Shown here: positions 1 to 64,000 of the stretch, in pieces
Position numbering within the stretch: the first letter of the stretch is position 1
How the letters are laid out: each line of letters starts with the position of its first letter
Assembly: GCA_964360815.1 (NCBI GenBank)
Contig: CAYHYA010000002.1
Location: forward strand, 1,371-65,370
DNA from: an uncultured Candidatus Saccharibacteria bacterium
GTDB lineage: Bacteria; Patescibacteriota; Minisyncoccia; Phycocordibacterales; JACOZG01
Direction: 5' to 3'
DNA: 64,000 nucleotides
Position numbers and translations under genes: made by a program
The notes under the pieces: model-generated
The model's database searches: none
Told to the model about the DNA's origin: nothing
Seen by the model: only the letters and a program-made list of their open reading frames with translations

Positions 1-384
1 TTTTTCGATCAGAACGATCATGTGGCCGATAAATTCCGTCGCCCGTGGCCAAACGGCTGGACGAAGAATATTCAGCTTCTCAATCTCGTCAAAAAATATT
101 TGCTCATAACCGACCGCTAATTCTTTGGCCGATTGACCACGGGCGCGGCTCGTAGCAATAATCTTGTCGTCAACATCGGTAATGTTGATGACCTGCCGAA
201 CGGAAAAACCACTGCGCTCGAGCGCGCGCCGAAGCAAGTCGCCCGTGACAAAAGTTCGCAGATTGCCAAGATGTGGTGCGGCATAAACCGTCGGCCCACA
301 GGTATAGAAACTGACCAAGGGCGGCCGGGCCGGAGTAAAAACTTCTTTTTGTCCGGTTAAAGTGTTGTGAAATTTTAAAGCCAT
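1..384 (-). CDS. cysS: Cysteinyl-tRNA synthetase, N-terminal part (gene runs off the window start)
   Basis: Manual reverse translation from 384 gives MALKFHNTLTGQKEVF...YTCGPTVYAAPHLGNLRTFV (HIGH-type motif and canonical CysRS N-terminus). Start codon overlaps corA stop by about 10 nt. Confidence 0.85.
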   Translation of the reverse strand, partial: MALKFHNTLTGQKEVFTPARPPLVSFYTCGPTVYAAPHLGNLRTFVTGDLLRRALERSGFSVRQVINITDVDDKIIATSRARGQSAKELAVGYEQIFFDEIEKLNILRPAVWPRATEFIGHMIVLIEK

Positions 385-1307
385 CGGCGTTCTTTGGCCA
401 GAGCAAACATGAAGCTGATCAACAAGACCATGATGCCCAGAACGAAAAACAAATCATGCGGTTGACCCACCAGTGGCAGACTCGTATTCATGCTAAAAAA
501 TTGCGCGACGATGGTCAGTGGAAAAAAGATAAAAGCCAAAACCGCTAAAACCTTCATTGTTTCGTTGGTTTTAATTGACAACAGGGAATCGTTGGTTTGG
601 CGGAGATCAAGAAAGGTTTCGTGGTTGTTTTCGAGCATGGTCCAAATTTTTTCGTATTCGCCAAGAATTGCCGAAAGATAGTATTGGAAGTTTTGATCAA
701 AAAAATCGCGAGTGACGATAACAAGCGAGTCAAGTGTTTGTCGATGAGTTTTGAGGGTCCAGCGGAAATCAAGCAGGTCGCGGTTAACCGAAGACAAAAG
801 ACGAACCATGGCCTTCTCTTCACCGGAAAAAATTTTTTGCTCGGCCTGTTTCAGCAAGCTGTTGATATAATCAAAACCGGTCGAGAGCGAACCGTAAAGA
901 TGTTTAACCAAATAAAAGAAGAGGTGTCCGGCGTGAACGTCGTCGCGTCTTGTACTGGTCTCTTTCAGTCGCGTGGCCACAAACACGCGAGCAAATTCCG
1001 TCAGGCCTTCAATCGGTTGATAGTGAACCGTGAGTAAGAAATTTTTTCCGATGACAAAGTCAATTTCTTCGTGATCTTGACCGTTCGAAACCGGCTGACC
1101 GTAGCAAACACTGCAAATCGGAAAATGAAGAATGAGATAAATAAAATCGGCGTAGCGATCGACCCGCGAACGACGAGAGGGGAGACTCAATTCCTCGGCG
1201 ACCAATGGGTGAACACCGTACTCAGAAGCAATTTGCCCGACTTCTTCCGTGGTCGGTGTTTCGAGATCAATCCAAACCAAACCGTCGTACTCTTGCCGTC
1301 GGATCAT
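375..1307 (-). CDS. corA: CorA-family Mg2+/Co2+ transporter
   Basis: 310 aa with two C-terminal TM helices and FFSMNTSLP (GMN-type motif variant) preceding the last TMs. Size and architecture match CorA. Confidence 0.75.
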   Translation of the reverse strand: MIRRQEYDGLVWIDLETPTTEEVGQIASEYGVHPLVAEELSLPSRRSRVDRYADFIYLILHFPICSVCYGQPVSNGQDHEEIDFVIGKNFLLTVHYQPIEGLTEFARVFVATRLKETSTRRDDVHAGHLFFYLVKHLYGSLSTGFDYINSLLKQAEQKIFSGEEKAMVRLLSSVNRDLLDFRWTLKTHRQTLDSLVIVTRDFFDQNFQYYLSAILGEYEKIWTMLENNHETFLDLRQTNDSLLSIKTNETMKVLAVLAFIFFPLTIVAQFFSMNTSLPLVGQPHDLFFVLGIMVLLISFMFALAKERRWL

Positions 1308-1337
1308 ACAATCGATTATACTGTTTAATAATCAACG

Positions 1338-2540
1338 ATGCAAAAAATAAAAAAGTTAATTAGCCGTCTTGGTTGGCCCCTGCTTTTTGTTTTGGCGGTC
1401 GGTAGTTCGTTCGTGGTTGGAACCCTCGTCGGTTATGAAAAAGAAACGGCGGCCAAAGATATTAGCAATATTGATCTGGCGCCGTTTTGGCAAGTTTGGC
1501 GAGTGATTGATGATAAATTTATTGGTCAAGGAGCAACCACCACCGACGAAATGAGGGTGCGTGGCGCGATTGCCGGGTTGGTTGATTCGCTCGGCGATCC
1601 TTATACCATCTTTCTACCGCCAACCGAGAAAAAAAACTTTGAAGAAAATATCACTGGCAATTTCGGCGGTGTCGGAATTGAAATTGATTTGCGTCACCGC
1701 GTTTTGACGGTCGTATCGGCGCTCGTTGGTACGCCGGCCAAACTGGTTGGAATACTACCGAATGATCAAATTATTAAAATAGACGACACCGCGGCCGTTG
1801 GTTTGAACATTGACGAAGCCGTCGCCCTGATTCGAGGTGAAATTGGCACCGAGGTTAGGTTGCTGATCGCTCGAGAAGGCGAGACAAAGCCGCTCGAATT
1901 CAAAATCAAGCGCGCCAAAATCGTTATTCCAACCTTGGAAACCGAAACAAAAGACGGAATCTTCATCATCAAACTACACAATTTTAGCGCCAATTCACCG
2001 ACGGCTTTTCGAGGGGCTCTGCGCGAGTTTGTGACCAAGCGCGGAAATAAAATGGTCCTCGACTTGCGAGGTAACCCGGGCGGACTGTTGGAAGCGGCCG
2101 TTGATTTGGCCAGTTGGTTTTTGCCGGCCGGGCGAACCGTGGTGACCGAACGGGGTAAAGATCCAAACAAAGAAAAGGTTCATCGGAGTTACGGTTACAA
2201 CATTTTTAAGCGGAAACCCAAACTCGTTGTCTTGATTGATGGCGGGAGCGCTTCGGCGTCCGAGATTTTAGCCGGCGCTTTGGCTGAGCACGGGCTGGCC
2301 ACTCTGGTGGGGGAGAAGACTTTCGGCAAGGGATCAGTGCAGGAGTTGGTTGACCTCGCCGATGGCAGCTCACTTAAGATCACTGTGGCCAAATGGTTTA
2401 CTCCCAAGGGCGTTAGTTTGTCGGATAACGGCTTAACCCCGGAGGTGCTGGTTGAGCAAAAACCGGAAGATCGAGAGGCCGGAATCGATCGGCCGCTCGC
2501 TCGCGCAATAGAAATACTAAATGGCCGTAGTGTCAAGTAG
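1338..2540 (+). CDS. Carboxyl-terminal processing protease (S41 family, Ctp/Prc-like) with PDZ domain
   Basis: N-terminal signal/TM. GNFGGVGIEI...PDZ segment...DLRGNPGG...IDGGSASASEI...GEKTFGKG are hallmark S41 tail-specific protease motifs. Confidence 0.85.
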   Translation: MQKIKKLISRLGWPLLFVLAVGSSFVVGTLVGYEKETAAKDISNIDLAPFWQVWRVIDDKFIGQGATTTDEMRVRGAIAGLVDSLGDPYTIFLPPTEKKNFEENITGNFGGVGIEIDLRHRVLTVVSALVGTPAKLVGILPNDQIIKIDDTAAVGLNIDEAVALIRGEIGTEVRLLIAREGETKPLEFKIKRAKIVIPTLETETKDGIFIIKLHNFSANSPTAFRGALREFVTKRGNKMVLDLRGNPGGLLEAAVDLASWFLPAGRTVVTERGKDPNKEKVHRSYGYNIFKRKPKLVVLIDGGSASASEILAGALAEHGLATLVGEKTFGKGSVQELVDLADGSSLKITVAKWFTPKGVSLSDNGLTPEVLVEQKPEDREAGIDRPLARAIEILNGRSVK

Positions 2541-2574
2541 GCGGGAGCAGGGGAGTTCGCTATGATGGCAAAAT

Positions 2575-3018
2575 ATGAAAGTTTTATTGCTCAACAATGT
2601 TCCGGCTCTGGGTCAACGATTTGAACTGAAAGAGGTGGCGAGTGGCCACGCGCGTAATTTTCTTATCCCCAAGGGCTTGGCGATAATCGCTGATGTTGCA
2701 GCTCACAAACGAGTTGAGTTCTTAAAAACAAAACAATTTAACGAAGATAAGAACCAACAAACGCGCGTGGAAAATATTATTAAAAATTTGTCGGATCAAA
2801 CACTCAAGATTGAAGCCAAGGCCAACGCCCAAGGCCATCTCTTTGAGGGTTTGGACGAGAAACGAATCGTGGCGGCAATTAAGAGTCAGACCGGAATTGA
2901 GGCCGAAGAAAAATGGCTCAAATTAGACCGCCCAATTAAGGTCACCGGTGAGCACGAATTAACAATCACAGGCGGAAAATTGAGCGGTCAGATCAAATTG
3001 ATCGTCACCGCTAGTTAA
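2575..3018 (+). CDS. rplI: 50S ribosomal protein L9
   Basis: [36 protein letters not shown] matches the bL9 N-domain; 147 aa. Confidence 0.9.
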
Positions 3019-3283
3019 TCGAAACTTCTTTGACTGAACGAACTCGAGAGTCGAAGTTGGTTTTGCGGCGATCGCGAAAATGAACCCGACCGGGCTTAAG
3101 AGCAAAGATGGTATGATCAACACCCAGACCGACGTTCGACCCAGCCAAGTAGCGCGTCCCGCGCTGACGGACAATAATCGAACCGGCTTTCGCCAACTGG
3201 CCCTCGGCCAATTTAACCCCAAGAAATTTTGGCTGGGAGTCACGTAGGTTTTTCGCGGTACCACCAGCTTTTCGATGTGCCAT
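3011..3283 (-). CDS. rpmA: 50S ribosomal protein L27
   Basis: [24 protein letters not shown]...[28 protein letters not shown] is a canonical bL27. Confidence 0.92.
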
Positions 3284-3285
3284 AT

Positions 3286-3618
3286 ATGGATAATATAAAC
3301 CCTTGGTTAGAAAAAATCAAGCCCGTGATCGGGCCACTTAACTTGGTGTTGGTGGCGGCCCTAGGATTCGGTCTTGGTCGGTGGTCAAAAATAGAGGAGC
3401 AACGCGAGCCGGTTTTAATCGAAAATAGTACAACATCCGATAACGTAACAACCAAAAGTCAGGGCCAAGTGGTTGGGTCAAAAAACGGCAACAAGTATCA
3501 TTACCCGTGGTGTTCGGGAGCACAGAGAATTAAAGAAGAAAATAAAATTTGGTTCACATCAGTTGATGAAGCCAAGAAGGCCGGCTATACGCCGGCCGCC
3601 AACTGCCCGGGGTTGTAA
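3286..3618 (+). CDS. Small membrane-anchored protein with C-terminal Cys-containing YHYPWC...AANC putative metal-binding domain
   Basis: ORF 3229..3618 overlaps rpmA on the other strand, so the internal ATG at 3286 ([10 protein letters not shown]...) is more plausible. TM segment [15 protein letters not shown]-terminal [38 protein letters not shown] resembles small Cys-pair DNA/metal-binding modules. Confidence 0.4.
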
Positions 3619-3664
3619 TGTCGCACAATATATCTTTTGCGACAATGACGGCATTTGGTTTTGA

Positions 3665-4114
3665 TTATGATCGCTTCTTATCCCAACACCGCCGACTCCA
3701 ACGCCAGGCACTTTTACCCTGATTATCCATAACCCACATGGCGTACTCAATATTACCCTCAAGCGTGTAGATATCCAGACCAAGCTCGCGGCTCTTCTCT
3801 AGATGGTATTTTTCGTTGATTTGGAACGTCCCGACGTCTTGCGGGTTAACTCGGCCACGCAAAACCTCACCAGCTCGATTGTAGTGATTAAGGTTGCTTT
3901 CGCAACGGGCAATTAGCGTGGCGATTTTCGGATCAACCCCGTAATCTTGGCTAGTTTGATCAATTAGTTCGCTGACCAATTCTGATTGAGTCGCCGGAAC
4001 AACAAGCGTCGGCACGCTGGTTGAAGCCACGGAATCAATTGAGGAAACGCTACCAAGTTGGGCCACAGCCAAAAGGCCAGCCAAACCGATTTTCGTTAAG
4101 GTGTAAGTGTACAT
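3665..4114 (-). CDS. Secreted transglycosylase-like (Rpf/Transglycosylase-like domain) protein
   Basis: Signal peptide followed by IARCESNLNHYNRAGEVLRGRVNPQDVGTFQINEKYH, similar to the CESGGNxxAxNxSGYxGLFQ motif of Rpf-type transglycosylase-like domains. Confidence 0.6.
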   Translation of the reverse strand: MYTYTLTKIGLAGLLAVAQLGSVSSIDSVASTSVPTLVVPATQSELVSELIDQTSQDYGVDPKIATLIARCESNLNHYNRAGEVLRGRVNPQDVGTFQINEKYHLEKSRELGLDIYTLEGNIEYAMWVMDNQGKSAWRWSRRCWDKKRS

Positions 4115-4125
4115 AAAACCAAAAA

Positions 4126-4151
4126 TAACTAGACAATAAATTGTCTAGTTA
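4126..4151. promoter_or_regulatory. Perfect 11-4-11 palindrome (tAACTAGACAA-TAAA-TTGTCTAGTTa), candidate operator
   Basis: Seen directly: exact inverted repeat with 4-nt spacer 12 nt upstream of the Rpf-like gene start, AT-rich, not followed by a T-run. This is operator-like rather than terminator-like. Confidence 0.4.
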
Positions 4152-4354
4152 GTCAAAATTAGTATTAATCAAGCGGACCGAATCAACTGCGACTACCCTA
4201 TCCAGTCCTAGTTCTAGGATAGCATACCGGCGATTCTTTGTCCAGCGGCGAAATAATTACCCGATGAACCTGCAATCCGCATTGTAGACTCAATAAGGAG
4301 GAGGAAGCTTAACGACCGTTCGCCAGGCTTCCTCCGCGAGGGAATTAGAAGTAT

Positions 4355-4906
4355 CTAGGTTCTGATACCTCTAATCCTCGACCACACGATCCACCACCCC
4401 GGGGGAAGGATGAGGTCTGGAAATCCTTCTTGTCTGATAACCCCGCCGGTCCCCTCACAAGAAAAACAAATTTTCCCAAGCCCGCGACCCTGAAGGTCGT
4501 ACTCGGACACATAATAATGGATCGTAAGGCCTATAACTTCTACCTCCCACCCGTGACGAATTTTTTTTAGGGGAAGCCCGTCAACCCCCTTCCTCGCTTC
4601 GACGTATTCATCCGGACGCCATTGGGGGGCGTTACGGTGGCGCCACAGACGCAGTTTTCCCTGCGACAGGGTCTCCGCTGCACCGTAGGCACTCCACACC
4701 CTACGCTCACATTTCTCCGAGGAGCAATTCCAAACCTCCGCCCCGTTGGGATCACCCTCGTCGGTCCTAACGAGGAGAGACCGGCATGCCCGACACTTTC
4801 CGTTGGCGATATCCTCCGCGTCGAGCTTGTCGAACCCGTAATAGCTCCGTGCCCCCGCGGCCTCTTCATACCCGCCTCCTAAAGTCAGTGGCTCTAACCT
4901 GCCCAT
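4355..4906 (-). CDS. Hypothetical Cys-rich protein (8 Cys), GC-rich relative to flanks
   Basis: 183-aa ORF with strong RBS (AAGGAGataaaaaATG) and upstream TTGACT-17-TACCAT promoter-like elements. No recognizable domain. C-terminus ILPPGWWIVWSRIRGIRT is hydrophobic then Arg-rich. Local GC clearly higher than neighbours. Confidence 0.5.
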   Translation of the reverse strand: MGRLEPLTLGGGYEEAAGARSYYGFDKLDAEDIANGKCRACRSLLVRTDEGDPNGAEVWNCSSEKCERRVWSAYGAAETLSQGKLRLWRHRNAPQWRPDEYVEARKGVDGLPLKKIRHGWEVEVIGLTIHYYVSEYDLQGRGLGKICFSCEGTGGVIRQEGFPDLILPPGWWIVWSRIRGIRT

Positions 4907-5192
4907 TTTTTATCTCCTTTTCAATGTTCAAGACTTTGTTTACAAAACCAAACCTCTCCCTATGGTAGCATATTCAATATAAAAAGTCAAGCTTTACCAG
5001 GATTTTAACCAAACGAGAATTTGCTCAAGCCAGATGGTAACTCTATCAATTACCCCGGCGAAGATTTGCCTAACATCAATCTGAAGATAAGAAAAAATCG
5101 CGACTACCACAATGATTGTTAAAATTAACTTAATAAATCCAGCTGATTTCTGTTGCATGTTACAGCTGATTATATTACAAAACCGTTTTTAT

Positions 5193-6458
5193 TCAAAGAT
5201 AGACCAACGGATCAAGATAAGCGTTGGAACTGACTAGCGGCATGGTCACACTCGCTCCGGCGCAGGATTTGAAATTGTATTTGTCTATCTTGACTCCTTG
5301 AGTGGCCACCACGCCGAGGTGGAGATGCGGGCCGGTGGAATAACCGCTCTGGCCGCTATAAGCAATCACCTGACCCACCGCAACTTGTTGCCCCGGACTG
5401 GCCTTAATCACCGATAGGTGGCCATAGATGGTGCTTAGGCCGTTCGGATGACGCAACAAAACCCATTTGCCGTAAGAAGCCCCGCGACAAGCCGGATCAG
5501 TATCCCCGACCCCGATCACTTCGCCGCTTCCCGCCGCTTTAACCGGTGTCCCAATCGCCGCGCGGAAATCAACGCCATTGTGTGTCCCCGAGAGATAAAG
5601 ACGTTTAGCGTCAACCGTTTTACCAAATTTTTGAGTAATGAAAATTGAATCAAGCGGCCAACGCAAAACCCCGCGCCCGGCCGGTGGCAAACGGTTGGGA
5701 TCAATGATAATTTGTAATTGTGACTCGAAATCGAAAAGCTCTTTTTCGAAAGCATTTTTACGAGCGATCGTCGTGGCCAGGAGTTTCCGATAGCTGACCT
5801 CTTCTTTCTTGGTGGCCTCAAGTAGACGATCTTTTTCGGCCTGGTTATATTTAGCCACCTCGCGCTGATCGCTCAAACGTTCTTTCAGGTCGGCGAGCCG
5901 TTGGCGCTCTTTTTCGGTTTCCCCCTTTTTTTGGTTCAAGTCTTCTTTGATTAAAGACAAGGTGGAAATGTTTTGTTGTAAATCACGTTGAAAAGCCGAC
6001 AACTCACTGATCCTGGTCCAAACGTCAGACGTGCGATTATGGTCAAGCAAAATCTCAACGAGGGATTGACTTTCGGTCACTCGCCATTGCCGCAGAGCTT
6101 CGCCGATCGCGAGGCGACGATGCTTAAGGGATTGGTCTTTATCGCCGATCTCCAGGGCCAACTTTTCAAGCGTCAAATCGGTTTTAAACACTTGATTCTC
6201 GGTGACCTTGATTTCGGTTTCGAGCTTTTTCTTGGTGGTATCGAGTCGAGCAATTTCTCCGATTAGGTTTTTAGACGTTTGTTCCGTTGATTTCAACTCT
6301 TCTCGATAAACCTCGATGGTGGCTTCCAGCTTTTTAATCTCATCATTATGGTTGCTAATTTTTGACTTAAGCTCATCAATCGTAGCGGCCTGTACTGGGC
6401 CGCTCAGGAGAAAACCAAAAATAAAAAATAGCAACCTAATTCGAAGTTTTGGCGGCAT
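5193..6458 (-). CDS. M23-family peptidoglycan metalloendopeptidase with N-terminal coiled-coil (EnvC/NlpD-like)
   Basis: Signal/TM then long coiled-coil. C-terminal HNGVDF...YGHLS...GPHLHLGV M23 (LytM) motifs. Start placed at internal ATG (MPPKLRI...); the ORF-track start is an upstream TTG. Confidence 0.85.
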   Translation of the reverse strand: MPPKLRIRLLFFIFGFLLSGPVQAATIDELKSKISNHNDEIKKLEATIEVYREELKSTEQTSKNLIGEIARLDTTKKKLETEIKVTENQVFKTDLTLEKLALEIGDKDQSLKHRRLAIGEALRQWRVTESQSLVEILLDHNRTSDVWTRISELSAFQRDLQQNISTLSLIKEDLNQKKGETEKERQRLADLKERLSDQREVAKYNQAEKDRLLEATKKEEVSYRKLLATTIARKNAFEKELFDFESQLQIIIDPNRLPPAGRGVLRWPLDSIFITQKFGKTVDAKRLYLSGTHNGVDFRAAIGTPVKAAGSGEVIGVGDTDPACRGASYGKWVLLRHPNGLSTIYGHLSVIKASPGQQVAVGQVIAYSGQSGYSTGPHLHLGVVATQGVKIDKYNFKSCAGASVTMPLVSSNAYLDPLVYL

Positions 6459-7704
6459 GTTCAAGACGAAGGAGGGTTTCTTTTTTACCCAAAATATCGG
6501 CAATAGTAAACGGGTCCGGTGACTTTTCGAGACCGGTTAAAGCGACCCTAAACGGCCAAAGAACGTTACTTTTACCGTGTTGTTCGGCGTAAGGGAAAAT
6601 AGTTGCCCGCACTTTCTCGGCCGTAAAATCATCATCTGGTAGTTTTTCTAAAATTTTTTTCAATGGTTCAAGATGGTCTTGGTTTCGCAAAAGAGTTCGA
6701 GAGTAAATCGGCAGTGCTAAAAAATAACCAAACTCGCCGGTCGGTTCTAAAAAACGCGAAACATCATTTAGCGTGACCATTCGTTCACGAAGTAGCGGCA
6801 AGATTTTCCGGATTAACGGTTGATCGAACCCGGCTGGTATTTGTCGAATGATCATTTCCTCGGGCAAAAGTTTGAGATATTCGCGATTAAGCCAATTTAA
6901 TTTAGTCACATCAAACACCGCTCCCCCTTTCTGAATTTTTTCCAGTGAAAATTTTTCGATTAATTCGGTCAGAGAAAATATTTCTTGTTCCGTGCCCGGA
7001 TTCCAGCCAAGTAAGGCCAGATAGTTGATCAGAGCTTCCGGCAAATAACCGCGCTCGCGATAGTCGGTTACCGACACGGCGCCGTGGCGTTTTGATAGTT
7101 TCGAGCGATCGGGAGCGAGAATCAGCGGAATGTGAGCGTAAATTGGCCGCGGCGCGCCGAGGGCTTCTTGGATTAAAATTTGCCGCGGCGTGTTGGAAAT
7201 ATGGTCTTCGCCACGAATCACGTGGGTAAGGCCCATTTGCCAATCGTCAACCACTACGGCAAAGTGATAGAGCGGCTCATTAATATTTCGGGCGATGATA
7301 AAATCACCAAGTTCGGTGGTATCGAAGCTGATTTCACCCCGCACCAAATCGGTGAAGGTAATTACTCGACCAGGATTACGAAAACGGATTACCGGCGCTT
7401 CTGGCGAACGGTATACGGCACCGGTGACGAGCAAACGCTCGAGTTCGGTTGTGTAAACTGCCGTCCGTTCGGATTGCCGACAGGTCTCATCAAACTTAAA
7501 TTGAAGCCACTGGAGACTGTCCAAAATACTGGCCTCGTATTCTGGTTTTGATCGTTCGCGATCGGTGTCCTCAAACCGCAAAATTATTTTGCCGCCCATT
7601 TGTTTGGCGAATAAATAATTAAACAGGGCGGTCCGGGCGCCGCCAACGTGTAGCGGCCCGGTCGGACTCGGTGGAAATCGAACAATAACAGAACTACCTT
7701 TCAT
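6436..7704 (-). CDS. gltX: Glutamyl-tRNA synthetase (compact form)
   Basis: VRFPPSPTGPLHVGGARTALFNYLFA (HIGH region) and KLSKRHG (KMSKS) motifs; 422 aa. Confidence 0.85.
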   Translation of the reverse strand: MKGSSVIVRFPPSPTGPLHVGGARTALFNYLFAKQMGGKIILRFEDTDRERSKPEYEASILDSLQWLQFKFDETCRQSERTAVYTTELERLLVTGAVYRSPEAPVIRFRNPGRVITFTDLVRGEISFDTTELGDFIIARNINEPLYHFAVVVDDWQMGLTHVIRGEDHISNTPRQILIQEALGAPRPIYAHIPLILAPDRSKLSKRHGAVSVTDYRERGYLPEALINYLALLGWNPGTEQEIFSLTELIEKFSLEKIQKGGAVFDVTKLNWLNREYLKLLPEEMIIRQIPAGFDQPLIRKILPLLRERMVTLNDVSRFLEPTGEFGYFLALPIYSRTLLRNQDHLEPLKKILEKLPDDDFTAEKVRATIFPYAEQHGKSNVLWPFRVALTGLEKSPDPFTIADILGKKETLLRLEHAAKTSN

Positions 7705-8842
7705 GACTCAAAGCGATTTTGATTAGTTCTTCGGCGATCAAGCGTGCGGCGTTCGGTTTGGAAAAATTTTTGGCATTGAGGCGCATGGTTTCTAATAGCT
7801 TTTGGTTTTTGAGTAAACGATTGATTTCCGTCAGCAGGACTGACGGCAAGAGGTTATCTTGTTCAATCACCACCGCCGCGCCAGTCCGCGCGTAGGTGAA
7901 AGCATTGGTGCGTTGGTCGTGGCTAATTTTTTCCGGAATGGGAATTAGGATCGCCGGTATCCCCCACTCGGCAATTTCGAAAATAGTTGAACCAGCCCGA
8001 GAAATAACCAGATCGCTCACCCCCGCCACCATCCGCATCGCTGATTCGTTTAGGTAATCAAAAAGTTTATAGCGATCGGCCTGGGGATGACCAGCGAGAA
8101 CGGTTTGCGTTCGCTTCTTGATATCGGAAAAATTGTCTCTACCAACTTGATGGATGACGGCGTATTCTTTAAGCAACGATGGTAAAATATCTACCACCAC
8201 GTCGTTGATGGCCCGAGCACCCTGCGAGCCGCCGGTGACAAAAACGACCGGCCGGTTTGGCTCAAGTTGTAAAAATTCTCGGGCCCCCTGACGCAGGGGG
8301 TGTTTGAAGTTCATCCGCAGAGGGTTACCGGTTACGGCGATTTTTCCACGATCAGCGGGTTTAAAATAGTCCACCGCTTCCGGATAAGAAACAGCGATGC
8401 GTTTAGCGAAGCGACTGGCCCACAAGTTGGCTCGGCCGGGACGGGTGTCGGATTCGTGGATGAAGACCGGCAGGCCAAGCCAATGCGCCGCCCAAACCAC
8501 CGGCACACTGGCGTAGCCACCCTTACTGAAAACGACGTCGGGGTAAATAAAGTAGAGTTTAAACAGGGCGGTCACGAGACCGAGCCCCAACCTCACCAAG
8601 TCAAAAAGATTGCGCAGAAAATTTCTCGGCGTAAAATAGCGCCGCCATTTGCCTGAAGCCACGGCCACAAACTCGAGTCCGTTGTCGAACAGGGCCCGGT
8701 GGTCGTATGGTTGTTCCGATAAAAAATAAAGTTTAACGTTTACCAACTTGCGTTCTCGGGTAAGCGCATTGACCTCTTCGGCCACAGCGATAATTGGATA
8801 GAAGTGCCCACCCGTTCCGCCGCCAGTAAAAACTATTTTCAT
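7694..8842 (-). CDS. murG: UDP-GlcNAc:lipid I N-acetylglucosaminyltransferase MurG
   Basis: MKIVFTGGGTGGHFYPIIAV N-terminal G-loop and overall GT28 size, located next to ftsW. Confidence 0.85.
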   Translation of the reverse strand: MKIVFTGGGTGGHFYPIIAVAEEVNALTRERKLVNVKLYFLSEQPYDHRALFDNGLEFVAVASGKWRRYFTPRNFLRNLFDLVRLGLGLVTALFKLYFIYPDVVFSKGGYASVPVVWAAHWLGLPVFIHESDTRPGRANLWASRFAKRIAVSYPEAVDYFKPADRGKIAVTGNPLRMNFKHPLRQGAREFLQLEPNRPVVFVTGGSQGARAINDVVVDILPSLLKEYAVIHQVGRDNFSDIKKRTQTVLAGHPQADRYKLFDYLNESAMRMVAGVSDLVISRAGSTIFEIAEWGIPAILIPIPEKISHDQRTNAFTYARTGAAVVIEQDNLLPSVLLTEINRLLKNQKLLETMRLNAKNFSKPNAARLIAEELIKIALSHER

Positions 8843-9942
8843 ATAAGGTTTCTTCTACTCTGTTTAGCAACGCTCAGAATAATACCACAACCAATCAGGG
8901 AGAACAGAAGGGAACTACCGCCGTGGCTGATAAAAATAAGTGGGATACCGGTTAGGGGGACTAGCCCCAACATCGAAGCAATGTTGACGAAAGCGCCACT
9001 CGAGATTGACATAACCACTCCGGCAACCAACAAACGGCCAAAGTGATCCGAGGCCCGGAGAGCTAAACGGAAACCCCAGACACTAAAAATGATGAAAGAC
9101 AAAATAATCAAGATCCCACCAACCAGGCCGAATTCTTCCCCAGCCACGGCGAAAACCGAGTCGCCGATCGGTTCGGGCAGGTGCCGAAATTTTTGAAGAC
9201 TTTGACCAAACCCGCGTCCCCACAAACCACCAGAACCGATGGCGACGAGTGATTGGTTGATTTGGTAAGAACTGGTTAAAACGTTAGCTTCTGGATTAAG
9301 GAAAGTTTCAATTCTCTCTCGAGCATAGTCTTTGGAAATAATCACTGTGGTTAAACCAAAAATGGCCAAGAGGAAAATTACCAGCAGGTGCGACCAACGT
9401 CCACCAGCGACGAAAAACATGGTCACGGACGTTATCAACAAGATGAAAAAGGTGCCGAGGTCCGGTTGGAGAACCAGAACTACTCCGGCGATGGAGACCA
9501 ACAACAAAAACGGCAACAATCCGGAGCGCCAGCGAGTCAACTGCACCCCCGGTCGAGTTAGCCAGGCGGCGAGATAAATAACCAATCCAAGTTTTAAAAA
9601 TTCTGACGGTTGGAAGGTGCGCGAACCAATTAAGAGCCAGCGCCGCGCACCGCCCGACTCAAAGCCGAAACCGGGAATAAATACGAGCAAGCTAAGAACC
9701 ATGGCCGAGAGAAGAATCGGCGTCGCCAGGCGCCGCAATAAGTGGTAGTCAAACTTGGCGCCAATCAACAGGGCCACCAGCCCAGCGAGCAGGATAACGA
9801 GTTGGCCAAACGCCACTCGACCGTAACTCGCCCCGCCGCGATTTAACAAACCAAGTGAAGCTGAAGAAAAAATAAAAAATCCAAATAAAACAAAAAACAA
9901 AATGAAGATGAAAAAAGAACGATTGAGCGAGCGCGCGCGCAT
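8839..9942 (-). CDS. ftsW: SEDS-family peptidoglycan glycosyltransferase FtsW/RodA
   Basis: About 10 TM protein with SEDS motifs. ORF-track start at 10038 overlaps mraY, so internal ATG at 9942 (MRARSLN...) chosen. Confidence 0.8.
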   Translation of the reverse strand: MRARSLNRSFFIFILFFVLFGFFIFSSASLGLLNRGGASYGRVAFGQLVILLAGLVALLIGAKFDYHLLRRLATPILLSAMVLSLLVFIPGFGFESGGARRWLLIGSRTFQPSEFLKLGLVIYLAAWLTRPGVQLTRWRSGLLPFLLLVSIAGVVLVLQPDLGTFFILLITSVTMFFVAGGRWSHLLVIFLLAIFGLTTVIISKDYARERIETFLNPEANVLTSSYQINQSLVAIGSGGLWGRGFGQSLQKFRHLPEPIGDSVFAVAGEEFGLVGGILIILSFIIFSVWGFRLALRASDHFGRLLVAGVVMSISSGAFVNIASMLGLVPLTGIPLIFISHGGSSLLFSLIGCGIILSVAKQSRRNLI

Positions 9943-9950
9943 GAAGTTGG

Positions 9951-11009
9951 TTAACCGATTAAGCTGATCACCATACCAATTACCGCCATGACAATCCCGA
10001 GAATCCAGTAACGCATAACGACCTTGTACGGGGGCCAACCGAGCGCTTCAAAATGATGATGCAGGGGGGCAACCAAAAAAACCTTCTTCCCATTGCGAAA
10101 TTTTTTTGAAGCTAACTGGATGATGTTGCTGGCGACGGTGACCGTGAGGGGCAGAGCAATAATCGGCAGAACGAGTGCCGACTCGGTTAAAAAGGCCACG
10201 ATCGTCAGAGTGGTCGTTAAACCCAAAATGCCGGTTTCCGACATATAAAAGCGCGCTGGCGGAATATTAAACCAGAGAAAAGCCAAAATCCCGCCGGTCA
10301 CCACCGTTGAAAACGCCGCCAGGTCAATTTGGTGTTGGAAAAAGGCAATTCCGGCGTAAGCCGCGAAGGTTGTCGCCATCACCCCACCCGCTAGACCGTC
10401 GAGTCCGTCAATGACCCCGCTTGAAAATAAGACAATCATGATCATGACGAAAAAAGGAATGATCAACCAACCGATGGTCAACTCGCCCCAGAAAGGAATG
10501 GCGATAGTTGAGAGACCGAGTTTATAATAGAACCACCAGGCACCGATTAAGCCAAGAACCGTGACGATCAGCAGGCGTTTTTTAAATGATAGGCCACCGG
10601 ACAAGGAGCGGTTGTGATCACCAGCGATCTCGAGCACGTCGTCAATCAAACCAACCACTGATCCAACCAGTAGCGTAAAAAGTGGTAACCAGGTTTGATT
10701 TCGACTTAAAAAATTAAGTTTAACGAAGATAGAATCTGGCCAAATTTTCGCTAAAAACCAAAAAACCAAAACCGTCACCCCAACGCTGACCCAGATAATA
10801 ATCCCACCCAGCCGCGGCGTGCCGACCTCGCGAGTTTCGTGCAAGCGATTGAAAATTGGCGTTGCTCGACCGTCGGGAGCAATTTTCCCGGCTCGTTTCT
10901 TCCACATTTTGTGTTTATACAGATAGTTGGTCAAAAGCGGTGTCATGGCCAGACCGAGGAAAAAGGCCACGGTGCTCGGAGCAAAAACCTTGAAAACATC
11001 AATGATCAT
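9951..11009 (-). CDS. mraY: Phospho-N-acetylmuramoyl-pentapeptide transferase MraY
   Basis: Multi-TM protein with DGLDGLAGG motif and MraY-length (352 aa) in dcw context. Confidence 0.85.
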   Translation of the reverse strand: MIIDVFKVFAPSTVAFFLGLAMTPLLTNYLYKHKMWKKRAGKIAPDGRATPIFNRLHETREVGTPRLGGIIIWVSVGVTVLVFWFLAKIWPDSIFVKLNFLSRNQTWLPLFTLLVGSVVGLIDDVLEIAGDHNRSLSGGLSFKKRLLIVTVLGLIGAWWFYYKLGLSTIAIPFWGELTIGWLIIPFFVMIMIVLFSSGVIDGLDGLAGGVMATTFAAYAGIAFFQHQIDLAAFSTVVTGGILAFLWFNIPPARFYMSETGILGLTTTLTIVAFLTESALVLPIIALPLTVTVASNIIQLASKKFRNGKKVFLVAPLHHHFEALGWPPYKVVMRYWILGIVMAVIGMVISLIG

Positions 11010-11887
11010 GAGAAAAATTTTAACGTGGCCTCGATTAAATTTTTTATATCCGAAAAGCGGCCGGTTTCTGTTGAGGCGAGGACGACCACGACCACCGGCT
11101 GATTCAGTCCTCGATCAAAAACGATTGCTAAGTTACCTTGCGCCAAATCAGTAAAACCGGTTTTCGAGCCGAGGAGTCCAGGGATCTCGTTAGCCACGAG
11201 GTTGGTGTTGGTCAACAAATATTCGGTACCATCAAGAGCGCTGACCAGAAATTCGTGATGACGAGTGGCTTCGAGTAAACTTGGATCAACCGTTAAAATG
11301 TATTCAAACAAACCGGTCACGTCTCGGGCCGAACTAACGACGCCAACCTCGTTGGCCGACAAGTCTAAACCGGTCACACTTTTGAAAATGGTGTTGGTTA
11401 AACCGAGTTCGCGCGCCAGTCCATTCATGTCGTCAATAATTTGTCGCCCGCTTGTTGTTTCGGCGGCCGTGGCGATCGCCACCGCCGCTTGGTTGGAAGA
11501 AGAAACCAGCGTGTAGTCAATCAGTTTCTCGAGCGACCAGTCTTTTTTGTTAAATGGCACCACGGTTGCCCCGGGCAATAAGCGTTTAGCCGTGAGCGTA
11601 GTCATCACTTTGGCCACTGAAGCGATTGGTAGGGGCCGGTCGCTGTTTTTTTCAAAAATCACCGTTCGGCGGTTGAGATCGTAGACCAGGGCGGCTTCGG
11701 CTTCAAGAGTTGGTGGAACAAAATATTTGGTGACGACCATGGCTGGCGGCGTTTCCGAAACGTTCGCCGGCGTAAGTAATTGAGCGGCATCTAAAACGGC
11801 TAAGCCCAAAAAAATTATTCCGCCAGCGGTGGCCAACCACTGATAGTACGGGCTAATCGGTTTTATTGGCTGAGAGTTCATGATCAT
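11006..11887 (-). CDS. D-alanyl-D-alanine carboxypeptidase (S11, PBP5/DacA-like)
   Basis: SxxK (ASVAKVMT), SxN (SSN) and KTG motifs in correct order and spacing; N-terminal TM. Confidence 0.75.
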   Translation of the reverse strand: MIMNSQPIKPISPYYQWLATAGGIIFLGLAVLDAAQLLTPANVSETPPAMVVTKYFVPPTLEAEAALVYDLNRRTVIFEKNSDRPLPIASVAKVMTTLTAKRLLPGATVVPFNKKDWSLEKLIDYTLVSSSNQAAVAIATAAETTSGRQIIDDMNGLARELGLTNTIFKSVTGLDLSANEVGVVSSARDVTGLFEYILTVDPSLLEATRHHEFLVSALDGTEYLLTNTNLVANEIPGLLGSKTGFTDLAQGNLAIVFDRGLNQPVVVVVLASTETGRFSDIKNLIEATLKFFS

Positions 11888-12422
11888 CTTTGTCGCCGGT
11901 CAAAAAATTACTTAAACGAGTGTTGATCGTTTGATAATCCGGCAGTTCTTCAACTCGTGTTAAACCAAGCAGAGACAGCAGTTCGAAGGTTGGTTGATAA
12001 AACGGACTTCGACCGTCTCGGGGATTAGGAATTTTTTCAATCAAACCGCGGACCAATAAATGTCGAAGAATGAAGCCAGAATTAACCCCGCGAATATAAT
12101 CGACCTCGGCCTTAATTAATGGTCCGCGATAAGAAATAATGGTCAGTGTTTCGAGTCCGGCGCGGCCAAGTTCTGTGCTAAGTTCTTGCTTAGATAAACT
12201 TTGAAGAAGTTCGCCAATTTCTGGTGCCGTGCCGAGCGTGACCTCATCGTCTTTGGTGATTAACCGCAGCCCACGATCGGTTAGACGCCCCTTTAGTTCA
12301 GTGAGAGCGGCTTGAATTTCCGCTTCCCCCACTGTTAGGGTTTGAGCCAGTTTCCCCACGCTTTGCGGCTCGGCTTTCCAAAACAAAAGCGCCTCCAATT
12401 GATTGCTCAAACCTAAAGCCAT
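11853..12422 (-). CDS. scpB: Segregation and condensation protein B
   Basis: LEALLFWKAEPQSVGKLAQ... tandem winged-helix pattern typical of ScpB, adjacent to scpA. Confidence 0.8.
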   Translation of the reverse strand: MALGLSNQLEALLFWKAEPQSVGKLAQTLTVGEAEIQAALTELKGRLTDRGLRLITKDDEVTLGTAPEIGELLQSLSKQELSTELGRAGLETLTIISYRGPLIKAEVDYIRGVNSGFILRHLLVRGLIEKIPNPRDGRSPFYQPTFELLSLLGLTRVEELPDYQTINTRLSNFLTGDKDDHELSANKTD

Positions 12423-12451
12423 GGTGGACGAATTATAACTGAAGTTTCAGA

Positions 12452-12528
12452 TAAAAAAAAGCCCCGGGATGACAATGACACAATATGTCCCGGGACTAGT
12501 GTCCCCGCAGGGGGACGGCATTCTTTTT
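12452..12528. terminator. Back-to-back hairpins forming a bidirectional Rho-independent terminator between scpA and scpB
   Basis: Minus strand: stem cccggga...tcccggg (12463-12494) followed by U-run (plus-strand A-run 12452-12460). Plus strand: gtccccgcagggggac (12501-12516) followed by ttcttttt. Confidence 0.5.
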
Positions 12529-12553
12529 ACTATAAACCCTTGTCTATTTTTTG

Positions 12554-13282
12554 TCAATAGCGGGGAATACCGGCAGTGGTTGTTTCGATGTTAATTTCTT
12601 GAAAATGGTCGGTTTGCCCGACCGCGACTGCCCCCTGTTTGCAGAGTTCAAGTAAAGCCAAAAAACCAACGATAATCTCTTTTTTGTCTTTTTTATTTCT
12701 GATAAACTCGCTGAAGTTGAGGCGGAGAGCAGTTTGAACGCGCGTGGCCAGATCGCGGATCATTTCTTCCAAACTAACAATTTTCTTTAGCACCACTTTC
12801 GGTAGAGGGCTGGTTGGTATTGGGAGAACCCGGATTAAATTTTTCATTGTGACCAAAAGATTGGCCACGGTAATTTCCGGCGTTGGCGAAAAAACCACTC
12901 GCTTGTCGGAACGAGGTAACGAGAAAAAAATTGGTCGTTGTCCGCAACGCTGGCTAATTCCCACGCTCGTTTCTCTGATCAACTGATAAATTTTCAGACG
13001 CTGTTCCAGGTCGGCCACTTCCCCACTCTCGGTTTCGGTTAAGGTGAGTGTGGGAAGCAGCGAGATTGACTTAATCAACATCAGGGTTGAAGCCACGGTT
13101 AAAAACTCGGCCAGTAAACCGAGCGACGGTTGATCGAGTTGTCTAACGTAATCAAGAAAATTATCCGCCACCGTTGCCAAAGAAACTTGGCTGATACTTA
13201 ATTTTCGTTTCTCTACTAAATCAAGGAGTAGCGGTAATGGGCCCTCGAACTCCCCCACCTGAACGGAAAAAGTTTCGGTCAT
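12554..13282 (-). CDS. scpA: Segregation and condensation protein A
   Basis: FEGPLPLLLDLVEKRKLSISQVSLATVADNFLDYV is the canonical ScpA N-terminus. Confidence 0.85.
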   Translation of the reverse strand: MTETFSVQVGEFEGPLPLLLDLVEKRKLSISQVSLATVADNFLDYVRQLDQPSLGLLAEFLTVASTLMLIKSISLLPTLTLTETESGEVADLEQRLKIYQLIRETSVGISQRCGQRPIFFSLPRSDKRVVFSPTPEITVANLLVTMKNLIRVLPIPTSPLPKVVLKKIVSLEEMIRDLATRVQTALRLNFSEFIRNKKDKKEIIVGFLALLELCKQGAVAVGQTDHFQEINIETTTAGIPRY

Positions 13283-14631
13283 GCTGGCGCGTTCATCATC
13301 AAGTCTCGTCCCTCACCAGTTTTCGGAAAAGCGATGACTTCGCGAATGTTTGGTTCGTTGCCAAGAAGACTGATTAACCGATCAAGTCCCCAGGCGATTC
13401 CGCCGTGCGGTGGCGCCCCAGCCGCGAGCGCTTGCAACATGTGGCCGAAGTTGTCGTCAATCGCGCGATCGCTGTGACCAAGAATCTTAAACACCGCCCG
13501 CAAGCCGTCAGGACGATGATTACGGATACTGCCCCCACCGATCTCGAGCCCGTTCAGAGTGATGTCGTATTGAGAAGTTAAAATTTGACCAAGGTTTTTT
13601 TGGTTGAGGAGATCTTCCAGCTGTTCCGGTTTGGGCGCGGAAAAAGGGTTATGGGTAAACGTCCACTTGCCGTTGTCCTCTTTCTCAAAAAACGGAAAGT
13701 CCACCACCCAACAGAAAGCCAGCAGATTTTTGTCAGTTTTTTCCTGATCGCTTCGAAGATCGGGGCGATCGCTTTCGTATTTGGCCATAGCCGCTTCGTA
13801 GGTTAGTCGCGGAAACGGAATTTGTTTGATGGTTTTTTCCGGAGTAATTTTTTTAACTATTTCGATTAACAACTTCTCGTTTAGCGCCATGACTTCTTCC
13901 TGTTCAACAAAAGCCATTTCGAGGTCGAGTTGGGTAAATTCCGGTTGGCGATCACCGCGCGTATCTTCATCCCGAAAACAGCGGGCCATTTGGAAATATT
14001 TTTCCACACCGGCCACCATCAAGAGTTGTTTATATTGTTGGGGTGACTGGGGCAGGGCATAAAATTTCCCTGGGTAAAGTCGTGCCGGGACGAGATAATC
14101 ACGGGCGCCTTCCGGCGTGGCCTTGGTCAGGATCGGCGTTTCAATTTCCAGAAAACCCTGTTCCGAGAGGTGGTCGCGAATGAAGCGAACTAATTGATGA
14201 CGCAAATTTAAATTCTTTTGCATTCTCGGTCGCCGAAGATCTAGATAGCGATATCGCAGACGGTTCTCCTCGTCCAGTTCGTAACCGGTTGTTCCCAAAT
14301 CAAACGGCGGGGTTGTGGCTTCATTCAACACTTGGAGAGCCGTGATTTCGAGCTCGATCGCGCCATTTGGCAGTTCTGGTTTGATCATTTTTTCCGGTCG
14401 GCGGTTGACTCGCCCGATCACTTCAAGCACCCATTCCGGTCGAACAGTTTCGGCCAAGCCGTGCGCGGCGGCGTGGCTCGGCAGGGCCACGGCTTGAACT
14501 TTGCCACTGGCGTCGCGAAGATCAATAAAAATAAGTTTGCCGTGATCGCGCCGCACGTCAACCCAGCCGGCCACCGTCACCGTTTCGCCAACTTTTTCCG
14601 TTAAATCTTTTATTGCGATTCGATTTTTCAT
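13279..14631 (-). CDS. aspS: Aspartyl-tRNA synthetase (bacterial-type core lacking the GAD insertion)
   Basis: Anticodon-binding OB N-terminus (GWVDVRRDHGKLIFIDLRD), QSPQQYKQLLM, class II motifs FRDE..., EIGGGSIR, GLDR; 450 aa. Confidence 0.85.
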   Translation of the reverse strand: MKNRIAIKDLTEKVGETVTVAGWVDVRRDHGKLIFIDLRDASGKVQAVALPSHAAAHGLAETVRPEWVLEVIGRVNRRPEKMIKPELPNGAIELEITALQVLNEATTPPFDLGTTGYELDEENRLRYRYLDLRRPRMQKNLNLRHQLVRFIRDHLSEQGFLEIETPILTKATPEGARDYLVPARLYPGKFYALPQSPQQYKQLLMVAGVEKYFQMARCFRDEDTRGDRQPEFTQLDLEMAFVEQEEVMALNEKLLIEIVKKITPEKTIKQIPFPRLTYEAAMAKYESDRPDLRSDQEKTDKNLLAFCWVVDFPFFEKEDNGKWTFTHNPFSAPKPEQLEDLLNQKNLGQILTSQYDITLNGLEIGGGSIRNHRPDGLRAVFKILGHSDRAIDDNFGHMLQALAAGAPPHGGIAWGLDRLISLLGNEPNIREVIAFPKTGEGRDLMMNAPA

Positions 14632-14637
14632 TTTTGT

Positions 14638-15615
14638 TTATAAGCTCACCCCGACTGCTTGGCGGATCTTAACCATCTTCTCTTGGGCTTGCGCCTTTGC
14701 TCGACTGGCACCGTCTTGCAAAACTTCCATTACCGCCTTCTGGTCTCGAGCGATGGCCAAACGTTTTTCACGCAGAGGCACCAAGTAATCATCCAGGTTT
14801 TTGAATAAAATTTCTTTTGATTCTTTATAACCAATTTGACCCGCGCGATAACGTTCGGCTAATTCGGCTAAATTTTTAACGGAAAAAAGTTTGTGTAACG
14901 CGAAAACATTGCACTGTTCCGGATCTTTGGCTTCATTCGCTTCTCGGGAATCGGTTTTGATGCTCATGATTAGTCGTTTCAATTCGGCCGGTTCGGAAAA
15001 AATCGGAATCGTATTGCCATAACTCTTAGACATTTTTTGGCCGTCTATTCCAATAATTGTTTTGGTTTGATCAATGATCAACGCTTCCGGTAACTGGAAA
15101 ATTTCACCAAATTTACGATTGAATTTTTCGGCCGTGTCGCGAGCAATTTCAACATGTTGTTTCTGGTCAAAACCGACCGGCACCACCGCGGCATCGTAAA
15201 GTAAAATATCGGCCGCCATTAACAAGGGGTAAGTAAAGACACCAACGCTAACTTCTTGATTTTTGGCCAGGGCATCTTTGTAGGCATGGGCGCGGGCGAG
15301 ATACGGCATGGTCGTCAGACAATTAAAAATCCAAGCCAATTCGGTGTGTTCCGGAATATTGGACTGTTGGAAAATGGTGGTGCGGGTTGGGTCGAGCCCA
15401 ATGGCTAAATAATCAATGGCGATATCTAAAATGTCCTGTCGCAAAACTTCCGGATCGCTGGCGTTAGTCAGCGCGTGATAGTCGGCAATCATGATGTATG
15501 ATTCGTAATCGTTCTGTAGGTCAACGAATTGCTTCATCGCGCCAAAATAATTACCAATATGTGGTCGGCCGGTTGGCTTAACTCCAGAAAGAAGGATTTT
15601 CGGCGAATTTAGCAT
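14638..15615 (-). CDS. trpS: Tryptophanyl-tRNA synthetase
   Basis: ILLSGVKPTGRPHIGNYFGA (HIGH) and KMSKSYGN. Start set at second ATG (MLNSPK...) to match canonical TrpRS N-terminal length; the ORF extends to 15651. Confidence 0.85.
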   Translation of the reverse strand: MLNSPKILLSGVKPTGRPHIGNYFGAMKQFVDLQNDYESYIMIADYHALTNASDPEVLRQDILDIAIDYLAIGLDPTRTTIFQQSNIPEHTELAWIFNCLTTMPYLARAHAYKDALAKNQEVSVGVFTYPLLMAADILLYDAAVVPVGFDQKQHVEIARDTAEKFNRKFGEIFQLPEALIIDQTKTIIGIDGQKMSKSYGNTIPIFSEPAELKRLIMSIKTDSREANEAKDPEQCNVFALHKLFSVKNLAELAERYRAGQIGYKESKEILFKNLDDYLVPLREKRLAIARDQKAVMEVLQDGASRAKAQAQEKMVKIRQAVGVSL

Positions 15616-15652
15616 CACTGAATCATAGCAAATCCTCTGTCGCGCCCTCATA

Positions 15653-15681
15653 TTGACAAGATTCTACTAAAATGCTAGTGT
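15653..15681 (+). promoter_or_regulatory. Sigma70-like promoter (TTGACA-17-TAGTGT) for the lipoprotein gene
   Basis: Seen in sequence; weak -10. Followed by palindrome aaccaaatg-cggt-catttggtt (15700-15721) and strong RBS taaggag 6 nt before ATG 15755. Confidence 0.4.
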
Positions 15682-15754
15682 GTCTTTGGTTTACAGATTC
15701 AACCAAATGCGGTCATTTGGTTGGTTAAGAGGTCTTTGTTGTAAGGAGTAAGCT

Positions 15755-16645
15755 ATGAGGTCAATCCTACTGTTCTTGGGGCTATGGTTTTTCGGGTTTC
15801 TGGGTCTAGCGGGGTGCGGGAACTTCCCTACCCCCGAGCAGTCCGAGTTGTCGGCGACAGCAGACGAGGCGGATGCGACTGGGGTAGTCAACAAAAGTAG
15901 GGATTTTATCTTGGCGCAAACTGGTGGTGGGAGTGGGAGCGGCGGAGGAGGAAGTAATGCCCCCACGCTTCACACCGTCAGCGCCTCGGTAAACTTTGAT
16001 CCGGTAGCTGGTCACGGTGATTTTTATCTTGGCGGCAAGACGATTGTCGTGGAAAGAATTAACAGTTACGTTAATTTTTATCCGGACAAGAGCCTGCCCC
16101 GGGACGTTGGCTATTTCGAGGCAACAATCGATCTGGAAGGATCCTTCATTCCGGCCGACGGAACTGTCACTGAGGCGATGGAAAAATTGTTGGACCTCTC
16201 GCTTTTTACCGATGGATTGGTATCTTTCGACCAGTATGGCCTAATGAGAATTCCTCCTGGGTGCGAAAACGGGGAAGAGTTCAATCTGATCACGGGCGAA
16301 AAGTGCCCATGGCAGGGATGGGAGATTGAACCACGAGCCCGTTTGAGTCAAAACGGATACGCTCGACTGAGTGGATATCAGTACGATGACCAGGAAGAGG
16401 TTCAGTATTTCAGCGACTCTTCTTTCCACGTTTACATAAACGGTGGGACAATCACATCTGTCTCCGTCAACGTTTATGTTCGGGAATGGGAAGAAGAAGA
16501 GGACGCCCCGGATTACTGGCTACCCATTCAAGTTTCCGCGAGTTTTCGTGGTGTCGTTACGTTGGAGTACGAGGAATACGATGGCGGAGACGGTGGCGGT
16601 GTTGGGATTGTCCCGCCGGTTGCTGTTCCGCCGGGTAATGGCTAA
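15755..16645 (+). CDS. Hypothetical lipoprotein (lipobox LAGC) with Gly-rich linker
   Basis: MRSILLFLGLWFFGFLGLAGC lipoprotein signal. GGGSGSGGGGS linker. Acidic C-terminal region. Strong RBS. Confidence 0.6.
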   Translation: MRSILLFLGLWFFGFLGLAGCGNFPTPEQSELSATADEADATGVVNKSRDFILAQTGGGSGSGGGGSNAPTLHTVSASVNFDPVAGHGDFYLGGKTIVVERINSYVNFYPDKSLPRDVGYFEATIDLEGSFIPADGTVTEAMEKLLDLSLFTDGLVSFDQYGLMRIPPGCENGEEFNLITGEKCPWQGWEIEPRARLSQNGYARLSGYQYDDQEEVQYFSDSSFHVYINGGTITSVSVNVYVREWEEEEDAPDYWLPIQVSASFRGVVTLEYEEYDGGDGGGVGIVPPVAVPPGNG

Positions 16646-16672
16646 CGAAGGGAGGTGATCTACTAGATCTAG

Positions 16673-16716
16673 CCCCGTGATTTGCATTTTTTGTGCAAAT
16701 CGCGGGGTTTTTCTTT
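16673..16716 (+). terminator. Rho-independent terminator
   Basis: ccccgtgatttgca-ttttt-tgcaaatcgcgggg stem followed by tttttcttt. Confidence 0.7.
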
Positions 16717-16741
16717 ACCCAAATCAGTTTTTTACACCCAC

Positions 16742-16770
16742 TTGACAAAAGAAACCGTTTAGTTTAGGAT
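16742..16770 (+). promoter_or_regulatory. Sigma70-like promoter TTGACA-17-TAGGAT
   Basis: Seen in sequence upstream of the PEP-CTERM gene; the leader ends in aaggagataaaaaATG. Confidence 0.45.
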
Positions 16771-16853
16771 GGTAAGTGAACTTAATTGCCATGCAGTTAA
16801 GCCCTGTTTGGAGTCAGACAGGGATTGATTTGGTCTTTGTAAGGAGATAAAAA

Positions 16854-17486
16854 ATGAAATGGCCAAAAGTTGTTGTCGTTGTGACAACGGTGCTTTCCGG
16901 AGTTGGGGAAGGAAGAGGCGGGAACATCGATGTGGTCACAAGTCAGTCTGAAAATCAGGCAACGGTTCATTTTTCTGGACCGATCAAGGTCGGGAATGTA
17001 CTGTTTGATCTTCAAGAGGGAGTGAATGAGAATCCGGTGCCGGGAGACATCGGTTGGTTTTCCGTTTCAATGATTGCGGCCGGATCATTCATTGACATTG
17101 AAAAAACGGGAGTTGTTGGCCATGGTGGGTCGTCAAGTGCCCGTCAAACCACTTACAACATCACCTCTCCTGATAATATAAATTTTTTCTTTGATCCGAT
17201 AAACACCCTGGTTACGGCCCAATGGTTGATCGGCGTTCTTGATGGCAATGTGCTTGTCACCGGAGGAATAATTAAGGATTCCTACGCCGAAATTATTGAA
17301 AACAACTGGCTTGGTCCAGGACCAAAACCCCCCTGGTTGGATCAGTGGACTGCATTCTGGCAAATTAATGGGAAGATTACTGCCCAGAATTTCAGCATCA
17401 CGGCTCTTCCCGAACCAGCCACGCTCGTCCTGTTCGCTCTTGGTGGAGTTTCCATCATTTGGAAAGGAAGACGTCTCCTGGTCTAA
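16854..17486 (+). CDS. Secreted protein with C-terminal PEP-CTERM sorting signal
   Basis: N-terminal signal-like hydrophobic stretch. C-terminus ITALPEPATLVLFALGGVSIIWKGRRLLV is the PEP motif, then TM helix, then basic cluster, the canonical exosortase substrate tail. Confidence 0.7.
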   Translation: MKWPKVVVVVTTVLSGVGEGRGGNIDVVTSQSENQATVHFSGPIKVGNVLFDLQEGVNENPVPGDIGWFSVSMIAAGSFIDIEKTGVVGHGGSSSARQTTYNITSPDNINFFFDPINTLVTAQWLIGVLDGNVLVTGGIIKDSYAEIIENNWLGPGPKPPWLDQWTAFWQINGKITAQNFSITALPEPATLVLFALGGVSIIWKGRRLLV

Positions 17487-17556
17487 GGTTTGACAATAGT
17501 TTTCCCCCGCCGAGACTTCGGTTATCATTGGGGAGATATCGCCGGAGTCAAAGCAG

Positions 17557-17596
17557 CCCCGTTGTAGTCGTGAGATTACGGCGGGGTCTTTTTTTA
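17557..17596. terminator. Bidirectional Rho-independent terminator between the convergent PEP-CTERM and histidine-kinase genes
   Basis: ccccg...cggcgggg stem followed by tcttttttt on plus; A-run upstream gives U-run on minus. Confidence 0.55.
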
Positions 17597-17604
17597 CTCG
17601 AACC

Positions 17605-19311
17605 CTACTTTTTCGATAATTCGACAATAAAACTACTCCCCTGCCCCGCACCGGCTGATTCAACCCAAATCCGACCATGGTGGGCCTCAACGATCTGTTT
17701 GGCCACATAGAGTCCGAGGCCGGTGCCGGTGATGTTGATCTTACCGGCGTCGTCAGCCCGAATAAATTTTTGAAAAAGTTTCGGAATCACTTCGGCTGGA
17801 ATCCCCACGCCATTATCGCTAACGCTTAAATGAATCTTCTGGTCAACCAAGTTCAAAGCAATCTTTATTTGACCCCTAGCTCCGCTCGTTGTTTGGGCCG
17901 GGGTATACTTGATCGCGTTATCAATTAAATTACCGACCACTTGTGATAACTTACCCGAGTCGCCAGTCAGTTTATAATCAACCGCTTGATCTATTTCCAA
18001 CAGGAATTGCAAGCCAGCTTTTTCCACGTTCACCCGCAATTCCCGGCCAACGCTCTCGACTAAATCTTTAAAATTAAATTCGCTCTGGTCATATTTCATG
18101 GTCCCGAGTTCAATCCGGGTAATGTTTAGGAAATCCTCAATCACCCGGACCAGTTTTTGGCTGGACTGGAAAATGATATCAACCGCCCCCCGGACGCGGT
18201 CGTCAATTTGACCGAAAGAATTTTCCAAAACCATCGAGGCATAACCCTTGATCGCCGTCAGTGGACTCCGCAGTTGATGGGTGGCCATAGAGACGAATTC
18301 GGTTTTCATTCGATCCAACTCCTTTAATTTCTCATTGGCCGTCCAGAGTTTGTCATTTGACTTGCCAAGCTCTTGCAACAACCCCTCAATTCGTTCACGT
18401 TGATTAACCTCTTTTTTTACACTCCTGATTAAGATGAGACCAAAAAGTACGGCAATGGTTTCCGTTGCGGCAACAACGATTTTTGTTAGATTGGATTGGA
18501 CAACAAAAATTAACGATCCGATCATTATCCACAACACAATTACCAACGCTTGCGCTCCAAGTACCCGAATGTTGAAGGTTTTATAGCGTACGATCATATA
18601 GCTCAAAAACCCAAGAAATGACAGCAGACCCAACGAGCCAATGAAACTAATTTCTTGTATTTCAAAAATCTCTCCAAAGACGTTAGACAAAGCAAAAAGA
18701 ACAAGGAACGACACTACCCCGATACCAGCATGAAGAATGCGTGCCAGATATTCATCATTTTGAGCCATGTTATTATAACGCTTTAAACATAGTCCAATAA
18801 TCCAAGCTATTGTGATGAACTCAAAAATATACATCAAGTCCCACATAGGACCCAAAACCCCCTCACAGGTTGTTATGTTGTAGGAAACAACATTGTACTT
18901 CGTGGGTAAAAAAATAAAAACCATTCCCATTATAAAAAAAGATACTATTTTTAATTTCTTATTCATAGGTTGAACACCCTCTTTTCTTGTGAAAATCTCT
19001 ATGAAATAAATCGCCAAAAGAAACACCGGCACTTCTAGTGCCGGTGTTATTTGCCAACCAAACATTATGGCGTCGTTGTATGCAGCTACCCACAAAATAA
19101 ATATGTCCAAAACCCAAAGGGAAAAAAACAATGTTATATAAAATAATGTTCTACTAATTACTGACCCCCTGTCTTTTATGAGAACAAAAATACCAAGAAA
19201 TAAAGAAATTATTATTGTTGGTACGTAAGTATAAAATAATAATCTTGGAGCGATTGATAAATCGAAAAAATTTAAAAAGCTCGGTAATGAGTCCGGGCAC
19301 AATATTTCCAT
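17605..19311 (-). CDS. Sensor histidine kinase with large N-terminal multi-TM sensor domain
   Basis: About 300-aa AT-rich N-terminal region with about 7-8 TM helices. HisKA H-box SMATHQLRSPLTAIKGY. HATPase_c N, G1 (DNGVGIP) and G2 (GTGLGLYVAKQIVEAHHGRIWVES) boxes. Confidence 0.85.
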   Translation of the reverse strand: MEILCPDSLPSFLNFFDLSIAPRLLFYTYVPTIIISLFLGIFVLIKDRGSVISRTLFYITLFFSLWVLDIFILWVAAYNDAIMFGWQITPALEVPVFLLAIYFIEIFTRKEGVQPMNKKLKIVSFFIMGMVFIFLPTKYNVVSYNITTCEGVLGPMWDLMYIFEFITIAWIIGLCLKRYNNMAQNDEYLARILHAGIGVVSFLVLFALSNVFGEIFEIQEISFIGSLGLLSFLGFLSYMIVRYKTFNIRVLGAQALVIVLWIMIGSLIFVVQSNLTKIVVAATETIAVLFGLILIRSVKKEVNQRERIEGLLQELGKSNDKLWTANEKLKELDRMKTEFVSMATHQLRSPLTAIKGYASMVLENSFGQIDDRVRGAVDIIFQSSQKLVRVIEDFLNITRIELGTMKYDQSEFNFKDLVESVGRELRVNVEKAGLQFLLEIDQAVDYKLTGDSGKLSQVVGNLIDNAIKYTPAQTTSGARGQIKIALNLVDQKIHLSVSDNGVGIPAEVIPKLFQKFIRADDAGKINITGTGLGLYVAKQIVEAHHGRIWVESAGAGQGSSFIVELSKK

Positions 19312-19326
19312 AGGAGTTATTATAGC

Positions 19327-20658
19327 CTATCTTAAAAATGGCCACCACGTAGATACGTAACCAAGTTTTTTGAGTTTACGCAAATTGTTTTTAATAAAAT
19401 TTAAGCCAATATCGTTGCGGTAGAACATCTTGGGTATGTAGATGAATTTTAAAGTATTTTCTATTTTCCGTCGTGCAGATTTGACACTCAATTCGACCGC
19501 AGTCACATACAGAACGTATCCCTGATCATCAGAGACATAATATTGTTTTTTTTTGTTATCGTTTTTAAGGGCTATCCCCTCAAAATAAACATGTTTAAAA
19601 TTTTTTCTTTCCAAAGATTTATTGAAATAAATGTTTACACCACGAGAGGAAAGATCTTTAAGTTTTTTAGCATAGGGAAACGGGGGAACTGTAACTAGAA
19701 CCACTATTCCGTAACCTCTTTTGTATTTTAACTTGAAATCTTGACCCATGGCGATTGCTTTTAAAAATTTTCCCCAAGAGGATTTATGAAGTTCCATTTG
19801 CAAATAAATAATTGGTGAACCAAAGCGAGGTGTTGCCTCAAGGGGGTAAGCACCAGTATCATTGACAATGCAATTGATTTCTATATCTCCTCGATAATTT
19901 ATTTTTTTAAGGTGTGGTTTTAATCTAGCAAGTGTTTCTCTGAATAACTTATTGTTCTCATTGTTTGAGTACCAAGCCAAAGTCCCCATTTCGCTAGTTG
20001 TTGGCCCAAGATCACCTGGAAAAAATTTCTTATGTTCTATGTTTAATTCTATAGGTCCTACCCAATCGTGACCATTAAAAAACCTGCCCACACCAATTTC
20101 GACACCCTCAATTCTCTGCTGAAGTGTTATTGTTCTAGTCTGCCATTTTGGTTTTAGGGAATAATTTTCTAGTAAATTTATAACATCGCGACTATCATCA
20201 AATCTGGCTACGTAATTTAAACTTTTCGAGGCCATGCCGTTTTGTTTTATTACCCAAGCACCGCTATTTTGTTTTATAAAGTATATGGCATCAGGAATAC
20301 TCTTGAAATCTTTTATTGGCACGGTCTTAATGCCACACTCAGCGAAAACTTCTTGTGCGTACTGTCTGTTAGATTCTAATTTATCTCCTTTAACACAGCC
20401 GCCAAAAACACAGAAACCATCTTTTCTTAATTCGTCTTGTTCTAAACCATACCCAACATCATCAAAAACAATAAGACCCTCTTTACCAACCCAGTCAATA
20501 TCTTTTTTCCAATCCGTCGTCTTTTCTACTAATCCATCGAAGTTTTCTTTTCGATCATCATCATCTATGAATAACCTGACCTCGTTGCCCTCGATTTTGA
20601 GTTGATAGGCCATATGTGTGGCAATCATATTATTGGAAGAGACAAAAAGAATTTTCAT
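19327..20658 (-). CDS. ATP-grasp enzyme, PurD (GAR synthetase)-like fold, function unknown
   Basis: EVFAECGIKTVP...AWVIKQNGMASKS resembles the PurD A/B-domain boundary (GIPTA...VIKADGLAAGKG) but lacks the G-rich N-loop. Very low GC. Confidence 0.45.
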   Translation of the reverse strand: MKILFVSSNNMIATHMAYQLKIEGNEVRLFIDDDDRKENFDGLVEKTTDWKKDIDWVGKEGLIVFDDVGYGLEQDELRKDGFCVFGGCVKGDKLESNRQYAQEVFAECGIKTVPIKDFKSIPDAIYFIKQNSGAWVIKQNGMASKSLNYVARFDDSRDVINLLENYSLKPKWQTRTITLQQRIEGVEIGVGRFFNGHDWVGPIELNIEHKKFFPGDLGPTTSEMGTLAWYSNNENNKLFRETLARLKPHLKKINYRGDIEINCIVNDTGAYPLEATPRFGSPIIYLQMELHKSSWGKFLKAIAMGQDFKLKYKRGYGIVVLVTVPPFPYAKKLKDLSSRGVNIYFNKSLERKNFKHVYFEGIALKNDNKKKQYYVSDDQGYVLYVTAVELSVKSARRKIENTLKFIYIPKMFYRNDIGLNFIKNNLRKLKKLGYVSTWWPFLR

Positions 20659-20805
20659 GATATAATCAAGTCGTGGACAAAAAATTAATTGTTGTCGAAA
20701 CCCTGTTGGTTATTCTGGCAGTTTTATCATTGTCCATAACTTTTTACAAAACAGTTATTCTGAGGGATTATCAGATTCTTGAAATACCGGAGTGATCATG
20801 ATTGA

Positions 20806-21213
20806 TTAATTGGTATCATTGTATTTTGTGCCTCTCTCAATGAAACACATCTCAATTTCTTTGGCTGAAAAATAATTTTGAATAAAATCTTTTAAATTTG
20901 TGGACGAGAAGTAGCGACAAGAATAAATATCGATTGAAATAAAATTCTTCAGACTTATTGTGTGTATCTGGACACCACTCTCTATGAGCGGTATCCAGCC
21001 GCTTAATCCTGCCTTATCCGGATATATGCTGGCGTCACTTTTAAATATGAATGGGGGGGATTGTTTTTTCATTTTTAACTCAATTACCATATCCTCAAGA
21101 AATTTATAGTTTAAATTTAAATCATCACAAACCCCACTCCTACAAGCATATAGATCAACGGCCAAAAGATAACCAAAAGGTTTTATTTCCGATTCTTTAG
21201 GAGTTTGTTCCAT
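20806..21213 (-). CDS. Pyruvoyl-dependent decarboxylase, class I S-adenosylmethionine decarboxylase (SpeH)-like
   Basis: GYLLAVDLYAC (compare GRHLVAEFYEC) and LSGWIPLIESGVQIHT (compare VSGVVVISESHLTIHTWPE) align to SpeH including the E-S self-cleavage site; 135 aa. Confidence 0.55.
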   Translation of the reverse strand: MEQTPKESEIKPFGYLLAVDLYACRSGVCDDLNLNYKFLEDMVIELKMKKQSPPFIFKSDASIYPDKAGLSGWIPLIESGVQIHTISLKNFISIDIYSCRYFSSTNLKDFIQNYFSAKEIEMCFIERGTKYNDTN

Positions 21214-21252
21214 GATGTTTTAAATATAGCACAAGTATTTAAATAAATCAAT

Positions 21253-22161
21253 TTATCCCAACCAGTAACCACCCAGGACGACCAGGCCGATACCGACTAG
21301 TTTCTGAGTGATTATTTTGGGAGTGATAATTTCCTGACTGATCCGTGGGAAAAAGAGTGTTAGGCCCAATCCGATGATAAAAACAAAAAATGGTTGAAGG
21401 GAATTAGCCAAGAGAACCAAGGCTAGCGGGGCTAACAAACTGGCATATTGTATGATTCCGTCAGCGACAATAGTGATAGTTTCATTTAAAGAATTTAGGC
21501 CGAGGATTTTTGGACCGGAATTTTTTAGAACGTCAAAAAATTGTCGACGATAGTTAGTGATAAAAAGCAGAAATAATCCACCCAAAATTAGCTTACCAAT
21601 CAAAGACCAGAAAACCGACACCCAAAAACCTTCTGTTTGGGCAACTAATTTAAAAACAACACCACTTACAGCATAACCCAGAGAAGCTAGAAGCATCAAC
21701 CAAACTACCTCTTTTTTAAAACGTGGTCGAGGACCAACCAAATCGAAAGATAAAATCAAGGCCCCACACAAAATGATTAGTGAGGCATAAATTTGATGCT
21801 TGGTTAATTGTTCATTCAGCAAGAAATAACCTAGGATATAACCGAAAATCGGGACGGTCTGATAAAACGGGACGACAAAGGTCGCTTCATCTTTTTGGAT
21901 GGAGTAAAAATAACAAAGTAGACTCATGACGACGATCGCGCCACTGAAGGAAAGCAACAATCCCTGACCCAGGGAAACAGACAACAGTGTTGGCTGGATA
22001 AGCCAAACCACCGGCAAGGCCACAACGGCAAAAACTGAAGAAAAAATAATCAGCGATCCGGCCTGATTATCGTGTAGGTGTTTAGAGATTAGATATTTGT
22101 CGATGTGGTTGGTCGTGGCATACAAGAGTGGGCTTAAAAAAACGACGAACAATTTGATCAT
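21253..22161 (-). CDS. EamA/DMT-superfamily transporter (10 TM)
   Basis: 302 aa, two tandem 5-TM halves with typical EamA hydropathy. Confidence 0.6.
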   Translation of the reverse strand: MIKLFVVFLSPLLYATTNHIDKYLISKHLHDNQAGSLIIFSSVFAVVALPVVWLIQPTLLSVSLGQGLLLSFSGAIVVMSLLCYFYSIQKDEATFVVPFYQTVPIFGYILGYFLLNEQLTKHQIYASLIILCGALILSFDLVGPRPRFKKEVVWLMLLASLGYAVSGVVFKLVAQTEGFWVSVFWSLIGKLILGGLFLLFITNYRRQFFDVLKNSGPKILGLNSLNETITIVADGIIQYASLLAPLALVLLANSLQPFFVFIIGLGLTLFFPRISQEIITPKIITQKLVGIGLVVLGGYWLG

Positions 22162-22167
22162 TTTAAA

Positions 22168-23241
22168 TTATAGTCCCTCTCCCCCTAATTCCTCAACGAG
22201 TTTGCGGGCTTTTTTGGATAATTTGTCCGGGGTTTTGACTTTGATGTGCACGTAGAGATCCCCGCGGCGATTGGTGCCGATCGGCACACCACGACCCTTT
22301 ACTCGCAAAATTTCCCCACTGGAAATACCGGCCGGGATCTTAATTTTAAGTTGTCCATCGAGCGTCTTCAGGTCATATTCCGTGCCCAAAATCGCTTCGG
22401 TTAGCTTGACCGCCAAATCGGTAACTAAATTATCACCCTCGCGCCGAAAAATCGGGTGTTTTTCAACGTGGACTTTAATGTAAAGATCGCCGGGCGTGCC
22501 CCGAGGCGCGGCTTCGCCGCGCCCGGACAGCCGGATCATTTCACCATCATTGATGCCGGTCGGAATCGAAACCTTGATCTCCTCATTTCGTCGGGCCACT
22601 CCTTGACCATGACATTCGGGGCAACGTTTGTCTGGCACCTCGCCCGTTCCGTTACAATTTTCGCAATCACGAACCGTGGCGAAAGAACCGAGTAGCGAAC
22701 GGCGATTTTCGTGGATCTTACCTTGACCGTTACAATTTGTGCACTTAACTTTACTTGAACCGACGGCCGCTCCCGAACCACTACATTGAGTACAGACGCC
22801 GATTTTGGTGATCAAAATCGTTCGTTCGTTGCCGAAAATCGCCTCGACAAAAGGAATTTGAATATCCACCGAAATATCCCGTCCACGCCGACGCCCTGGT
22901 TGACGACGGTTGCCACCGAAAAATTCGCCAAATAGATCGCCCAAATCAAACTGGAAACCTTGACCATTATTTTCCCCGCCAAAATCAAAATTCCAAGCCC
23001 CATTGGCCCCGCCACCCATACCGGCACCAGTCGCGCCGGCTTCTCCGTAAGTATCGTAAGCTTGGCGTTTTCGCTGATCAGACAAAATCTGATATGCTTC
23101 GTTAACTTCTTTAAATTTAGCTTCATCCCCGCCTTTTTTGTCGGGGTGATATTTATGGGCCAACCGATGAAAGGCCTTCTTTATGTCTTCGGTACTGGCT
23201 TCTCGTCCCAGTCCTAAAACCTGATAATAGTCTCGGGCCAT
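22168..23241 (-). CDS. dnaJ: Chaperone DnaJ
   Basis: J-domain with HPD (KYHPDKK), G/F-rich linker, four CxxCxGxG zinc-finger repeats. Confidence 0.92.
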   Translation of the reverse strand: MARDYYQVLGLGREASTEDIKKAFHRLAHKYHPDKKGGDEAKFKEVNEAYQILSDQRKRQAYDTYGEAGATGAGMGGGANGAWNFDFGGENNGQGFQFDLGDLFGEFFGGNRRQPGRRRGRDISVDIQIPFVEAIFGNERTILITKIGVCTQCSGSGAAVGSSKVKCTNCNGQGKIHENRRSLLGSFATVRDCENCNGTGEVPDKRCPECHGQGVARRNEEIKVSIPTGINDGEMIRLSGRGEAAPRGTPGDLYIKVHVEKHPIFRREGDNLVTDLAVKLTEAILGTEYDLKTLDGQLKIKIPAGISSGEILRVKGRGVPIGTNRRGDLYVHIKVKTPDKLSKKARKLVEELGGEGL

Positions 23242-23243
23242 AA

Positions 23244-25100
23244 TTATTTGGTTTCCGCGTCGCGAACGTTTTCGCCGCCCGGACCGGCGGTGTTCCGCAG
23301 GGCTTCGCCAATTTTCATCATTACTGACGACAGTTCTTCGCTGGCCCGCTTAATTTCTTCGCTGGTACCACTGTCGCGCAATTTTTTCAGGTTGGCGATT
23401 TTTTCTTCAACTTCCTTTTTTAAGTCAGCAGAAATTTTATCCCCGGCATCTTTAATCGCTTTTTCGGCGGTGTAGGTTAGTTGATCAGCCGAGTTTCTGG
23501 TTTCAATTTCATCTTTCTTTTTTTTGTCTTCTTCGGCGTGGAGCTCGGCTTCTTTTTTCATACGCTCGATATCTTCGGCGGTTAAGCTAGAGCGAGCTTC
23601 AATCCTAATTGATTGTTCTCGTCCGGTCGTTTTATCTTTAGCTTTGACGCTTAAAATTCCGTTGGCGTCAACGTCAAAAGACACTTCCACCTGCGGTAAG
23701 CCGCGTGGTGACGGCGGTAAACCGTCCAAAATGAACCGGCCGAGACTTTTGTTGTCGGCGGCCAAAGGTCGCTCACCCTGAATGACGTGGATCTCAACGG
23801 AAGTTTGGTTGTCCGCCGCGGTTGAAAAAATTTGTGATTTCGAGGCCGGGATGGTGACATTGCGTTCAATAATTTTGGTACTAACACCGCCCATTGTTTC
23901 GATTCCGAGCGAGAGCGGAATCACATCAAGAAGCAGAACATCTTTAACATCACCCTGAAAGATGCCGGCCTGAATCGCCGCTCCGATCGCCACCACTTCA
24001 TCAGGATTAATCGAACGGTTTGGTTCCTTGCCGAAGAATTTCCTGACCGCCCCAATGATTGCCGGCATGCGCGTTTGTCCGCCGACCAAAATTAGTTCAT
24101 CAATTTCGGAAATTTTATAGCCCGAAGCGTCCAGAGCCCGACGAGTGATCTCGATTGATCGTTCGATAAACTCCCTAGCTAGTTCTTCCAGTTTGGCGCG
24201 GGTCAGTTTAAGCAGAAGATGTTTCGGGCCATTCTGATCAGAAGTGACAAACGGGATGTTGATCTCGGTTTCTAAAGTTTCTGATAGTTCGTGTTTGGCT
24301 TTTTCGGCAGCTTCCTTCAGACGTTGCAGGGCGAGAGAGTCTTTAGTGATATCAATGCCGGAATCCTTTTTAAATTCATCAGCCACCCAGCGAATAATTT
24401 TTTGGTCAATATCGTCACCGCCCATGTGCGAGTCACCGTCGGTTGATTTAACTTGAATACTTTGTTCTCCTTCTTCCCCGGTAATATCGAGAACCGAGAT
24501 ATCGAAGGTGCCACCACCAAAATCGTAAACCACAATCTTCTCGTCTTTCTTTTTGTTAAAACCATAGGCCAAGGCGGCCGCCGTAGGTTCATTGATAATC
24601 CGTTTAACTTTGAAACCGGCGATCTCGCCGGCGTCGCGCGTCGCCTTGCGTTGTGAATCGTCGAAATAGGCCGGAACGGTGATTACCGCTTCCTCGATTT
24701 TTTCACCCAGCTTTGCTTCGGCGTCACGCTTCAATTTCTGAAGAATCATCGCCGAAATTTCTTCCGGGCGGTTATACTTTTCTCCCAGTTTGACCTTAAC
24801 TCCCCCATCGCTCGATTGCTCAATCGTAAAGGGCACAATCTCGCGATCGCGTTTAACGTGGGGATCATCAAAACGATGACCCATTAAGCGTTTGATCCCA
24901 AAAATCGTGTTGGCCGGATTAGTCACCGCCTGTCGTTTGGCCAACAAACCAACCAATCTTTCGCCAGATTTGGAAAAAGAAACAATTGACGGGGTTGTTC
25001 GCGCGCCCTCACTGTTTTCGATAATTTTCGGTGCGCCACCCTCGATATAGGCCATGGCTGAATAGGTGGTGCCGAGATCAATACCAAGAATTTTTGCCAT
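23244..25100 (-). CDS. dnaK: Chaperone DnaK (Hsp70)
   Basis: [22 protein letters not shown], canonical Hsp70 throughout; 618 aa. Confidence 0.95.
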
Positions 25101-25130
25101 AGTAAAAATTTTTAACTTATTATTAAAAAA

Positions 25131-25682
25131 TTAGATCGTGCCAACTCTCACTTGGGCAGGTCGAATTACTCGTCCATGCAAGCAATAACCCTTTTGCACC
25201 ACTTCCAGCACCCGATTGACCGATTTTTCGTCAGTTGTTTTAACCAACTCTAAGGCGTGATGCTTTAAAGGATCAAAATTTTCTCCGGCTGAGCTGATTT
25301 CCGTCAATCCATACTGCTTTAAGATTCCGGAGAGTTTAGCATAAATGTATTCTATGCCCGTTCGCCAGTTTTTGTCAACCGCTTCCCAGGCCGAACGATT
25401 AGCGAACGCTAACTCAAAACTGTCGGCCAAGCCAATCAATTCGTTCAGGAGTGGCTCATTGGCAAATTTGACCGCCGCCGCCTGATTCGACTCATTTTCT
25501 CTTTTCAAATTTAGGTAGTCGGCTTTCAGGCGTTGCGACATGGCCAAATATTCTTGTTTTTCCGTTTGGCACTGCTTCAATTCTGCCCGCAATTGTTTTA
25601 TTTTGGGCAAAAAGTTTTCGGGTAAATCGTCCTCGGGAACAATTTCTTCCTCGTCGTTGATTGGTTCTCCTGTTGTCTCCAT
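25131..25682 (-). CDS. grpE: Nucleotide exchange factor GrpE
   Basis: Coiled-coil N-terminus and C-terminal beta-domain GYCLHGRVIRPAQVRV typical of GrpE; operon with dnaK and dnaJ. Confidence 0.85.
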   Translation of the reverse strand: METTGEPINDEEEIVPEDDLPENFLPKIKQLRAELKQCQTEKQEYLAMSQRLKADYLNLKRENESNQAAAVKFANEPLLNELIGLADSFELAFANRSAWEAVDKNWRTGIEYIYAKLSGILKQYGLTEISSAGENFDPLKHHALELVKTTDEKSVNRVLEVVQKGYCLHGRVIRPAQVRVGTI

Positions 25683-25686
25683 TCGT

Positions 25687-26106
25687 TTAACGTTTACTCC
25701 ACTGTGGTGCCTTGCGTGCTTTTTTTAGGCCGAATTTGCGCCGCTCCTTCATCCTGGAATCACGACGCAAGAGTAGTAATTTTTTAAGCCCCGAACGGAG
25801 TCCGCCATCTTGAAGACAGAGCGCTCGAGCCAGACCGTGCGAAACGGCTCCCGCTTGAGAAGACAGGCCACTACCGATCACTTTTATCTTAATCTCCACC
25901 GGCGTGGCTTCGGGACGAGCCGCGAGTGGCGCCAGTGCCACCTGTTTTAATTCGAGGGTAGGAAAATATATTTCGAGTGGACGACCATTGATCACCACTG
26001 AATTTTTGGTGGCAGAAAATAAACGCACTCGAGCAATCGCCGTTTTTCGTCGGCCAACCGCTTCAATATACCGCTCCTCGGAAAGTTTTTTGCTTTTTTT
26101 AATCAT
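25687..26106 (-). CDS. rpsI: 30S ribosomal protein S9
   Basis: GRRKTAIARVRL...GGLRSGLKKLLLLRRDSRMKERRKFGLKKARKAPQWSKR is the uS9 C-terminal signature. Confidence 0.92.
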   Translation of the reverse strand: MIKKSKKLSEERYIEAVGRRKTAIARVRLFSATKNSVVINGRPLEIYFPTLELKQVALAPLAARPEATPVEIKIKVIGSGLSSQAGAVSHGLARALCLQDGGLRSGLKKLLLLRRDSRMKERRKFGLKKARKAPQWSKR

Positions 26107-26453
26107 TCTTCAACCGTTAAATTTTTAAGCATCTGATCGCGCAGTTTGTTGTTCGGCAGCATCCCCTTAATGGTCGAACGAAACACGCCGTCATAGCCAC
26201 CCTTCTTGAGTCGTTGATCAAGGGTGACAAATTTCAAACCACCCGGGTAACCGCTGTAACGAGCCGTCCGATCAGTTAGTCTTTTCTTGGCCGACCACCG
26301 CACGCGCGCGGCATTGATGATTTTAACCCTGATCGTCGGCAACTGGTTCCGCTCGAAAGTCGGACTGGTTTTACCACGCAAATTAGCGGCGGCTTGACTC
26401 GCCACCCGACCGAAGAATTTTTCCGTTGCGTCAATAATTACGGGCATGATCAA
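26103..26453 (-). CDS. rplM: 50S ribosomal protein L13 (short form)
   Basis: GRVASQAAANLRGK...YSGYPGGLK core uL13 motifs; 116 aa. Confidence 0.85.
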   Translation of the reverse strand: MIMPVIIDATEKFFGRVASQAAANLRGKTSPTFERNQLPTIRVKIINAARVRWSAKKRLTDRTARYSGYPGGLKFVTLDQRLKKGGYDGVFRSTIKGMLPNNKLRDQMLKNLTVEE

Positions 26454-26804
26454 TTAAACAAATTCAATAATCGCCAACCGACTACCATCACTTAAGCGCG
26501 GTGGTAACTTGCTAATCCGCGTGTATCCACCCGGGCGATTAGCATAGCGCGGCGCAATCTCGCGAGTAAGTTTCTGCACGGCGCTGGTTCTCCCCAAACG
26601 AGCGATCAACAATCGCTGACTCGCGAGATCACCGCGCCGAGCGCGGGTAACCAGCTTTTCCACAAACGGCCGCAGGGACTTGGCGCGGGCTTCGGTGGTC
26701 TTAATCTTCCCCCGCCCAATCATGGCCACGGCTAAAGACCTTATCAGGGCACGCCGCGCGCCGGCTTCTCGACCAAATTTTCTATTTTGATTGTGGTGTC
26801 TCAC
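26454..26804 (-). CDS. rplQ: 50S ribosomal protein L17
   Basis: MRHHNQNRKFGREAGARRALIRSLAVAM matches the bL17 N-terminus; follows rpoA. Confidence 0.9.
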   Translation of the reverse strand: MRHHNQNRKFGREAGARRALIRSLAVAMIGRGKIKTTEARAKSLRPFVEKLVTRARRGDLASQRLLIARLGRTSAVQKLTREIAPRYANRPGGYTRISKLPPRLSDGSRLAIIEFV

Positions 26805-27805
26805 GGTTTTAATTCTAAATTCTCACGCCGCAAAAGCTTTTTTATTTCTTCTATCGCTTTCTGTCCAAGTCCTTCGATTTCGAGCAGGTCGGCTTCGCGT
26901 TTTCTGGTTAGACCGCCAATTGTCCGGATCCCAGAGTTTGAAAGCGCGCGAATCACGCGTGGCGGAAGCTCCAGATCTTCAACACGAGTTTTCAATAAAT
27001 CGACGTCTTGAGGACGGCGCTCCGTTGATCTTTCGGCTGAATCAACGATCTCTTTGTCGTCAGACAGTCGTTTGGCCGAAACGGCTTCAATTTCACTGAC
27101 GATGGGCTCTTCTTCCTTGAAGCCGACGATGGCTCGCAACTGGCTGATCATAATTTCAATTGATTTTTCCAGGGCCTCGCGCGGATTCATACTACCGTCA
27201 GTTTCGATATTTAGTCGCAAACGATTATAGTCAGTCCGATCGCCAACTCGCATGTTTTCCACCTCGTAACTAACCCGACGAATCGGGGTGAACGAAACGT
27301 CCAAGATAATCGTACCAATCGCCGCCGGTCGAGTTAACTGTAAAACCTCTTTGGGAATGTAGCCAATCCCTTTTTCGATAGTCAGCTCGATTTCCAAAAC
27401 CGCCTCTTTGTCGGTGAGAGTGGCAACGATCTGGTCAGGATTAACCACCTCGATCTGGCCGCCCACCACAATATCACCGGCCGTGACCGTCTTCGCGCCT
27501 TTAACCTTAATTGTGGCGGTTTGAGTTTCATCACCGGCCTGCTTAAAACGCACCTTTTTTAAATTAAGAATGATGGAAATAACGTCTTCCTTAACCCCCG
27601 GAAGCGTTGAGAATTCGTGTGGCGCGCCGGTGACCTTAAGCGAGGTTACGGCGGTGCCAATAATCGAGGATAAAATAATTCTTCGCAAAGAATTGCCGAG
27701 GGTTTGTCCATAACCGGGATAGAGACCCTCGATTTCATAAGTGCCACGGTTGTTATCCTCGGCGACGATTCTCGGTTTAGACGGTAAAATAATGTTTAGT
27801 TCCAT
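26801..27805 (-). CDS. rpoA: DNA-directed RNA polymerase subunit alpha
   Basis: N-terminal dimerization domain and C-terminal alpha-CTD (RVIRALSNSGIRTIGGL); 334 aa; canonical operon position. Confidence 0.92.
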   Translation of the reverse strand: MELNIILPSKPRIVAEDNNRGTYEIEGLYPGYGQTLGNSLRRIILSSIIGTAVTSLKVTGAPHEFSTLPGVKEDVISIILNLKKVRFKQAGDETQTATIKVKGAKTVTAGDIVVGGQIEVVNPDQIVATLTDKEAVLEIELTIEKGIGYIPKEVLQLTRPAAIGTIILDVSFTPIRRVSYEVENMRVGDRTDYNRLRLNIETDGSMNPREALEKSIEIMISQLRAIVGFKEEEPIVSEIEAVSAKRLSDDKEIVDSAERSTERRPQDVDLLKTRVEDLELPPRVIRALSNSGIRTIGGLTRKREADLLEIEGLGQKAIEEIKKLLRRENLELKP

Positions 27806-27844
27806 GGTTTTATTTTTAAAAAATTATTAATTAATGCTCAAAAT

Positions 27845-28438
27845 CTAAACTCGGCTATAAAAATCCATGATGGCATCGAAATTCAAATTAACTTCAGCTT
27901 CGCCCATTGTCGCCAGGGCTTTGATCATGCCCTCGCCGGTTCCGGTGATGTTCACCCAGGTCGGTGATTGGTAATCCTTCAAACGTTCGGCCAAATTTCG
28001 AAAAGGACCTTTTTCCCGACTGCCGGAGCGAATACTAATTCGATCGCCAACTTGCACGGCGTAAGATGGAATGTTCACCCGACGATCATTAACCATAATG
28101 TGGCCGTGCGTGAGGGCTTGCCGTGCCGCCGCGCGAGACGGGGCGAAACCCAAACGAAAGATGACGTTGTCCAAACGTGACTCTAGGGCTCGATACAAAT
28201 TTTCTCTGACTCGGCTCTTTTTTACATACAAGGAAAACTGCCTCTCGTTGATGCCGTAAGTGTAACGGGCTTTCTGTTTCTCGCGTAGTTGACTGCTATA
28301 TTCGGAGCTGTTTCGACGGGGTTGATTGGAGTTCGGACGGTTTTGACTGCCGGAAATACTAAACTTGGTAGTTTGACACTTAGGAAAAACTTGCTCACCT
28401 AGGCGCCGACAGATCTTATATTTTGGGCCAATTTTCAT
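27845..28438 (-). CDS. rpsD: 30S ribosomal protein S4
   Basis: MKIGPKYKICRRLGEQVF...RLDNVIFRLGFAPSRAAARQALTHGHIMVNDRRVNIPSY is uS4 with its S4 RNA-binding domain. Confidence 0.92.
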   Translation of the reverse strand: MKIGPKYKICRRLGEQVFPKCQTTKFSISGSQNRPNSNQPRRNSSEYSSQLREKQKARYTYGINERQFSLYVKKSRVRENLYRALESRLDNVIFRLGFAPSRAAARQALTHGHIMVNDRRVNIPSYAVQVGDRISIRSGSREKGPFRNLAERLKDYQSPTWVNITGTGEGMIKALATMGEAEVNLNFDAIMDFYSRV

Positions 28439-28470
28439 GTTTAATACTTTTTTGTTCTGGTTGATTAAAA

Positions 28471-28896
28471 CTAAACTCGGCGCGGTTTGCGCGGTTTGGG
28501 ACCATTAAACGGAATCGGGGTGGCGTCTTTGATGGAATTCAAGTTAATCCCCTTAGCGGCGAAAGCCCTTAAGGCCGCTTCGCGGCCAGCCCCGACCCCC
28601 TTAATAATAATATCCACTTCTTTGATCCCGAGGTCAAGGGCCTGATCGGCCAAGCGCTCCCCCACCTTGCCGGCGGCAAAAGTTGTCCCCTTTTTTGCTC
28701 CAGAGAAGCCGAGTGCGCCGCTCGATGTCCAAAGAACCAAGTTTCCTTCGCCATCGTGTAGAGCAAGTTTGGTGTTGTTGTAGGTGGCCTGGATATGGAG
28801 CAATCCGTGAGTGAGTTTGCGCTTCGCCGCCGCTCGACCACCAGCCGTTGGCGTGATGGTGGTACCCGATTGAGCGACGATTCGTTTTTTCCCCAT
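28471..28896 (-). CDS. rpsK: 30S ribosomal protein S11
   Basis: GLLHIQATYNNTKLALHD...GFSGAKKGTTFAA...KGVGAGREAALRA is canonical uS11. Confidence 0.92.
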   Translation of the reverse strand: MGKKRIVAQSGTTITPTAGGRAAAKRKLTHGLLHIQATYNNTKLALHDGEGNLVLWTSSGALGFSGAKKGTTFAAGKVGERLADQALDLGIKEVDIIIKGVGAGREAALRAFAAKGINLNSIKDATPIPFNGPKPRKPRRV

Positions 28897-28920
28897 GTTC
28901 GATTAATTAAGTACACTAAC

Positions 28921-29301
28921 TTATTTCTTCTCCAGTTTTTTTCGTCCCGAGCCCATGGTTTTTCGAACATTGCCGCGCCGGGTTCGCGAATTGGTTTTAG
29001 TCCGCTGACCGCGAACCGGTAAATGTCGCGCGTGACGTTGGCCGCGATAAGATTTAATGTCAACCAGCCGTTTAATGTTTGAAGAAATTTCCCGTTTGAG
29101 GGCCCCTTCAATTTTTTGTTCTTCGACCAATTTCCTAATTCGATTTTCTTCCTCGGTGTTTAGTTTGGCCGAACTGATCCCGAAATCAACCTTGGCCGCC
29201 GTGAGAATGGTTTGCGCCCGGCGCCGACCAACGCCGTAAATCGCCGTCAGGGCAATTTCGAGACGTTTGTTTTCGGGCAAAGTGACGCCGGCAATTCTCA
29301 T
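28921..29301 (-). CDS. rpsM: 30S ribosomal protein S13
   Basis: MRIAGVTLPENKRLEIALTAIYGVGRRRAQ...YRGQRHARHLPVRGQRTKTNSRTRRG is canonical uS13. Confidence 0.92.
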   Translation of the reverse strand: MRIAGVTLPENKRLEIALTAIYGVGRRRAQTILTAAKVDFGISSAKLNTEEENRIRKLVEEQKIEGALKREISSNIKRLVDIKSYRGQRHARHLPVRGQRTKTNSRTRRGNVRKTMGSGRKKLEKK

Positions 29302-29310
29302 GGAATAAAA

Positions 29311-29427
29311 TTAGGCCTGCTTCTGCTTGTGCCGAGGTTTACTTCGGCACACCACATAAAGATGGCCACGACGTCGAACCATCTGGCATTTAGCGCAACG
29401 TTTTTTAATTGTTGATTGAACATGCAT
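29311..29427 (-). CDS. rpmJ: 50S ribosomal protein L36 (not in supplied ORF track, found by manual translation)
   Basis: Reverse translation gives MHVQSTIKKRCAKCQMVRRRGHLYVVCRSKPRHKQKQA (38 aa) with the C-x2-C-x12-C-x4-H zinc ribbon of bL36, sited between infA and rpsM as in the conserved operon. Confidence 0.88.
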   Translation of the reverse strand: MHVQSTIKKRCAKCQMVRRRGHLYVVCRSKPRHKQKQA

Positions 29428-29457
29428 TTAAATATAAATAAAAAATTGTTTTATGGT

Positions 29458-29691
29458 TTATAGTCTTTTGATGATTCGGGCGCGCCCACCGTAGGGGTCA
29501 AGCCAGAGTTCGACTCGATCACCAACCAAAACCTTAATTCGATGCCAACGCATTTTACCAGCCAAATAAGCTAAAATTTCTTGACCGGTTCCCTCTAAAG
29601 AAACACGAAATAAAACGTTAGGCAAGGCCTCAATGACCACGCCGATCACTGGCTCATTCGTCTTTTGCTCGGTCGCCTCAATCGCTTTCAA
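29458..29691 (-). CDS. infA: Translation initiation factor IF-1
   Basis: [62 protein letters not shown] is the S1-like OB fold of IF-1. Confidence 0.9.
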
Positions 29692-29724
29692 TTTGCCTGT
29701 GTTTTTATCCTAACAAACATTGCT

Positions 29725-30975
29725 TCACCGGTCAACCGCCTTAACTATCTCGACCTCGATTCGATCAAGGGCGCGAGGAAAACGATTAATCCACGGTGGT
29801 CGAAAGTTAATTTCGGCGCTCGCGATACTGGGATAGTCAATTAAAACTTTTTGATAATCAACGCTTTTTATACCGCCCAACGAGCGCTTCAGTTCTAATG
29901 GATCAAACTGCCAAACTAATTTGGCCTGACCGTTCAACTTAAAACTGACTTCGCTCGCGGCCGCAGGGTCAAAATTAGCGCGGTCGGTAATTATAAATTC
30001 TAATTCAGCAAAGTTAACCACTAACGCTTCTTCAGATTCCTTGAAGTCGGTTACGTGGTTTTCGGCCAACCGCTGACTTAATTCACGCTCGGGAAAAATC
30101 AAGGTGGTCAATTCGCCCTCAACGGTGAAGACGAGTTCATTCGACGTTTGGTTGTCGTCGGTGTGACTTTTAAACCTAAAAAATCCGGTTTCGGGATAAG
30201 TAACCAATCCGGCCGGCAGGCCAGCGCGCGCCTCGTCAATTAATTTAGTGGTTAATTGGTCTGTCAAAGTTTTTTCGGTTTCGGCGCGGACTTCGGCCGA
30301 AACTTCCAACCGTTCACCGATGAAGCCGCCAGTCATCGCGGTTTTCCCTCGCGCGGTGATTTTCCCGGCGCGAGGATCATTTTTGAAACCGGGAATGGTC
30401 AATTCAGCGAGTTCACCGTTGTAGTCGGGGCCGGGTTGATCAGCAAAAACCATTGCATTGATCTCGCCCGGAGTAATTTTTCCGCCAGTAGAAACGTAGC
30501 CGGGCACGGACAAGTCATCCTTGATTCGGTAGATCTTCCCCGCCGCCGTCTGAAAACGCGTGTTGGCCACTAACCGTTGCGCTTGAGAACTATAACGATT
30601 AGTGACAATGATTTGACCGCTGGCGCGATCGGAAACTGATTTCTTTTCCGCACCAACGATCGTTTTCTCGGTCGTCGCGCGAATCGTCATTGTTTCAAAA
30701 GGCATTTTCAAGCTATCGTCAACGCTCAAAACCAGCTGTTTGGGCGTAACCTTAATAACGGCCGTGGCCAGTGCTTGAGAAGCAAAATAGGCAACCGGTA
30801 AAGCAATCAAAATTAAAACAATTACCACTCCACCAACCACTCGAGACCGGCGACGGCGCGGTTTGACGTTTGGATCAAGCGGATCATCGGAGATTTTGGT
30901 TTCTGGTGCTTTGGGTAAAACATCAGACAGTCGCCGTTTTGGTTGTTTGATATCTTGAATCAATTCTTTGTTCAT
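29725..30975 (-). CDS. Hypothetical bitopic membrane protein (basic cytoplasmic N-terminus, one TM, about 350-aa extracytoplasmic domain); possible PilN/PilO-like partner of upstream ATPase
   Basis: Topology inferred from KPRRRRSRVVGGVVIVLILIALPVAYF. No recognizable catalytic motifs. 4-nt overlap with upstream ASKHA gene suggests co-translation. Confidence 0.35.
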   Translation of the reverse strand: MNKELIQDIKQPKRRLSDVLPKAPETKISDDPLDPNVKPRRRRSRVVGGVVIVLILIALPVAYFASQALATAVIKVTPKQLVLSVDDSLKMPFETMTIRATTEKTIVGAEKKSVSDRASGQIIVTNRYSSQAQRLVANTRFQTAAGKIYRIKDDLSVPGYVSTGGKITPGEINAMVFADQPGPDYNGELAELTIPGFKNDPRAGKITARGKTAMTGGFIGERLEVSAEVRAETEKTLTDQLTTKLIDEARAGLPAGLVTYPETGFFRFKSHTDDNQTSNELVFTVEGELTTLIFPERELSQRLAENHVTDFKESEEALVVNFAELEFIITDRANFDPAAASEVSFKLNGQAKLVWQFDPLELKRSLGGIKSVDYQKVLIDYPSIASAEINFRPPWINRFPRALDRIEVEIVKAVDR

Positions 30976-32114
30976 AACGACATTAATCTATCATGGAAAA
31001 TATTCTCGAGCAACAAATGGGAATCTGTGGTTAAACTAATCTTTCGTTCGGCACAAGGATCTTTCAAAATCTCGTTATTCAAGAGAGAGGTTTTGAACGC
31101 TCTTTGGGCGATGAGGAGGTCGTCGTAGGAAGTTTGTTTAATCCAGTCGAGAAGAATTGACAAAATTAAGGGATCACCAACGGCCCAAAGTTGACTTGAT
31201 CCGAAGTGTGACTCCGACAGAGCCACGAGGGCTTGCTTGAAAGCGGCCAACCACTCACGACGACATTCGGTTAACGCGTCGTTAATTCGTTCGGTGGTCA
31301 ACTTATTGTGGCCGCCGCGTTGGTAAATTTTTAACGCCGAGATGACCTCTTCCGGCACAGTTTTAAGTTCGATGGCCAGACGACGCAACAAAAAATTACG
31401 CCCGAACGGAAAAGAAACTGTTTCCCATAAAACCTCGTTGGCAACGAGTGACAGCTCGGTCACTTCCCCGCCAACATCAAGCAGTAGGGCACTGTGTTGA
31501 TTTAACAAATCACGACTGATTGTGAAAAAAACAAACGGAAAAGAATGAAAAACGAGTGTTCGGCCAGACAAATACGGGGTAAATGTTTCGCGCAGGCGGT
31601 TTAAAACGCGCTCCGTCCCAACGCTAGCATAGTGGCTGATCTCAATTTCGGTGGCGTGTTGGCCGTATGGTGCGTTGGTCACATAGCGATTGAGTTTGAT
31701 CTGCATTACTTTGTGCTCAATCAATTCGTGGTCGGCGGTTTTAAAATTTCTTAAATCTTGGTTGATTAAATCGGCCACTAAACGCCGACTGACCACGATC
31801 GGCGTGTCTCTCGTTTGCTTGATGATACGAGTTTGCGAGGCATAAAATGGCGCCGACAAGAAACAGGTTATTTCGGCTGGCCGCTCGCGCGCGGAAGAAA
31901 CCAAGTCATCAAGAACCTGCTTGGTCGCCGTGTTCAAGTCAGCCAGAAGCCGTTCCGGATTTAATTCCGACTGAAACGGCAGATCGCGCCGACTTAATTT
32001 TAACAACTGCGAACAGTAAGTTTTTGGTTTTGAACTTGCTGGCGGCGTGAGCAAGGCGCCGCCCACACTATCGCTTCGCACATCAATTATTGCTACTGGT
32101 CCCGATTTACGCAT
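30972..32114 (-). CDS. Actin-like (ASKHA) ATPase, FtsA/PilM-like
   Basis: Phosphate-1 VAIIDVRSDSVGGALL and phosphate-2 LLLDVGGEVTELSLV motifs with spacing typical of FtsA/PilM/Ppx-type ASKHA proteins. Confidence 0.45.
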   Translation of the reverse strand: MRKSGPVAIIDVRSDSVGGALLTPPASSKPKTYCSQLLKLSRRDLPFQSELNPERLLADLNTATKQVLDDLVSSARERPAEITCFLSAPFYASQTRIIKQTRDTPIVVSRRLVADLINQDLRNFKTADHELIEHKVMQIKLNRYVTNAPYGQHATEIEISHYASVGTERVLNRLRETFTPYLSGRTLVFHSFPFVFFTISRDLLNQHSALLLDVGGEVTELSLVANEVLWETVSFPFGRNFLLRRLAIELKTVPEEVISALKIYQRGGHNKLTTERINDALTECRREWLAAFKQALVALSESHFGSSQLWAVGDPLILSILLDWIKQTSYDDLLIAQRAFKTSLLNNEILKDPCAERKISLTTDSHLLLENIFHDRLMSL

Positions 32115-32125
32115 CGCTTTTTATT

Positions 32126-32165
32126 ATAGCAAAAACCCACCGGCGAAGTATAACTTCGTGGTGGG
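32126..32165 (-). terminator. Rho-independent terminator (minus strand)
   Basis: Long hairpin cccaccggcgaagt-ata-acttcgtggtggg followed on the minus strand by UUUUU. The next gene's ATG is preceded by TATAAT 8 nt upstream. Confidence 0.55.
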
Positions 32166-32184
32166 TTGTGTTGTACTCCGTAAT

Positions 32185-32688
32185 CTAATCATGGTGCGCG
32201 GGTGACGGAAAAGGTTCAAAGAACCATTTTTCGGCTGGCCTGTCGCCGTTATATCGAGTGATCAAATAAGGAGAGGTGGTTGGAAAATCGGATTCGTTTT
32301 TCGTTTGCCAAAGACCGATTTCATTTCCGTCCAAATCAGACAAGAGACAGAGTTTCCTGTCAGCAACCTGCCCACAACCGTTAACCTTGACGACGGTATT
32401 CTCACCCAGAAGTTCTACCTTGTTTAGCTGTATGGCTTGGCCGTCCTTGGACTCAACAAAGGGTTGATACATCAACCAGAAAAAAAGTAAGCCCATCGAC
32501 AGGAAAACGACTCCGATAATAAAACATGGCCCGAAAGAACGATCTATTAGTCTGTCTAAAAGATCTATTCTTACTTCCTCTTGCTTGTCCGCTTTTTTTA
32601 ATCGGGCCACAACAGGATAAAAACAAAACAACGCCAGTAAAACAGACACGATTGCCAGAAGCAGACACCAAACATTAATCGTTTCCAC
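32185..32688 (-). CDS. Hypothetical membrane protein (2 TM)
   Basis: Hydropathy only; no recognizable motif. Confidence 0.35.
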   Translation of the reverse strand: METINVWCLLLAIVSVLLALFCFYPVVARLKKADKQEEVRIDLLDRLIDRSFGPCFIIGVVFLSMGLLFFWLMYQPFVESKDGQAIQLNKVELLGENTVVKVNGCGQVADRKLCLLSDLDGNEIGLWQTKNESDFPTTSPYLITRYNGDRPAEKWFFEPFPSPAHHD

Positions 32689-32759
32689 ACGATCCTCCTT
32701 TTTTAAAGTACCGTTTCCACACTAAACACTCCAATCTACAGCTAGCACATGATGGTTAT

Positions 32760-34379
32760 TTAGTCAAGCATGGCTTTAATTCGACGAATTCCTTGGGCCA
32801 CGGCTTCGTCTTTAAGAATTTTAAAACGCCCGAGTTCACCAGTGCGGGTGGCATGCGGCCCACCGCAAAATTCTTGGCTAAAAATATTCCCAGCGTGATC
32901 TTGAATAAAATAAACCGAAACAATCTCGCCGTATTTTTGTCCAAACTCCCTTTCGGCGCCCAGTTTCTCGGCTTCGGCTTTCGGCATTTCTCGTTTAACC
33001 ACCGTCAAGTTTTCTTGGATTTTCTGATTAACCAGCGCTTCAACTTTTTGGCGTTCATCGTCCGTTAGTTTACGCGAAAAAGAAAAATCTAATCGCAAAC
33101 GTTCTTGGTTAATATTTGATCCGCGCTGTTTAATTTCTTTGCCGAGAATTTGTTGCAGGGCGGCGAGAAGCAGATGGTGAGCGGTATGCAGTTTGATCGT
33201 TTGCGGTTCGTGGTCGGCTAAACCGCCGGCGAATTTCTGCTCCGTCCCCACCCGTGACACTTCTTGATGCCGTGCGAATTCTCGGTCAAACTCGGTTCGT
33301 TGCAGGTTTGGATAACGGTCTTTCATCACCTCAAACGGCAGACCGTATGTTTCGTAAAGCTTGAACGCCGTTCGCTCGTCTGGTGGCCCAACTTTTTCCA
33401 GTTCCTTAAGGCCGAGTTTGAGCGCCGCGCCAAACTGTTTGTTTTCCAATTCAACGATCCCGAAAATGTTTGTCTCGTGGAGTTCTGGATAACGCTCGTC
33501 GTATTTGGCAATCATCCAGTCGGTGGTTGATTTTAATTTCTCTAAATTAAATTTTACCAACAAGCGCCGAAGCAGTCGGCGCAAAATGTATCCGGCCCCC
33601 TTACTGTCTGGCCGGACGCCCTCGGCGATGAGGAAAGTGATCGCCCGCGCGTGGTCAGCGAGCACGCGCTCGTGGCCAAATTCTCCAAAGAGATCCGTAT
33701 CAAAAACATTTTTTTTACCTTGCACCACCATCGTCAATCGCTCAAGCCCCATACCGGTATCCACGCCGGGCGTTGCCAGTTTGGTTAATACTCCTTCTGC
33801 CGAAGAATAATATTCGTTGAAAACCAAATTCCAAATCTCGATTCCCTGAACATAAATTTCCGTTGTGGGACCGCATGGCCCGGAGGCGCCAGTTGGACCC
33901 CAAAAGTTATCGGCGCGGCCACATTCGCGGATATCTTTAATGCCAAGTTGTTGCCAAAATTTTCTTGATTCTTCGTCTTGGGCAACGCGATCATCGCCGC
34001 CAAAAATAGTGACATAATCAATTCTTAATCCCAGTTCTTGCGTGATGAATTCGTGGGCCAAAGCAATTGCCCGATCTTTAAAATAACCACCAAAAGAGAA
34101 GTTCCCGAGCATTTCAAAAAAAGTCAGATGGCGTTCGTCACCGATCTCATCAATGTCGGAGGTGCGGAAACATTTCTGAAGCGAGGTTAAATTCCGCGTG
34201 CCAAAATCCCGCTCGGCCGCTTCGGGTTGGAGATAATAATCTTTGAACGGCTGCATCCCGGCGGTGGTTAAAAGCACGGATGGGTCGCTCGGAATAAGGG
34301 ATGAGGACGGCACAATTTTGTGCTCGTGGACGGCAAAAAACTGGAGAAACTTAACCCTAATTTCTTCGCTCGTCAGCAT
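32760..34379 (-). CDS. alaS: Alanyl-tRNA synthetase, compact form (catalytic, tRNA-recognition and editing HxxxH/CxxxH regions; no C-Ala domain)
   Basis: MLTSEEIRVKFLQFFAVHEHKIVPSSSLIPSDPSVLLTTAGMQPF canonical AlaRS N-terminus. Later HTAHHLLLAAL and CGGPHATRTGELG editing-site motifs. Start set at the internal ATG matching the canonical N-terminus; the ORF-track start at 34565 adds a non-homologous extension. Confidence 0.85.
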   Translation of the reverse strand: MLTSEEIRVKFLQFFAVHEHKIVPSSSLIPSDPSVLLTTAGMQPFKDYYLQPEAAERDFGTRNLTSLQKCFRTSDIDEIGDERHLTFFEMLGNFSFGGYFKDRAIALAHEFITQELGLRIDYVTIFGGDDRVAQDEESRKFWQQLGIKDIRECGRADNFWGPTGASGPCGPTTEIYVQGIEIWNLVFNEYYSSAEGVLTKLATPGVDTGMGLERLTMVVQGKKNVFDTDLFGEFGHERVLADHARAITFLIAEGVRPDSKGAGYILRRLLRRLLVKFNLEKLKSTTDWMIAKYDERYPELHETNIFGIVELENKQFGAALKLGLKELEKVGPPDERTAFKLYETYGLPFEVMKDRYPNLQRTEFDREFARHQEVSRVGTEQKFAGGLADHEPQTIKLHTAHHLLLAALQQILGKEIKQRGSNINQERLRLDFSFSRKLTDDERQKVEALVNQKIQENLTVVKREMPKAEAEKLGAEREFGQKYGEIVSVYFIQDHAGNIFSQEFCGGPHATRTGELGRFKILKDEAVAQGIRRIKAMLD

Positions 34380-34465
34380 TCGAGAATCGTAACACGAAAT
34401 CCCGCCCAAAGAAAAAGCCCACGGATAACCGTGGGGCTTTGTTTGACCCGATGTTTTCTTGGTTT

Positions 34466-35014
34466 CTAACCCTCTGGTCCGTCTCGTTGACCAAGGAATC
34501 TCTCCACCAGGGGACATTTTGGAGCGAGGTATGATGTTGGGTTGTGAGGAAGGTTCTCGTTCCACGTTTTTGAAGTGATGTCTAAAAGCTCAACCGTTCT
34601 ACCAACCATCAAACTGCAAAATTCGTGAAAGAACAGGTGGCCTTCCCTCGGGACAACCAGAGTTTTTGTCTCTGCGTGCTGGTCAGTTTCTACCTCCAGA
34701 AGTCCGTGAACTTCCGTGGACTTTTTTACTTCCGTAATATCAATGGTGATCCCCGACAGTTCGACCAAGACTTTTTCCACCAACCAGGTCTTCCCGGAAA
34801 TCCTCATGGCTTCATCGTGAGCCGCGGGGTCATCGGGACAATCAGAAACAGCGTGCTGAACCAGATCTTTTGGTGCTATAAAACAAAAGACTGGAACAAG
34901 AACAATCACAGAAAAAAACAAACCGACCAAAATAATTTCCCAAATCGATCTTTTCACAACAAATTCTCCTTTCAAGAAGACGGTCTCGAGTTTCTCAAGG
35001 TTCACACGAACCAA
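34466..35014 (-). CDS. Hypothetical membrane protein
   Basis: N-terminal TM (IWEIILVGLFFSVIVLVPVFCFIA). No recognizable domain. Confidence 0.35.
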   Translation of the reverse strand: MVRVNLEKLETVFLKGEFVVKRSIWEIILVGLFFSVIVLVPVFCFIAPKDLVQHAVSDCPDDPAAHDEAMRISGKTWLVEKVLVELSGITIDITEVKKSTEVHGLLEVETDQHAETKTLVVPREGHLFFHEFCSLMVGRTVELLDITSKTWNENLPHNPTSYLAPKCPLVERFLGQRDGPEG

Positions 35015-35069
35015 CTTTCTAAAACCTAAACCTAAATGTTGCCGATGTCAATTTTTTCTTATTTTTGAT

Positions 35070-36125
35070 TTATAAAATCACTCCCCCACCAAGACAAGTT
35101 TCGCCATCATAAATAACGCCCGATTGGCCGGGCGCGACGATTTGCCCGGACTTAAAAACGACTTTTATTTGATTCGTCCCCGTTGATTCTAGTTGGCATG
35201 GGATGACCGGCGCGCGATAACGTATCCGCGCTTGATAGGTTTGATTAAAATTTGGCGGCTGACCGGCTAACCAGTTTACTTGGGTTAAAACGAGCTCACT
35301 TTTACCCAGTTCTTCGGATCGTTTCGCTGGGGCGATAGTTAAAGTGTTGCGTTCGTGGTCTTTGGCCACAACATACTGCGGTGAATCGGTGTGGCTTGGG
35401 CGAGTTAACTTAAAACCATGACGTTCGCCAATCGTGTAGAAGTGACTGCCGTCGTGTTCGCCGACCACTTCTCCGGTCTCGTTTAAAACTACACCATTAA
35501 TCTGGGGCAAGTGTTGACGAAGAAAATCTTTGAAATCAATCGGTCCCACAAAACACAAACCCTGGCTATCTGGCTTGCTCGCATTGGGCAACCCGAACCG
35601 TTTGGCCAGTTGCCGCACTTCCGATTTTTGATAATCACCAATTGGAAAAAGGCAGCGATCCAAAACAGCGGGGGTGAGCGTCCAGAGAAAATAACTCTGA
35701 TCTTTGTCTTGGTCTTTGGCCACCAGCAGAGTTTGGCCGCGGCGACGAACGTAGTGGCCGGTGGCCACGAAATCAGCTCCGGTACTGATGGCTCGGCGGA
35801 AAAACTCGCCAAATTTAATTTGCTGATTACACATGACATCCGGATTCGGCGTCCGACCCAAACGATACTCGTTAATTAAATAATCCAAAACCGTTCGGCG
35901 GTACGCCTCCGACAAATCATAAGTCAACAACGGGCAGCCAAGTTTCGCCGCCACGCGGATGGCCTCCCGCCGCTCTTCCCGCCAAGCACAATTTTCCAAG
36001 CCGCCCAAACCGAGATCGGAAATTTTAATGAACCCACCGATCACTTCATACCCCGCCTTCTTCAATAGAGCGGCCGCCACGGCCGAATCAACCCCGCCCG
36101 ACAAGCCAACAAAAACCTTTTTCAT
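35070..36125 (-). CDS. mnmA: tRNA-specific 2-thiouridylase MnmA
   Basis: PP-loop VGLSGGVDSAV, RTPNPDVMCNQQIKF catalytic Cys region, C-terminal beta-barrel; 351 aa. Confidence 0.88.
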   Translation of the reverse strand: MKKVFVGLSGGVDSAVAAALLKKAGYEVIGGFIKISDLGLGGLENCAWREERREAIRVAAKLGCPLLTYDLSEAYRRTVLDYLINEYRLGRTPNPDVMCNQQIKFGEFFRRAISTGADFVATGHYVRRRGQTLLVAKDQDKDQSYFLWTLTPAVLDRCLFPIGDYQKSEVRQLAKRFGLPNASKPDSQGLCFVGPIDFKDFLRQHLPQINGVVLNETGEVVGEHDGSHFYTIGERHGFKLTRPSHTDSPQYVVAKDHERNTLTIAPAKRSEELGKSELVLTQVNWLAGQPPNFNQTYQARIRYRAPVIPCQLESTGTNQIKVVFKSGQIVAPGQSGVIYDGETCLGGGVIL

Positions 36126-36129
36126 ATAT

Positions 36130-38457
36130 TTATTGCCTCACAGCGCTGTATAAATCTCTCTGAAAATCAAAGAAAACCTCTCTAATGGTGTCGACTTCAC
36201 CGAGTGCGCTCACTGCATCAGCAATGGCGTGATACTTCAAATTCAAAAGAACAGGTAGCTTTTCCTCATCCAACTCCTCAACTCCTTTCTCCTCGTACTT
36301 CGCCAAAACGAAATCCAAAAACTCTTTCTGCTTGTCATTCAGCCCTTCAAATATCTTTCCTTTTGCCTGCTCCACACGCTCTACTCTTGAAATGGTCGGC
36401 CTCAAGAATGAAACATAATTCAAAACATCAAACAAATCGCTCTGTTCTGCGTCAATCATCTTCTGTAGCATCTCCAACTCGTCCTTGCCATATCCAATCA
36501 CGGCAATTTTTTCGAGGAACACTTTTCTCGTCACGGGATCAGACCATATCTTTCGCAACTCCTCCTCACTCTTAAAGAACTCAGGCATTGCTCCAAACAT
36601 GTTGTCCATAAACTCCTGCACTGATACGGGCTTGCCATCAGCACTCCAAAAAGACGTAGAGATCATGTGCTGAATCTCACGCTCCTTCCCATCACAAAGC
36701 TTGATCTTGAGCTTCCTCTTTGGCTCATCAGGTGTCTCTGGTGGAGGGTCTCCACCGGTTGTACCAGATGGATCTTTTGGCCCTGTAGGGGGTGTCTCTG
36801 TTGTCTCGTCTATGGGGTCGCCATCCCATTCAGGGTCAGCAAAGTGGTGATAAGCATCTACAAAGTCATAGATAGTGAAGTATTCTTTACCATCAAAAAG
36901 TCGTGTGCCACGTCCGATAATCTGCTTGAACTCGATCATCGAATTCACGGGACGCATCAGCACGATATTGCGTACATTCCTCGCGTCAACGCCGGTAGAG
37001 AGCTTCTGTGATGTAGTCAAAACAGTTGGGATAGTTTTTTCATTATCCTGAAACTCACGCAAATATTGTTCCCCTCGAGCACCATCATTGGCCGTCACTC
37101 GAGCGCAGTAGTTGGGCTCTTTGCTTATCTTGTATTGGTTGACCAAATCCCGCACTGCGAGCGCATGGTCTTGTGTCGCACAGAAAATAATAGTTTTCTC
37201 GTTTTGATTGATCTCGTCCATCACCACACGCACACGTTTTGCTTCACGCTCTTTAATAACAATTATTTTATTGAAGTCTGCTTCCTCATATATCTTGCCC
37301 TCCTCAACCTCTCCCTCGATAATCTGGTCGTCAGAAGTATAAATATAATCATCAAGAGTCGTCTTCACCCGTCTGATCTTAAATGGCGTAAGAAATCCAT
37401 CGTTTACACCCTCCTTAAGTGAGTAGACATAAACAGGTTCACCGAAATACTTGTAGGTGTCTACGTTATCTTTTCGCTTTGGAGTAGCCGTGAGACCGAG
37501 TTGCACAGCAGGAGAAAAGTATTCCAAAATCCCTCGCCAGTTGCCCTCATCATTCGCTCCACCACGATGACATTCGTCGATAACAACGAAATCAAAAAAG
37601 TCTGGTGGGTATTCTCCGAAATACGGTGTTCCATCCGGGCCACTCATGAAGGTCTGGAATATAGTAAAGAAAATACTTCCACCCATTGGCACGCCTCCTT
37701 TCTTTCGTATATCAAGCGGATTTATCCGCACTCTGGCATCATTCGGGAAGATCGAGAAATCGTTACCAAAAGCTTGATCAGCGAGAATGTTTCTATCGGC
37801 CAAGAAAAGAATGCGTGGTCTCCTTGTGCCATCTCGCTTGAGATTCCATCGTGCTTGAAATAGTTTCCATGCAATCTGCGCCGCCACAGCGGTCTTGCCG
37901 GTGCCTGTTGCCATAGTAATCAATATCCGTGACTTTTCTTCGGCAATGGCATCCAGTGCGTTATTGATTGCTAACTCTTGGTAGTAACGCATACTTTTAC
38001 CCCCCTCTGTAGGAATACTCGCAAACTTTTCTTTCCATTCGTTTTGACCTGCCTGTCCGGTAGGCAGGTCTGAATAGGTCTTATTCCACAACTCGTCAGG
38101 TGTAGGGAATTTATCTATCGGTCCCTCCTGTCCGGATTTCATTGAGATCTGATAAATTTCTTTGCCATTGGTGGAGTAGGTGTAGTTGATACGAAGCTTT
38201 TCAGCATACGACTTGGCCTGTACTACGCCTTCAGTTGCCGGTAACTCCGCCTGCTTTGCTTCAATGACAGCGATCTTGCGGTTCTTATAGACGAGAACGT
38301 AGTCAGCAATTTCCGGCTTGCTTCGTTTACCACCCACCTGAATTTTTCCATCTGTTATGCGAAACTCACGAAGGACTCGTGATCCCTCTACGTCGCCCCA
38401 TCCGCTCGCTTTGAGCATGGGATCAACATATTCCGCGCGTGTTTCTGATTCGTTCAT
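36130..38457 (-). CDS. hsdR: Type I restriction enzyme R subunit (HsdR)
   Basis: N-terminal MNESETRAEYVDPMLKASGWG (HSDR_N nuclease domain), SF2 helicase motifs (TGTGKT, DECHRG), C-terminal domain; 775 aa. Confidence 0.88.
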   Translation of the reverse strand: MNESETRAEYVDPMLKASGWGDVEGSRVLREFRITDGKIQVGGKRSKPEIADYVLVYKNRKIAVIEAKQAELPATEGVVQAKSYAEKLRINYTYSTNGKEIYQISMKSGQEGPIDKFPTPDELWNKTYSDLPTGQAGQNEWKEKFASIPTEGGKSMRYYQELAINNALDAIAEEKSRILITMATGTGKTAVAAQIAWKLFQARWNLKRDGTRRPRILFLADRNILADQAFGNDFSIFPNDARVRINPLDIRKKGGVPMGGSIFFTIFQTFMSGPDGTPYFGEYPPDFFDFVVIDECHRGGANDEGNWRGILEYFSPAVQLGLTATPKRKDNVDTYKYFGEPVYVYSLKEGVNDGFLTPFKIRRVKTTLDDYIYTSDDQIIEGEVEEGKIYEEADFNKIIVIKEREAKRVRVVMDEINQNEKTIIFCATQDHALAVRDLVNQYKISKEPNYCARVTANDGARGEQYLREFQDNEKTIPTVLTTSQKLSTGVDARNVRNIVLMRPVNSMIEFKQIIGRGTRLFDGKEYFTIYDFVDAYHHFADPEWDGDPIDETTETPPTGPKDPSGTTGGDPPPETPDEPKRKLKIKLCDGKEREIQHMISTSFWSADGKPVSVQEFMDNMFGAMPEFFKSEEELRKIWSDPVTRKVFLEKIAVIGYGKDELEMLQKMIDAEQSDLFDVLNYVSFLRPTISRVERVEQAKGKIFEGLNDKQKEFLDFVLAKYEEKGVEELDEEKLPVLLNLKYHAIADAVSALGEVDTIREVFFDFQRDLYSAVRQ

Positions 38458-38462
38458 AATAA

Positions 38463-39446
38463 TTATTTTGAAATTAAATTCAAAATGAGCTTTATTATTT
38501 TTCCTTTGTGTTCAGGATTGCTTTCAGCGACCATTATTGTAAGTGCGGTTAAAGCGGACGGAGTAAGTTTATTAACATTTAAAATATTTGCTTCTCTTAA
38601 AAACCACACGAATGCGAAAGCCCCGCTTCTTTTATTACCATCAATAAATGGATGATTTTTGACCATAAAATATAAGAGATAAGCCGCTTTTTCTTCGGCT
38701 GTCGGATAAAGTTCCTTGCCACCAAATGTCTGCATCACATTACCAATAATCCCAGAGATATTCCCTGTATTTCTTTCTATGCCGAAAATATCTGTTGCTT
38801 CTGATTTTTCTAAAAGATTTTGTTTTAATTGAATAAGATTTTTAGTAATTCTTTCCATCGTCAATTCAACTTTTTTCTTTGTCAGTTTTCCTTTCGGCAA
38901 AAGCTCTTTGTCATACGCATCAAGTGAAAGCCATGTGTCAGCAAAAAGTGATACGAGTTCAACGGCGTCAGACACATTCACCGCCGACCCCGAGGGAAGA
39001 AGTTTCTTTATGTCGTCAACCACGCCCAAGAACTGCGTGTAATTTTTTGCAATGCGTTTACGATTTATAGTGAAGCCCTTTACGATATGTTCCCGAAGCG
39101 TTTTAGTAGCCCACTGGCGAAACAGAGTAGCGGTCTTACTGTTTACTCTATATCCAACCGAAAGGATCATATCCAGGTTATAGTGCTTAATTTCACGCTC
39201 AATTTTGCGTTTTCCCTCATTTTGAACTATCCGGAAATTCCGGATAGTTGCATTTTCTGAAAGTTCTCCCGTTTTAAAAATGTTTTGGATGTGTTCGTTT
39301 ATTGTCCTTACATCAACACTAAAGGCTGTGGCTATCTGCGCTTGAGTCGCCCATACTGTCTCACGTGAAGTATCTCCACGAAGCTCGATGGCTCCATTTT
39401 TTGCCTGATAGATAACAATACTATTTTGTTCTTGCTTTTTTCCCAC
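38463..39446 (-). CDS. RhuM-domain / Fic-DOC family protein embedded in the type I RM operon
   Basis: N-terminal RhuM-like region. C-terminal HPFIDGNKRSGAFAF is the Fic motif HPFx[DE]GN[GK]R. Confidence 0.7.
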   Translation of the reverse strand: MGKKQEQNSIVIYQAKNGAIELRGDTSRETVWATQAQIATAFSVDVRTINEHIQNIFKTGELSENATIRNFRIVQNEGKRKIEREIKHYNLDMILSVGYRVNSKTATLFRQWATKTLREHIVKGFTINRKRIAKNYTQFLGVVDDIKKLLPSGSAVNVSDAVELVSLFADTWLSLDAYDKELLPKGKLTKKKVELTMERITKNLIQLKQNLLEKSEATDIFGIERNTGNISGIIGNVMQTFGGKELYPTAEEKAAYLLYFMVKNHPFIDGNKRSGAFAFVWFLREANILNVNKLTPSALTALTIMVAESNPEHKGKIIKLILNLISK

Positions 39447-39464
39447 AAAATTATTTATACCACA

Positions 39465-39995
39465 TTACAGCTCACCCGTAAATGCTTTGCTCAAGATCGA
39501 CTTCTTAAGTTCTTCCAAATCCGCCAGCTTCTGCTCGTATATTTCTTCTAGTTTTTTTGTTTCTGTTGAAAGGGCATCCAGCTTTTTCACAATCCGCTTT
39601 TGTTCGGATAGAATCGGAATATCGACCTCAATCGAATAGACCTCATTTCTATTCAATCCAGGCTTTACCCCTTTTGCTAATCTAGGTAGCTCCAGTGTTA
39701 TTAATAAGTCGTATAGAAATTTTAAATCGTATTTCCTTTCATCAAAGGTTACAAAATACGTGACATCAAGAGGCCAGAATTTTTCTTCCGTCAAATTTAA
39801 TTCGCCAGCGGAACCTTTACGACCAACTATTATGCTTGGCTTATTATAAAAATAGTCATTTGATCTTGTTTTCTCTCCATTGGCGCCATAGACAGGATAT
39901 TTTCCGCCCATGATTCGTTTTGATTTTGGTAATGGTTTCCCGTATTCCAACTTCAGAACATCACCAAGTTTTTTTGTTTGCCACTCAGTTTTCAT
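39465..39995 (-). CDS. hsdS: Type I restriction-modification specificity subunit, half-size (single target-recognition domain)
   Basis: MKTEWQTKKLGDVLKLEYGKPLPK typical HsdS TRD start, followed by a conserved coiled-coil region; about 176 aa. ORF-track start (40085) overlaps the OLD-like gene, so the internal ATG at 39995 was chosen. Confidence 0.7.
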   Translation of the reverse strand: MKTEWQTKKLGDVLKLEYGKPLPKSKRIMGGKYPVYGANGEKTRSNDYFYNKPSIIVGRKGSAGELNLTEEKFWPLDVTYFVTFDERKYDLKFLYDLLITLELPRLAKGVKPGLNRNEVYSIEVDIPILSEQKRIVKKLDALSTETKKLEEIYEQKLADLEELKKSILSKAFTGEL

Positions 39996-41781
39996 TGTTT
40001 TGTACCTCGTCGTTACTCTCATCGGCACAAAAATCTTCCAAAGTTTTAAATATTGGTTTAAAATTTTCGAAGGCTGATGGTCCAATTTTTATCGCTGCAT
40101 TTATTAACAGGTCTGTATCGCCTTTGGGGCAGATTTTCATTCCTCCTCCAGGAGTATTTTTTTCTTCAAAAAATTGTTCGAGACTGGTGACTCCATAAAA
40201 GAGGTGCTCCATCTCTAGTCTTGATTCACCCCCAAAATGATCTCCGGTCGCAGGGTTGATTACTTGCGCTTTTATTTTTGAATTATTTGATAATGGCAAT
40301 AATAATGCATAAAAATTACACTTCTTTTTTTTGAGAGTCAAACAGGTACCTATAGTATTTAACTTTTTTGTATAGTCATGATTAGTCAAACCATTCCATC
40401 TTTGAAAACCCTCTCCATCAAAATCAAATAATCCAAGAACGAATTGCTTTTCAAAAATCTCTGCATTTTCTAGTGCATAAGACACTCCTTGTGCATTGTT
40501 TTTCGCCTTTATTACGTAAGGATTAGATATACTTGGAAAAAGTAGCTTCCACGCTTCTTTTAGTACTCTTTCATCAGTTGGACCTTCAACGAACACAATC
40601 GGAGAATTTTCTAATTTTTTTAGATCTTCCAACTCCTGTGTTTGCTCATCTAGTTTTTTTATACTCAATGAGTAGTTTTTTTGAACCTCAAGAAATGATC
40701 CGTAGTTATAACCAAACACTTTTTCAAGATTGTTTGATTCGCTTATTTTATTAAAAATCGTATTCCCGGGTTTATCTTGATTTGAAATAAAAATAGAGTA
40801 GGCCTCGGGATTGTTTTGAGGGAATATGAAAGATGGTGAATGCGTAGAAAGAAAAATTTGTGCAGCTTTAGAATATTCGACAAATTTTACAAATAAATTA
40901 TCCGCTCTTAATGCTTCAAGCGCGTTCTCTGGCTCATCAATTCCCCAAATCCAATGATCGTCTTTTGCTTTCCTCGCCAACCAACCCAAAACTACTGGCA
41001 CAAAAAGACTTTTTATACCCTCGCCACGAGACGTGAATTTAATCTTATAGTCGTCTCTACTGCCACGAGTAATTGTCTCGGGCGTATCCTCAAACTGACT
41101 GTTAACTTCAAGACTTGACCAAAATGATTCCAAAGAAATGGGCAGAGTAACAGATGTATCCACTCCAGTAATATCCTGAAAATCCTTTGAAAAATCTTTT
41201 GTGGTCTTATCGATATTGGCATCGAGCTCGTCCTTTGCAGTAGTACTTAAAAACAACCCTTTGTTTCTGGCAGATAATTTCAAAATATATGAAAAAACCT
41301 CAGTACTCTTAAAAGCTGGAATATAAACAAATTTGATTGATTTCAGAAAAACAGAAAAAGATCTTTTTATTCCTTGGGAGGCTGTTCCTATATAATCGGG
41401 CTCTGTTTGTTCGTAGGTCTCAGTATAAGCCCACCACCTACGCTCAACCCATAAATCACCATTCTGATTGATGAGTTTTACAAGCTCATTCTTATTCCCC
41501 TTTATCTCATTTACATCAAAATAAATCTTGATGGATATAAACTGTCTTCCCTTTTTGCTCTCACGAGCTTTTACTTTCGATGACATTGAGAAATCATCAA
41601 AAAAGTTGAACTCCTCTAGAAACGAGGTCTGCCCATTGAAGAAGAGATTTAATGCTCTTAGGACATTTGATTTACCACTATCATTTTGGCCGCCGAATAT
41701 CACTATGTGATTCAGCTCTTCTATGGATTGATCAAAAATGGAGCGAAAATGCTTTATTTCAATTTTTTTAATTATTTTCAT
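39985..41781 (-). CDS. OLD-family (ABC-ATPase + Toprim) nuclease; alternatively GajA-like or fused PARIS AriA-AriB-like defense protein
   Basis: N-terminal Walker A FGGQNDSGKSNVLRAL of AAA_15/21 ABC ATPases. C-terminal Toprim signatures IVFVEGPTDERVL (invariant E) and LGLFDFDGEG (DxD). 598 aa, class 1 OLD size. ATGA start/stop overlap with hsdM. Confidence 0.55.
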   Translation of the reverse strand: MKIIKKIEIKHFRSIFDQSIEELNHIVIFGGQNDSGKSNVLRALNLFFNGQTSFLEEFNFFDDFSMSSKVKARESKKGRQFISIKIYFDVNEIKGNKNELVKLINQNGDLWVERRWWAYTETYEQTEPDYIGTASQGIKRSFSVFLKSIKFVYIPAFKSTEVFSYILKLSARNKGLFLSTTAKDELDANIDKTTKDFSKDFQDITGVDTSVTLPISLESFWSSLEVNSQFEDTPETITRGSRDDYKIKFTSRGEGIKSLFVPVVLGWLARKAKDDHWIWGIDEPENALEALRADNLFVKFVEYSKAAQIFLSTHSPSFIFPQNNPEAYSIFISNQDKPGNTIFNKISESNNLEKVFGYNYGSFLEVQKNYSLSIKKLDEQTQELEDLKKLENSPIVFVEGPTDERVLKEAWKLLFPSISNPYVIKAKNNAQGVSYALENAEIFEKQFVLGLFDFDGEGFQRWNGLTNHDYTKKLNTIGTCLTLKKKKCNFYALLLPLSNNSKIKAQVINPATGDHFGGESRLEMEHLFYGVTSLEQFFEEKNTPGGGMKICPKGDTDLLINAAIKIGPSAFENFKPIFKTLEDFCADESNDEVQNNEN

Positions 41782-43259
41782 AGCAATTTTTGAATACCAG
41801 TTAAACTGCTCTTGATTTCTGTATCAAGTTTTTGCATTTCGGAGATGATTTCTTCCGGTGTACGCAACGCAGTTTCATCCTTTTTGTTAGGATTCTTTAC
41901 TGATAAATCAAAAGTCTCTTGATCAACACTTGAGACATCAATACTCCATGAGTTATCACTCTCTGCTTTCGTCTTTTGTAGTTTTACGAATTCAGATAAG
42001 TCCGCCTCGTTCAGAGGATTACCTTTGCCTAGATTTCGACCAAGATTGAGCTGGTAGAACCACACCTTTTTTGTAGGTTTTCCTCCCGACGCTGCGGTCG
42101 GGACAGGTTTCTCAAAGAACAGCACCGCTGTCTTCACTCCTGCACCAGCAAACACTCCTCCAGGCAGATCGAGGACTGTGTGTAAATTACAACTCTCAAG
42201 AAGCAATTTGCGAAGACTTATCGAAGCATTGTCTGTGTTTGATAGAAATGTGTTCTTGATAACAATACCTGCTCTACCACCAGCCTTGAGAATCTTTATA
42301 AAGTGTTGAAGAAAAAGAAAAGCTGTCTCACCAGTCTTAATGGGAAAATTCTGCTGAATCTCTCGCCCTATGCCTGCTCCAAAAGGGGGGTTTGCCAAAA
42401 TTACGTTATAACGATCCTTTTCCTGAATGTCGTTGATGTTCTGTGCGAGCGTATCTGTGTGTCTGATGTTTGGCGCCTCAATACCATGTAGGATCATGTT
42501 CATTATGCCGATGATGTAGGCGAGGGATTTTATTTCCTTTCCGTAGAAAGTTTTATTCTGTAGTGTTGCCATTTGTGCCGATGACAGCTTGGCTTGATTT
42601 TGAGTAAGAAAATTATATGACTCCACTAAGAATCCTGCGGAGCCGCACGCGCCGTCATAGATCGTCTCGCCAATTGTCGGTGCTACCACTTTGACGATCG
42701 TTTTAATCAAAGGGCGTGGGGTGTAGTATTCGCCACCATTCCTGCCCGCATTTCCCATGTTCTTGATCTTGTTCTCATAGAGATGCGACAGCTCGTGCTT
42801 CTCCTCATACTTTCGGAAATGCATTGCGTCCACAACGTTCAGGATATCTCGAAGCTTGTAGCCACTGACTATTTTATTTTTTAGCTCGCTGAAGATCTCA
42901 CCGATTTTATATTCGATAGTGTTCGCATCCGCATCAGGATTCTTAAACTTCTTCAGATACGGAAATAACTTCTGATTCACGAAGTCATTCAGGTCGTCCT
43001 CAGTCATTGTTTTGTGGTGATCTATTTTTCCGTCTTTCCCTTTAGGGCACGCCCACGCATCCCAGCGGTATTGCGGATCAAGAATGTAATTGTATTTCTT
43101 GCCAGCAAGTTGAGCTTCAGTCTTCTTTATCTCATCCAAATCATCTAGATACTTCAAAAAAAGAATCCACGATGTCTGTTCTACATAATCTAGTTCCGTT
43201 GCTGAACCAGAATCTGTATGAAGAATGTTGTCTATATTTTTGAATGAGTTTTCAAACAT
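41778..43259 (-). CDS. hsdM: Type I restriction-modification N6-adenine DNA methyltransferase subunit (HsdM)
   Basis: HsdM N-terminal domain, AdoMet motif I (DGACGSAGFL), catalytic NPPFG motif IV; 493 aa. Confidence 0.88.
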   Translation of the reverse strand: MFENSFKNIDNILHTDSGSATELDYVEQTSWILFLKYLDDLDEIKKTEAQLAGKKYNYILDPQYRWDAWACPKGKDGKIDHHKTMTEDDLNDFVNQKLFPYLKKFKNPDADANTIEYKIGEIFSELKNKIVSGYKLRDILNVVDAMHFRKYEEKHELSHLYENKIKNMGNAGRNGGEYYTPRPLIKTIVKVVAPTIGETIYDGACGSAGFLVESYNFLTQNQAKLSSAQMATLQNKTFYGKEIKSLAYIIGIMNMILHGIEAPNIRHTDTLAQNINDIQEKDRYNVILANPPFGAGIGREIQQNFPIKTGETAFLFLQHFIKILKAGGRAGIVIKNTFLSNTDNASISLRKLLLESCNLHTVLDLPGGVFAGAGVKTAVLFFEKPVPTAASGGKPTKKVWFYQLNLGRNLGKGNPLNEADLSEFVKLQKTKAESDNSWSIDVSSVDQETFDLSVKNPNKKDETALRTPEEIISEMQKLDTEIKSSLTGIQKLL

Positions 43260-43302
43260 ATTAATTATCCACGACTTTCAGATTCCAATCTTCCAAACTC
43301 GA

Positions 43303-43331
43303 AGTATAGTGAGATTAACTCTTATTGTCAA
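43303..43331 (-). promoter_or_regulatory. Sigma70-type promoter for the hsdM operon (TTGACA-17-TATACT on minus strand)
   Basis: Seen in sequence: near-consensus hexamers with 17-nt spacer about 45 nt upstream of hsdM ATG. Confidence 0.55.
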
Positions 43332-43398
43332 ATAACCGTGAATTACGCTAAAAAATCTTGTTATTTCACGGTATATAATCCCCTTTTTAGTTTTTTCA

Positions 43399-44337
43399 TC
43401 ATGGTAAATACTTCACTCGATTTAATTTGTGACCGGCAAAATCGGTGGCGTAATGCATTTGACCATTTCGGTCGGAAAGATAAAACCAGTACGGCGTTTC
43501 AATAGGATTCAAGGCGGCCTCGATGGCCGCAAGTCCGGGATTGCCTATCGGCCCAATCGGTAAGCCGCGATAGCGATAGGTGTTGTAGGGCGAAGAAGTA
43601 GCCAGGTCTTTCAAACTAACTTCAAAAGTGTTTTTACCAATGATGTACGGGAAAACGGCGTCAACCTGAAGGGGCATACCGGCGTCTAGCCGCTTCCACA
43701 AAATGCCAGCGATCGTTTGCCGCACCTCGCTTGTGGCGGCCTCTTTTTCAAGCAGAGAGGCCATAATGATAATCTGTTCAAGAGTTCGACCAGAGTCGGC
43801 AATCACCGGCGCCAAATGTTTGGTCGAATTTTTAAAGTTTTTCTGTAAACGTTCGAGGATCTTCTCTGGCGACAAGGTTGGAAGAAAAAAATAAGTATCC
43901 GGAAAAAGATAGCCCTCGTTTTCTTCACCGAGAACGATGAAATTCACCAAATCAAAGTTCGGTATTGCTTGAGCGATAAGCTGGGCCATTTCTCGAACAG
44001 TTATTCCCTCCGGCAAGGTCACCTTGACCAACGACTGTCCGTAGTGACCACGAGTTAGGCGGCCGGCCAATCGCCAAACGTTAATCGGTCGGTCGAAAAA
44101 ATAGTCACCCGCCACAACAACATCCTCTCGACCGAATTCGAGCGCCAAAGCCAAACGGAAAATGGTTGGCCACTTGATTAAATTATCGTTGGCCAAAAGT
44201 TTTGCCACCGCCATCACCGACTGGCCGTCAGCAATGCTAAAAATTTTTCCGGTCGGAAACTTGGTCGGCGGAGCCGATAAACCAATCCCGAGAACCAGCA
44301 CCGCCGAAATTAAATAAATCAATCGCCGTCGGTTCAT
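43399..44337 (-). CDS. mltG: Endolytic murein transglycosylase MltG (YceG family)
   Basis: N-terminal TM, YceG-like domain with SSPYNTYRYRGLPIGPIGNPG signature. Confidence 0.85.
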   Translation of the reverse strand: MNRRRLIYLISAVLVLGIGLSAPPTKFPTGKIFSIADGQSVMAVAKLLANDNLIKWPTIFRLALALEFGREDVVVAGDYFFDRPINVWRLAGRLTRGHYGQSLVKVTLPEGITVREMAQLIAQAIPNFDLVNFIVLGEENEGYLFPDTYFFLPTLSPEKILERLQKNFKNSTKHLAPVIADSGRTLEQIIIMASLLEKEAATSEVRQTIAGILWKRLDAGMPLQVDAVFPYIIGKNTFEVSLKDLATSSPYNTYRYRGLPIGPIGNPGLAAIEAALNPIETPYWFYLSDRNGQMHYATDFAGHKLNRVKYLP

Positions 44338-44342
44338 TTAAA

Positions 44343-45584
44343 CTAAATTGGCAAATCAATTGGCGGCTCCGCCTTTTTGGATTCGATTTTCTTTAACGTC
44401 GGGGTGGTTGCGACCTGGCCGGGGAAGTGGTAAATCGTGGCCAGTTCTTCAGCATTTAAAACAAAAGGTTTGCGCGCGTGGGGTGGGTGGAACCACGAGC
44501 GACGGCGATAGGCGTCAAACATTTTCCGTTTCGCCCATTCCAGCCGATGGCCACGGAAATCTTGCCAGGGGTAATCGTAACCAGTTTTCTTGTTAATGGA
44601 AAAACCGTTTAGATGTAGTGAGCCGTATTGTTTAACACTGTTAATTAACCCCACCTGCCGCGCGGCGTCGTAAAAACCCTGTTTGGCCAAATAAATTACC
44701 CGTAGCCCGCAATCAAAACCAGTTTTGGAGACGCTTCGCTCGATGGCCTTAACCACTTCTTCTTCGCCGGGCGACAGACGTTCGGGGAATTTCCCCACCT
44801 CGGGCGGACGATCTCGCTTCATCAGTTCATTAACCAGTGTCGTCGCTTCGCCGCGCCAATCTTGTTTATCAAACCAGGTGCCCGGCTTTTTAAAGCGCTT
44901 GGTTGTAGACATAACTAAAATCTGGATCCAAGCTTGTTCGGAAGGACCAATCGAGCCAAGAAATTCGATCACCGGAGTAATCGGATCAATTTTATGTTCT
45001 TCTTTGGGGTTGTCTTCGAGTCCGTAGTCTACATAAGTTTTGATCGGGTAGGCGTCTGACTTACTTAACTTAAATTCTCCGCCCCACATCAACCACTCCG
45101 AACCCGAGGTGCCGTAGGGCGGGATTTCATTGACGTAATCTTCAACCTCATAAATTTCCACCTCGGGATATTGGGAGTAAACTTGCGTTTGAACCAGATT
45201 TTTAAAAAATTTTGGCACGCGGAGATAGAAATGGATATCCCCACCGAGCGAAACAATTTCAAGTGAAAACCATGAGCGCACAAAACCTTGAAAAATTTCG
45301 TTAATTTTATTACCGGCGTAGGTTTGATAAAAAACTCCGTTAACCACCTCCATCGCCCGTGGCGACTTGGTGATTTCTCGGGGAATCCGAACGTCGAGAA
45401 GCACCCACTGCATCTTTTTTATAAACTTGGCCCGCGTGTAGTAGCGCCACAAACGGGCGATAAAATAAAACAAAACTACCGGCGACCAATAGGGAGCCAG
45501 CTTGACCGTCATGGCGATGACTAGAAAAAAGGTCTGATTAGCAAATTTAGCCAGGGTGATCAGCACACCCTGATTATACACCAA
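44343..45584 (-). CDS. Hypothetical membrane-anchored protein
   Basis: N-terminal TM helices then about 330-aa soluble domain; no recognizable motif. Confidence 0.35.
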   Translation of the reverse strand: MVYNQGVLITLAKFANQTFFLVIAMTVKLAPYWSPVVLFYFIARLWRYYTRAKFIKKMQWVLLDVRIPREITKSPRAMEVVNGVFYQTYAGNKINEIFQGFVRSWFSLEIVSLGGDIHFYLRVPKFFKNLVQTQVYSQYPEVEIYEVEDYVNEIPPYGTSGSEWLMWGGEFKLSKSDAYPIKTYVDYGLEDNPKEEHKIDPITPVIEFLGSIGPSEQAWIQILVMSTTKRFKKPGTWFDKQDWRGEATTLVNELMKRDRPPEVGKFPERLSPGEEEVVKAIERSVSKTGFDCGLRVIYLAKQGFYDAARQVGLINSVKQYGSLHLNGFSINKKTGYDYPWQDFRGHRLEWAKRKMFDAYRRRSWFHPPHARKPFVLNAEELATIYHFPGQVATTPTLKKIESKKAEPPIDLPI

Positions 45585-45591
45585 GAAATGT

Positions 45592-46623
45592 TCAGGCGGC
45601 TAGATAGCGACCCTGTTTGTCTTGTCGAAAGTGCCGCGGATTTTTTAAATTGACCAAAATTGTGTTGGGTTTAACGTAACGCTCCTTAAGCACGCTTGAG
45701 AGAATGTCTTTTTCCGTCAACGGACCGTGCTCAAGCAAAATGTTTCGGATCACATCACGCACCACCCCCGGGCGATAGCCCCATTCGGTGAGAGCGTACA
45801 TCCCCCGACCAACCAAAACGAAACGACGATCTTTAATTAGTTCATTATGACAAGTTGCCGGATTAGCCGAACGGCTAAACAGATCAGTAATCGCCTTGGC
45901 GACTTCCATGAAATGCATCGGTGAGCCGTGCTTGCGCAAGACCAGGAAAGCGTAGTCGCGCACGCCACGAACCCGAACGTTTGACGAACGGGCCAGTCCC
46001 CACTCCCCAACCGGATTCAACCCGAGATGTTTGGAGATAAAAAGCCAACGGCGAGCTTGGTCTGGAGCAACCGCTCGCCGGACTTCAGCCCCGCTCGCGC
46101 CGAGCAACCGCTCAACCATCTCCGGTTCGGAAAGTAAATCATCTTCGCTTAAACTGGCGCAAACCTGGCGCAGTGATTCTTGAACTTGTTCCGCCTGTTT
46201 TTCGTCAATCGTCCAACGATGATGAAATTCGTCGTTCTCTTTTAGTTTAGTGAACTCGCTACCGAGAACCAGAAGAAAGTGGATGTTATTTTGATTGGTC
46301 CGATTGTCGTCGAGATGCTTCAAAAATTCTTGTTCGTGGGCCACCCCGCCATAGTTATACAGGGCTTCTCGCAATTCGGAGAAAGTGGTTTCGGCGGCAA
46401 CGAACTCGGCCGAACGACGAATCGCTCGAATCGAGAAATCCTCGATCTGGCGAACCCGTTCACGGGTAATGCCATACTTTTTACCAATGGCGTCGAGGGT
46501 TAAACGTTCTTCGGTTTCGAGGCCAAACCGTCGTTTTAAAATATCCTGGGCGCGTTCAGGTAGGGATGATAGCAGGGCCCTCGCCACGGCCTTGGGTTTG
46601 AATGAAATAGCATCTTTGATCAT
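45592..46623 (-). CDS. Sigma-70 region-4 (HTH) domain protein, probable transcription regulator
   Basis: LTLDAIGKKYGITRERVRQIEDFSIRAIRR is a textbook sigma70 region 4.2 HTH; rest of protein unrelated to sigma region 2. Confidence 0.55.
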   Translation of the reverse strand: MIKDAISFKPKAVARALLSSLPERAQDILKRRFGLETEERLTLDAIGKKYGITRERVRQIEDFSIRAIRRSAEFVAAETTFSELREALYNYGGVAHEQEFLKHLDDNRTNQNNIHFLLVLGSEFTKLKENDEFHHRWTIDEKQAEQVQESLRQVCASLSEDDLLSEPEMVERLLGASGAEVRRAVAPDQARRWLFISKHLGLNPVGEWGLARSSNVRVRGVRDYAFLVLRKHGSPMHFMEVAKAITDLFSRSANPATCHNELIKDRRFVLVGRGMYALTEWGYRPGVVRDVIRNILLEHGPLTEKDILSSVLKERYVKPNTILVNLKNPRHFRQDKQGRYLAA

Positions 46624-46675
46624 GTTTATTAAGTTATCTTATTTAGAGCACCTTGTCAAATGAACGTCAACTGTG

Positions 46676-46713
46676 GACAAAAAACAACCGCCCCGACAGT
46701 TGCCTGTCGAGGC
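46676..46713 (-). terminator. Rho-independent terminator (minus strand) downstream of leuS/small ORF
   Basis: cgcctcgacag-gcaa-ctgtcggggcg stem followed on the minus strand by gUUgUUUUUUg. Confidence 0.6.
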
Positions 46714-46736
46714 GATTTGTGAGCGTCTTGTTTTTC

Positions 46737-46901
46737 CTATGAGAGCTTTGTAACAACGTTGTTCTTGCTGTGTTCTTTTGCATCAAGGGCCAACTGAACC
46801 CGGGAAGAAGCCCTCTCGCTTTCTTTGTTGGGCCGGGACACTGTCCTCGCCCTGCGATACCGGAGACCACCAGGTTCGTTTTTGTGTTTGAACTTCGCCA
46901 T
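46737..46901 (-). CDS. Small highly basic protein (54 aa), function unknown
   Basis: MAKFKHKNEPGGLRYRRARTVSRPNKESERASSRVQLALDAKEHSKNNVVTKLS. Strong RBS GGAGG 7 nt upstream of ATG. Sits between leuS and the terminator. Confidence 0.4.
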   Translation of the reverse strand: MAKFKHKNEPGGLRYRRARTVSRPNKESERASSRVQLALDAKEHSKNNVVTKLS

Positions 46902-46990
46902 AATCCTTCCTCCAGAGAAAAGAAACAAAAAAACAGGGATCCAAACCAAAGCACATAATAGTCTGTTGATCTGAATTGGTCAACTAAAAA

Positions 46991-49159
46991 TTAGACCACG
47001 AGGTTGATAAGTCGGTTCGGCACAATCACCCACTTCTTGATTGTTTGGCTGGTGAGCCAAGTTTTAATTTTTTCACGAGCTAAAACCAGATTTTTTAATT
47101 CCTCTTCGCTCAAACCCGGTTCAATTTCTAGAATTTCTCGGGTCTTACCATTAACCTGAATCACGATTTTGGTTTTGGAATTTTTTATGGCGCCAGGCCG
47201 CGGCCAGGCCGCGGTATGGATTGAACCTCGTCCACCAAGCTGAACCCATAATTCTTCGGTCACATGCGGCGCAAACGGCGACAAGAGCTGGAGAAAAGTT
47301 TTGGCCGCGGCGGCTGGTATCGCCGGTATTGATTCAAACTGGTTCAACAAGATCATTAAAGACGAGATGGCCGTATTAAATTTAAGCGCTTCGATGTCGG
47401 AGCCGACTTTACTAATAGTGAGATTGAGACTATTTCCGACTTCGTCGGTAAGTTTTAGTTTCCCGGGTTTAACTTTGTCGCTAACTAATCGCCAAACTCG
47501 CTCAATGAATCGCCGCGCCCCGACCAAACCATCCTCGCTCCAACTAATCGCTTGATCAAACGGCCCCATGAACATTTCATAAACTCGCAAACTGTCGGCA
47601 CCAAAACGACGAACGATTTCGTCCGGACTAACCACGTTGCCCCGCGACTTAGACATTTTTTCGCCATTAGCGGCCAAAATTAAGCCGTGGGCCGTGCGTT
47701 TGGCGTATGGTTCCCGGCTCGAGACCAACCCCAAATCATACAAGGCCATTTGCCAAAAACGGGAATAAAGCAGGTGCAGAGTCACATGCTCCATGCCGCC
47801 GTTATACCAATTAACCGGTAACCAGGATTTTATTTTTTGGGGTGAGCAAAATTCTTTTTGGTTTTTAGGATCAAGATACCGGAGATAGTACCACGATGAA
47901 CCGGCCCAGTTTGGCATGGTGTCGGTTTCGCGTCGGGCTGGACCGCCACAAATTGGACAGACCGTTTGCACCCACGACCGAATCGCCGCGAGTGGCGAGT
48001 CGCCGGTTTCCGTCGGGCGGTAATTTTTAACCGGCGGTAACTTAACCGGCAAGTCCTTGTCTGGCACCGGCACCCAGCCATGCTCGTCACAAAAGATAAG
48101 TGGAATTGGTTCACCCCAATAACGTTGACGCGAAAAAATCCAGTCCCGAAGTTTGTAGGTGACGACTGGTCTAGCATTAATTTTTTTGAGCGTGTCCGGT
48201 TCGGCAAGAGGCGCATCTTTAATCGGTAAATTGTGTTTCTGGGCAAATTCTCGATCTCGTTCATCATGCGCCGGCACGCCCATAATTGCGCCGGTGCCAA
48301 CTTCTTTCATGACATATTCGGCTTCCCACACCGGCAGCTTTTCGCCGGTCGCCGGATTGGTGACCTCTTGACCGGTAAAGCGGTCGCCTTGACCCGCTAC
48401 GGCGATAAAGGTGGCGCCAAAAATTGTTTCCGGCCGTGTGGTAAAAATTTCAATCTCATCAAATTTGATCCGTGCGCCCGAGCGCCGACCGATCCAGTTT
48501 TCCTGTTGCGTTTTTATTTCTGGCAAGTAATCAACCTCCTTGAGTCCGGCCAGGAGCTTGTCGGCGTAGCTAGTAATTTTGAGTAACCATTGATCCTTTT
48601 CTTTCTGTTCAACCGCCCCGCCACAACGCTCACATTTCCCGTCAATCACCTCTTCGTTAGCCAAACCAATCTTATCCTGCGGGCACCAGTTGATTGCTAG
48701 CTTTTTTTTATAAGCCAATCCCGCTTTGAAAAATTGAAGAAACAGCCATTGGGTCCAACGATAATAATTTGGATCAGAAGTATTAATTTCCCGCGTCCAA
48801 TCGAACGAAAAACCGAGTGCCTGCAGTTGGCGGCGATAACGATCGGTGTTTCGTTTAGTGATTAAACTCGGAGCGAGGCCGGTCTTAAGCGCGTAATTTT
48901 CGGTCGGCAAACCAAAAGCATCCCAACCCATTGGATAAAGCACCGCAAAGCCCTCGGCGCGCCGCTTGCGCGCCAGCGCATCCATGGCGGTGTAGCTGCG
49001 AATGTGGCCAACGTGCAAACCCTCACCAGACGGGTATGGAAACTCCACCAACAAATAATATTTTTTTCGGCGCGAGCGATCGTTGGTTTGATAAAATTTT
49101 TTCTGCTTCCACCACTTTTGCCATTTTTTTTCGATCGCTTGATGATTATATTTTTTCAT
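46991..49159 (-). CDS. leuS: Leucyl-tRNA synthetase (compact, 722 aa)
   Basis: HVGHIRSYTAMDALARKRR (HIGH), KMSKSRGN, Zn-binding CPICGG; canonical LeuRS N- and C-terminal regions. Confidence 0.9.
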   Translation of the reverse strand: MKKYNHQAIEKKWQKWWKQKKFYQTNDRSRRKKYYLLVEFPYPSGEGLHVGHIRSYTAMDALARKRRAEGFAVLYPMGWDAFGLPTENYALKTGLAPSLITKRNTDRYRRQLQALGFSFDWTREINTSDPNYYRWTQWLFLQFFKAGLAYKKKLAINWCPQDKIGLANEEVIDGKCERCGGAVEQKEKDQWLLKITSYADKLLAGLKEVDYLPEIKTQQENWIGRRSGARIKFDEIEIFTTRPETIFGATFIAVAGQGDRFTGQEVTNPATGEKLPVWEAEYVMKEVGTGAIMGVPAHDERDREFAQKHNLPIKDAPLAEPDTLKKINARPVVTYKLRDWIFSRQRYWGEPIPLIFCDEHGWVPVPDKDLPVKLPPVKNYRPTETGDSPLAAIRSWVQTVCPICGGPARRETDTMPNWAGSSWYYLRYLDPKNQKEFCSPQKIKSWLPVNWYNGGMEHVTLHLLYSRFWQMALYDLGLVSSREPYAKRTAHGLILAANGEKMSKSRGNVVSPDEIVRRFGADSLRVYEMFMGPFDQAISWSEDGLVGARRFIERVWRLVSDKVKPGKLKLTDEVGNSLNLTISKVGSDIEALKFNTAISSLMILLNQFESIPAIPAAAAKTFLQLLSPFAPHVTEELWVQLGGRGSIHTAAWPRPGAIKNSKTKIVIQVNGKTREILEIEPGLSEEELKNLVLAREKIKTWLTSQTIKKWVIVPNRLINLVV

Positions 49160-50160
49160 CCTTTTCTTTTGACCACCCGCTTCACTGCTTCGATAATTCC
49201 TCCGATTCCTAGCCCATAATGCTCCACCAGTTCGGTTGGCGTGCCCGATTGGCCAAAACGATCATCCACGCCAATAAACTCGATTGGCGCAGGCAGTTGG
49301 GCGGCCAAGAGTTCGGCCACCGCGCCGCCGAGGCCGCCAGCGCGTTGATGTTCTTCCACGGTTACCACCGCGCCGGCCCGTTTAACCATTTTTAAAATTG
49401 TTTCCGCGTCAAGCGGTTTGATCGTGTGGCTATTGATTACCGCCACCTCGATCTTTTCGTTCAACAGTTTTTTGGCGGCAATCAGGGCATTGTAAACTAG
49501 CGGGCCACAAGCGATGATCACGGCGACTGGCACGATTGGGTCAATCAGAACATTGGCTTGACCGATTACCAACGGCGACTCGTCAGTGGTGATGACCGGC
49601 GTTTTCTCACGCGTTAGTCGCAAGTAGGCCGGGCCGTTCAGATTGGCCAAGGCCAGAGTTGCCTTCTTCGCCTCGATCGTGTCGGCTGGCACCACCACCG
49701 TCATCCGAGGAATTACTCGCATGATGGCAATGTCTTCAACGGCTTGGTGGGTGCCGCCGTCTGGACCGACCGAGACGCCAGCGTGCGAACCGACAATCTT
49801 CACCGGCCGATCATTGTAACAAATCGTGGTGCGGATTTGCTCCCAATTTCGCCCCGGACTAAACATGGCGTAAGAAGTCAGAAACGGGATTTTCCCCATC
49901 GCGGCTAGACCAGAAGCCACGGTTGCTAGATTCTGTTCGGCCACGCCGATTTGCACGTAGCGATTCGGGAACTTATTCTTGAACAAATGCATTTGCGTGG
50001 ACTCGGTTAGGTCGGCACACAAACCAACAATTCGTTCGTCTTTTTCCGCCGCCTCAAGCAGGCCTTCGCCAAAACCCTTCCGCACCGGCACCTGCTCGAT
50101 GTTCAGATCGTAAAGTTTCGGATTAAGTTTTTGGGTGGAGTTAAGCACAGTGGATACCAT
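49156..50160 (-). CDS. Transketolase C-terminal subunit (pyrimidine-binding plus C-terminal domains of a split transketolase)
   Basis: GVAEQNLATVASGLAAMGKIPFLTSYAMF...GPDGGTHQAVEDIAIMRVIP matches the transketolase Pyr domain; 334 aa is split-Tkt subunit B size. Confidence 0.8.
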   Translation of the reverse strand: MVSTVLNSTQKLNPKLYDLNIEQVPVRKGFGEGLLEAAEKDERIVGLCADLTESTQMHLFKNKFPNRYVQIGVAEQNLATVASGLAAMGKIPFLTSYAMFSPGRNWEQIRTTICYNDRPVKIVGSHAGVSVGPDGGTHQAVEDIAIMRVIPRMTVVVPADTIEAKKATLALANLNGPAYLRLTREKTPVITTDESPLVIGQANVLIDPIVPVAVIIACGPLVYNALIAAKKLLNEKIEVAVINSHTIKPLDAETILKMVKRAGAVVTVEEHQRAGGLGGAVAELLAAQLPAPIEFIGVDDRFGQSGTPTELVEHYGLGIGGIIEAVKRVVKRKG

Positions 50161-50182
50161 TATTTTAGCACAAATCGTTCAC

Positions 50183-52116
50183 TCACCTTAATTTGGTGTA
50201 CACATTTACATTTGTCAGATTGGTGTCGGCGGTGGTGTATTTGGTTAGATAACTTTCATAACGTGGATCGGCGAGACGAGCGTAGCCCGTGCCCCACGGC
50301 ACCTGATTTTGGAGGAAATCGCCGTTTTCATTAGTTTGCGATGCGGTGGCGGGATTAACTCCGACTACCGTCACGTCGGCGAGAATACTCCCGTCAACAG
50401 ATTTTACTTTACCGGCGACCGATCCATTGGTATAAACACTAGCAACGTCACTCACCTTAACCCTGGAGATGCCCCCGCCGCTGAAAAAATAAGTGTTGCC
50501 AGACTGATCAGAGGTGCCGAGCGTGGCTTCGTAAACAACGTTGTTCACAAGACCCCCGACCGTGGCGCTTGAGGTTGTGGTTGTGGCACTCACATTTGCC
50601 CCCGACCAACTACTACTACCTTCAAGCCGCCACATGAGCACAATTTTATTAAGATTGGGGTCAAACTTAATTGGCCAGCGCCAGGTAATCGCTGGGGCAC
50701 CGGCACTGGAGACATTCTTGTAACCGACATAATAAAGCGGCAAGCCGGGATGATGGCTTGGATCAGCCAGGTAAATAAATGCTTCTTCGTAATTTGAGTT
50801 AGCATAAATTACGCCATTTTCTCCCTCAATAAACACTTTGAGGGCGACATCGCCTTGGAAATTTCTCGTGTTACTTATCCCTAACGCCAGATCAACGGTC
50901 GAACCGGCATTAACGACGATTTGATTCTGTTCAAAATCAAACGAGGCCAGATGATAATCATCAATAATGAGATGTAGGGCCCCGCGATCAATGGCCACCG
51001 TTCCCGGATTGACCAGGCGGACATTAAAAGTGCTGACCGCTCCCGTTTGCAAACTAGAAGTTGGGGTAATGTCGGTGATAAGCAACTCGTTTGCGCCAAG
51101 ACCAACCGAGAGCGCGGTGACAACTTTGGCCGTAAGATAAACGTTATCATCAAAGCTTCCATTCTTTTTTTGTTTGTCCTCGAAGTAGGTGATGGTTTCC
51201 GCTGGATAAATCGGATTCGCCGTGGCGGCTTTGATCGCGTGGTGGGCCAGCACGGTGTCTAAAAGATTGTTACCCCAAGTGCCGTTTGGTTTCTGGGTGT
51301 TGATTAAAGAAGTCACGGCTGGATCAAGCGTGTCGTCCACGGCAATTTTACCGAGCAGGCGATGCTTCCACGGAAGCAGGGCCTCGATAACCTCACTGGT
51401 TACCGGCAACATGCTCGCGCCGTCTGCCAACACACTCCAGCCGTGGCCGGGTCGTTCCATATTGATGAGATAATGCAAACCGAGCGAAGCGGTGACATTT
51501 GGTTCCTCGCCTCGTCTCGATAATTGGCGGCGTGAAGGGCCTGGAGTGCCTTGGCTGTGGTTAATGGGTCGGATTCATAATCACGATTGAAGCTGAAGCC
51601 GCCCGTCGCCTCGTCGAGACCGCGAGCTAAATCTTCGGCGGTTGAAGTACTAACACCGGCTCGCGCCCACACTGCCAACTGCTCGGCCAAATAATCATTA
51701 TTTTCAGGAATATAATATTCCAACCAGTCGAGACCGCGATCGAGAACCGCGGCGGTGACGCCGCGCGCTTGCAAGGCCTCGAGCGCGGCGACGGTGGTAA
51801 TAAACTTAGTGGGCACATTACTCCCCCATGAGCCATCTTTGTTTTGTTCACCAACAAGATATTCAACCGCCCGATCGATAATCACCGAAACCGCCGGAAC
51901 GCCCCGCGCCCGACTAGACGGCTTGATCTCTATCACCTTAAGACCCAAGATTTTGGCCACCGGCTCGGCCGGTGTTAGTTTGGCTGGATTTAATACCTGG
52001 GCAGTGTTGGCATTTATCACGACCGGTTCAACCATCGCGCTCTCGGCAATGGCGAGTGGCAAATAAAAAAACCAAGCGGCAACTCCCACCACCCAAAACC
52101 CAGTGAGTATCTTCAT
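50183..52116 (-). pseudogene. Secreted QW-repeat (prenyltransferase/terpene-cyclase-like alpha-toroid) protein with C-terminal beta domain, interrupted by a frameshift near 51470-51490
   Basis: Two ORFs (51400..52116 with signal peptide and EQNKDGSWGSN repeat; 50183..51478 with QKPNGTWGNN and KQKKNGSFDDN repeats) overlap by 79 nt in different frames. The downstream frame stays open upstream of its TTG. Same repeat family on both sides implies one gene. Confidence 0.55.
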
Positions 52117-52184
52117 AAAAATTATTCTACAATCTTAAAACCATTTTAACGAAAAAGCAAACCGCCTGACGAGTAATTTTTGAA

Positions 52185-52224
52185 TAAGAAAAAAGCGGCC
52201 GGGGTTTGTAAACCCAAGCCGCCC
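52185..52224 (-). terminator. Rho-independent terminator (minus strand)
   Basis: gcggc-ttgggtttacaaacccc-gccgc stem followed by UUUUUUcUU on the minus strand. Confidence 0.6.
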
Positions 52225-52242
52225 CAAAGTCGATTTTTCTGC

Positions 52243-52605
52243 CTACGTCATCGCATAGAAAATACGAGAACGGTCTTTTTTCCATGCGTCAATTTCTCCC
52301 TTGACGAGATTCGGGACCCGGCAGAAAGACGGCTCACCGAAACGATCGAGCATCTCATCTTTAGTGAGTCCTCGCACGCCAACACGACTCATGGCTTCGA
52401 CAACGACACGCAACGTGCAGGGTTTGGCAAGAGCGATAACATCACCACCATTCACGTGCTTTTCCGCAACCCGTAATGCGCGCCGGGGGTTACACTCGGT
52501 TGCACTGATAGCTGCTGGACGGCGGCCACGAACACGACGGTACTGGGCGTGGAGAACGATGTACATCGGGCTTCCCTGTGGAAAGTAATTAAAGAGCTTC
52601 TTCAT
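52243..52605 (-). CDS. Hypothetical protein (120 aa), GC-rich relative to the adjacent island
   Basis: ORF with its own terminator; no motif recognized. Confidence 0.4.
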   Translation of the reverse strand: MKKLFNYFPQGSPMYIVLHAQYRRVRGRRPAAISATECNPRRALRVAEKHVNGGDVIALAKPCTLRVVVEAMSRVGVRGLTKDEMLDRFGEPSFCRVPNLVKGEIDAWKKDRSRIFYAMT

Positions 52606-52726
52606 TGGTATTTCTCCAGAAAAGGTTGGTTTTTCGGTATTAGCCAGACTATCTAGCTTCTATTTTGATTGTACACCCAACGCCACACACTTGTCAAGCG
52701 GTCAAGACGAGTTGAAAAATATGGCT

Positions 52727-54421
52727 TTAATTTGGGGTATTTGGGAGTATTTCTATAGAATTAATAACCTTGTCGGTATCCTGCCATCTCTCCAAAGTAT
52801 TTTGATAAAGCAATCCTTTTATTTCTGCTTTCTTTTCGTCGGGCATAGAGATTAGGAAATAATTAGAATCGTCAAAAAGTTTTTCTATTTTCAGGGTTTT
52901 TGAATTATTGATCGGGATAAAAACGGTTTCTTGGCCACAACCCTCGACTCCAGAGTAAAAAGTGACGCCAGCTTGAGATTTAAATTTTTCTTCATCAATT
53001 AGTGCGTCCTTTTCCATGGTCTTAATCGCTTCTCTTAAACCGGTGTCGAGATACTCTATGGAGAGATAGAAATCCGTTAATTCACCTAGTGGGATAACGG
53101 GTCCGGGGCCCTCCCCACAATATCTAGGGACAATGAGAGAAATAGAATGTTTTAGTTCTATTAATTTATCCGATTCTGTAATTGAAATTGCCGTAGATGG
53201 ATATGAAAATTTAATTCCAAGATTTTTGCTTTCATATGTTGGCCATGCCTGGGAATATATTAGTTCTCCTCCTTCATAATTTCCGTCACACTCCCATTTG
53301 GCAGTATACTTCTGCAATATTAATTGACGATCTATGAGTTTGTATACTCCAGTTGTCCAGCAATCTCCCAACCCCCGACCCTTCGTTGCAGACACAAAAA
53401 CATCTTTTACGGAATCATAAAACATTTCAACAACTCTATAGTTAAAAATTGACTCACCTTCTCTGTTTATTTCTTCGACGAGAAGAGGGGTATAAGTTTT
53501 TCCGTCATCTAATACGACCATGTAAGAGTATTGATAGGCGTGGGCCATACAGAACAAGATCAACACCTTGGTGCCATCGGGCATGATTTTCTCTGGTTTA
53601 ATCGCCTGAACAAATGATCGAAACGGTAATTCGTCAGGAATCCCCGTCATTTCATATGGATAACACTCTTCTTTGTACTGAGCCGCTAACGGTGCCCACC
53701 TCGGATCAGAAGCGGCCAAACTTAAATCTTCTTTAAAATTTTTTTCCTTTTCTTGTTGTTCCAATTGGTTTTCAGAAATTAAAGTATCGTCTATGAGTAT
53801 ATAATTGTGGTTAGATAGGTAATCTTTTTCTTTACGAGACATGGTGATAATTCCTTCTTTATATTCCACAAAATCAATGTCTGACCAGTTATCTTCATTG
53901 TTAATAAATTTAATTGGCACCAGTAACCCCCCTACTTCACGTAGAATTTGATAGGAACTAAAACCTTTTTCATTCTTCGTTCGAATTAACGCTTCGCTGA
54001 CCCCATCTCCGCTTATATCTTTTTGAAAAATATTTGTTTCAAAAGCTTCGGTACTGTTTTGAACCTTCTGTGCCGACTTGATCACAATGACAGGTTCGGG
54101 ATGTAAGCCAATCGAAAAAAATTGATAGATACTTCTTTCTTTTGGTTTGTTTTCAACGACTAGAAAGAATGGGGTATTGCCGATCTTTATTTCTTTCGCA
54201 TAGAAGTCGTACTCGAACGATTCATGATTTCCGAAACTATAATGATAATTACCAGGGAGGGTTTTTATTCTAAAATAAGGATAGATGGCTCTCAGGATTG
54301 GTGGGGCAGAATATTTTAATATCGCTTCCCTGTAACCAATGACCACAACGACCACAACCAAAACCGTCCCTAAAATTATAATTAAACGCTTCTTGTATTT
54401 TGAATTCTGACTTCTCAACAT
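52727..54421 (-). CDS. Membrane-anchored FG-GAP-like repeat protein, paralog 1 (long form)
   Basis: N-terminal TM (LIIILGTVLVVVVVVIGY) and DISGDGVSEALI Ca-binding-type DxxxDGxxE repeat. Shares family with four downstream paralogs. Start set at internal ATG after the upstream gene stop. Confidence 0.55.
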   Translation of the reverse strand: MLRSQNSKYKKRLIIILGTVLVVVVVVIGYREAILKYSAPPILRAIYPYFRIKTLPGNYHYSFGNHESFEYDFYAKEIKIGNTPFFLVVENKPKERSIYQFFSIGLHPEPVIVIKSAQKVQNSTEAFETNIFQKDISGDGVSEALIRTKNEKGFSSYQILREVGGLLVPIKFINNEDNWSDIDFVEYKEGIITMSRKEKDYLSNHNYILIDDTLISENQLEQQEKEKNFKEDLSLAASDPRWAPLAAQYKEECYPYEMTGIPDELPFRSFVQAIKPEKIMPDGTKVLILFCMAHAYQYSYMVVLDDGKTYTPLLVEEINREGESIFNYRVVEMFYDSVKDVFVSATKGRGLGDCWTTGVYKLIDRQLILQKYTAKWECDGNYEGGELIYSQAWPTYESKNLGIKFSYPSTAISITESDKLIELKHSISLIVPRYCGEGPGPVIPLGELTDFYLSIEYLDTGLREAIKTMEKDALIDEEKFKSQAGVTFYSGVEGCGQETVFIPINNSKTLKIEKLFDDSNYFLISMPDEKKAEIKGLLYQNTLERWQDTDKVINSIEILPNTPN

Positions 54422-54431
54422 CTTCTTATTT

Positions 54432-55316
54432 TTATTTGAACAACTCCTTAAATTCTGGTGATGTTTCTGCCACCTCTTTCCAGAGGTAGTATTCGACACC
54501 GCTCCATTTATAGATTTGAGTGTATCGCCCCTTACCCACCATGTCTGGAGAGGTTGGAATAAGACCGAGGTTTTCTAAAGCGGGATCAATGATTATGACT
54601 TCCAAGATTCCATCACCATCTTTATCTTGAAACAAATCAGGAAATTTATCATAGCGTTTCATTAAAAAATAAAATCTATTCCATGAAGTTACATCTGAAT
54701 CTGTGTGCTCAAAATTAAAATCTCTGGTTGAATCTTTTTTCTTACCGACAATCGGATTTAGCACTTTGTATGTTTTGATTTTTGGATCAAGAGATATTAT
54801 CCAAAACTCTTTATCGTTGTATTCTTCCTCTATGTTTCTATACAGAGCACCTCCCTCCGAATATATGACCAACTCTTTTAGTCCATCGTTGTTTATATCC
54901 CTGACCTCTTTTATAAGTTGTTCCGGCTTCCATAAAAAAGGAGAGTTTATTTCCCAATAGATATAGTACTGGTTATTGGTTAGGTGTTTTAACATAATAA
55001 TTCCGCCTTTTTCTCCATAATCATCGGCCTTATAAACTCCAATGGTTACTCTTGTAGGTGGATTATTGTCGTCCAAAAGATATGTTTGGTTCTTTTCATA
55101 AAAATCACGTTTGGTTTCGGTCATACTTTTTAAGAGACGGTATCTATTACTACGTTTCTCTGGTGGTATATTTGAAAGATCAACAATTCTATTAGTAAAA
55201 GTATTAACTTCGACCGGTGTCAGTGTCTTGTTGTTTATTTGGTATATAAATATCCCGACTATTATAATCAAAACTGTCGCTTGGGCTATTTCGTATATTA
55301 ATTTTTTATTTTTCAT
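54432..55316 (-). CDS. Membrane-anchored FG-GAP-like repeat protein, paralog 2 (carries conserved YYLWKEVAETSPEFKELFK tail)
   Basis: N-terminal TM. RDINNDGLKELVIY and DKDGDGILEVII repeats. 3'-terminal 57 nt near-identical to paralogs 4 and 5. Confidence 0.6.
   Translation of the reverse strand: MKNKKLIYEIAQATVLIIIVGIFIYQINNKTLTPVEVNTFTNRIVDLSNIPPEKRSNRYRLLKSMTETKRDFYEKNQTYLLDDNNPPTRVTIGVYKADDYGEKGGIIMLKHLTNNQYYIYWEINSPFLWKPEQLIKEVRDINNDGLKELVIYSEGGALYRNIEEEYNDKEFWIISLDPKIKTYKVLNPIVGKKKDSTRDFNFEHTDSDVTSWNRFYFLMKRYDKFPDLFQDKDGDGILEVIIIDPALENLGLIPTSPDMVGKGRYTQIYKWSGVEYYLWKEVAETSPEFKELFK
54439..54495. repeat. 57-nt conserved segment (3' end of FG-GAP paralog 2), copy 1 of 3
   Basis: aacaactccttaaattctggtgatgtttctgccacctctttccagaggtagtattcg; 3 variable positions among copies at 54439, 56418 and 59741. 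Confidence 0.8.
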
Positions 55317-55324
55317 TTTCGGTA

Positions 55325-55595
55325 TCACTGGTCCTGTTCATGATATGTCCCGCATACATTATTTGCATACTGAATCGTTGATGGAGCTCTGCCATTATAA
55401 TAACGAACAGCCCACCACAAACGATCTTTATCATTATCTAATAATTGAGTTACCCCTTGCCACAACAAAGTATTGTTATTATAGTCCTGTTTTAAAGCTT
55501 CGACCCAATTACTGCCGTAGGTGCTGATAAAATATTGGTTATTGTACGGTTCAACCTTAATAAAATTCCGATGAACGCATAGATTTTCTTGCTGT
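55325..55595 (-). pseudogene. Start-less remnant of a lysozyme-like (SLT/GH23-like) C-terminal cassette
   Basis: Open frame beginning immediately after the stop of paralog 3, with no start codon. Translation ...QYFISTYGSNW...RYYNGRAPSTIQYANNVCGTYH aligns with the ...SSYGLMQ...LLQYNRDPQYAIDVYKIY end of the orphan cassette at 57195..58166. Confidence 0.4.
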
Positions 55596-55610
55596 GTGAG
55601 CTATGCATGG

Positions 55611-56390
55611 TTATGGAGGATACAACACGTTGCCAACCGAATACTGATCTTCCCCTGTGGATGGAGTGAGGGAATCTTTTTGTTCTCTCCAAAGAAAATA
55701 TTTTGAACCATCCCATTTATAGGCCCGATAGACTTTCTTATTGATCACATCAAGCCGATTTTCTGCTAATCCAAGAAAAATGTTGTAGGGTTGAACAATT
55801 TCTGGAATACCGTCTTTGTCCACATCAAAAATTTTCGTCATGCTTTCCTCGCCACCAAAACCTACATAGTTGGATTCTTTTCCGTCTGGTCTTATGTGTA
55901 TGAGATATGGGGTAATCATATCAAAACCGTCACTATTCCATTTGTAGATATACAGGGTTTCGCCCTTGTCATTATCCCATAGAGCAAGGATCTCGTTTAC
56001 ACCATCACCAGTAAGATCAGACACGCCCACCTTTGATCTTGGGTCAGAAATATCTTCTGTGCTTTCCCATATAAGTTTTATTTTTTCAAATTCTTTTTCC
56101 TCAAAAACCAATATTCCTTGCTGGTGGTGGGTAATAATAAGATTCTTTGCCCCAGTTTTAGTTAAAGAAAATCTCTGGTAATCTTTCCCTTTCGTAGCAA
56201 TCACGTGGTCAATCCGATTTTGTCTGTCTATTGGGTAATATAGTTCAGGTTCTCCCACCACGGGGGTGAACATGGCCGTAGAGGTTGCTGTGTCTTGCAC
56301 GTCTGGTTTTCTTGAATCAAACAAAAAATATAGACCAGCACCCAAGAGAATTATTATTCCCCACGATACGGCTATTTTGATTTTTGACAT
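55611..56390 (-). CDS. Membrane-anchored FG-GAP-like repeat protein, paralog 3
   Basis: N-terminal TM. SDLTGDGVNEILAL and FDVDKDGIPEIVQ repeats. Diverged C-terminus KYFLWREQKDS... Confidence 0.55.
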   Translation of the reverse strand: MSKIKIAVSWGIIILLGAGLYFLFDSRKPDVQDTATSTAMFTPVVGEPELYYPIDRQNRIDHVIATKGKDYQRFSLTKTGAKNLIITHHQQGILVFEEKEFEKIKLIWESTEDISDPRSKVGVSDLTGDGVNEILALWDNDKGETLYIYKWNSDGFDMITPYLIHIRPDGKESNYVGFGGEESMTKIFDVDKDGIPEIVQPYNIFLGLAENRLDVINKKVYRAYKWDGSKYFLWREQKDSLTPSTGEDQYSVGNVLYPP

Positions 56391-56410
56391 GTTATTTTTT
56401 TACTCAATAA

Positions 56411-57211
56411 TCACCTAAACAACTCCTTAAATTCTGGTGATGTTTCTGCCACCTCTTTCCAGAGATAGTATTCGGAGCCGTTGAATTTGAAAACACTGGC
56501 GGACTGATGAATATCTTCGTAATCACCACTTTCATTTAGTGTAAGAACCTCTAAATTGCCATCATTTTCAAGATCAATGAATTTAACATCGGTGCCTGCC
56601 ATCCAACGATCGGATTCAGTCTCGGCCCCTGGATTTGGATTTATTAATTTAAATTCATCGTTATTCCATTGATAAATCCAGAATGTGGGAACAAGACGCA
56701 CTCCTTGCCACGCAATAAGCACGAGTTCATCAATTCCATCATTATTAATATCTTTGAATTCAGTGGTGCCCTTCATTGCTGAAAAATATTCTTTGCTTTC
56801 CCAAATAATTGAAAAGTGGTTATCCTTTTTTATAAAAACCAGTATGCCTCCTCTGTATGTTCCGCGTTCATCTTCGGGATGATTAGAATCTTGTCTCGAC
56901 TTATTTATGACCGTATCAGGACTATTCGGCATATAATAAACTGCGTACTTTTTTTCGCCATTTAATGTCGGGACTTTACTTGAAGAAAAAGCTGAATTAT
57001 ATTCAGAAAGGGGAACGGATTCTATGTAATTTAGCATATACTGTCTGGGGTGTTGCCAGTAGGACTTCTCGTCAAAACTGACCGACCAATGATTATTTGG
57101 AATTTCGGTTATCTCCTGTTTTACTTTAGTTAAGTAAAAAATCACCGCGATTATACAAAAAACAATAATAACAGCGGTCATACTTTTTCTCTTGTTAATC
57201 ATATATGCCAC
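56411..57211 (-). CDS. Membrane-anchored FG-GAP-like repeat protein, paralog 4 (conserved tail ...EYYLWKEVAETSPEFKELFR)
   Basis: N-terminal TM. FKDINNDGIDELVL and FIDLENDGNLEVLT repeats. Conserved 57-nt 3' end. Confidence 0.6.
   Translation of the reverse strand: MAYMINKRKSMTAVIIVFCIIAVIFYLTKVKQEITEIPNNHWSVSFDEKSYWQHPRQYMLNYIESVPLSEYNSAFSSSKVPTLNGEKKYAVYYMPNSPDTVINKSRQDSNHPEDERGTYRGGILVFIKKDNHFSIIWESKEYFSAMKGTTEFKDINNDGIDELVLIAWQGVRLVPTFWIYQWNNDEFKLINPNPGAETESDRWMAGTDVKFIDLENDGNLEVLTLNESGDYEDIHQSASVFKFNGSEYYLWKEVAETSPEFKELFR
56418..56474. repeat. 57-nt conserved segment, copy 2 (3' end of FG-GAP paralog 4)
   Basis: Near-identical to copies at 54439 and 59741, including synonymous positions. 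Confidence 0.8.
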
Positions 57212-58477
57212 TTAAATAAATTTTATAAACATCAATTGCATACTGCGGGTCACGATTGTACTGGAGGAGTGCCTCTTTTATTTTTTGTTCGTACGACCAG
57301 GCAGGATGTTGATTTTCAGCGACTCCATAGTAAAAGTTCAAGGTATGTACCCCCACTTTAATGTTTACGGATGGAATAAACAAATCTTCGACGGGTCTAG
57401 CCGGACTGGAGACGTCCTCGAAACCATTCCATCTAGCGGTCTCATAGAGTATTTGCATCAAACCATAACTAGAAGCCAGAATTAACTGGGCGGTATAGTT
57501 TAGATTGGGAGGTAAAGAGGTCCAATCGCGATTTGGGTTAGCCTTAACTATCTCTTGGGCGGTAGGATTAGAATTTGTGTTCGCAATATTGAGTTTAGGG
57601 AACGCATCTTCACGATGCCTCATAAAAATACTTGTGCTCATGTCCGACACTTGATCCCCATTTATAAAAGTTTCTCCTGGGACATTATGCCCTCCGAGTC
57701 GCCAGTGTTTTTCCGGAAACCCATGCAATCCACGCCAACCTTGCTCTTGTGGCAGCGTAGAATCAAGTTTTGAATACCAATTGTAATCAGTATGAATTTC
57801 ATATCTTATGGCTTTTGGTTTGAAATTACTCTCTTTTTTGATCACCGCCTTTATCAGGGCGGCGGGAATATCTTTTGTCGCGTTATCCATGATAATACCA
57901 TCAACATCATTGTTATTTCCCCTATCTCCCAGCGTGGTCTCTTCTATTCGCACCCCGACGCTAGCGTTCGTGCCGTAACCGGACCGAAGTAAGATGGGGC
58001 CGGTGACTTGGTCGAGCGGCGGGCGATCCGTTCTCACAATACCAGTTTCGTCCCACTCATGAATCGTGGTACCGGCGAGAGTGGAAGTATAGCGCGCGTG
58101 CCAATTTATAGATTGTCCGCGGATAAATGACTGATTTTTATTCGGCAAAATAATGTTGGCTATCAAATTCGGAAGAAGATGCTGCCGCCAAAAATTCTCC
58201 CAACCGTTCGGCCATTCTTCGACCGTATAGCCACCGTTCAGACCCTCACCAATAGCGTACGTCGCATCACCACCGGCAAAGTCAATGGCGAGATAAAATA
58301 AACCTTGCCAGTCGTTATAAGTGAGCGGCGCCGTCGGCGTGTAAATAATTTTACCGGCGGCGACGGCGTTATGGAAAGCGGTTTTGAGGGCTGATGAAAT
58401 AACCAGAGAATCGATCTCGCTATCATTCGCGGCGGTAATCTTTTTAGAATCGCCAAAAAGTTTTTCTATTCCGATTT
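57195..58477 (-). other. Promoter-less, start-less orphan C-terminal cassette: 503-bp segment identical to the large gene followed by an alternative lysozyme-like (SLT/GH23-like) C-terminal domain
   Basis: Frame is open from the TAA at about 58478 through 57195 with no ATG/GTG in the first about 110 codons. Residues ...KITAANDSEIDS...GTNASVGVRI are nucleotide-identical to 61309..61811. Downstream domain has IKAVIKKESNFKPKA (ES motif), SSYGLMQILYETA and YNRDPQY motifs. Confidence 0.6.
57944..58446. repeat. 503-bp direct repeat, copy B (identical to 61309..61811)
   Basis: Base-by-base comparison in the window. Identity starts at ...cgcaccccgacgctagcg and ends at ...cggcggtaatcttttta in both copies (offset 3365 bp). 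Confidence 0.85.
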
Positions 58478-59005
58478 AAATTTTTTGATCAAGTTTTCCT
58501 TTATGGCATATAGTTCATTACTTTTCTCTCTATCTTTCTCGGTATTATTGTCACAAAGTTCTTCATTAACTATCTGATTGTTGTTTCTGTAGGAAAAAGA
58601 GACAAAACTTGTGCAATTGGGATGGCTTATATCCCATATCTTCATTGCTATCTCATGTTCTGTTGTTATAGCAGAAAACGGCTTAATAGAGTATTCGAAG
58701 CTTAGTATAAATTCACTATTCACCATATCAAAAACATACTCATGTGATATGAGTGGTGGGTTAGGGTTAAAATCGTGAACAATTAAAAGACAAGTATTAA
58801 GTTTCGGACTATACCTGACAATTTTGTACTCCTTAGTGTTGGATAAACCTTTTTTATCATATAATTCATTGCACAAAATTGCCTGACGTATTAAATTGTT
58901 TTTTGGCAAGTAAAAAATAAAATAATAACTTAGGCCAATACCACTTAAGAAAATTCCCAGTACCATTAGAGAATAAACAAACTTTTTTATATTTAAATAA
59001 TTCAT
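58466..59005 (-). CDS. Hypothetical small membrane protein, very AT-rich
   Basis: 179 aa, N-terminal TM (LMVLGIFLSGIGLSYYFIFYL); about 30 % GC. Confidence 0.4.
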   Translation of the reverse strand: MNYLNIKKFVYSLMVLGIFLSGIGLSYYFIFYLPKNNLIRQAILCNELYDKKGLSNTKEYKIVRYSPKLNTCLLIVHDFNPNPPLISHEYVFDMVNSEFILSFEYSIKPFSAITTEHEIAMKIWDISHPNCTSFVSFSYRNNNQIVNEELCDNNTEKDREKSNELYAIKENLIKKFKSE

Positions 59006-59038
59006 GTTTAGGTTGGGTAATTAGTGAAAAACATGATC

Positions 59039-59710
59039 TCAATCCAATAATGACTTGATGTTTTCAATAGCAGTTCTCACAACTATATCTCTAAACTCAT
59101 CATAGGTTATTTTGAGGCTGAGAGCAATTTGGCGCTTTTTGTATGGTTTTCCTAAATATCCGAAGGTCATAAAACTCCAACTATTATAACCTTGATTCTC
59201 AAATTCGTTTTTCTGTTTTTTATCAAGGAAGCTAAAACTAAAATAATCTTCTCCGTGAACTGCTTTATTTCTTACTTCATAAAGTATCTTAATAATTGAA
59301 GAAAAAAGGAGTGTATGATGTCCTGGTTTTGTTAATGCTCTTTGGAAATCACACATCATTATTTTCTTGTCTTCAGGGAGAACAAGATCAAAAAATTTCT
59401 TTAGAGATTCAGAGGACTTAATCTTATTAATTCCAATCCGTTGTTTAGCAATAGATTCCGCTAAAGCCACCAAAAAAATAATTTTAAGAGCAGGTCTGTT
59501 GTTTCTCACTTTTTCCTGATCATCAGCTATTTGTGTATACCATTGAGCACAAAGAAGCATTCTACGAGTTTTTAATTTCCTTAAGCAATTTTTTATAAAA
59601 TCAGTCCTTTTGAATACTTCAGGAAAAACTATCTCTAAAAAAGTATTTAGTTCTGGATCCTCTAAAATGTCCTGTTTAATTTGGTTATCTAGTTTTTTCC
59701 AATCATTCAT
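59039..59710 (-). CDS. Hypothetical cytoplasmic protein with Rx4H (HEPN-like) motif, very AT-rich
   Basis: 223 aa. EVRNKAVHGEDY matches the HEPN Rx4-6H signature; otherwise no motif. Confidence 0.35.
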   Translation of the reverse strand: MNDWKKLDNQIKQDILEDPELNTFLEIVFPEVFKRTDFIKNCLRKLKTRRMLLCAQWYTQIADDQEKVRNNRPALKIIFLVALAESIAKQRIGINKIKSSESLKKFFDLVLPEDKKIMMCDFQRALTKPGHHTLLFSSIIKILYEVRNKAVHGEDYFSFSFLDKKQKNEFENQGYNSWSFMTFGYLGKPYKKRQIALSLKITYDEFRDIVVRTAIENIKSLLD

Positions 59711-59733
59711 TTTGTTTTTAAAAAATAATTAAA

Positions 59734-60489
59734 CTACTTAAACAACTCCTTAAATTCTGGCGATGTTTCTGCCACCTCTTTCCAAAGATAGTATTCGGTG
59801 CCGTTGAATTTATAAATAAACACCAGTGCTTTTTCGTTTTCATCTCTATAACCAACAGCAATTTCCTGGATTTTGTCATCATCAATATCTCTAATATAAG
59901 CAAGTTCGGCATCGCCAACCAAAATAGTCCATCCGTATTTAATTTTTATTGAAGATACTGTTGATTCTTGAATTTCAATTGGTGTAATAATTTTGAATTT
60001 ATCACTCGTAAATTTATAGACATAGAAGGCACCACTTCTTCCTGTCACTCCTAGATCTCCGGCCCAAACAATTTCATCAATTCCATCGTTGTCAATGTCT
60101 AAAAAACTCACATATGGACTATCGATGTAATCTTCACTTTCCCAGAATAAGACGGGTTGGTTGTTGACAAGCTTAAATACAAGAATTCCACCAAACATCC
60201 GTCCAGGTTTATTGTTTAATGAACCATCAAGTCGGTATGTTTCGCTGTATCCAGTTAATAAGTATGTTTCGCCATTAATTTTTGTTGTTCTTAATTTGTC
60301 AGGATGTTCCATCGCATCCTGTATCGCTATCTCTCTATTACTTAATTCTTCTTTTTCTATTATTGGTTGGGGAATATTGTCGGGATCCTTAATGGTTGGA
60401 GAGACTTGTGAGTGATTAAAAAATATCAAAACTAATAAAATTATAATTCCGCCGGCGTAAATAATATTTTTGAGTGTTAGATATTTCAT
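59734..60489 (-). CDS. Membrane-anchored FG-GAP-like repeat protein, paralog 5 (conserved tail ...EYYLWKEVAETSPEFKELFK), immediately downstream of the large effector-like gene
   Basis: N-terminal TM. FLDIDNDGIDEIVW and IRDIDDDKIQEIAV repeats. Conserved 57-nt 3' end. Start set at internal ATG (MKYLTLKN...) to avoid overlap with the upstream gene. Confidence 0.6.
   Translation of the reverse strand: MKYLTLKNIIYAGGIIILLVLIFFNHSQVSPTIKDPDNIPQPIIEKEELSNREIAIQDAMEHPDKLRTTKINGETYLLTGYSETYRLDGSLNNKPGRMFGGILVFKLVNNQPVLFWESEDYIDSPYVSFLDIDNDGIDEIVWAGDLGVTGRSGAFYVYKFTSDKFKIITPIEIQESTVSSIKIKYGWTILVGDAELAYIRDIDDDKIQEIAVGYRDENEKALVFIYKFNGTEYYLWKEVAETSPEFKELFK
59741..59797. repeat. 57-nt conserved segment, copy 3 (3' end of FG-GAP paralog 5)
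   Basis: Near-identical to copies at 54439 and 56418. Confidence 0.8.
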
Positions 60490-60493
60490 ATGA

Positions 60494-63400
60494 TTATTTA
60501 TAATTACTCGTATAAATTCGACATACATCTGGTCTATACAGTGGGCCAGAATTATAACGCCTCAAGGCTTCACTCCACCCAGCACAATTATCATTGGGGA
60601 CGAGCTGTCCACCACTCCTAATAAATTTACTTTTCAAAATAGCGGCCGCCGCCTCTACACCCAACTCGACATCATCAACAAGACTGTGGGGACTATGATA
60701 GTCTTTCATAACCAAATTACCTTCTGGATCCTCCACTTCGGTTGCTTCGGCATACATCACATGACCCAATCCATAACTGGAAGAGATCAAGAATTGAGGT
60801 GTGAAATTACCGGTAAAGCCCGCAGGGTTACCAAAAGCTGGCCAACCTTGGCTCGTACGTCCGTTATCAATATCGCGGTCGTTCGCATAAAGTTCGGCTA
60901 CAGTAATGGGAATTTTATCATGGGGTGTTCGATCCGTCATTATAATTCCTCGATATTGCCAGCCCCCGTTTCTTGTATTCTTAAGAGTGGTGCGATAATC
61001 TCTCGGTAAAGAACTCACTCGTGGTCCATCCAAAAGGGTTGACCCTTGGGAGTTTTTCCCAGCCAGAACGTAGTAAGAAAATGGTAAATTATCCATACCA
61101 ATTGATGGATTGGGACCTGAAAAATTTTCATAATCCCTCTTGGGTTCATAACGAGAGGTTCTGGGATCAAATATTCTATCTGTTTGCGTTTCTTTGTGAA
61201 TAATTGCCTTAAGTATTCCAGGGGGAATACCATATTTGTTAGCATTATTAGTAATTTCTACATCATACATGTTGTATACATTTCCAATCTTCATCTCTTC
61301 ATCCTCAACTATCCGCACCCCGACGCTAGCGTTCGTGCCGTAACCGGACCGAAGTAAGATGGGGCCGGTGACTTGGTCGAGCGGCGGGCGATCCGTTCTC
61401 ACAATACCAGTTTCGTCCCACTCATGAATCGTGGTACCGGCGAGAGTGGAAGTATAGCGCGCGTGCCAATTTATAGATTGTCCGCGGATAAATGACTGAT
61501 TTTTATTCGGCAAAATAATGTTGGCTATCAAATTCGGAAGAAGATGCTGCCGCCAAAAATTCTCCCAACCGTTCGGCCATTCTTCGACCGTATAGCCACC
61601 GTTCAGACCCTCACCAATAGCGTACGTCGCATCACCACCGGCAAAGTCAATGGCGAGATAAAATAAACCTTGCCAGTCGTTATAAGTGAGCGGCGCCGTC
61701 GGCGTGTAAATAATTTTACCGGCGGCGACGGCGTTATGGAAAGCGGTTTTGAGGGCTGATGAAATAACCAGAGAATCGATCTCGCTATCATTCGCGGCGG
61801 TAATCTTTTTAAGCGTTACGCCCGGAAACTCGCCGGCCGCGACCAGCTTCAAGCCCTTCACCGTGGCCACCGCTTCAACGTCAAAATCATTTTCAAAAAT
61901 ATCGGACTCGTCTTGGGAGGCCTGAAGACCGAACAACGCCGCAAATTCTTCAAGATGAGCGTTGGCCTCTTCGTCGAAACGATTGAAATATCGCACCTTG
62001 GCAAAAGAATCTATGCGTAAACCTTGCCAGTCGAAAGAATAGGGTTCGCTCTCATCAAACACCACTTCGAGCCCGTTAGACACCGTGGCTCGAGTGGCGG
62101 TGTGGGTGAAAGCGCCACCGATGATGTCGGTGAGTTCCTGTTGCGTTTCGGCTAGTCGGTATAAATAATCCACGGCCGTCCGATAAAGTTTCTGATCTCT
62201 CACCAAGCTCGTACTGCCGCCGTCTTCGGCCGATCTTTGATCGGGCGATACCACCCGGTCAGTATTGAAGGCGAGCGCGTCCGTACTGCCGGCAATAATT
62301 TTCTGCTCGTGCGTGGCGGGAATTTCCGTCCTCATGTCACCCTCTTCATCTCGAACCGGAACGGCAAACTCTATCGAATACGACTCCGCGCGGCCGAGCG
62401 TGGAGGCGGCGCGGCCGAGAGCCACGACTCGACCGTTGATTTTCAGGGTTGGTTTAACCTCAACTAGCGCGAGTGGCACAACGTCATAGATGGTGTCAAA
62501 ACTATCAATGATCGTCTGGTCTTCAGGTGTCGCCGGATCGTGAGTCACTAATATCTCGTTATCAGCTAGATCAGAAACATAGGCCCGGTGATCAAGGATT
62601 ACATTTTCTTGCTCGTTTTTGATGGTGAATCTGATCGAATGACGGAAGGGAGTCGGAACGTAGGCGTCAACACCTAAAACGGTAACGATTTTATACGGCA
62701 ACGAGCCGGGAATAAAATCAAGATTTTGCAATTTAGGATATGAACGCGTCAGTGCTTCGGTATAGGTTAAGTCAGGATAATACTCCGGGCGAGCCGAGGT
62801 GAGAGATAGTTCTACTTCTCTTTTGAATGCTTCTAGTGGTTCCAGATCGCCGTAGTCGCCCGCAAGATAACGATCAAAAAATTCTTCCGTGATAAAACCC
62901 TGGCCCTTCAGGTGTTCGACGACATCAATAAAACGCTCGTAATAATATGCATTGATGCTCGGCTCTAGTGGCACCCACTGGGCGATGCCGCCGTCATTCG
63001 GATCAGCTCCGCGACTGTAGCCGTAGGGTATATGCGCCTCGACATAAGTATGTTCAACCACGAAAAAATACGGTTCGTCATTGAGAGTGTAAAGGGTGTA
63101 GGGAATTTTTTCGAGTGACAGAATCCGAGCGGCGGCAATGGGCGAGTCAACGCCCAACCAATCAGTCATCGTTCTCAAGTTAACTTTGATGTCGGCGCGA
63201 CGATAACGAGCCGGGACCCCGCTCGAGCGAAGCATGGCCACCAGCAACGAGGCTTTGTCCATGTCGTTGCCCGCCCGCTCGAGCAGGGTGGCATGAGCCC
63301 CCTTCTTTGATCCAAAATACGGCACGTGGCTAACTTCGTTTCGGACAAAATTGAGCATTGCAAGCGGATCGTGGTTAAGCTCGTCAGCTTTGTTTTGAAT

Positions 63401-63898
63401 GGCTGGCGTAAATTTGATCTCATCGCCTTCCCCGAGATAATTGAGCGGATCACCGACCGAATCGATTGGCCGAGCTGATGAATTTACCATGCTTTCTGTT
63501 TCTTGAAACACGGCCACCGGCCTCGTGTTGATTCGGCCGGAAAAAGTTTCGACTCTAAACGGCTCCTGTTCAGTGAGCCGGCCGATGGTCGGTTGAACCG
63601 GAACTTTTTTCTGACGGGCGCTTGGCTGGCGCGCTTCATACGCATTAAGCCGATCAAGGGCCACCGACGGCAGATGGCTAGCCAAAAGATGTTGCCTAAC
63701 CGCCGCGAGTTGTGCTGCCTTAGAGAGGTTGGGATTTTTCTTGAATTTGGCATTGCCACCGACAGTCTGTGAAGATGAAATATTTTTAATTACCGGGTTC
63801 TCAATCAGGGGCAAGGCCTCCATCACGGGGGCCACCGGTGTTAGAGCAAACGAAAAAAGCAAAAGGGCTGACGGAATCTTTATGTCTAATCCCCTCAT
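60494..63898 (-). CDS. Large secreted multidomain protein: transglutaminase-like fold (Cys replaced) plus C-terminal lysozyme-like (SLT/GH23-like) domain, putative peptidoglycan-targeting effector
   Basis: Probable signal peptide MRGLDIKIPSALLLFSFALTPVAPVMEA (start chosen at 63898; an upstream in-frame ATG at 63988 exists near the window edge). ATLLERAGNDMDKASLLVAMLRSSGVPARY resembles the transglutaminase-like core with Cys replaced by Asp. C-terminal IPPGILKAIIHKETQ...SSSYGLGHVMYAEA...YNSGPLY parallels SLT motifs. Confidence 0.6.
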   Translation of the reverse strand: MRGLDIKIPSALLLFSFALTPVAPVMEALPLIENPVIKNISSSQTVGGNAKFKKNPNLSKAAQLAAVRQHLLASHLPSVALDRLNAYEARQPSARQKKVPVQPTIGRLTEQEPFRVETFSGRINTRPVAVFQETESMVNSSARPIDSVGDPLNYLGEGDEIKFTPAIQNKADELNHDPLAMLNFVRNEVSHVPYFGSKKGAHATLLERAGNDMDKASLLVAMLRSSGVPARYRRADIKVNLRTMTDWLGVDSPIAAARILSLEKIPYTLYTLNDEPYFFVVEHTYVEAHIPYGYSRGADPNDGGIAQWVPLEPSINAYYYERFIDVVEHLKGQGFITEEFFDRYLAGDYGDLEPLEAFKREVELSLTSARPEYYPDLTYTEALTRSYPKLQNLDFIPGSLPYKIVTVLGVDAYVPTPFRHSIRFTIKNEQENVILDHRAYVSDLADNEILVTHDPATPEDQTIIDSFDTIYDVVPLALVEVKPTLKINGRVVALGRAASTLGRAESYSIEFAVPVRDEEGDMRTEIPATHEQKIIAGSTDALAFNTDRVVSPDQRSAEDGGSTSLVRDQKLYRTAVDYLYRLAETQQELTDIIGGAFTHTATRATVSNGLEVVFDESEPYSFDWQGLRIDSFAKVRYFNRFDEEANAHLEEFAALFGLQASQDESDIFENDFDVEAVATVKGLKLVAAGEFPGVTLKKITAANDSEIDSLVISSALKTAFHNAVAAGKIIYTPTAPLTYNDWQGLFYLAIDFAGGDATYAIGEGLNGGYTVEEWPNGWENFWRQHLLPNLIANIILPNKNQSFIRGQSINWHARYTSTLAGTTIHEWDETGIVRTDRPPLDQVTGPILLRSGYGTNASVGVRIVEDEEMKIGNVYNMYDVEITNNANKYGIPPGILKAIIHKETQTDRIFDPRTSRYEPKRDYENFSGPNPSIGMDNLPFSYYVLAGKNSQGSTLLDGPRVSSLPRDYRTTLKNTRNGGWQYRGIIMTDRTPHDKIPITVAELYANDRDIDNGRTSQGWPAFGNPAGFTGNFTPQFLISSSYGLGHVMYAEATEVEDPEGNLVMKDYHSPHSLVDDVELGVEAAAAILKSKFIRSGGQLVPNDNCAGWSEALRRYNSGPLYRPDVCRIYTSNYK
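61309..61811. repeat. 503-bp direct repeat, copy A (inside the large gene, at the trunk/C-terminal-domain junction)
   Basis: Identical to 57944..58446. Confidence 0.85.
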
Positions 63899-64000
63899 TC
63901 GTGTTCGCTTTGGATGCGGCCCCAGAGGGTGCGGAGTTCGTTGATCGCCATTCCCCCCTCGTCTTTGTTTGGCGGTTTGCCGTGCCACTCATAACGCCGT

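Follow-up and report, generated by a model that had tools for sequence, protein, structure and literature searches.

Three of the FG-GAP-like genes in a polymorphic-toxin array, found in the metagenome-assembled genome (MAG) of an uncultivated groundwater Patescibacteria member, end in a nearly identical block of 20 codons. We consider it probable (roughly 0.6) that this tail of the immunity genes recombines or converts within the genome and acts as a recombination block at the module edge. In one narrow clade, at least four immunity subfamilies that are deeply diverged would have received the tail by grafting, and its copies would be kept near-identical in each genome through gene conversion or general homologous recombination, a concerted evolution in which the gene bodies evolve independently and purifying selection retains the peptide. 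At the distal edge of the toxin-immunity modules it would function like the homology blocks of esaG and tipC, as a new example of a known mode of toxin-immunity array reshuffling.

The toxin-immunity locus

The window, meaning the whole stretch of DNA analysed (64 kb), harbours a polymorphic-toxin array comprising a protein of 1164 aa whose C-terminal toxin domain is SLT-like, an orphan toxin cassette, two toxin remnants and FG-GAP-like genes. The assignment is based on the 5′ homology arm present in two copies (one mismatch in about 502 nt), the similarity of CT2 to SLT and of CT1 to CT2, and the CT3 and CT4 remnants. Judged from sequence, the toxin domains are SLT-type, i.e. lytic-transglycosylase-like and putatively cell-wall-degrading. 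The features, all on the minus strand, are:

60494..63988 (−) main polymorphic toxin gene, 1164-aa ORF (Pfam Transglut_core, E 1.1e-7); transglutaminase-like core in the N-terminal part, then constant region, then variable C-terminal domain CT1
61310..61811 (−) 5′ homology arm, main-gene copy (about 502 nt, one mismatch to 57945-58446), encoding ...KKITAANDSEIDSL...GTNASVGVRI
60497..61309 (−) CT1, variable SLT-like C-terminal toxin domain of the main gene (27% identity to CT2, E 9e-18)
59734..60489 (−) P5, FG-GAP-like presumed immunity gene for CT1 (Pfam FG-GAP_3, 27.5 bits, cut-off 26.9)
59737..59796 (−) P5 tail block, 20 codons, EYYLWKEVAETSPEFKELFK (57-mer at 59741-59797)
59039..59710 (−) 223-aa ORF between module 1 and the orphan module, family unassigned (no Pfam or PADLOC match)
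58466..59005 (−) 179-aa ORF with an N-terminal transmembrane segment (no family match in Pfam or PADLOC)
58444..58470 (−) 27-nt fragment, identical save 1 nt to 52863-52889 inside the DUF1176 gene (repeat search)
57945..58446 (−) 5′ homology arm, orphan copy (about 502 nt, one mismatch to the main-gene copy)
57195..57944 (−) CT2, orphan SLT toxin domain (Pfam SLT, E 1.9e-10, 40.7 bits)
56411..57202 (−) P4, FG-GAP-like presumed immunity gene for CT2 (Pfam FG-GAP_3, 30.3 bits; matches P0016)
56414..56473 (−) P4 tail block, …EYYLWKEVAETSPEFKELFR (57-mer at 56418-56474)
56400..56410 (−) CT4 vestige, TTATTGAGTAA, the 11 nt that remain of a fourth toxin cassette at its 3′ end (matches MAG B)
55611..56390 (−) P3, FG-GAP-like, from another subfamily that has a conserved C-terminal tail of its own; 57-mer absent
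55325..55558 (−) CT3 remnant, last approximately 72 codons of a third SLT-like toxin domain (71.6% nucleotide identity to contig L013)
54432..55316 (−) P2, FG-GAP-like family member by alignment, presumed immunity gene for CT3
54435..54494 (−) P2 tail block, …EYYLWKEVAETSPEFKELFK (57-mer at 54439-54495)
52727..54421 (−) 564-aa DUF1176 protein after the last tail (Pfam DUF1176, E 2.9e-12), without tail

The long 5′ repeat described in the initial annotation is the arm listed here, through which the constant region of the main toxin gene has a second copy in the orphan cassette. The 27-nt fragment continues in frame into the orphan arm at the arm's 5′ edge and resembles a scar left by a junction. 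The CT4 vestige abuts the P4 stop codon and equals the CT4 end plus the spacer before the P3-type gene of MAG B, and CT3 is of full length in L013. Arm and tail bracket the main module as well as the orphan module in the same orientation, so that a two-armed conversion is geometrically possible.

The FG-GAP-like genes are membrane-anchored and presumably confer immunity. P5, identical to the database protein P0001, has an N-terminal transmembrane helix, and its AF2 model (pLDDT 85.7) matches integrin-alpha FG-GAP propellers (E 1e-4). For P2 the Pfam search gave no match, and its membership of the family is by alignment alone.

The tail block in the window

The three 57-mers on the minus strand (consensus CGAATACTAYCTYTGGAAAGAGGTGGCAGAAACATCRCCAGAATTTAAGGAGTTGTT) are invariant at 54 of 57 positions, as the initial annotation had stated, and each of the three variable ones is a synonymous third position. 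Counted as the last 20 sense codons (EYYLWKEVAETSPEFKELF[KR]), the tails differ pairwise at 3-5 of 60 nucleotides. The stop codons that follow are TAA, TGA and TAG; the homology ends there and the downstream sequences are unrelated. No further copy with up to 3 mismatches was found in the 64-kb window, the shuffled-sequence expectation being 0. The high divergence reported for the rest of the genes was also confirmed: the bodies show 28-34% amino-acid identity and saturated synonymous differences (pS 0.70-0.78), and nucleotide identity outside the tail is roughly 20-60% in windows of 57 nt. P3, which ends ...YFLWREQKDSLTPSTGEDQYSVGNVLYPP, and the DUF1176 gene, taken for a first paralogue in the initial annotation, both lack the tail.

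That dS would fall in the tail to about 0, as a sign of gene conversion, held in direction but not in extent, since the values among the window genes (0.21-0.74) are clearly lowered relative to the bodies but not about 0, and are noisy because each tail has only about 11 synonymous sites. Identity is 91-95% among the tails and 99.8% between the arm copies, and conversion of the tail is therefore infrequent or old relative to that of the arm.

The synonymous sites of the tail are conserved in the window beyond codon bias. Of the 18 degenerate codons, 14 are the same in all three genes, where local codon usage predicts 5.4 (P = 2.4e-6; pairwise P 1.2e-4, 1.2e-4 and 0.016), and the codons kept include several rare ones (GAG, GTG, AAG and TTG). 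This bears on plain vertical conservation, in which an ancestral constrained motif would owe its nucleotide likeness to codon bias and no recombination would take place. The first seven residues, EYYLWKE, are indeed conserved family-wide, and the genes are AT-rich with biased codons, the codon identity at identical residues of the bodies being 0.36-0.58. The three-way codon identity, however, exceeds what such bias gives, the tail tree contradicts the body tree, and members of these subfamilies from other lineages lack the remaining 13 residues and end in unrelated short tails; we regard this explanation as very improbable.

Even less credible is an assembly artefact, in which the metagenome assembler would have made the repeats alike or joined them into chimeras. 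Other assemblies of the organism do break at the arm and near the P2 5′ end, but the three copies differ mutually at fixed positions, and independent assemblies give the same bases: L005 and L007 match at 100% over 2.2 and 2.7 kb, and the P5 protein is encoded without any change on L018 and L019, which come from two assemblies. The 57-nt repeat is also shorter than final k-mer problems need for base changes.

Comparison with related groundwater genomes

Paralogue tails within a genome differ at 3-5 of 60 nucleotides, whereas orthologue tails between genomes differ at 7-12 of 60 with bodies 47-79% identical, and the tail has thus been homogenised by recombination and is not merely a conserved protein segment. 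The orthologue tails diverge between genomes as much as the bodies or more. Between P5 and its counterpart on L004, a 1.1-kb contig of an unbinned genome, there are 11 of 60 differences in the tail (pS 0.75), and the body has a dS of 0.60 with 79% amino-acid identity; between P2 and the P2 of MAG B the tails differ at 10 of 60. The genome-specific tail states are mostly synonymous, and the window states TAC, GCA, ACA and CCA (three synonymous, one T/S) occur in none of 6 foreign tails. A second genome, MAG H51-bin050_1, displayed the same pattern, its two tails differing at 4 of 60 nucleotides with bodies 26% identical and having in common a private Y to S change (EYSLWKE); this genome is a bin of two contigs, and the co-residence of its tails therefore rests on binning, coverage and the common private variant.

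In orthologous loci, homology stops at the tail stop codon in 4 of 4 comparisons. The suggestion that the tail marks the distal boundary of the modules is borne out in so far as its 3′ edge coincides with rearrangement junctions, and the tail is decoupled from both flanks. L004 and L013 are identical at 75 of 75 positions right after the last codon and at 48 of 60 inside the tail, so identity rises from 80% to 100% only where the tail finishes and not within it, which fits a later tail conversion and a non-homologous junction equally well. Being the sole stretch of homology among these genes, the tail would act as a recombination block, and conversion tracts and rearrangements would for that reason end at the stop codon. 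The process would be RecA-type recombination, and tail-mediated events may change the cassette content; no recombinant intermediate was directly observed, neither as a deletion nor as a swap for which a single population holds both parental states. The tail may be under selection as a second arm for cassette exchange, or it may be a by-product of recombination or a functional peptide.

The rule that only paralogues following a cassette carry the tail turned out to be a local coincidence. In MAG B, a P3-type gene without the 57-mer is located directly after the full toxin cassette CT4, and the P2 orthologue P0021 follows a full CT3. A P3 orthologue comes after a full CT4 in L011, and in both L010 and L011 tail-bearing genes come after a tail-less FG-GAP gene. 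In the window itself, the tail-less P3 is preceded by the CT4 vestige. The CT4-P3 module works without the 57-mer tail. One local rearrangement, the loss of the arm and CT4 after P4, looks like a microhomology deletion, not tail-tail recombination.

The tail as a translated peptide

The tail block consists of two parts, the family-wide last beta-strand EYYLWKE and a lineage-specific stretch of 13 residues, VAE[T/S]SPEFKELF[K/R], which is predicted to form a short helix (residues 244-249 of the P5 AF2 model, high pLDDT). The block was found on four subfamilies in this clade only, namely P2-, P4- and P5-like genes and a 257-aa gene in L010. All copies are in frame and at the extreme C-terminus. 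Over nine tail copies there are about 19 synonymous substitutions against 7 mostly conservative replacements (pN 0-0.06), and the tail is therefore a constrained translated peptide. P3 genes have a tail of their own (KEQKxSFTPSTxEDEYSVxNIL), present in many Patescibacteria.

The 13 residues might accordingly be kept for a role common to these immunity proteins, for example docking to the constant part of the toxin or to a common membrane partner, or stabilisation of the fold; recombination would then be the vehicle and the role as an arm incidental. The strong purifying selection, the predicted helix, the frame and position of every copy and a homology that stops exactly with the reading frame, before differing stop codons, agree with such a role. 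Most family members nevertheless have unrelated ends without the tail, including the P3-type gene after a full cassette, and the tail is thus dispensable for fold or immunity in general. Neither does selection on the peptide explain the genome-wise co-variation of synonymous states, and no candidate partner was identified. We consider this explanation rather unlikely, although the likeliest among the alternatives.

Test for a nucleotide-level element

The initial annotation also raised a recombination site, small RNA or terminator. Such an element, whether a site for a site-specific recombinase (att-, dif- or attC-like) or part of a small RNA, terminator or processing signal, would account for the conserved synonymous sites inside the window; in addition, a small hairpin (ACCUCU-GGAA-AGAGGU) is predicted in 3 of 3 window copies, and 8 of 9 tails have the motif AAGGAG unchanged. 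Between genomes, however, the synonymous positions vary freely (pS 0.56-0.75), a GAG to GAA change breaks the hairpin in other lineages, and the fold z-scores are only -0.2 to -1.4. No terminator-like site was detected at the tails, promoter and terminator counts being at shuffle level, the Rfam search of the tail gave no match, and Pfam and PADLOC revealed no recombinase gene within the locus. These results argue against a site-specific or RNA element, which we judge very improbable. AAGGAG was rejected as a ribosome-binding site, being too far (22-35 nt) from the next start codon. Of the earlier interpretation, the recombination that homogenises the tail, the boundary at its 3′ edge and the geometry of a two-armed conversion are supported, and the cassette rule and the nucleotide element are not.

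Comparison with known systems

The closest known case is the homology-block recombination in the tandem T7SS immunity paralogues esaG of Staphylococcus aureus and tipC of Streptococcus, in which 5′ and 3′ homology blocks drive recombination, the blocks and variable parts differ in phylogeny, and block recombination explains gene gain and loss (Garrett et al. 2022, PMC9484751). Common to both are strings of non-identical immunity genes adjoining a polymorphic toxin and short nucleotide blocks of high similarity, one of them at the gene 3′ end, among variable regions. The present locus differs in its host (Patescibacteria), its immunity fold (FG-GAP-like, not DUF600 or TipC) and its toxin (SLT-like, not a nuclease or lipid II phosphatase). 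It has one block of about 60 nt in far more diverged genes (22-34% amino-acid identity), which are interleaved with toxin cassettes and do not form a pure immunity string, and the signal is genome-specific concerted evolution in place of RDP-type mosaics.

There are also resemblances to the orphan toxin-immunity cassettes known from Rhs and CDI systems and to displaced effector/immunity arrays (Koskiniemi et al. 2014, PMC3967940; Kirchberger et al. 2017, PMC5361080). As in those systems, a large protein combines a constant part with a variable C-terminal toxin, downstream silent cassettes still carry part of the constant region, here a stretch of 502 nt with 1 mismatch, and old immunity genes are kept and toxins decay, here to the CT3 and CT4 remnants. 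The homology reported for those systems is confined to the 5′ (toxin) side, and illegitimate recombination is held responsible for the 3′ junction, whereas this locus has a second, 3′ block inside the immunity gene.

The immunity protein XAC2610 (PDB 4QTQ) acts against the Xanthomonas T4SS peptidoglycan hydrolase effector and is an extracytoplasmic, Ca-binding inhibitor of beta-propeller type of a peptidoglycan glycohydrolase toxin (X-Tfi; PMC10933484). The P5 model shows a weak structural likeness to it (E 7e-3, TM 0.41 on target) with an undetectable sequence relationship, and inhibition by the FG-GAP-like genes is presumed. No T5, T6 or T7 secretion context was identified at the locus.

In antigenic variation, as in pilE/pilS and the VSG expression sites, expressed and silent copies have conserved sequence flanking the variable segment on both sides. 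Unlike those systems, the 3′ block of this locus is only 60 nt, the 5′ arm is lost in 1 of 3 modules, and no switching was observed.

In favour of the recombination reading, a comparable arrangement was seen on a Liptonbacteria contig, in which an immunity-gene end is repeated together with the downstream sequence.

Organisation of the toxin-immunity locus

Every gene of the locus region is encoded on the minus strand, and copies in the databases come from a Patescibacteria MAG of Hainich groundwater. P2 to P5 designate FG-GAP-like genes of presumed immunity function and CT1 to CT4 SLT-like variable C-terminal toxin domains.

Genes and remnants of the locus, in window coordinates.
63988-60494, minus strand: main toxin (1164 aa), with a transglutaminase-like core (Pfam Transglut_core, E 1.1e-7) and the C-terminal domain CT1
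60489-59734, minus strand: P5, an FG-GAP-like gene
59710-59039, minus strand: ORF223, without a family match
59005-58466, minus strand: ORF179, without a family match
58446-57945, minus strand: orphan arm, a promoterless 502-nt copy of main-gene positions 61811-61310 with 1 mismatch, reading into CT2
ending at 57195, minus strand: CT2, different from CT1 (Pfam SLT, E 1.9e-10)
57202-56411, minus strand: P4
56390-55611, minus strand: P3
55558-55325, minus strand: CT3 remnant, 234 nt of a third toxin domain
55316-54432, minus strand: P2
54421-52727, minus strand: gene of a 564-aa DUF1176 protein

In the main protein a variable C-terminal toxin domain comes after a constant region, and downstream of it lies a promoterless cassette with 5′ homology to the main gene. 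Identity between the two arms runs to the residues ...GVRI, beyond which the homologous domains CT1 and CT2 (E 9e-18) are only 27% identical. The pairs CT1-P5, CT2-P4 and CT3-P2 recur in the related metagenome contigs L001, L004, L003 and L013, and a CT4-P3 pair was seen in contig L011; each toxin domain thus has right behind it a small gene that co-varies with it. The immunity paralogues P2, P3, P4 and P5 are non-identical and all located within 6 kb. The layout is that of a polymorphic toxin locus in which an orphan cassette is accompanied by older, decaying ones. No delivery module (RHS/YD repeats, TPS/FHA, LXG, PAAR and the like) was found, the 1164-aa protein giving only Transglut_core (Pfam, E <= 0.1), and neither ORF223 nor ORF179 had a Pfam or PADLOC match.

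The SLT family (PF01464, cut-off 21.3 bits) was matched by CT2 with 40.7 bits and by the toxin domain of L011 with 32.5 bits, while CT1 is without a Pfam match of its own and is assigned to SLT through its homology with CT2. A PDB sequence search with CT1 returned nothing informative. Counterparts of the catalytic E-S motif, expected in the first helix region, were read from the translations as KKES (CT2), HKET (CT1), LQES (CT4) and RIES (CT3). On the immunity side, P5 (27.5 bits) and P4 (30.3 bits) exceed the threshold of 26.9 bits for the FG-GAP_3/VCBS-like family PF13517, P3 (24.7 bits) falls below it and P2 gives no match, but all four align as one family. An N-terminal transmembrane helix is present in all FG-GAP-like genes of the locus. 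The AlphaFold (AF2) model of P5 (mean pLDDT 85.7) is a beta-sheet repeat domain matching integrin-alpha FG-GAP propeller blades (E 1e-4) and, weakly, 4QTQ, which in Xanthomonas provides immunity to a peptidoglycan hydrolase effector (PMC10933484). The FG-GAP-like genes are presumed to be immunity genes for the SLT domains on account of where they lie, of how they co-vary with the toxin domains and of the resemblance to 4QTQ. The locus contributes the combination of an SLT-type toxin and a presumed immunity protein of FG-GAP type.

Positions 58444-58470 and 52863-52889 carry two copies of a 27-nt repeat that differ by one mismatch. On the 5′ side of the orphan arm, at its very edge, a stretch encoding IEKLFGDS is joined in frame to KKITAAND, and its counterpart IEKLFDDS is located near the 3′ end of the DUF1176 gene. 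The repeat looks like a scar left when the orphan cassette was displaced. Assemblies made independently from this organism are interrupted at the 502-nt arm and a second time inside the 5′ end of P2 (ends of L005 and L007 at 58392, 57942 and 55272; the partial protein P0019 starts near 55240). The break in P2, where there is no repeat, may reflect strain-level structural variation.

A near-identical 3′ block in three diverged genes

P2, P4 and P5 end in a common coding block, here called the tail, which covers the last 20 sense codons (60 nt) and overlaps the following 57-mers.

Copies of the 57-mer in the window.
54439-54495, minus strand: 57-mer of P2
56418-56474, minus strand: 57-mer of P4
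59741-59797, minus strand: 57-mer of P5

The initial annotation had reported this block, and it is real: the three 57-mers have exactly 3 variable positions, all synonymous, and the bodies of the genes are highly diverged, with 28-34% protein identity and saturated synonymous divergence (pS 0.70-0.78). The genes share a single block of 57-81 nt at 91-98% nucleotide identity, compared to 20-60% elsewhere, and the limit of homology is the stop codon, for which each gene has its own triplet (TAA, TGA and TAG). All three genes agree in codon choice at 14 of 18 degenerate tail positions, where local codon usage would predict 5.4 (P = 2.4e-6), and several of the shared codons are locally rare. A drop of dS to about zero in the tail had been put forward as a mark of gene conversion; the drop relative to the saturated body was found, but at 0.21-0.74 the tail dS is lowered and not zero. 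In the 64-kb window, including its low-GC islands, there was no further copy of the 57-mer at <=3 mismatches, nor was there any in shuffled sequence.

The proposal that the tail is a recombination site, a small RNA or a terminator found no support. Fold z-scores of the three tails with flanks were -0.2 to -1.4, a terminator and promoter scan showed no terminator-like site at the tails, an Rfam search (E <= 1) gave no match there, and no recombinase domain or gene was found in the locus. A tail hairpin of 6-8 bp is disrupted by GAG to GAA in other lineages, and the synonymous tail positions vary freely between genomes (saturated).

The tail also contains a Shine-Dalgarno-like hexamer, AAGGAG (54449-54454, 56428-56433 and 59751-59756, minus strand), invariant in eight of nine tails. 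It was ruled out as a ribosome-binding site, the next start codon being 22-35 nt away.

Distribution of the tail among relatives

Relatives were gathered by two protein searches and two degenerate DNA pattern scans, which gave a consistent picture. The residues EYYLWKE, which form the last strand of the domain, are conserved family-wide, and the 13 residues VAE[T/S]SPEFKELF[K/R] are limited to a narrow set of groundwater contigs. Tail carriers span four subfamilies, namely P2-like (L013), P4-like (L003), P5-like (L001/L008, L004 and L011) and a fourth type (L010); in other Patescibacteria the tail-bearing subfamilies have unrelated short ends instead. In metagenome contigs the degenerate back-translated pattern hit relatives of this locus only, apart from 4 chance matches inside unrelated proteins. 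Among 185,579 species-representative genomes the tail was found solely in the related MAG H51-bin050_1, to which L011 and L013 belong, in 2 copies. A widespread C-terminal sorting signal was ruled out by the genome and metagenome pattern scans, which place the tail in this clade only. A P2-like start following the P4-type gene in L003 was not counted, as this lysine-rich stub of 20 codons may be a chance similarity.

The P3-type subfamily has a conserved C-terminal extension of its own, of about 30 residues (KEQKxSFTPSTxEDEYSVxNIL; proteins P0020-P0035; window 55611-55700), which is spread over many Patescibacteria, including Taylorbacteria and Minisyncoccia MAGs.

Tail sequences follow the genome and not the gene

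Tail differences and body identity within and between genomes (W, window copy).
Paralogues within the window: tail differences 3-5/60; body amino acid identity 28-34%
P2-like and P5-like gene, MAG H51-bin050_1: tail differences 4/60; body amino acid identity 26%
W_P2 and L013 orthologue: tail differences 10/60; body amino acid identity 68%
W_P5 and L004 orthologue: tail differences 11/60; body amino acid identity 79%
W_P4 and L003 orthologue: tail differences 10/60; body amino acid identity 47%
W_P5 and L001 orthologue: tail differences 7/60; body amino acid identity 52%

Tails cluster by genome and bodies by subfamily. Both tails of MAG H51-bin050_1 have a private Y-to-S change, and four codon states common to the window tails (TAC, GCA, ACA and CCA, three of them synonymous) are absent from all six foreign tails. 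Between W_P5 and its L004 orthologue the body dS is 0.60, while the synonymous sites of the tail are saturated. The tail therefore tracks the genome rather than the gene, which argues for concerted evolution by homologous exchange between copies. The suggestion of gene conversion in the initial annotation is borne out by this likeness within genomes, which exceeds that between orthologues.

Of the changes among the nine tail copies, about 19 are synonymous and 7 are replacements, mostly conservative (pN 0-0.06), an excess which indicates that the translated tail peptide is constrained, and AlphaFold places a short confident helix at P5 residues 244-249. The main rival explanation is that the tail is retained for the sake of its peptide and was only spread by recombination. 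Genome-specific synonymous states cannot be produced by selection at the protein level, and we find this explanation rather unlikely. The most likely mechanism, with a probability of roughly 0.6, is recombination of the general, RecA type. It would act on the sole stretch of homology common to the diverged immunity genes, homogenise the tail within a genome and, on occasion, place the same downstream DNA behind different modules. Identity is 99.8% over the 502 nt of the arm and 91-95% over the 60 nt of the tails, which fits conversion depending on homology length.

The closest described case is found in Firmicutes, where homologous recombination in tandem immunity paralogues (esaG and tipC) proceeds through short homology blocks, including blocks at the 3′-end (PMC9484751). 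As in esaG/tipC, several paralogues are found at one toxin locus, the high-identity block is discrete, and block and body have different histories. The process is thus of a known kind; the phylum and the protein families are new. The toxin-immunity arrays here turn over as in Firmicutes and Proteobacteria, with displaced cassettes, decaying toxins and retained immunity genes. To our knowledge, bacteria of the Candidate Phyla Radiation cannot be grown or manipulated, and for this reason competition among them and the extent of their recombination are known mostly by inference. The tail would demonstrate, by sequence only, that homologous recombination operates in such a genome on blocks of only about 60 nt, the signal being concerted evolution of a short block across otherwise unalignable genes.

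Rearrangement junctions at the tail

The tail had further been taken to mark the module edge, and the end of homology agrees with this: in four of four comparisons of the window with orthologous loci, nucleotide homology ceases at the tail stop codon or <=11 nt past it. One and the same downstream gene follows the P5-type gene in L004 and the P2-type gene in L013, the junction being the end of the tail. Downstream of the last tail codon and into this DUF3298 gene, the two contigs are identical at 75 of 75 positions, against 48 of 60 inside the tail, so that the tail is decoupled both from the gene body and from the downstream DNA. No pair of parent and derivative from one population with a gene gain or loss breaking in the block was found.

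The claim that only cassette-following paralogues carry the tail does not hold in general. A P3-type gene after a complete cassette in L011 is without a tail, window P3 is itself preceded by a toxin vestige, and the tail-bearing genes of L010 and L011 come after a tail-less FG-GAP gene, the upstream end of L010 being too short to show whether a toxin cassette precedes its two FG-GAP genes.

Directly after the P4 stop, at 56400-56410, 11 nt (TTATTGAGTAA) match the final codons, stop included, of the fourth SLT toxin domain, CT4, which in MAG H51-bin050_1 is full length before a P3-type gene (matching end at about 13890-13905 of L011). Judged from these sequences, the whole arm and CT4 toxin look to have been lost after P4 by a microhomology deletion with its left breakpoint at the tail stop. 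Not every rearrangement here is homologous. The CT3 remnant at 55325-55558 retains only the last ~72 codons (…LWWAVRYYNGRAPSTIQYANNVCGTYHEQDQ) of a domain which is full length before the P2 orthologue in L013 (13668-14867). For Rhs/CDI orphans and Vibrio immunity arrays the 3′ junction has been ascribed to illegitimate recombination (PMC3967940, PMC5361080), and the locus resembles these in its orphan cassette with 5′ homology and in immunity genes kept beside decayed toxins.

Arm and tail flank both the main and the orphan module, with the same order in each, so that replacement of CT1-P5 by CT2-P4 via both blocks would be possible; no instance was observed. In line with the second homology arm envisaged initially, the 502-nt arm and the 60-nt tail might form a two-ended cassette system, in which gene conversion copies silent toxin and immunity modules to the expressed site or transformation exchanges them between strains, a scheme that we regard as doubtful. 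If true, a genome-reduced, uncultivated Patescibacteria cell could change its toxin and its immunity together, in a manner akin to the switching of surface antigens by pathogens. Repeated conversions would then have left their trace in the likeness of the tails within each genome, and the usual one-armed model of orphan cassettes would be extended.

A comparable array of SLT cassettes and FG-GAP genes was seen in the Liptonbacteria contig L022 (2435-3125, 7019-7862, 1377-1461 and 3125-3209). Two of its FG-GAP genes are identical at the 3′ end and over at least the next 30 nt, main and orphan toxin share an 85-nt arm with 95% identity, and …LWKEEK[I/L]K is common to three paralogues. These repeated junctions indicate that junction homology may be common in such loci.

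The gene right after the last tail (window 54421-52727; L013 11852-12808; L010 2258-3028) codes for the DUF1176 protein in the window and for a DUF3298 protein in L013. DUF3298 occurs in the lysozyme-binding anti-sigma factor RsiV, and the DUF1176 and DUF3298 proteins may be further inhibitors of cell-wall hydrolases. A promoter-like TTGACA-18-TACAAT is located within the 46-nt stretch 52668-52713 (minus strand), which is 91% conserved with L013 11119-11164; between this stretch and the last tail lies DUF1176 in the window, and DUF3298 with a 213-aa gene in the related MAG. The latter also encodes a 644-aa protein (L013 7805-9739) with a weak squalene-cyclase-like repeat, whose window counterpart (50183-52116) consists of two overlapping ORFs (51400-52116 and 50183-51478), the split being a frameshift, a pseudogene or an assembly error.

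Two low-GC islands were found in the window. The one at 36130-43259 contains a type I restriction-modification system (HsdR, HsdS, HsdM) interrupted by a RhuM/Fic gene and an AAA_15 ATPase, and the one at 17605-22161 a histidine kinase, a GARS-like ATP-grasp protein and an EamA transporter.

Follow-up and report, generated by a model that had tools for sequence, protein, structure and literature searches.

The direct repeat R of 503 bp, found in a Patescibacteria (CPR) bacterium from Hainich groundwater, is likely to be the homology stub of a silent toxin-plus-immunity cassette in a polymorphic-toxin locus. The analysed stretch of DNA, called the window, is 64 kb long. The main gene of the locus would encode a Sec-exported protein with an exchangeable C-terminal tip, CT1, that cleaves peptidoglycan, and the product of i1a, encoded just downstream of CT1, would protect the producer's own wall. 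The other copy of R belongs to a cassette with neither start codon nor trunk, which consists of R (the final 167 codons of the trunk), the second tip CT2, which differs from CT1, and the FG-GAP partner i2a, with putative orphan immunity genes after it. Toxicity, immunity, actual recombination and the origin of the duplicate are properties that we infer for this locus from its sequence. The features are listed from high to low coordinates.

60494..63898, minus strand: main gene, open reading frame for a secreted protein of about 1134 amino acids from ATG 63898
61309..61811, minus strand: R, main copy, trunk residues 697-863; invariant YAIGEGLNGGY and an Ig-like linker ending SGYGTNASVGVRI
60494..61308, minus strand: CT1, resident C-terminal lytic-transglycosylase-like domain
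59734..60528, minus strand: i1a, membrane-anchored FG-GAP protein (Pfam FG-GAP_3), putative CT1 immunity
59736..59816, minus strand: conserved 81-nt 3' end of i1a, encoding a C-terminus that ends in YYLWKEVAETSPEFKELFK and the stop; second homology block at a cassette boundary
59039..59710, minus strand: i1b, 223 amino acids, no transmembrane segment; inside the segment that a crossover deletes
58466..59005, minus strand: i1c, 179 amino acids, N-terminal transmembrane segment; last gene ahead of the orphan
57195..58475, minus strand: orphan cassette (R stub and CT2), open frame of 426 codons without trunk or signal peptide
58444..58470, minus strand: 27-nt block adjoining the 5' edge of the orphan R
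57944..58446, minus strand: R, orphan copy, located by direct comparison and spanned by a replicate contig (L017)
57195..57943, minus strand: CT2, orphan lytic-transglycosylase-like domain
56411..57211, minus strand: i2a, FG-GAP protein (Pfam FG-GAP_3), putative CT2 immunity
56413..56493, minus strand: conserved 81-nt 3' end of i2a
55611..56390, minus strand: i2b, FG-GAP protein
54432..55328, minus strand: i2c, FG-GAP-like paralogue bearing the conserved 81-nt 3' end
54434..54514, minus strand: conserved 81-nt 3' end of i2c, with a 47-nt exact run in common with the i2a copy
52727..54499, minus strand: gene for a 590-aa DUF1176 protein (Pfam DUF1176, E 3e-12), probable ATG near 54421
52863..52889, minus strand: second copy of the 27-nt block, within the 3' part of the 590-aa gene

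The repeat and the two open frames that carry it

Direct comparison showed that positions 57944-58446 and 61309-61811 are identical at 502 of 503 bases, with an offset of 3365 bp. The repeat described as perfect in the initial annotation is therefore real but near-perfect, and the many mismatches which that annotation had allowed for come down to one in 503 positions. The differing pair (57948/61313) lies five bases inside the tip-proximal edge and is synonymous (Arg CGA vs CGG); the longest exact run, 57949-58446, covers 498 bp. Just outside both edges the ungapped identity drops to 17-34% in 100-bp bins, in agreement with the earlier value of less than 40%. Both copies are on the minus strand in equal codon phase, and translation confirmed that they encode the same 167 residues. 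When the 64-kb window was compared with itself, R was recovered as one of just two families of direct repeats of at least 40 nt, the other being the 81-nt family in the same island, and a chance origin of R is therefore excluded. The sequence stems from short-read metagenome assemblies with a coverage of ~3-5x, and R is longer than a short read; the assembler may have merged a few true differences inside R, so that 'at least ~99% identical' is the safe wording.

The main protein consists of a signal-peptide-like N-terminus (judged by eye), an inactive transglutaminase-like domain, the conserved trunk and the CT1 tip; an alternative start, GTG at 63988, would extend it to 1164 amino acids. Residues 199-262 match Pfam Transglut_core (E 1.1e-7). 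In a multiple sequence alignment of 23 homologues, G210, N211, D212 and D214 do not vary where the Cys is expected: all 23 sequences read G-N-D-x-D in place of G-x-C-x-D. Since the catalytic Cys is thus replaced, the domain is called inactive. The homologues are 42-52% identical and come mostly from metagenome-assembled genomes labelled Patescibacteria. Invariant columns in this alignment extend to G768, after which the tips diverge. R stops precisely where the conserved trunk ends, at SGYGTNASVGVRI, and the alignment thus agrees with its earlier placement at the junction of constant trunk and variable C-terminus.

The domains that follow R had been called divergent and lysozyme-like, which holds: both belong to the lysozyme superfamily (lytic-transglycosylase-like) and are 27-28% identical (BLASTP E 1e-18). 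Family-1 lytic transglycosylases/GH23 are recognised by a match to the SLT profile and a catalytic Glu in an E-S/T motif. CT2 matches this profile (Pfam SLT, E 2e-10), whereas CT1 is assigned to the group only indirectly. The profile of the tip family matches MltC in the PDB over the ES and GLMQ motifs (E 0.0016), and E44, the presumed catalytic Glu, is invariant in the tip alignment. An AF2 model of CT1 (mean pLDDT 68.5, with a large low-confidence insert) gave endolysins and lytic transglycosylases as top Foldseek matches, all of them weak (best E 0.011). The orphan retains all invariant residues of the tip family. Its frame has no ATG, GTG or TTG ahead of TTG 58166, which leaves the first 103 codons start-less. 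The 27-nt block that adjoins the orphan R matches its second copy at 26 of 27 positions, with no such match expected by chance, and is probably the scar of a rearrangement.

Tip polymorphism and putative immunity genes across the family

A search of 1.84 billion cluster representatives found at least 935 clusters (50% identity) that align with the trunk at E<=1e-30; among the 150 of these that were listed, most alignments stop near residue 775, just past GEGLNGGY. As in polymorphic toxins, a shared body is combined with differing C-terminal domains: the tips of the 23 homologues include several SLT subtypes, Amidase_2, a 'CWASDQ' type, PT-TG (PF14449) and RNase. The RNase tip, PF00545 Ribonuclease in L005, has an SMI1_KNR4/SUKH immunity gene behind it, and this pairing is a signature of polymorphic toxins. 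Homologue P0021 carries the PT-TG pre-toxin domain, and the RHS-associated PF20148 is present in P0031, a distant Myxococcus homologue.

In five independent pairings the type of tip and that of the downstream protein vary together. Between CT1 and the tip of L010 the identity is 57%, and between i1a and the adjacent L010_i1 it is 58%; i1a is also 48% identical to the gene that follows a CT1-type tip in L022. Likewise, CT2 is 61% identical to a remnant in L027 and i2a is 46% identical to the neighbour of this remnant, the tips of L008 and L015 are 56% identical with neighbours that are 44% identical, and the 'CWASDQ' tips have a separate neighbour family in common. Because of this co-variation with tip type across genomes, the downstream FG-GAP genes are read as putative, tip-specific immunity genes of the polymorphic-toxin type.

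Further genes downstream fit the same description. The i2b product is 50% identical to the protein encoded after the main tip of L003 and 34% identical to that after orphan 1 of L015, and is probably an orphan immunity protein for a related SLT subtype. The 590-aa protein is 32% identical to L007_i and L004_i, whose genes follow the 'CWASDQ...Y' tip type; since its homologue thus follows a different tip type elsewhere, the gene looks like an orphan immunity gene. For i1b no match was obtained in Pfam, NCBIfam or PADLOC. The 81-nt blocks of i1a and i2a are 93% identical in DNA, with a longest exact run of 23 nt, whereas the remainder of both genes is ~39% identical in protein, which indicates that synonymous sites in the block are conserved. 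The GC content of the island is 30-40%, compared to about 50% in the flanks.

Comparison with related genomes, as suggested by the initial annotation, showed that orphan tips with trunk stubs recur, at 77-100% identity to the trunk. L020/L015 harbor two orphans with stubs of 199 bp (100%) and 102 bp (98%), the stubs in L008 and L010 measure 286 bp (97%) and 85 bp (95%), and L019, which has a different trunk, carries a stub of 554 bp (77%). Orphan cassettes near a full-length gene, a further property of polymorphic toxins, are thus found in the window, in L010, in L015/L020 (two), in L019 and, as a remnant, in L027. The closest relatives of CT2 (56-61% identity) occur in L019 and L027 and are themselves orphan or remnant cassettes. 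The 'orphan' of L010 has a signal peptide of its own and those of L015/L020 begin with ATG, so that silence may not be a general property of such modules.

Crossover within R and competing explanations

A simulated crossover within R removed CT1 and three genes and left an intact, in-frame trunk-CT2 gene of 1112 amino acids. This supports the earlier proposal that recombination would delete the resident C-terminus together with three genes and fuse the trunk to the orphan tip. The copies are directly oriented, and because they are identical without interruption over 498 bp and are read in one phase, RecA-type recombination between them would produce this fusion. It could proceed by a simple deletion of 3365 bp that removes CT1, i1a, i1b and i1c or, as in Salmonella rhs, by a transient duplication and subsequent fusion in which the old immunity gene is retained. 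The simple deletion would discard i1a and expose the cell to the CT1 of its siblings, which speaks against the model. In the databases searched no protein or contig corresponds to a trunk-R-CT2 recombinant, R exceeding the read length, and the only near-identical trunk sequence is a 482-aa fragment (P0035), with no full-length one. The duplicate could have arisen when an incoming cassette displaced an older tip, or by tandem duplication and later replacement. The high identity had been taken to imply ongoing gene conversion or very recent duplication, but these are only one family of explanations: recent import of a CT1 cassette from a donor of the same species whose trunk is identical would account for it just as well, and so would a tandem duplication with later replacement of a cassette.

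Three of the four R junctions are reproduced by four contigs of replicate assemblies from the same well. L017 spans i1c-R-CT2-i2a-i2b and crosses the whole orphan copy with unique flanks on either side, L023 starts 38 nt within the main R, runs through CT1, i1a, i1b and i1c and ends 55 nt within the orphan R, L024 terminates at this same point, and L018 begins 2 nt past R; the trunk-to-R junction is present in the window only. It is highly improbable that the metagenome assembler duplicated a single-copy trunk end or joined two strains into a chimera. The low coverage (~3-5x), a repeat longer than the short reads, several contigs that break at R and a lone mismatch at a place where reads can be phased from the unique flank would be compatible with such an artefact, but the four replicate contigs are independent, and a true genomic repeat assembled in a k=55 graph is expected to end contigs 55 nt into R. 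In addition, the orphan stub and CT2 share one reading frame, and at least four other genomes show this architecture, among them cases on contigs as long as 101 kb. Very unlikely, too, is independent expression of the orphan, for instance with the in-frame TTG 58166 as the start of a 323-aa protein, in which case R would be a structural domain shared by paralogues. Gene callers do annotate this product (P0032), and the ATG starts in L015/L020 and the signal peptide of the L010 module point in the same direction. However, the orphan in the window has a start-less beginning of 103 codons; translation from TTG 58166 would yield a wall hydrolase without signal peptide, which would remain in the cytoplasm, out of reach of its substrate; and constraint on the protein does not explain 99.8% identity at synonymous sites.

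Peptidoglycan hydrolase tips could also serve attack on a host or self-remodelling. The proteins would then be surface autolysins, or enzymes with which an episymbiont opens the wall of its host, accompanied by paralogous inhibitors, and R would be left over from a recent tandem duplication or insertion, would play no part in switching and would decay. CPR bacteria live attached to hosts, the tips of the close family are mostly peptidoglycan hydrolases (SLT, amidase) and not intracellular toxins, the 27-nt scar beside the stub is what a single duplication event could leave at its junction, and the stub-bearing L010 module has its own signal peptide. We nevertheless consider this unlikely: in L005 the same trunk bears an RNase tip with a SUKH immunity gene behind it, an orphan of L015/L020 has a tip that is 61% identical to this RNase tip (though without a Pfam RNase match of its own), P0021 has a pre-toxin domain, and the orphan frame in the window is open throughout its 426 codons and keeps every invariant residue. 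Neighbour genes specific to the tip, arrays of immunity genes and orphan cassettes are characteristic of polymorphic toxins used in antagonism (PMC3482391). Switching might also be non-destructive, with gene conversion copying CT2-i2a over CT1-i1a so that nothing is deleted and the R copies are kept identical. CT1-i1a and CT2-i2a are each bracketed by R on the 5' side and the 81-nt block on the 3' side, this block is far more similar than the rest of i1a and i2a, near-perfect stubs occur in three independent genomes, and in L020 identity forms a mosaic among the main gene and the two orphans. Such a process would resemble pilE/pilS antigenic variation, here of a toxin tip. It is quite unlikely, as an exact run of 23 nt would barely suffice for RecA-type exchange, no variant produced by conversion was seen, and the 81-nt block could stem from one past recombination event; homogenisation is, moreover, not general, given the 77% stub of L019 and the 91% identity between orphans 1 and 2 of L020.

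Relation to known toxin systems

CdiA-type toxins are recognised by an N-terminal TPS domain, FHA repeats, a VENN pre-toxin motif and a CdiB partner, and Rhs-type toxins by a shell built of RHS/YD repeats, a junction motif of the PxxxxDPxGL type and often linkage to PAAR/VgrG. Assignment to CdiA or other two-partner-secretion toxins was rejected, with Transglut_core the only Pfam domain in the main protein and no VENN seen by eye. An Rhs toxin was likewise rejected: no RHS, PAAR or VgrG match was found by Pfam in the main protein or in the nine downstream proteins scanned, and the junction motifs differ. CdiA-CT/CdiI orphan modules, reportedly described by Poole et al. in 2011, and Neisseria MafB are said to form silent arrays of tip plus immunity downstream of an expressed gene. 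The cassettes are alike in keeping part of the conserved region as far as a junction motif, which is VENN in CdiA and GEGLNGGY or SGYGT..SV.V.I here, but the present locus lacks TPS and FHA domains, DUF1020 and a visible VENN.

The T6SS muramidase effector Tse3 (Tge1) has a lysozyme fold, cleaves glycosidic bonds of peptidoglycan and is neutralised by the extracytoplasmic immunity protein Tsi3. Tse3 is among the weak fold matches of the CT1 model (E about 2), a similarity at the level of the fold only; the delivery route differs, and the immunity candidates here are FG-GAP-type proteins, unlike in the Tse3/Tsi3 pair. In Vibrio cholerae, sequential displacement of effectors reportedly leaves arrays of orphan immunity genes, which i2b, i2c and the 590-aa gene resemble.

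Zhang, de Souza, Anantharaman, Iyer and Aravind (2012) describe cassette replacement and a class of Sec-dependent toxins with an inactive transglutaminase domain that is 'always' followed by RHS repeats, bacterial Ig-like domains being sometimes adjacent, as here (PMC3482391). Similar to this class, the locus combines a signal peptide, a Cys-less transglutaminase-like domain, variable putative toxin tips, adjacent candidate immunity genes and standalone cassettes, and the degenerate domain lies just after the signal peptide. RHS/YD repeats gave no Pfam match in the main protein at E<=0.01, and unlike the class the trunk is a distinct conserved body of ~770 residues ending in YAIGEGLNGGY. To our knowledge, no CPR members were known in 2012.

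By analogy, the closest counterpart of the locus is the main/orphan pair of Salmonella rhs. In Salmonella Typhimurium, the rhs-main / rhs-CT-orphan locus has a full-length toxin gene, then its immunity gene and, behind these, a C-terminal fragment that lacks a promoter and is accompanied by an immunity gene of its own (Koskiniemi et al. 2014, PMC3967940); the orphan shares 522 bp at 95% with the main core, and recombination there fuses the core to the orphan tip (PMC3967940). The stretch shared with the main gene is thus ~0.5 kb in each system, with 503 bp at 99.8% here. Unlike Salmonella rhs, the present locus has no RHS/YD repeats and no PAAR or T6SS context, belongs to a CPR bacterium with a Gram-positive-type envelope and Sec-type export, and bears wall hydrolases as tips instead of intracellular toxins, and no recombination was observed in it. 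The locus would have the classic polymorphic-toxin design that allows the tip to be swapped, a familiar design in an unfamiliar phylum.

The repeat and its setting

The two copies of the repeat R (57944-58446 and 61309-61811, both read on the minus strand, direct orientation, offset 3365 bp) are identical at 502 of 503 positions by direct comparison. The initial annotation described R as a perfect 503-bp repeat; it is real but near-perfect only, since one mismatch (57948/61313, a synonymous Arg codon, CGA vs CGG) five bases from one edge leaves a longest unbroken identical run of 498 bp (57949-58446). Outside R, identity falls to 17-34% in the flanking 100-bp bins on both sides, in line with the earlier figure of below 40%. 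The 64-kb window holds two direct-repeat families of at least 40 nt, R and one other within the same island (about 52.6-60.6 kb), which has a GC content of 30-40% as compared to ca. 50% in the surroundings. Every gene of this region is encoded on the minus strand:

60494-63898, minus: main gene (ATG; GTG at 63988 also possible), about 1134 aa, signal-peptide-like N-terminus, Transglut_core domain (Pfam, E 1.1e-7); its last 271 residues (minus strand) form the tip CT1
61309-61811, minus: R in the main gene, encoding residues 697-863
59734-60528, minus: i1a, membrane-anchored FG-GAP_3 protein
59039-59710, minus: i1b, no Pfam, NCBIfam or PADLOC match
58466-59005, minus: i1c, likewise no match in these three collections
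58475, minus: opening of the orphan frame, right after the i1c stop codon, 426 codons
56411-57211, minus: i2a, FG-GAP-type
55611-56390, minus: i2b, FG-GAP-type
54432-55328, minus: i2c, FG-GAP-type
52727-54499, minus: 590-aa DUF1176 protein, last gene of the island (NCBIfam and PADLOC scans uninformative)

In the orphan frame, 11 unrelated codons precede the 167 residues that R also encodes in the main gene, and a different tip, CT2, comes last. As had been noted from the sequence, the shared 167 residues directly precede the divergent tips, and R ends at the junction of trunk and tip. The orphan has neither signal peptide nor trunk, and its first ATG, GTG or TTG codon occurs only at 58166. Promoter and terminator scans over the island gave no excess above shuffled expectation and are therefore uninformative on the silence of the orphan; an Rfam scan of the window found no RNA family. 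The genes i1b and i1c, which lie within the deletable segment, have no counterpart in the CT1-type loci L010 and L022, which are similar in other respects. In most related loci the toxin and immunity genes are followed by a gene for a large secreted protein (965-2450 aa). Its counterpart in the window (50183-52116, minus) is split into two overlapping ORFs, 51400-52116 (weak SQHop_cyclase_C match) and 50183-51478, and looks frameshifted or affected by a sequencing error.

Three replicate assemblies of the 0.1-um fraction from the same well, Hainich H51, contain contigs matching the window at 99.9-100%. Contig L017 (4129 bp) extends from i1b into i2b and includes i1c, the complete orphan R, CT2 and i2a. 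L023 (2955 bp) starts 38 nt inside the main R, covers CT1, i1a, i1b and i1c and stops 55 nt inside the orphan R, at the same point where L024 ends, while L018 begins 2 nt past the repeat. It is highly improbable that the duplicated R is an assembly artefact: these independent contigs reproduce three of the four repeat junctions, and contig ends one k-mer length into a repeat are expected if the repeat is truly genomic. The trunk-to-R junction is found in the window alone, and on this point it is relevant that R is an integral conserved segment of every homologous trunk. What an assembly effect may have done is merge a few real differences, the interior of R being beyond phasing by short reads. 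Positions 1-37 of L017 match neither the window (59596-59632) nor any fetched locus, and within i2a this contig shows a cluster of four substitutions (window 56884-56888); these mismatches could reflect strain variation or end error.

Trunk, tips and tip-specific neighbours

In a collection of 5.8 billion proteins, no sequence is closely related to the main protein; the best match is 50% identical. Its homologues, dozens of proteins of 1130-1300 aa with 42-52% identity, come from metagenome-assembled genomes (MAGs) labelled Patescibacteria, Minisyncoccia, Paceibacterota, Liptonbacteria, Gribaldobacteria and similar. When 1.84 billion cluster representatives (clusters at 50% identity) were searched without filters, the trunk matched 935 clusters at E<=1e-30, which sets the family size to at least this number, and 2475 clusters at E<=1e-10. 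Most of these matches end near residue 775, right past GEGLNGGY, and protein lengths reach 3700 aa. The family is thus very large, and its members share a constant body but differ at the end.

Alignment of 23 homologues showed that trunk conservation reaches an invariant Y-A-I-G-E-G-L-N-G-G-Y motif and in most of them extends over an Ig-like linker ending in S-G-Y-G-T-x-x-S-V-x-V-x-I; R of the window terminates exactly at this V-x-I junction. Beyond it, the aligned sequences split into unrelated tip classes, namely several SLT subtypes, Amidase_2 (L006, E 1.7e-18), a PF00545 ribonuclease (L005, E 3e-5), a PT-TG pre-toxin domain (homologous protein P0021) and a 'CWASDQ...Y' type. The transglutaminase-like domain is predicted to be inactive across the family, because G-N-D-x-D is invariant in the alignment where the catalytic G-x-C-x-D is expected. 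Judged by these sequences, the family proteins are putative Sec-exported proteins with swappable tips, either wall hydrolases or nucleases, and with neighbours specific to the tip.

CT1 and CT2 are homologous (E 1e-18), yet only 27-28% identical. The description of both as divergent lysozyme-like domains holds, well supported for CT2 by its match to Pfam SLT (E 2e-10) and reasonably supported for CT1 by homology, profile and fold matches. A profile of 16 tips matched E. coli MltC in the PDB (E 0.0016) over a region spanning the catalytic E-S and GLMQ motifs; MltC was reached by the family profile only, single-sequence PDB searches with CT1 or CT2 giving no match. All 16 tips, the orphan included, share the presumed catalytic Glu and 16 further invariant positions. 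The AlphaFold model of CT1 is mediocre (pLDDT 68.5, disordered insert at 75-172), and the fold matches it gives are weak (best E 0.011, all E > 0.001), the best of them all being enzymes of the lysozyme superfamily.

The type of gene that follows a tip co-varies with the type of tip:

Identity of related tips and of the genes that follow them
CT1 and main tip of L010: 57%; i1a and L010_i1: 58%
CT1-type tip and tip of L022 (P0001): 53%; i1a and L022 neighbour: 48%
CT2 and L027 remnant: 61%; i2a and L027 neighbour: 46%
Main tips of L008 and L015: 56%; their neighbours: 44%

The 'CWASDQ' tips of four loci (L004, L007, L011 and L013) are followed by a separate gene family, to which the 590-aa protein of the window is 32% identical; this protein is therefore an orphan immunity candidate. 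The RNase tip of L005 is followed by a SMI1_KNR4/SUKH protein (E 1e-5), a signature immunity family of polymorphic toxins. Distant relatives had suggested i2b as the partner of CT2, an assignment overturned by the closest CT2 relative (L027, 61%), which precedes an i2a-type gene. By eye, all FG-GAP proteins carry an N-terminal hydrophobic anchor, which would suit protection of the wall from outside the membrane, and the group is a candidate new class of immunity proteins or inhibitors acting against lytic transglycosylases. In L010 (5033-10790) the large downstream gene is interrupted by a two-gene insertion, one of the two being an i1a-type FG-GAP gene (6986-7753); immunity genes therefore also spread beyond the toxin-proximal array.

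Probable tip exchange and the origin of the cassettes

A simulated crossover within the 498-bp tract removes 3365 bp (CT1, i1a, i1b and i1c) and yields an intact trunk-CT2 gene (1112 aa) with i2a behind it, which bears out the proposal that recombination would delete the resident C-terminus with three genes and fuse the trunk to the orphan tip. Tip switching by such homologous recombination within R, fusing the trunk to CT2 and removing the CT1 cassette, is most likely the function of the repeat, as we infer from this outcome and from two precedents. The same arrangement was demonstrated experimentally for rhs in Salmonella Typhimurium (Koskiniemi et al. 2014, PMC3967940), and according to Zhang et al. 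[quoted passage not shown] A long perfect direct repeat where trunk and tip meet is what one expects of an orphan toxin cassette and is no anomaly. In the protein and contig collections searched we found parental junctions only, and no recombinant or strain variant.

Cassettes with trunk stubs recur in related loci, as shown by tblastn and self-comparison (stub identities refer to the main gene of the same locus):

L020/L015/L021, 101-kb contig of another Hainich genome: main gene followed by two orphans, with stubs of 199 bp (100%) and 102 bp (98%)
L008, unclassified bacterial MAG: trunk fragment of 286 bp (97%)
L010, Candidatus Liptonbacteria MAG: stub 85 bp at 95%, module with its own signal peptide
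L019, JGI contig whose trunk is of an unrelated FN3-repeat type: orphan with a tip 56% identical to CT2 and a stub of 554 bp (77%)
L027, Logan contig: degenerate remnant of a CT2-type tip, joined to an immunity-like N-terminus and adjoining an amidase-tipped main gene

The stubs start at different trunk positions (about 574, 697, 702, 732 and 740), which argues for 5' junctions that are probably illegitimate and use no fixed site. In L015 (2055-2085 and 4128-4160) and L008 (4008-4040), orphans open with a common leader (AATTAA..ATG; MKSPYF, MQSPYF or MKDFYF) though their stubs begin at differing trunk positions; part of the preceding unit seems to be retained at the 5' boundary of the cassette. 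The identical stubs of L020 (12212-12410 vs 16464-16662 and 14403-14504) stop at GEGLNGGY, not past the Ig-like linker, so that at least two exchange junctions are used in the family; in this locus the main gene and its two orphans show a mosaic pattern of identity. L019 (JGI Ga0213870_1004479, 1-5354) combines an FN3/Ig-like-repeat trunk with an SLT tip, an FG-GAP neighbour and the CT2-like orphan tip; tip cassettes are common to different trunk families. The 234-aa chimera of L027 (10001-10705), in which an N-terminus resembling the 590-aa protein is joined to the C-terminal half of a CT2-type tip lacking the catalytic region, is a decaying orphan beside an intact i2a-type gene, with a serine recombinase encoded 8 kb downstream.

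At the 5' edge of the orphan stub, a 27-nt block (58444-58470) matches 52863-52889 in the 3' part of the 590-aa gene at 26 of 27 positions, 5581 bp away (chance expectation 0). This fits the junction of a tandem duplication, and in a two-step scenario the second R may have arisen when the unit 52863-58443 was duplicated and the interior of the proximal copy was then exchanged for CT1-i1a-i1b-i1c, which would account for the near-identity of R without continuing conversion. We also considered the block as a site-specific recombination site, but as there is no recombinase among the locus proteins scanned and no third copy, it is treated as a scar. A second region of homology is formed by a common 81-nt 3' end of i1a, i2a and i2c (84-93% DNA identity, exact runs short, 23 nt for i1a vs i2a), the proteins being otherwise 30-39% identical. 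Tip and immunity units are thus bracketed by homology on both sides, which could allow replacement without deletion. A more far-reaching reading, which we consider unlikely, is that CPR episymbionts carry out programmed, possibly reversible tip switching of a surface wall-degrading protein. Two homology blocks, namely the stub of the trunk and the conserved FG-GAP 3' end, would then bracket silent cassettes and be maintained at near-perfect identity through gene conversion. If so, a lineage could change the peptidoglycan chemistry it attacks or the kin it excludes without gene loss, and the beta-propeller-like FG-GAP proteins would represent a class of immunity proteins against lytic-transglycosylase toxins that has not been described before.

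Relation to known polymorphic toxins

The features tested, i.e. a variable tip on a constant body, a tip-specific neighbour and cassettes, were all found, and in predicted function and in architecture the locus is an orphan-cassette polymorphic-toxin locus. The main protein belongs to none of the Rhs, CdiA and MafB groups. The locus agrees with the Sec-dependent subclass with an inactive transglutaminase domain save for the RHS repeats, which according to Zhang et al. 2012 (PMC3482391) always come after that domain. In the literature searched, no polymorphic toxin family centred on CPR/Patescibacteria is described, the nearest case being an RHS-type candidate in one Saccharibacteria genome. 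Whereas the design will be familiar to specialists, the phylum, the family size, the wall-hydrolase tips and the FG-GAP partners are new.

Groundwater communities consist to a large extent of CPR/Patescibacteria, whose dealings with hosts and competitors are poorly understood. The near-perfect stub described here provides a concrete substrate for tip switching in an uncultured lineage, and one that can be tested.
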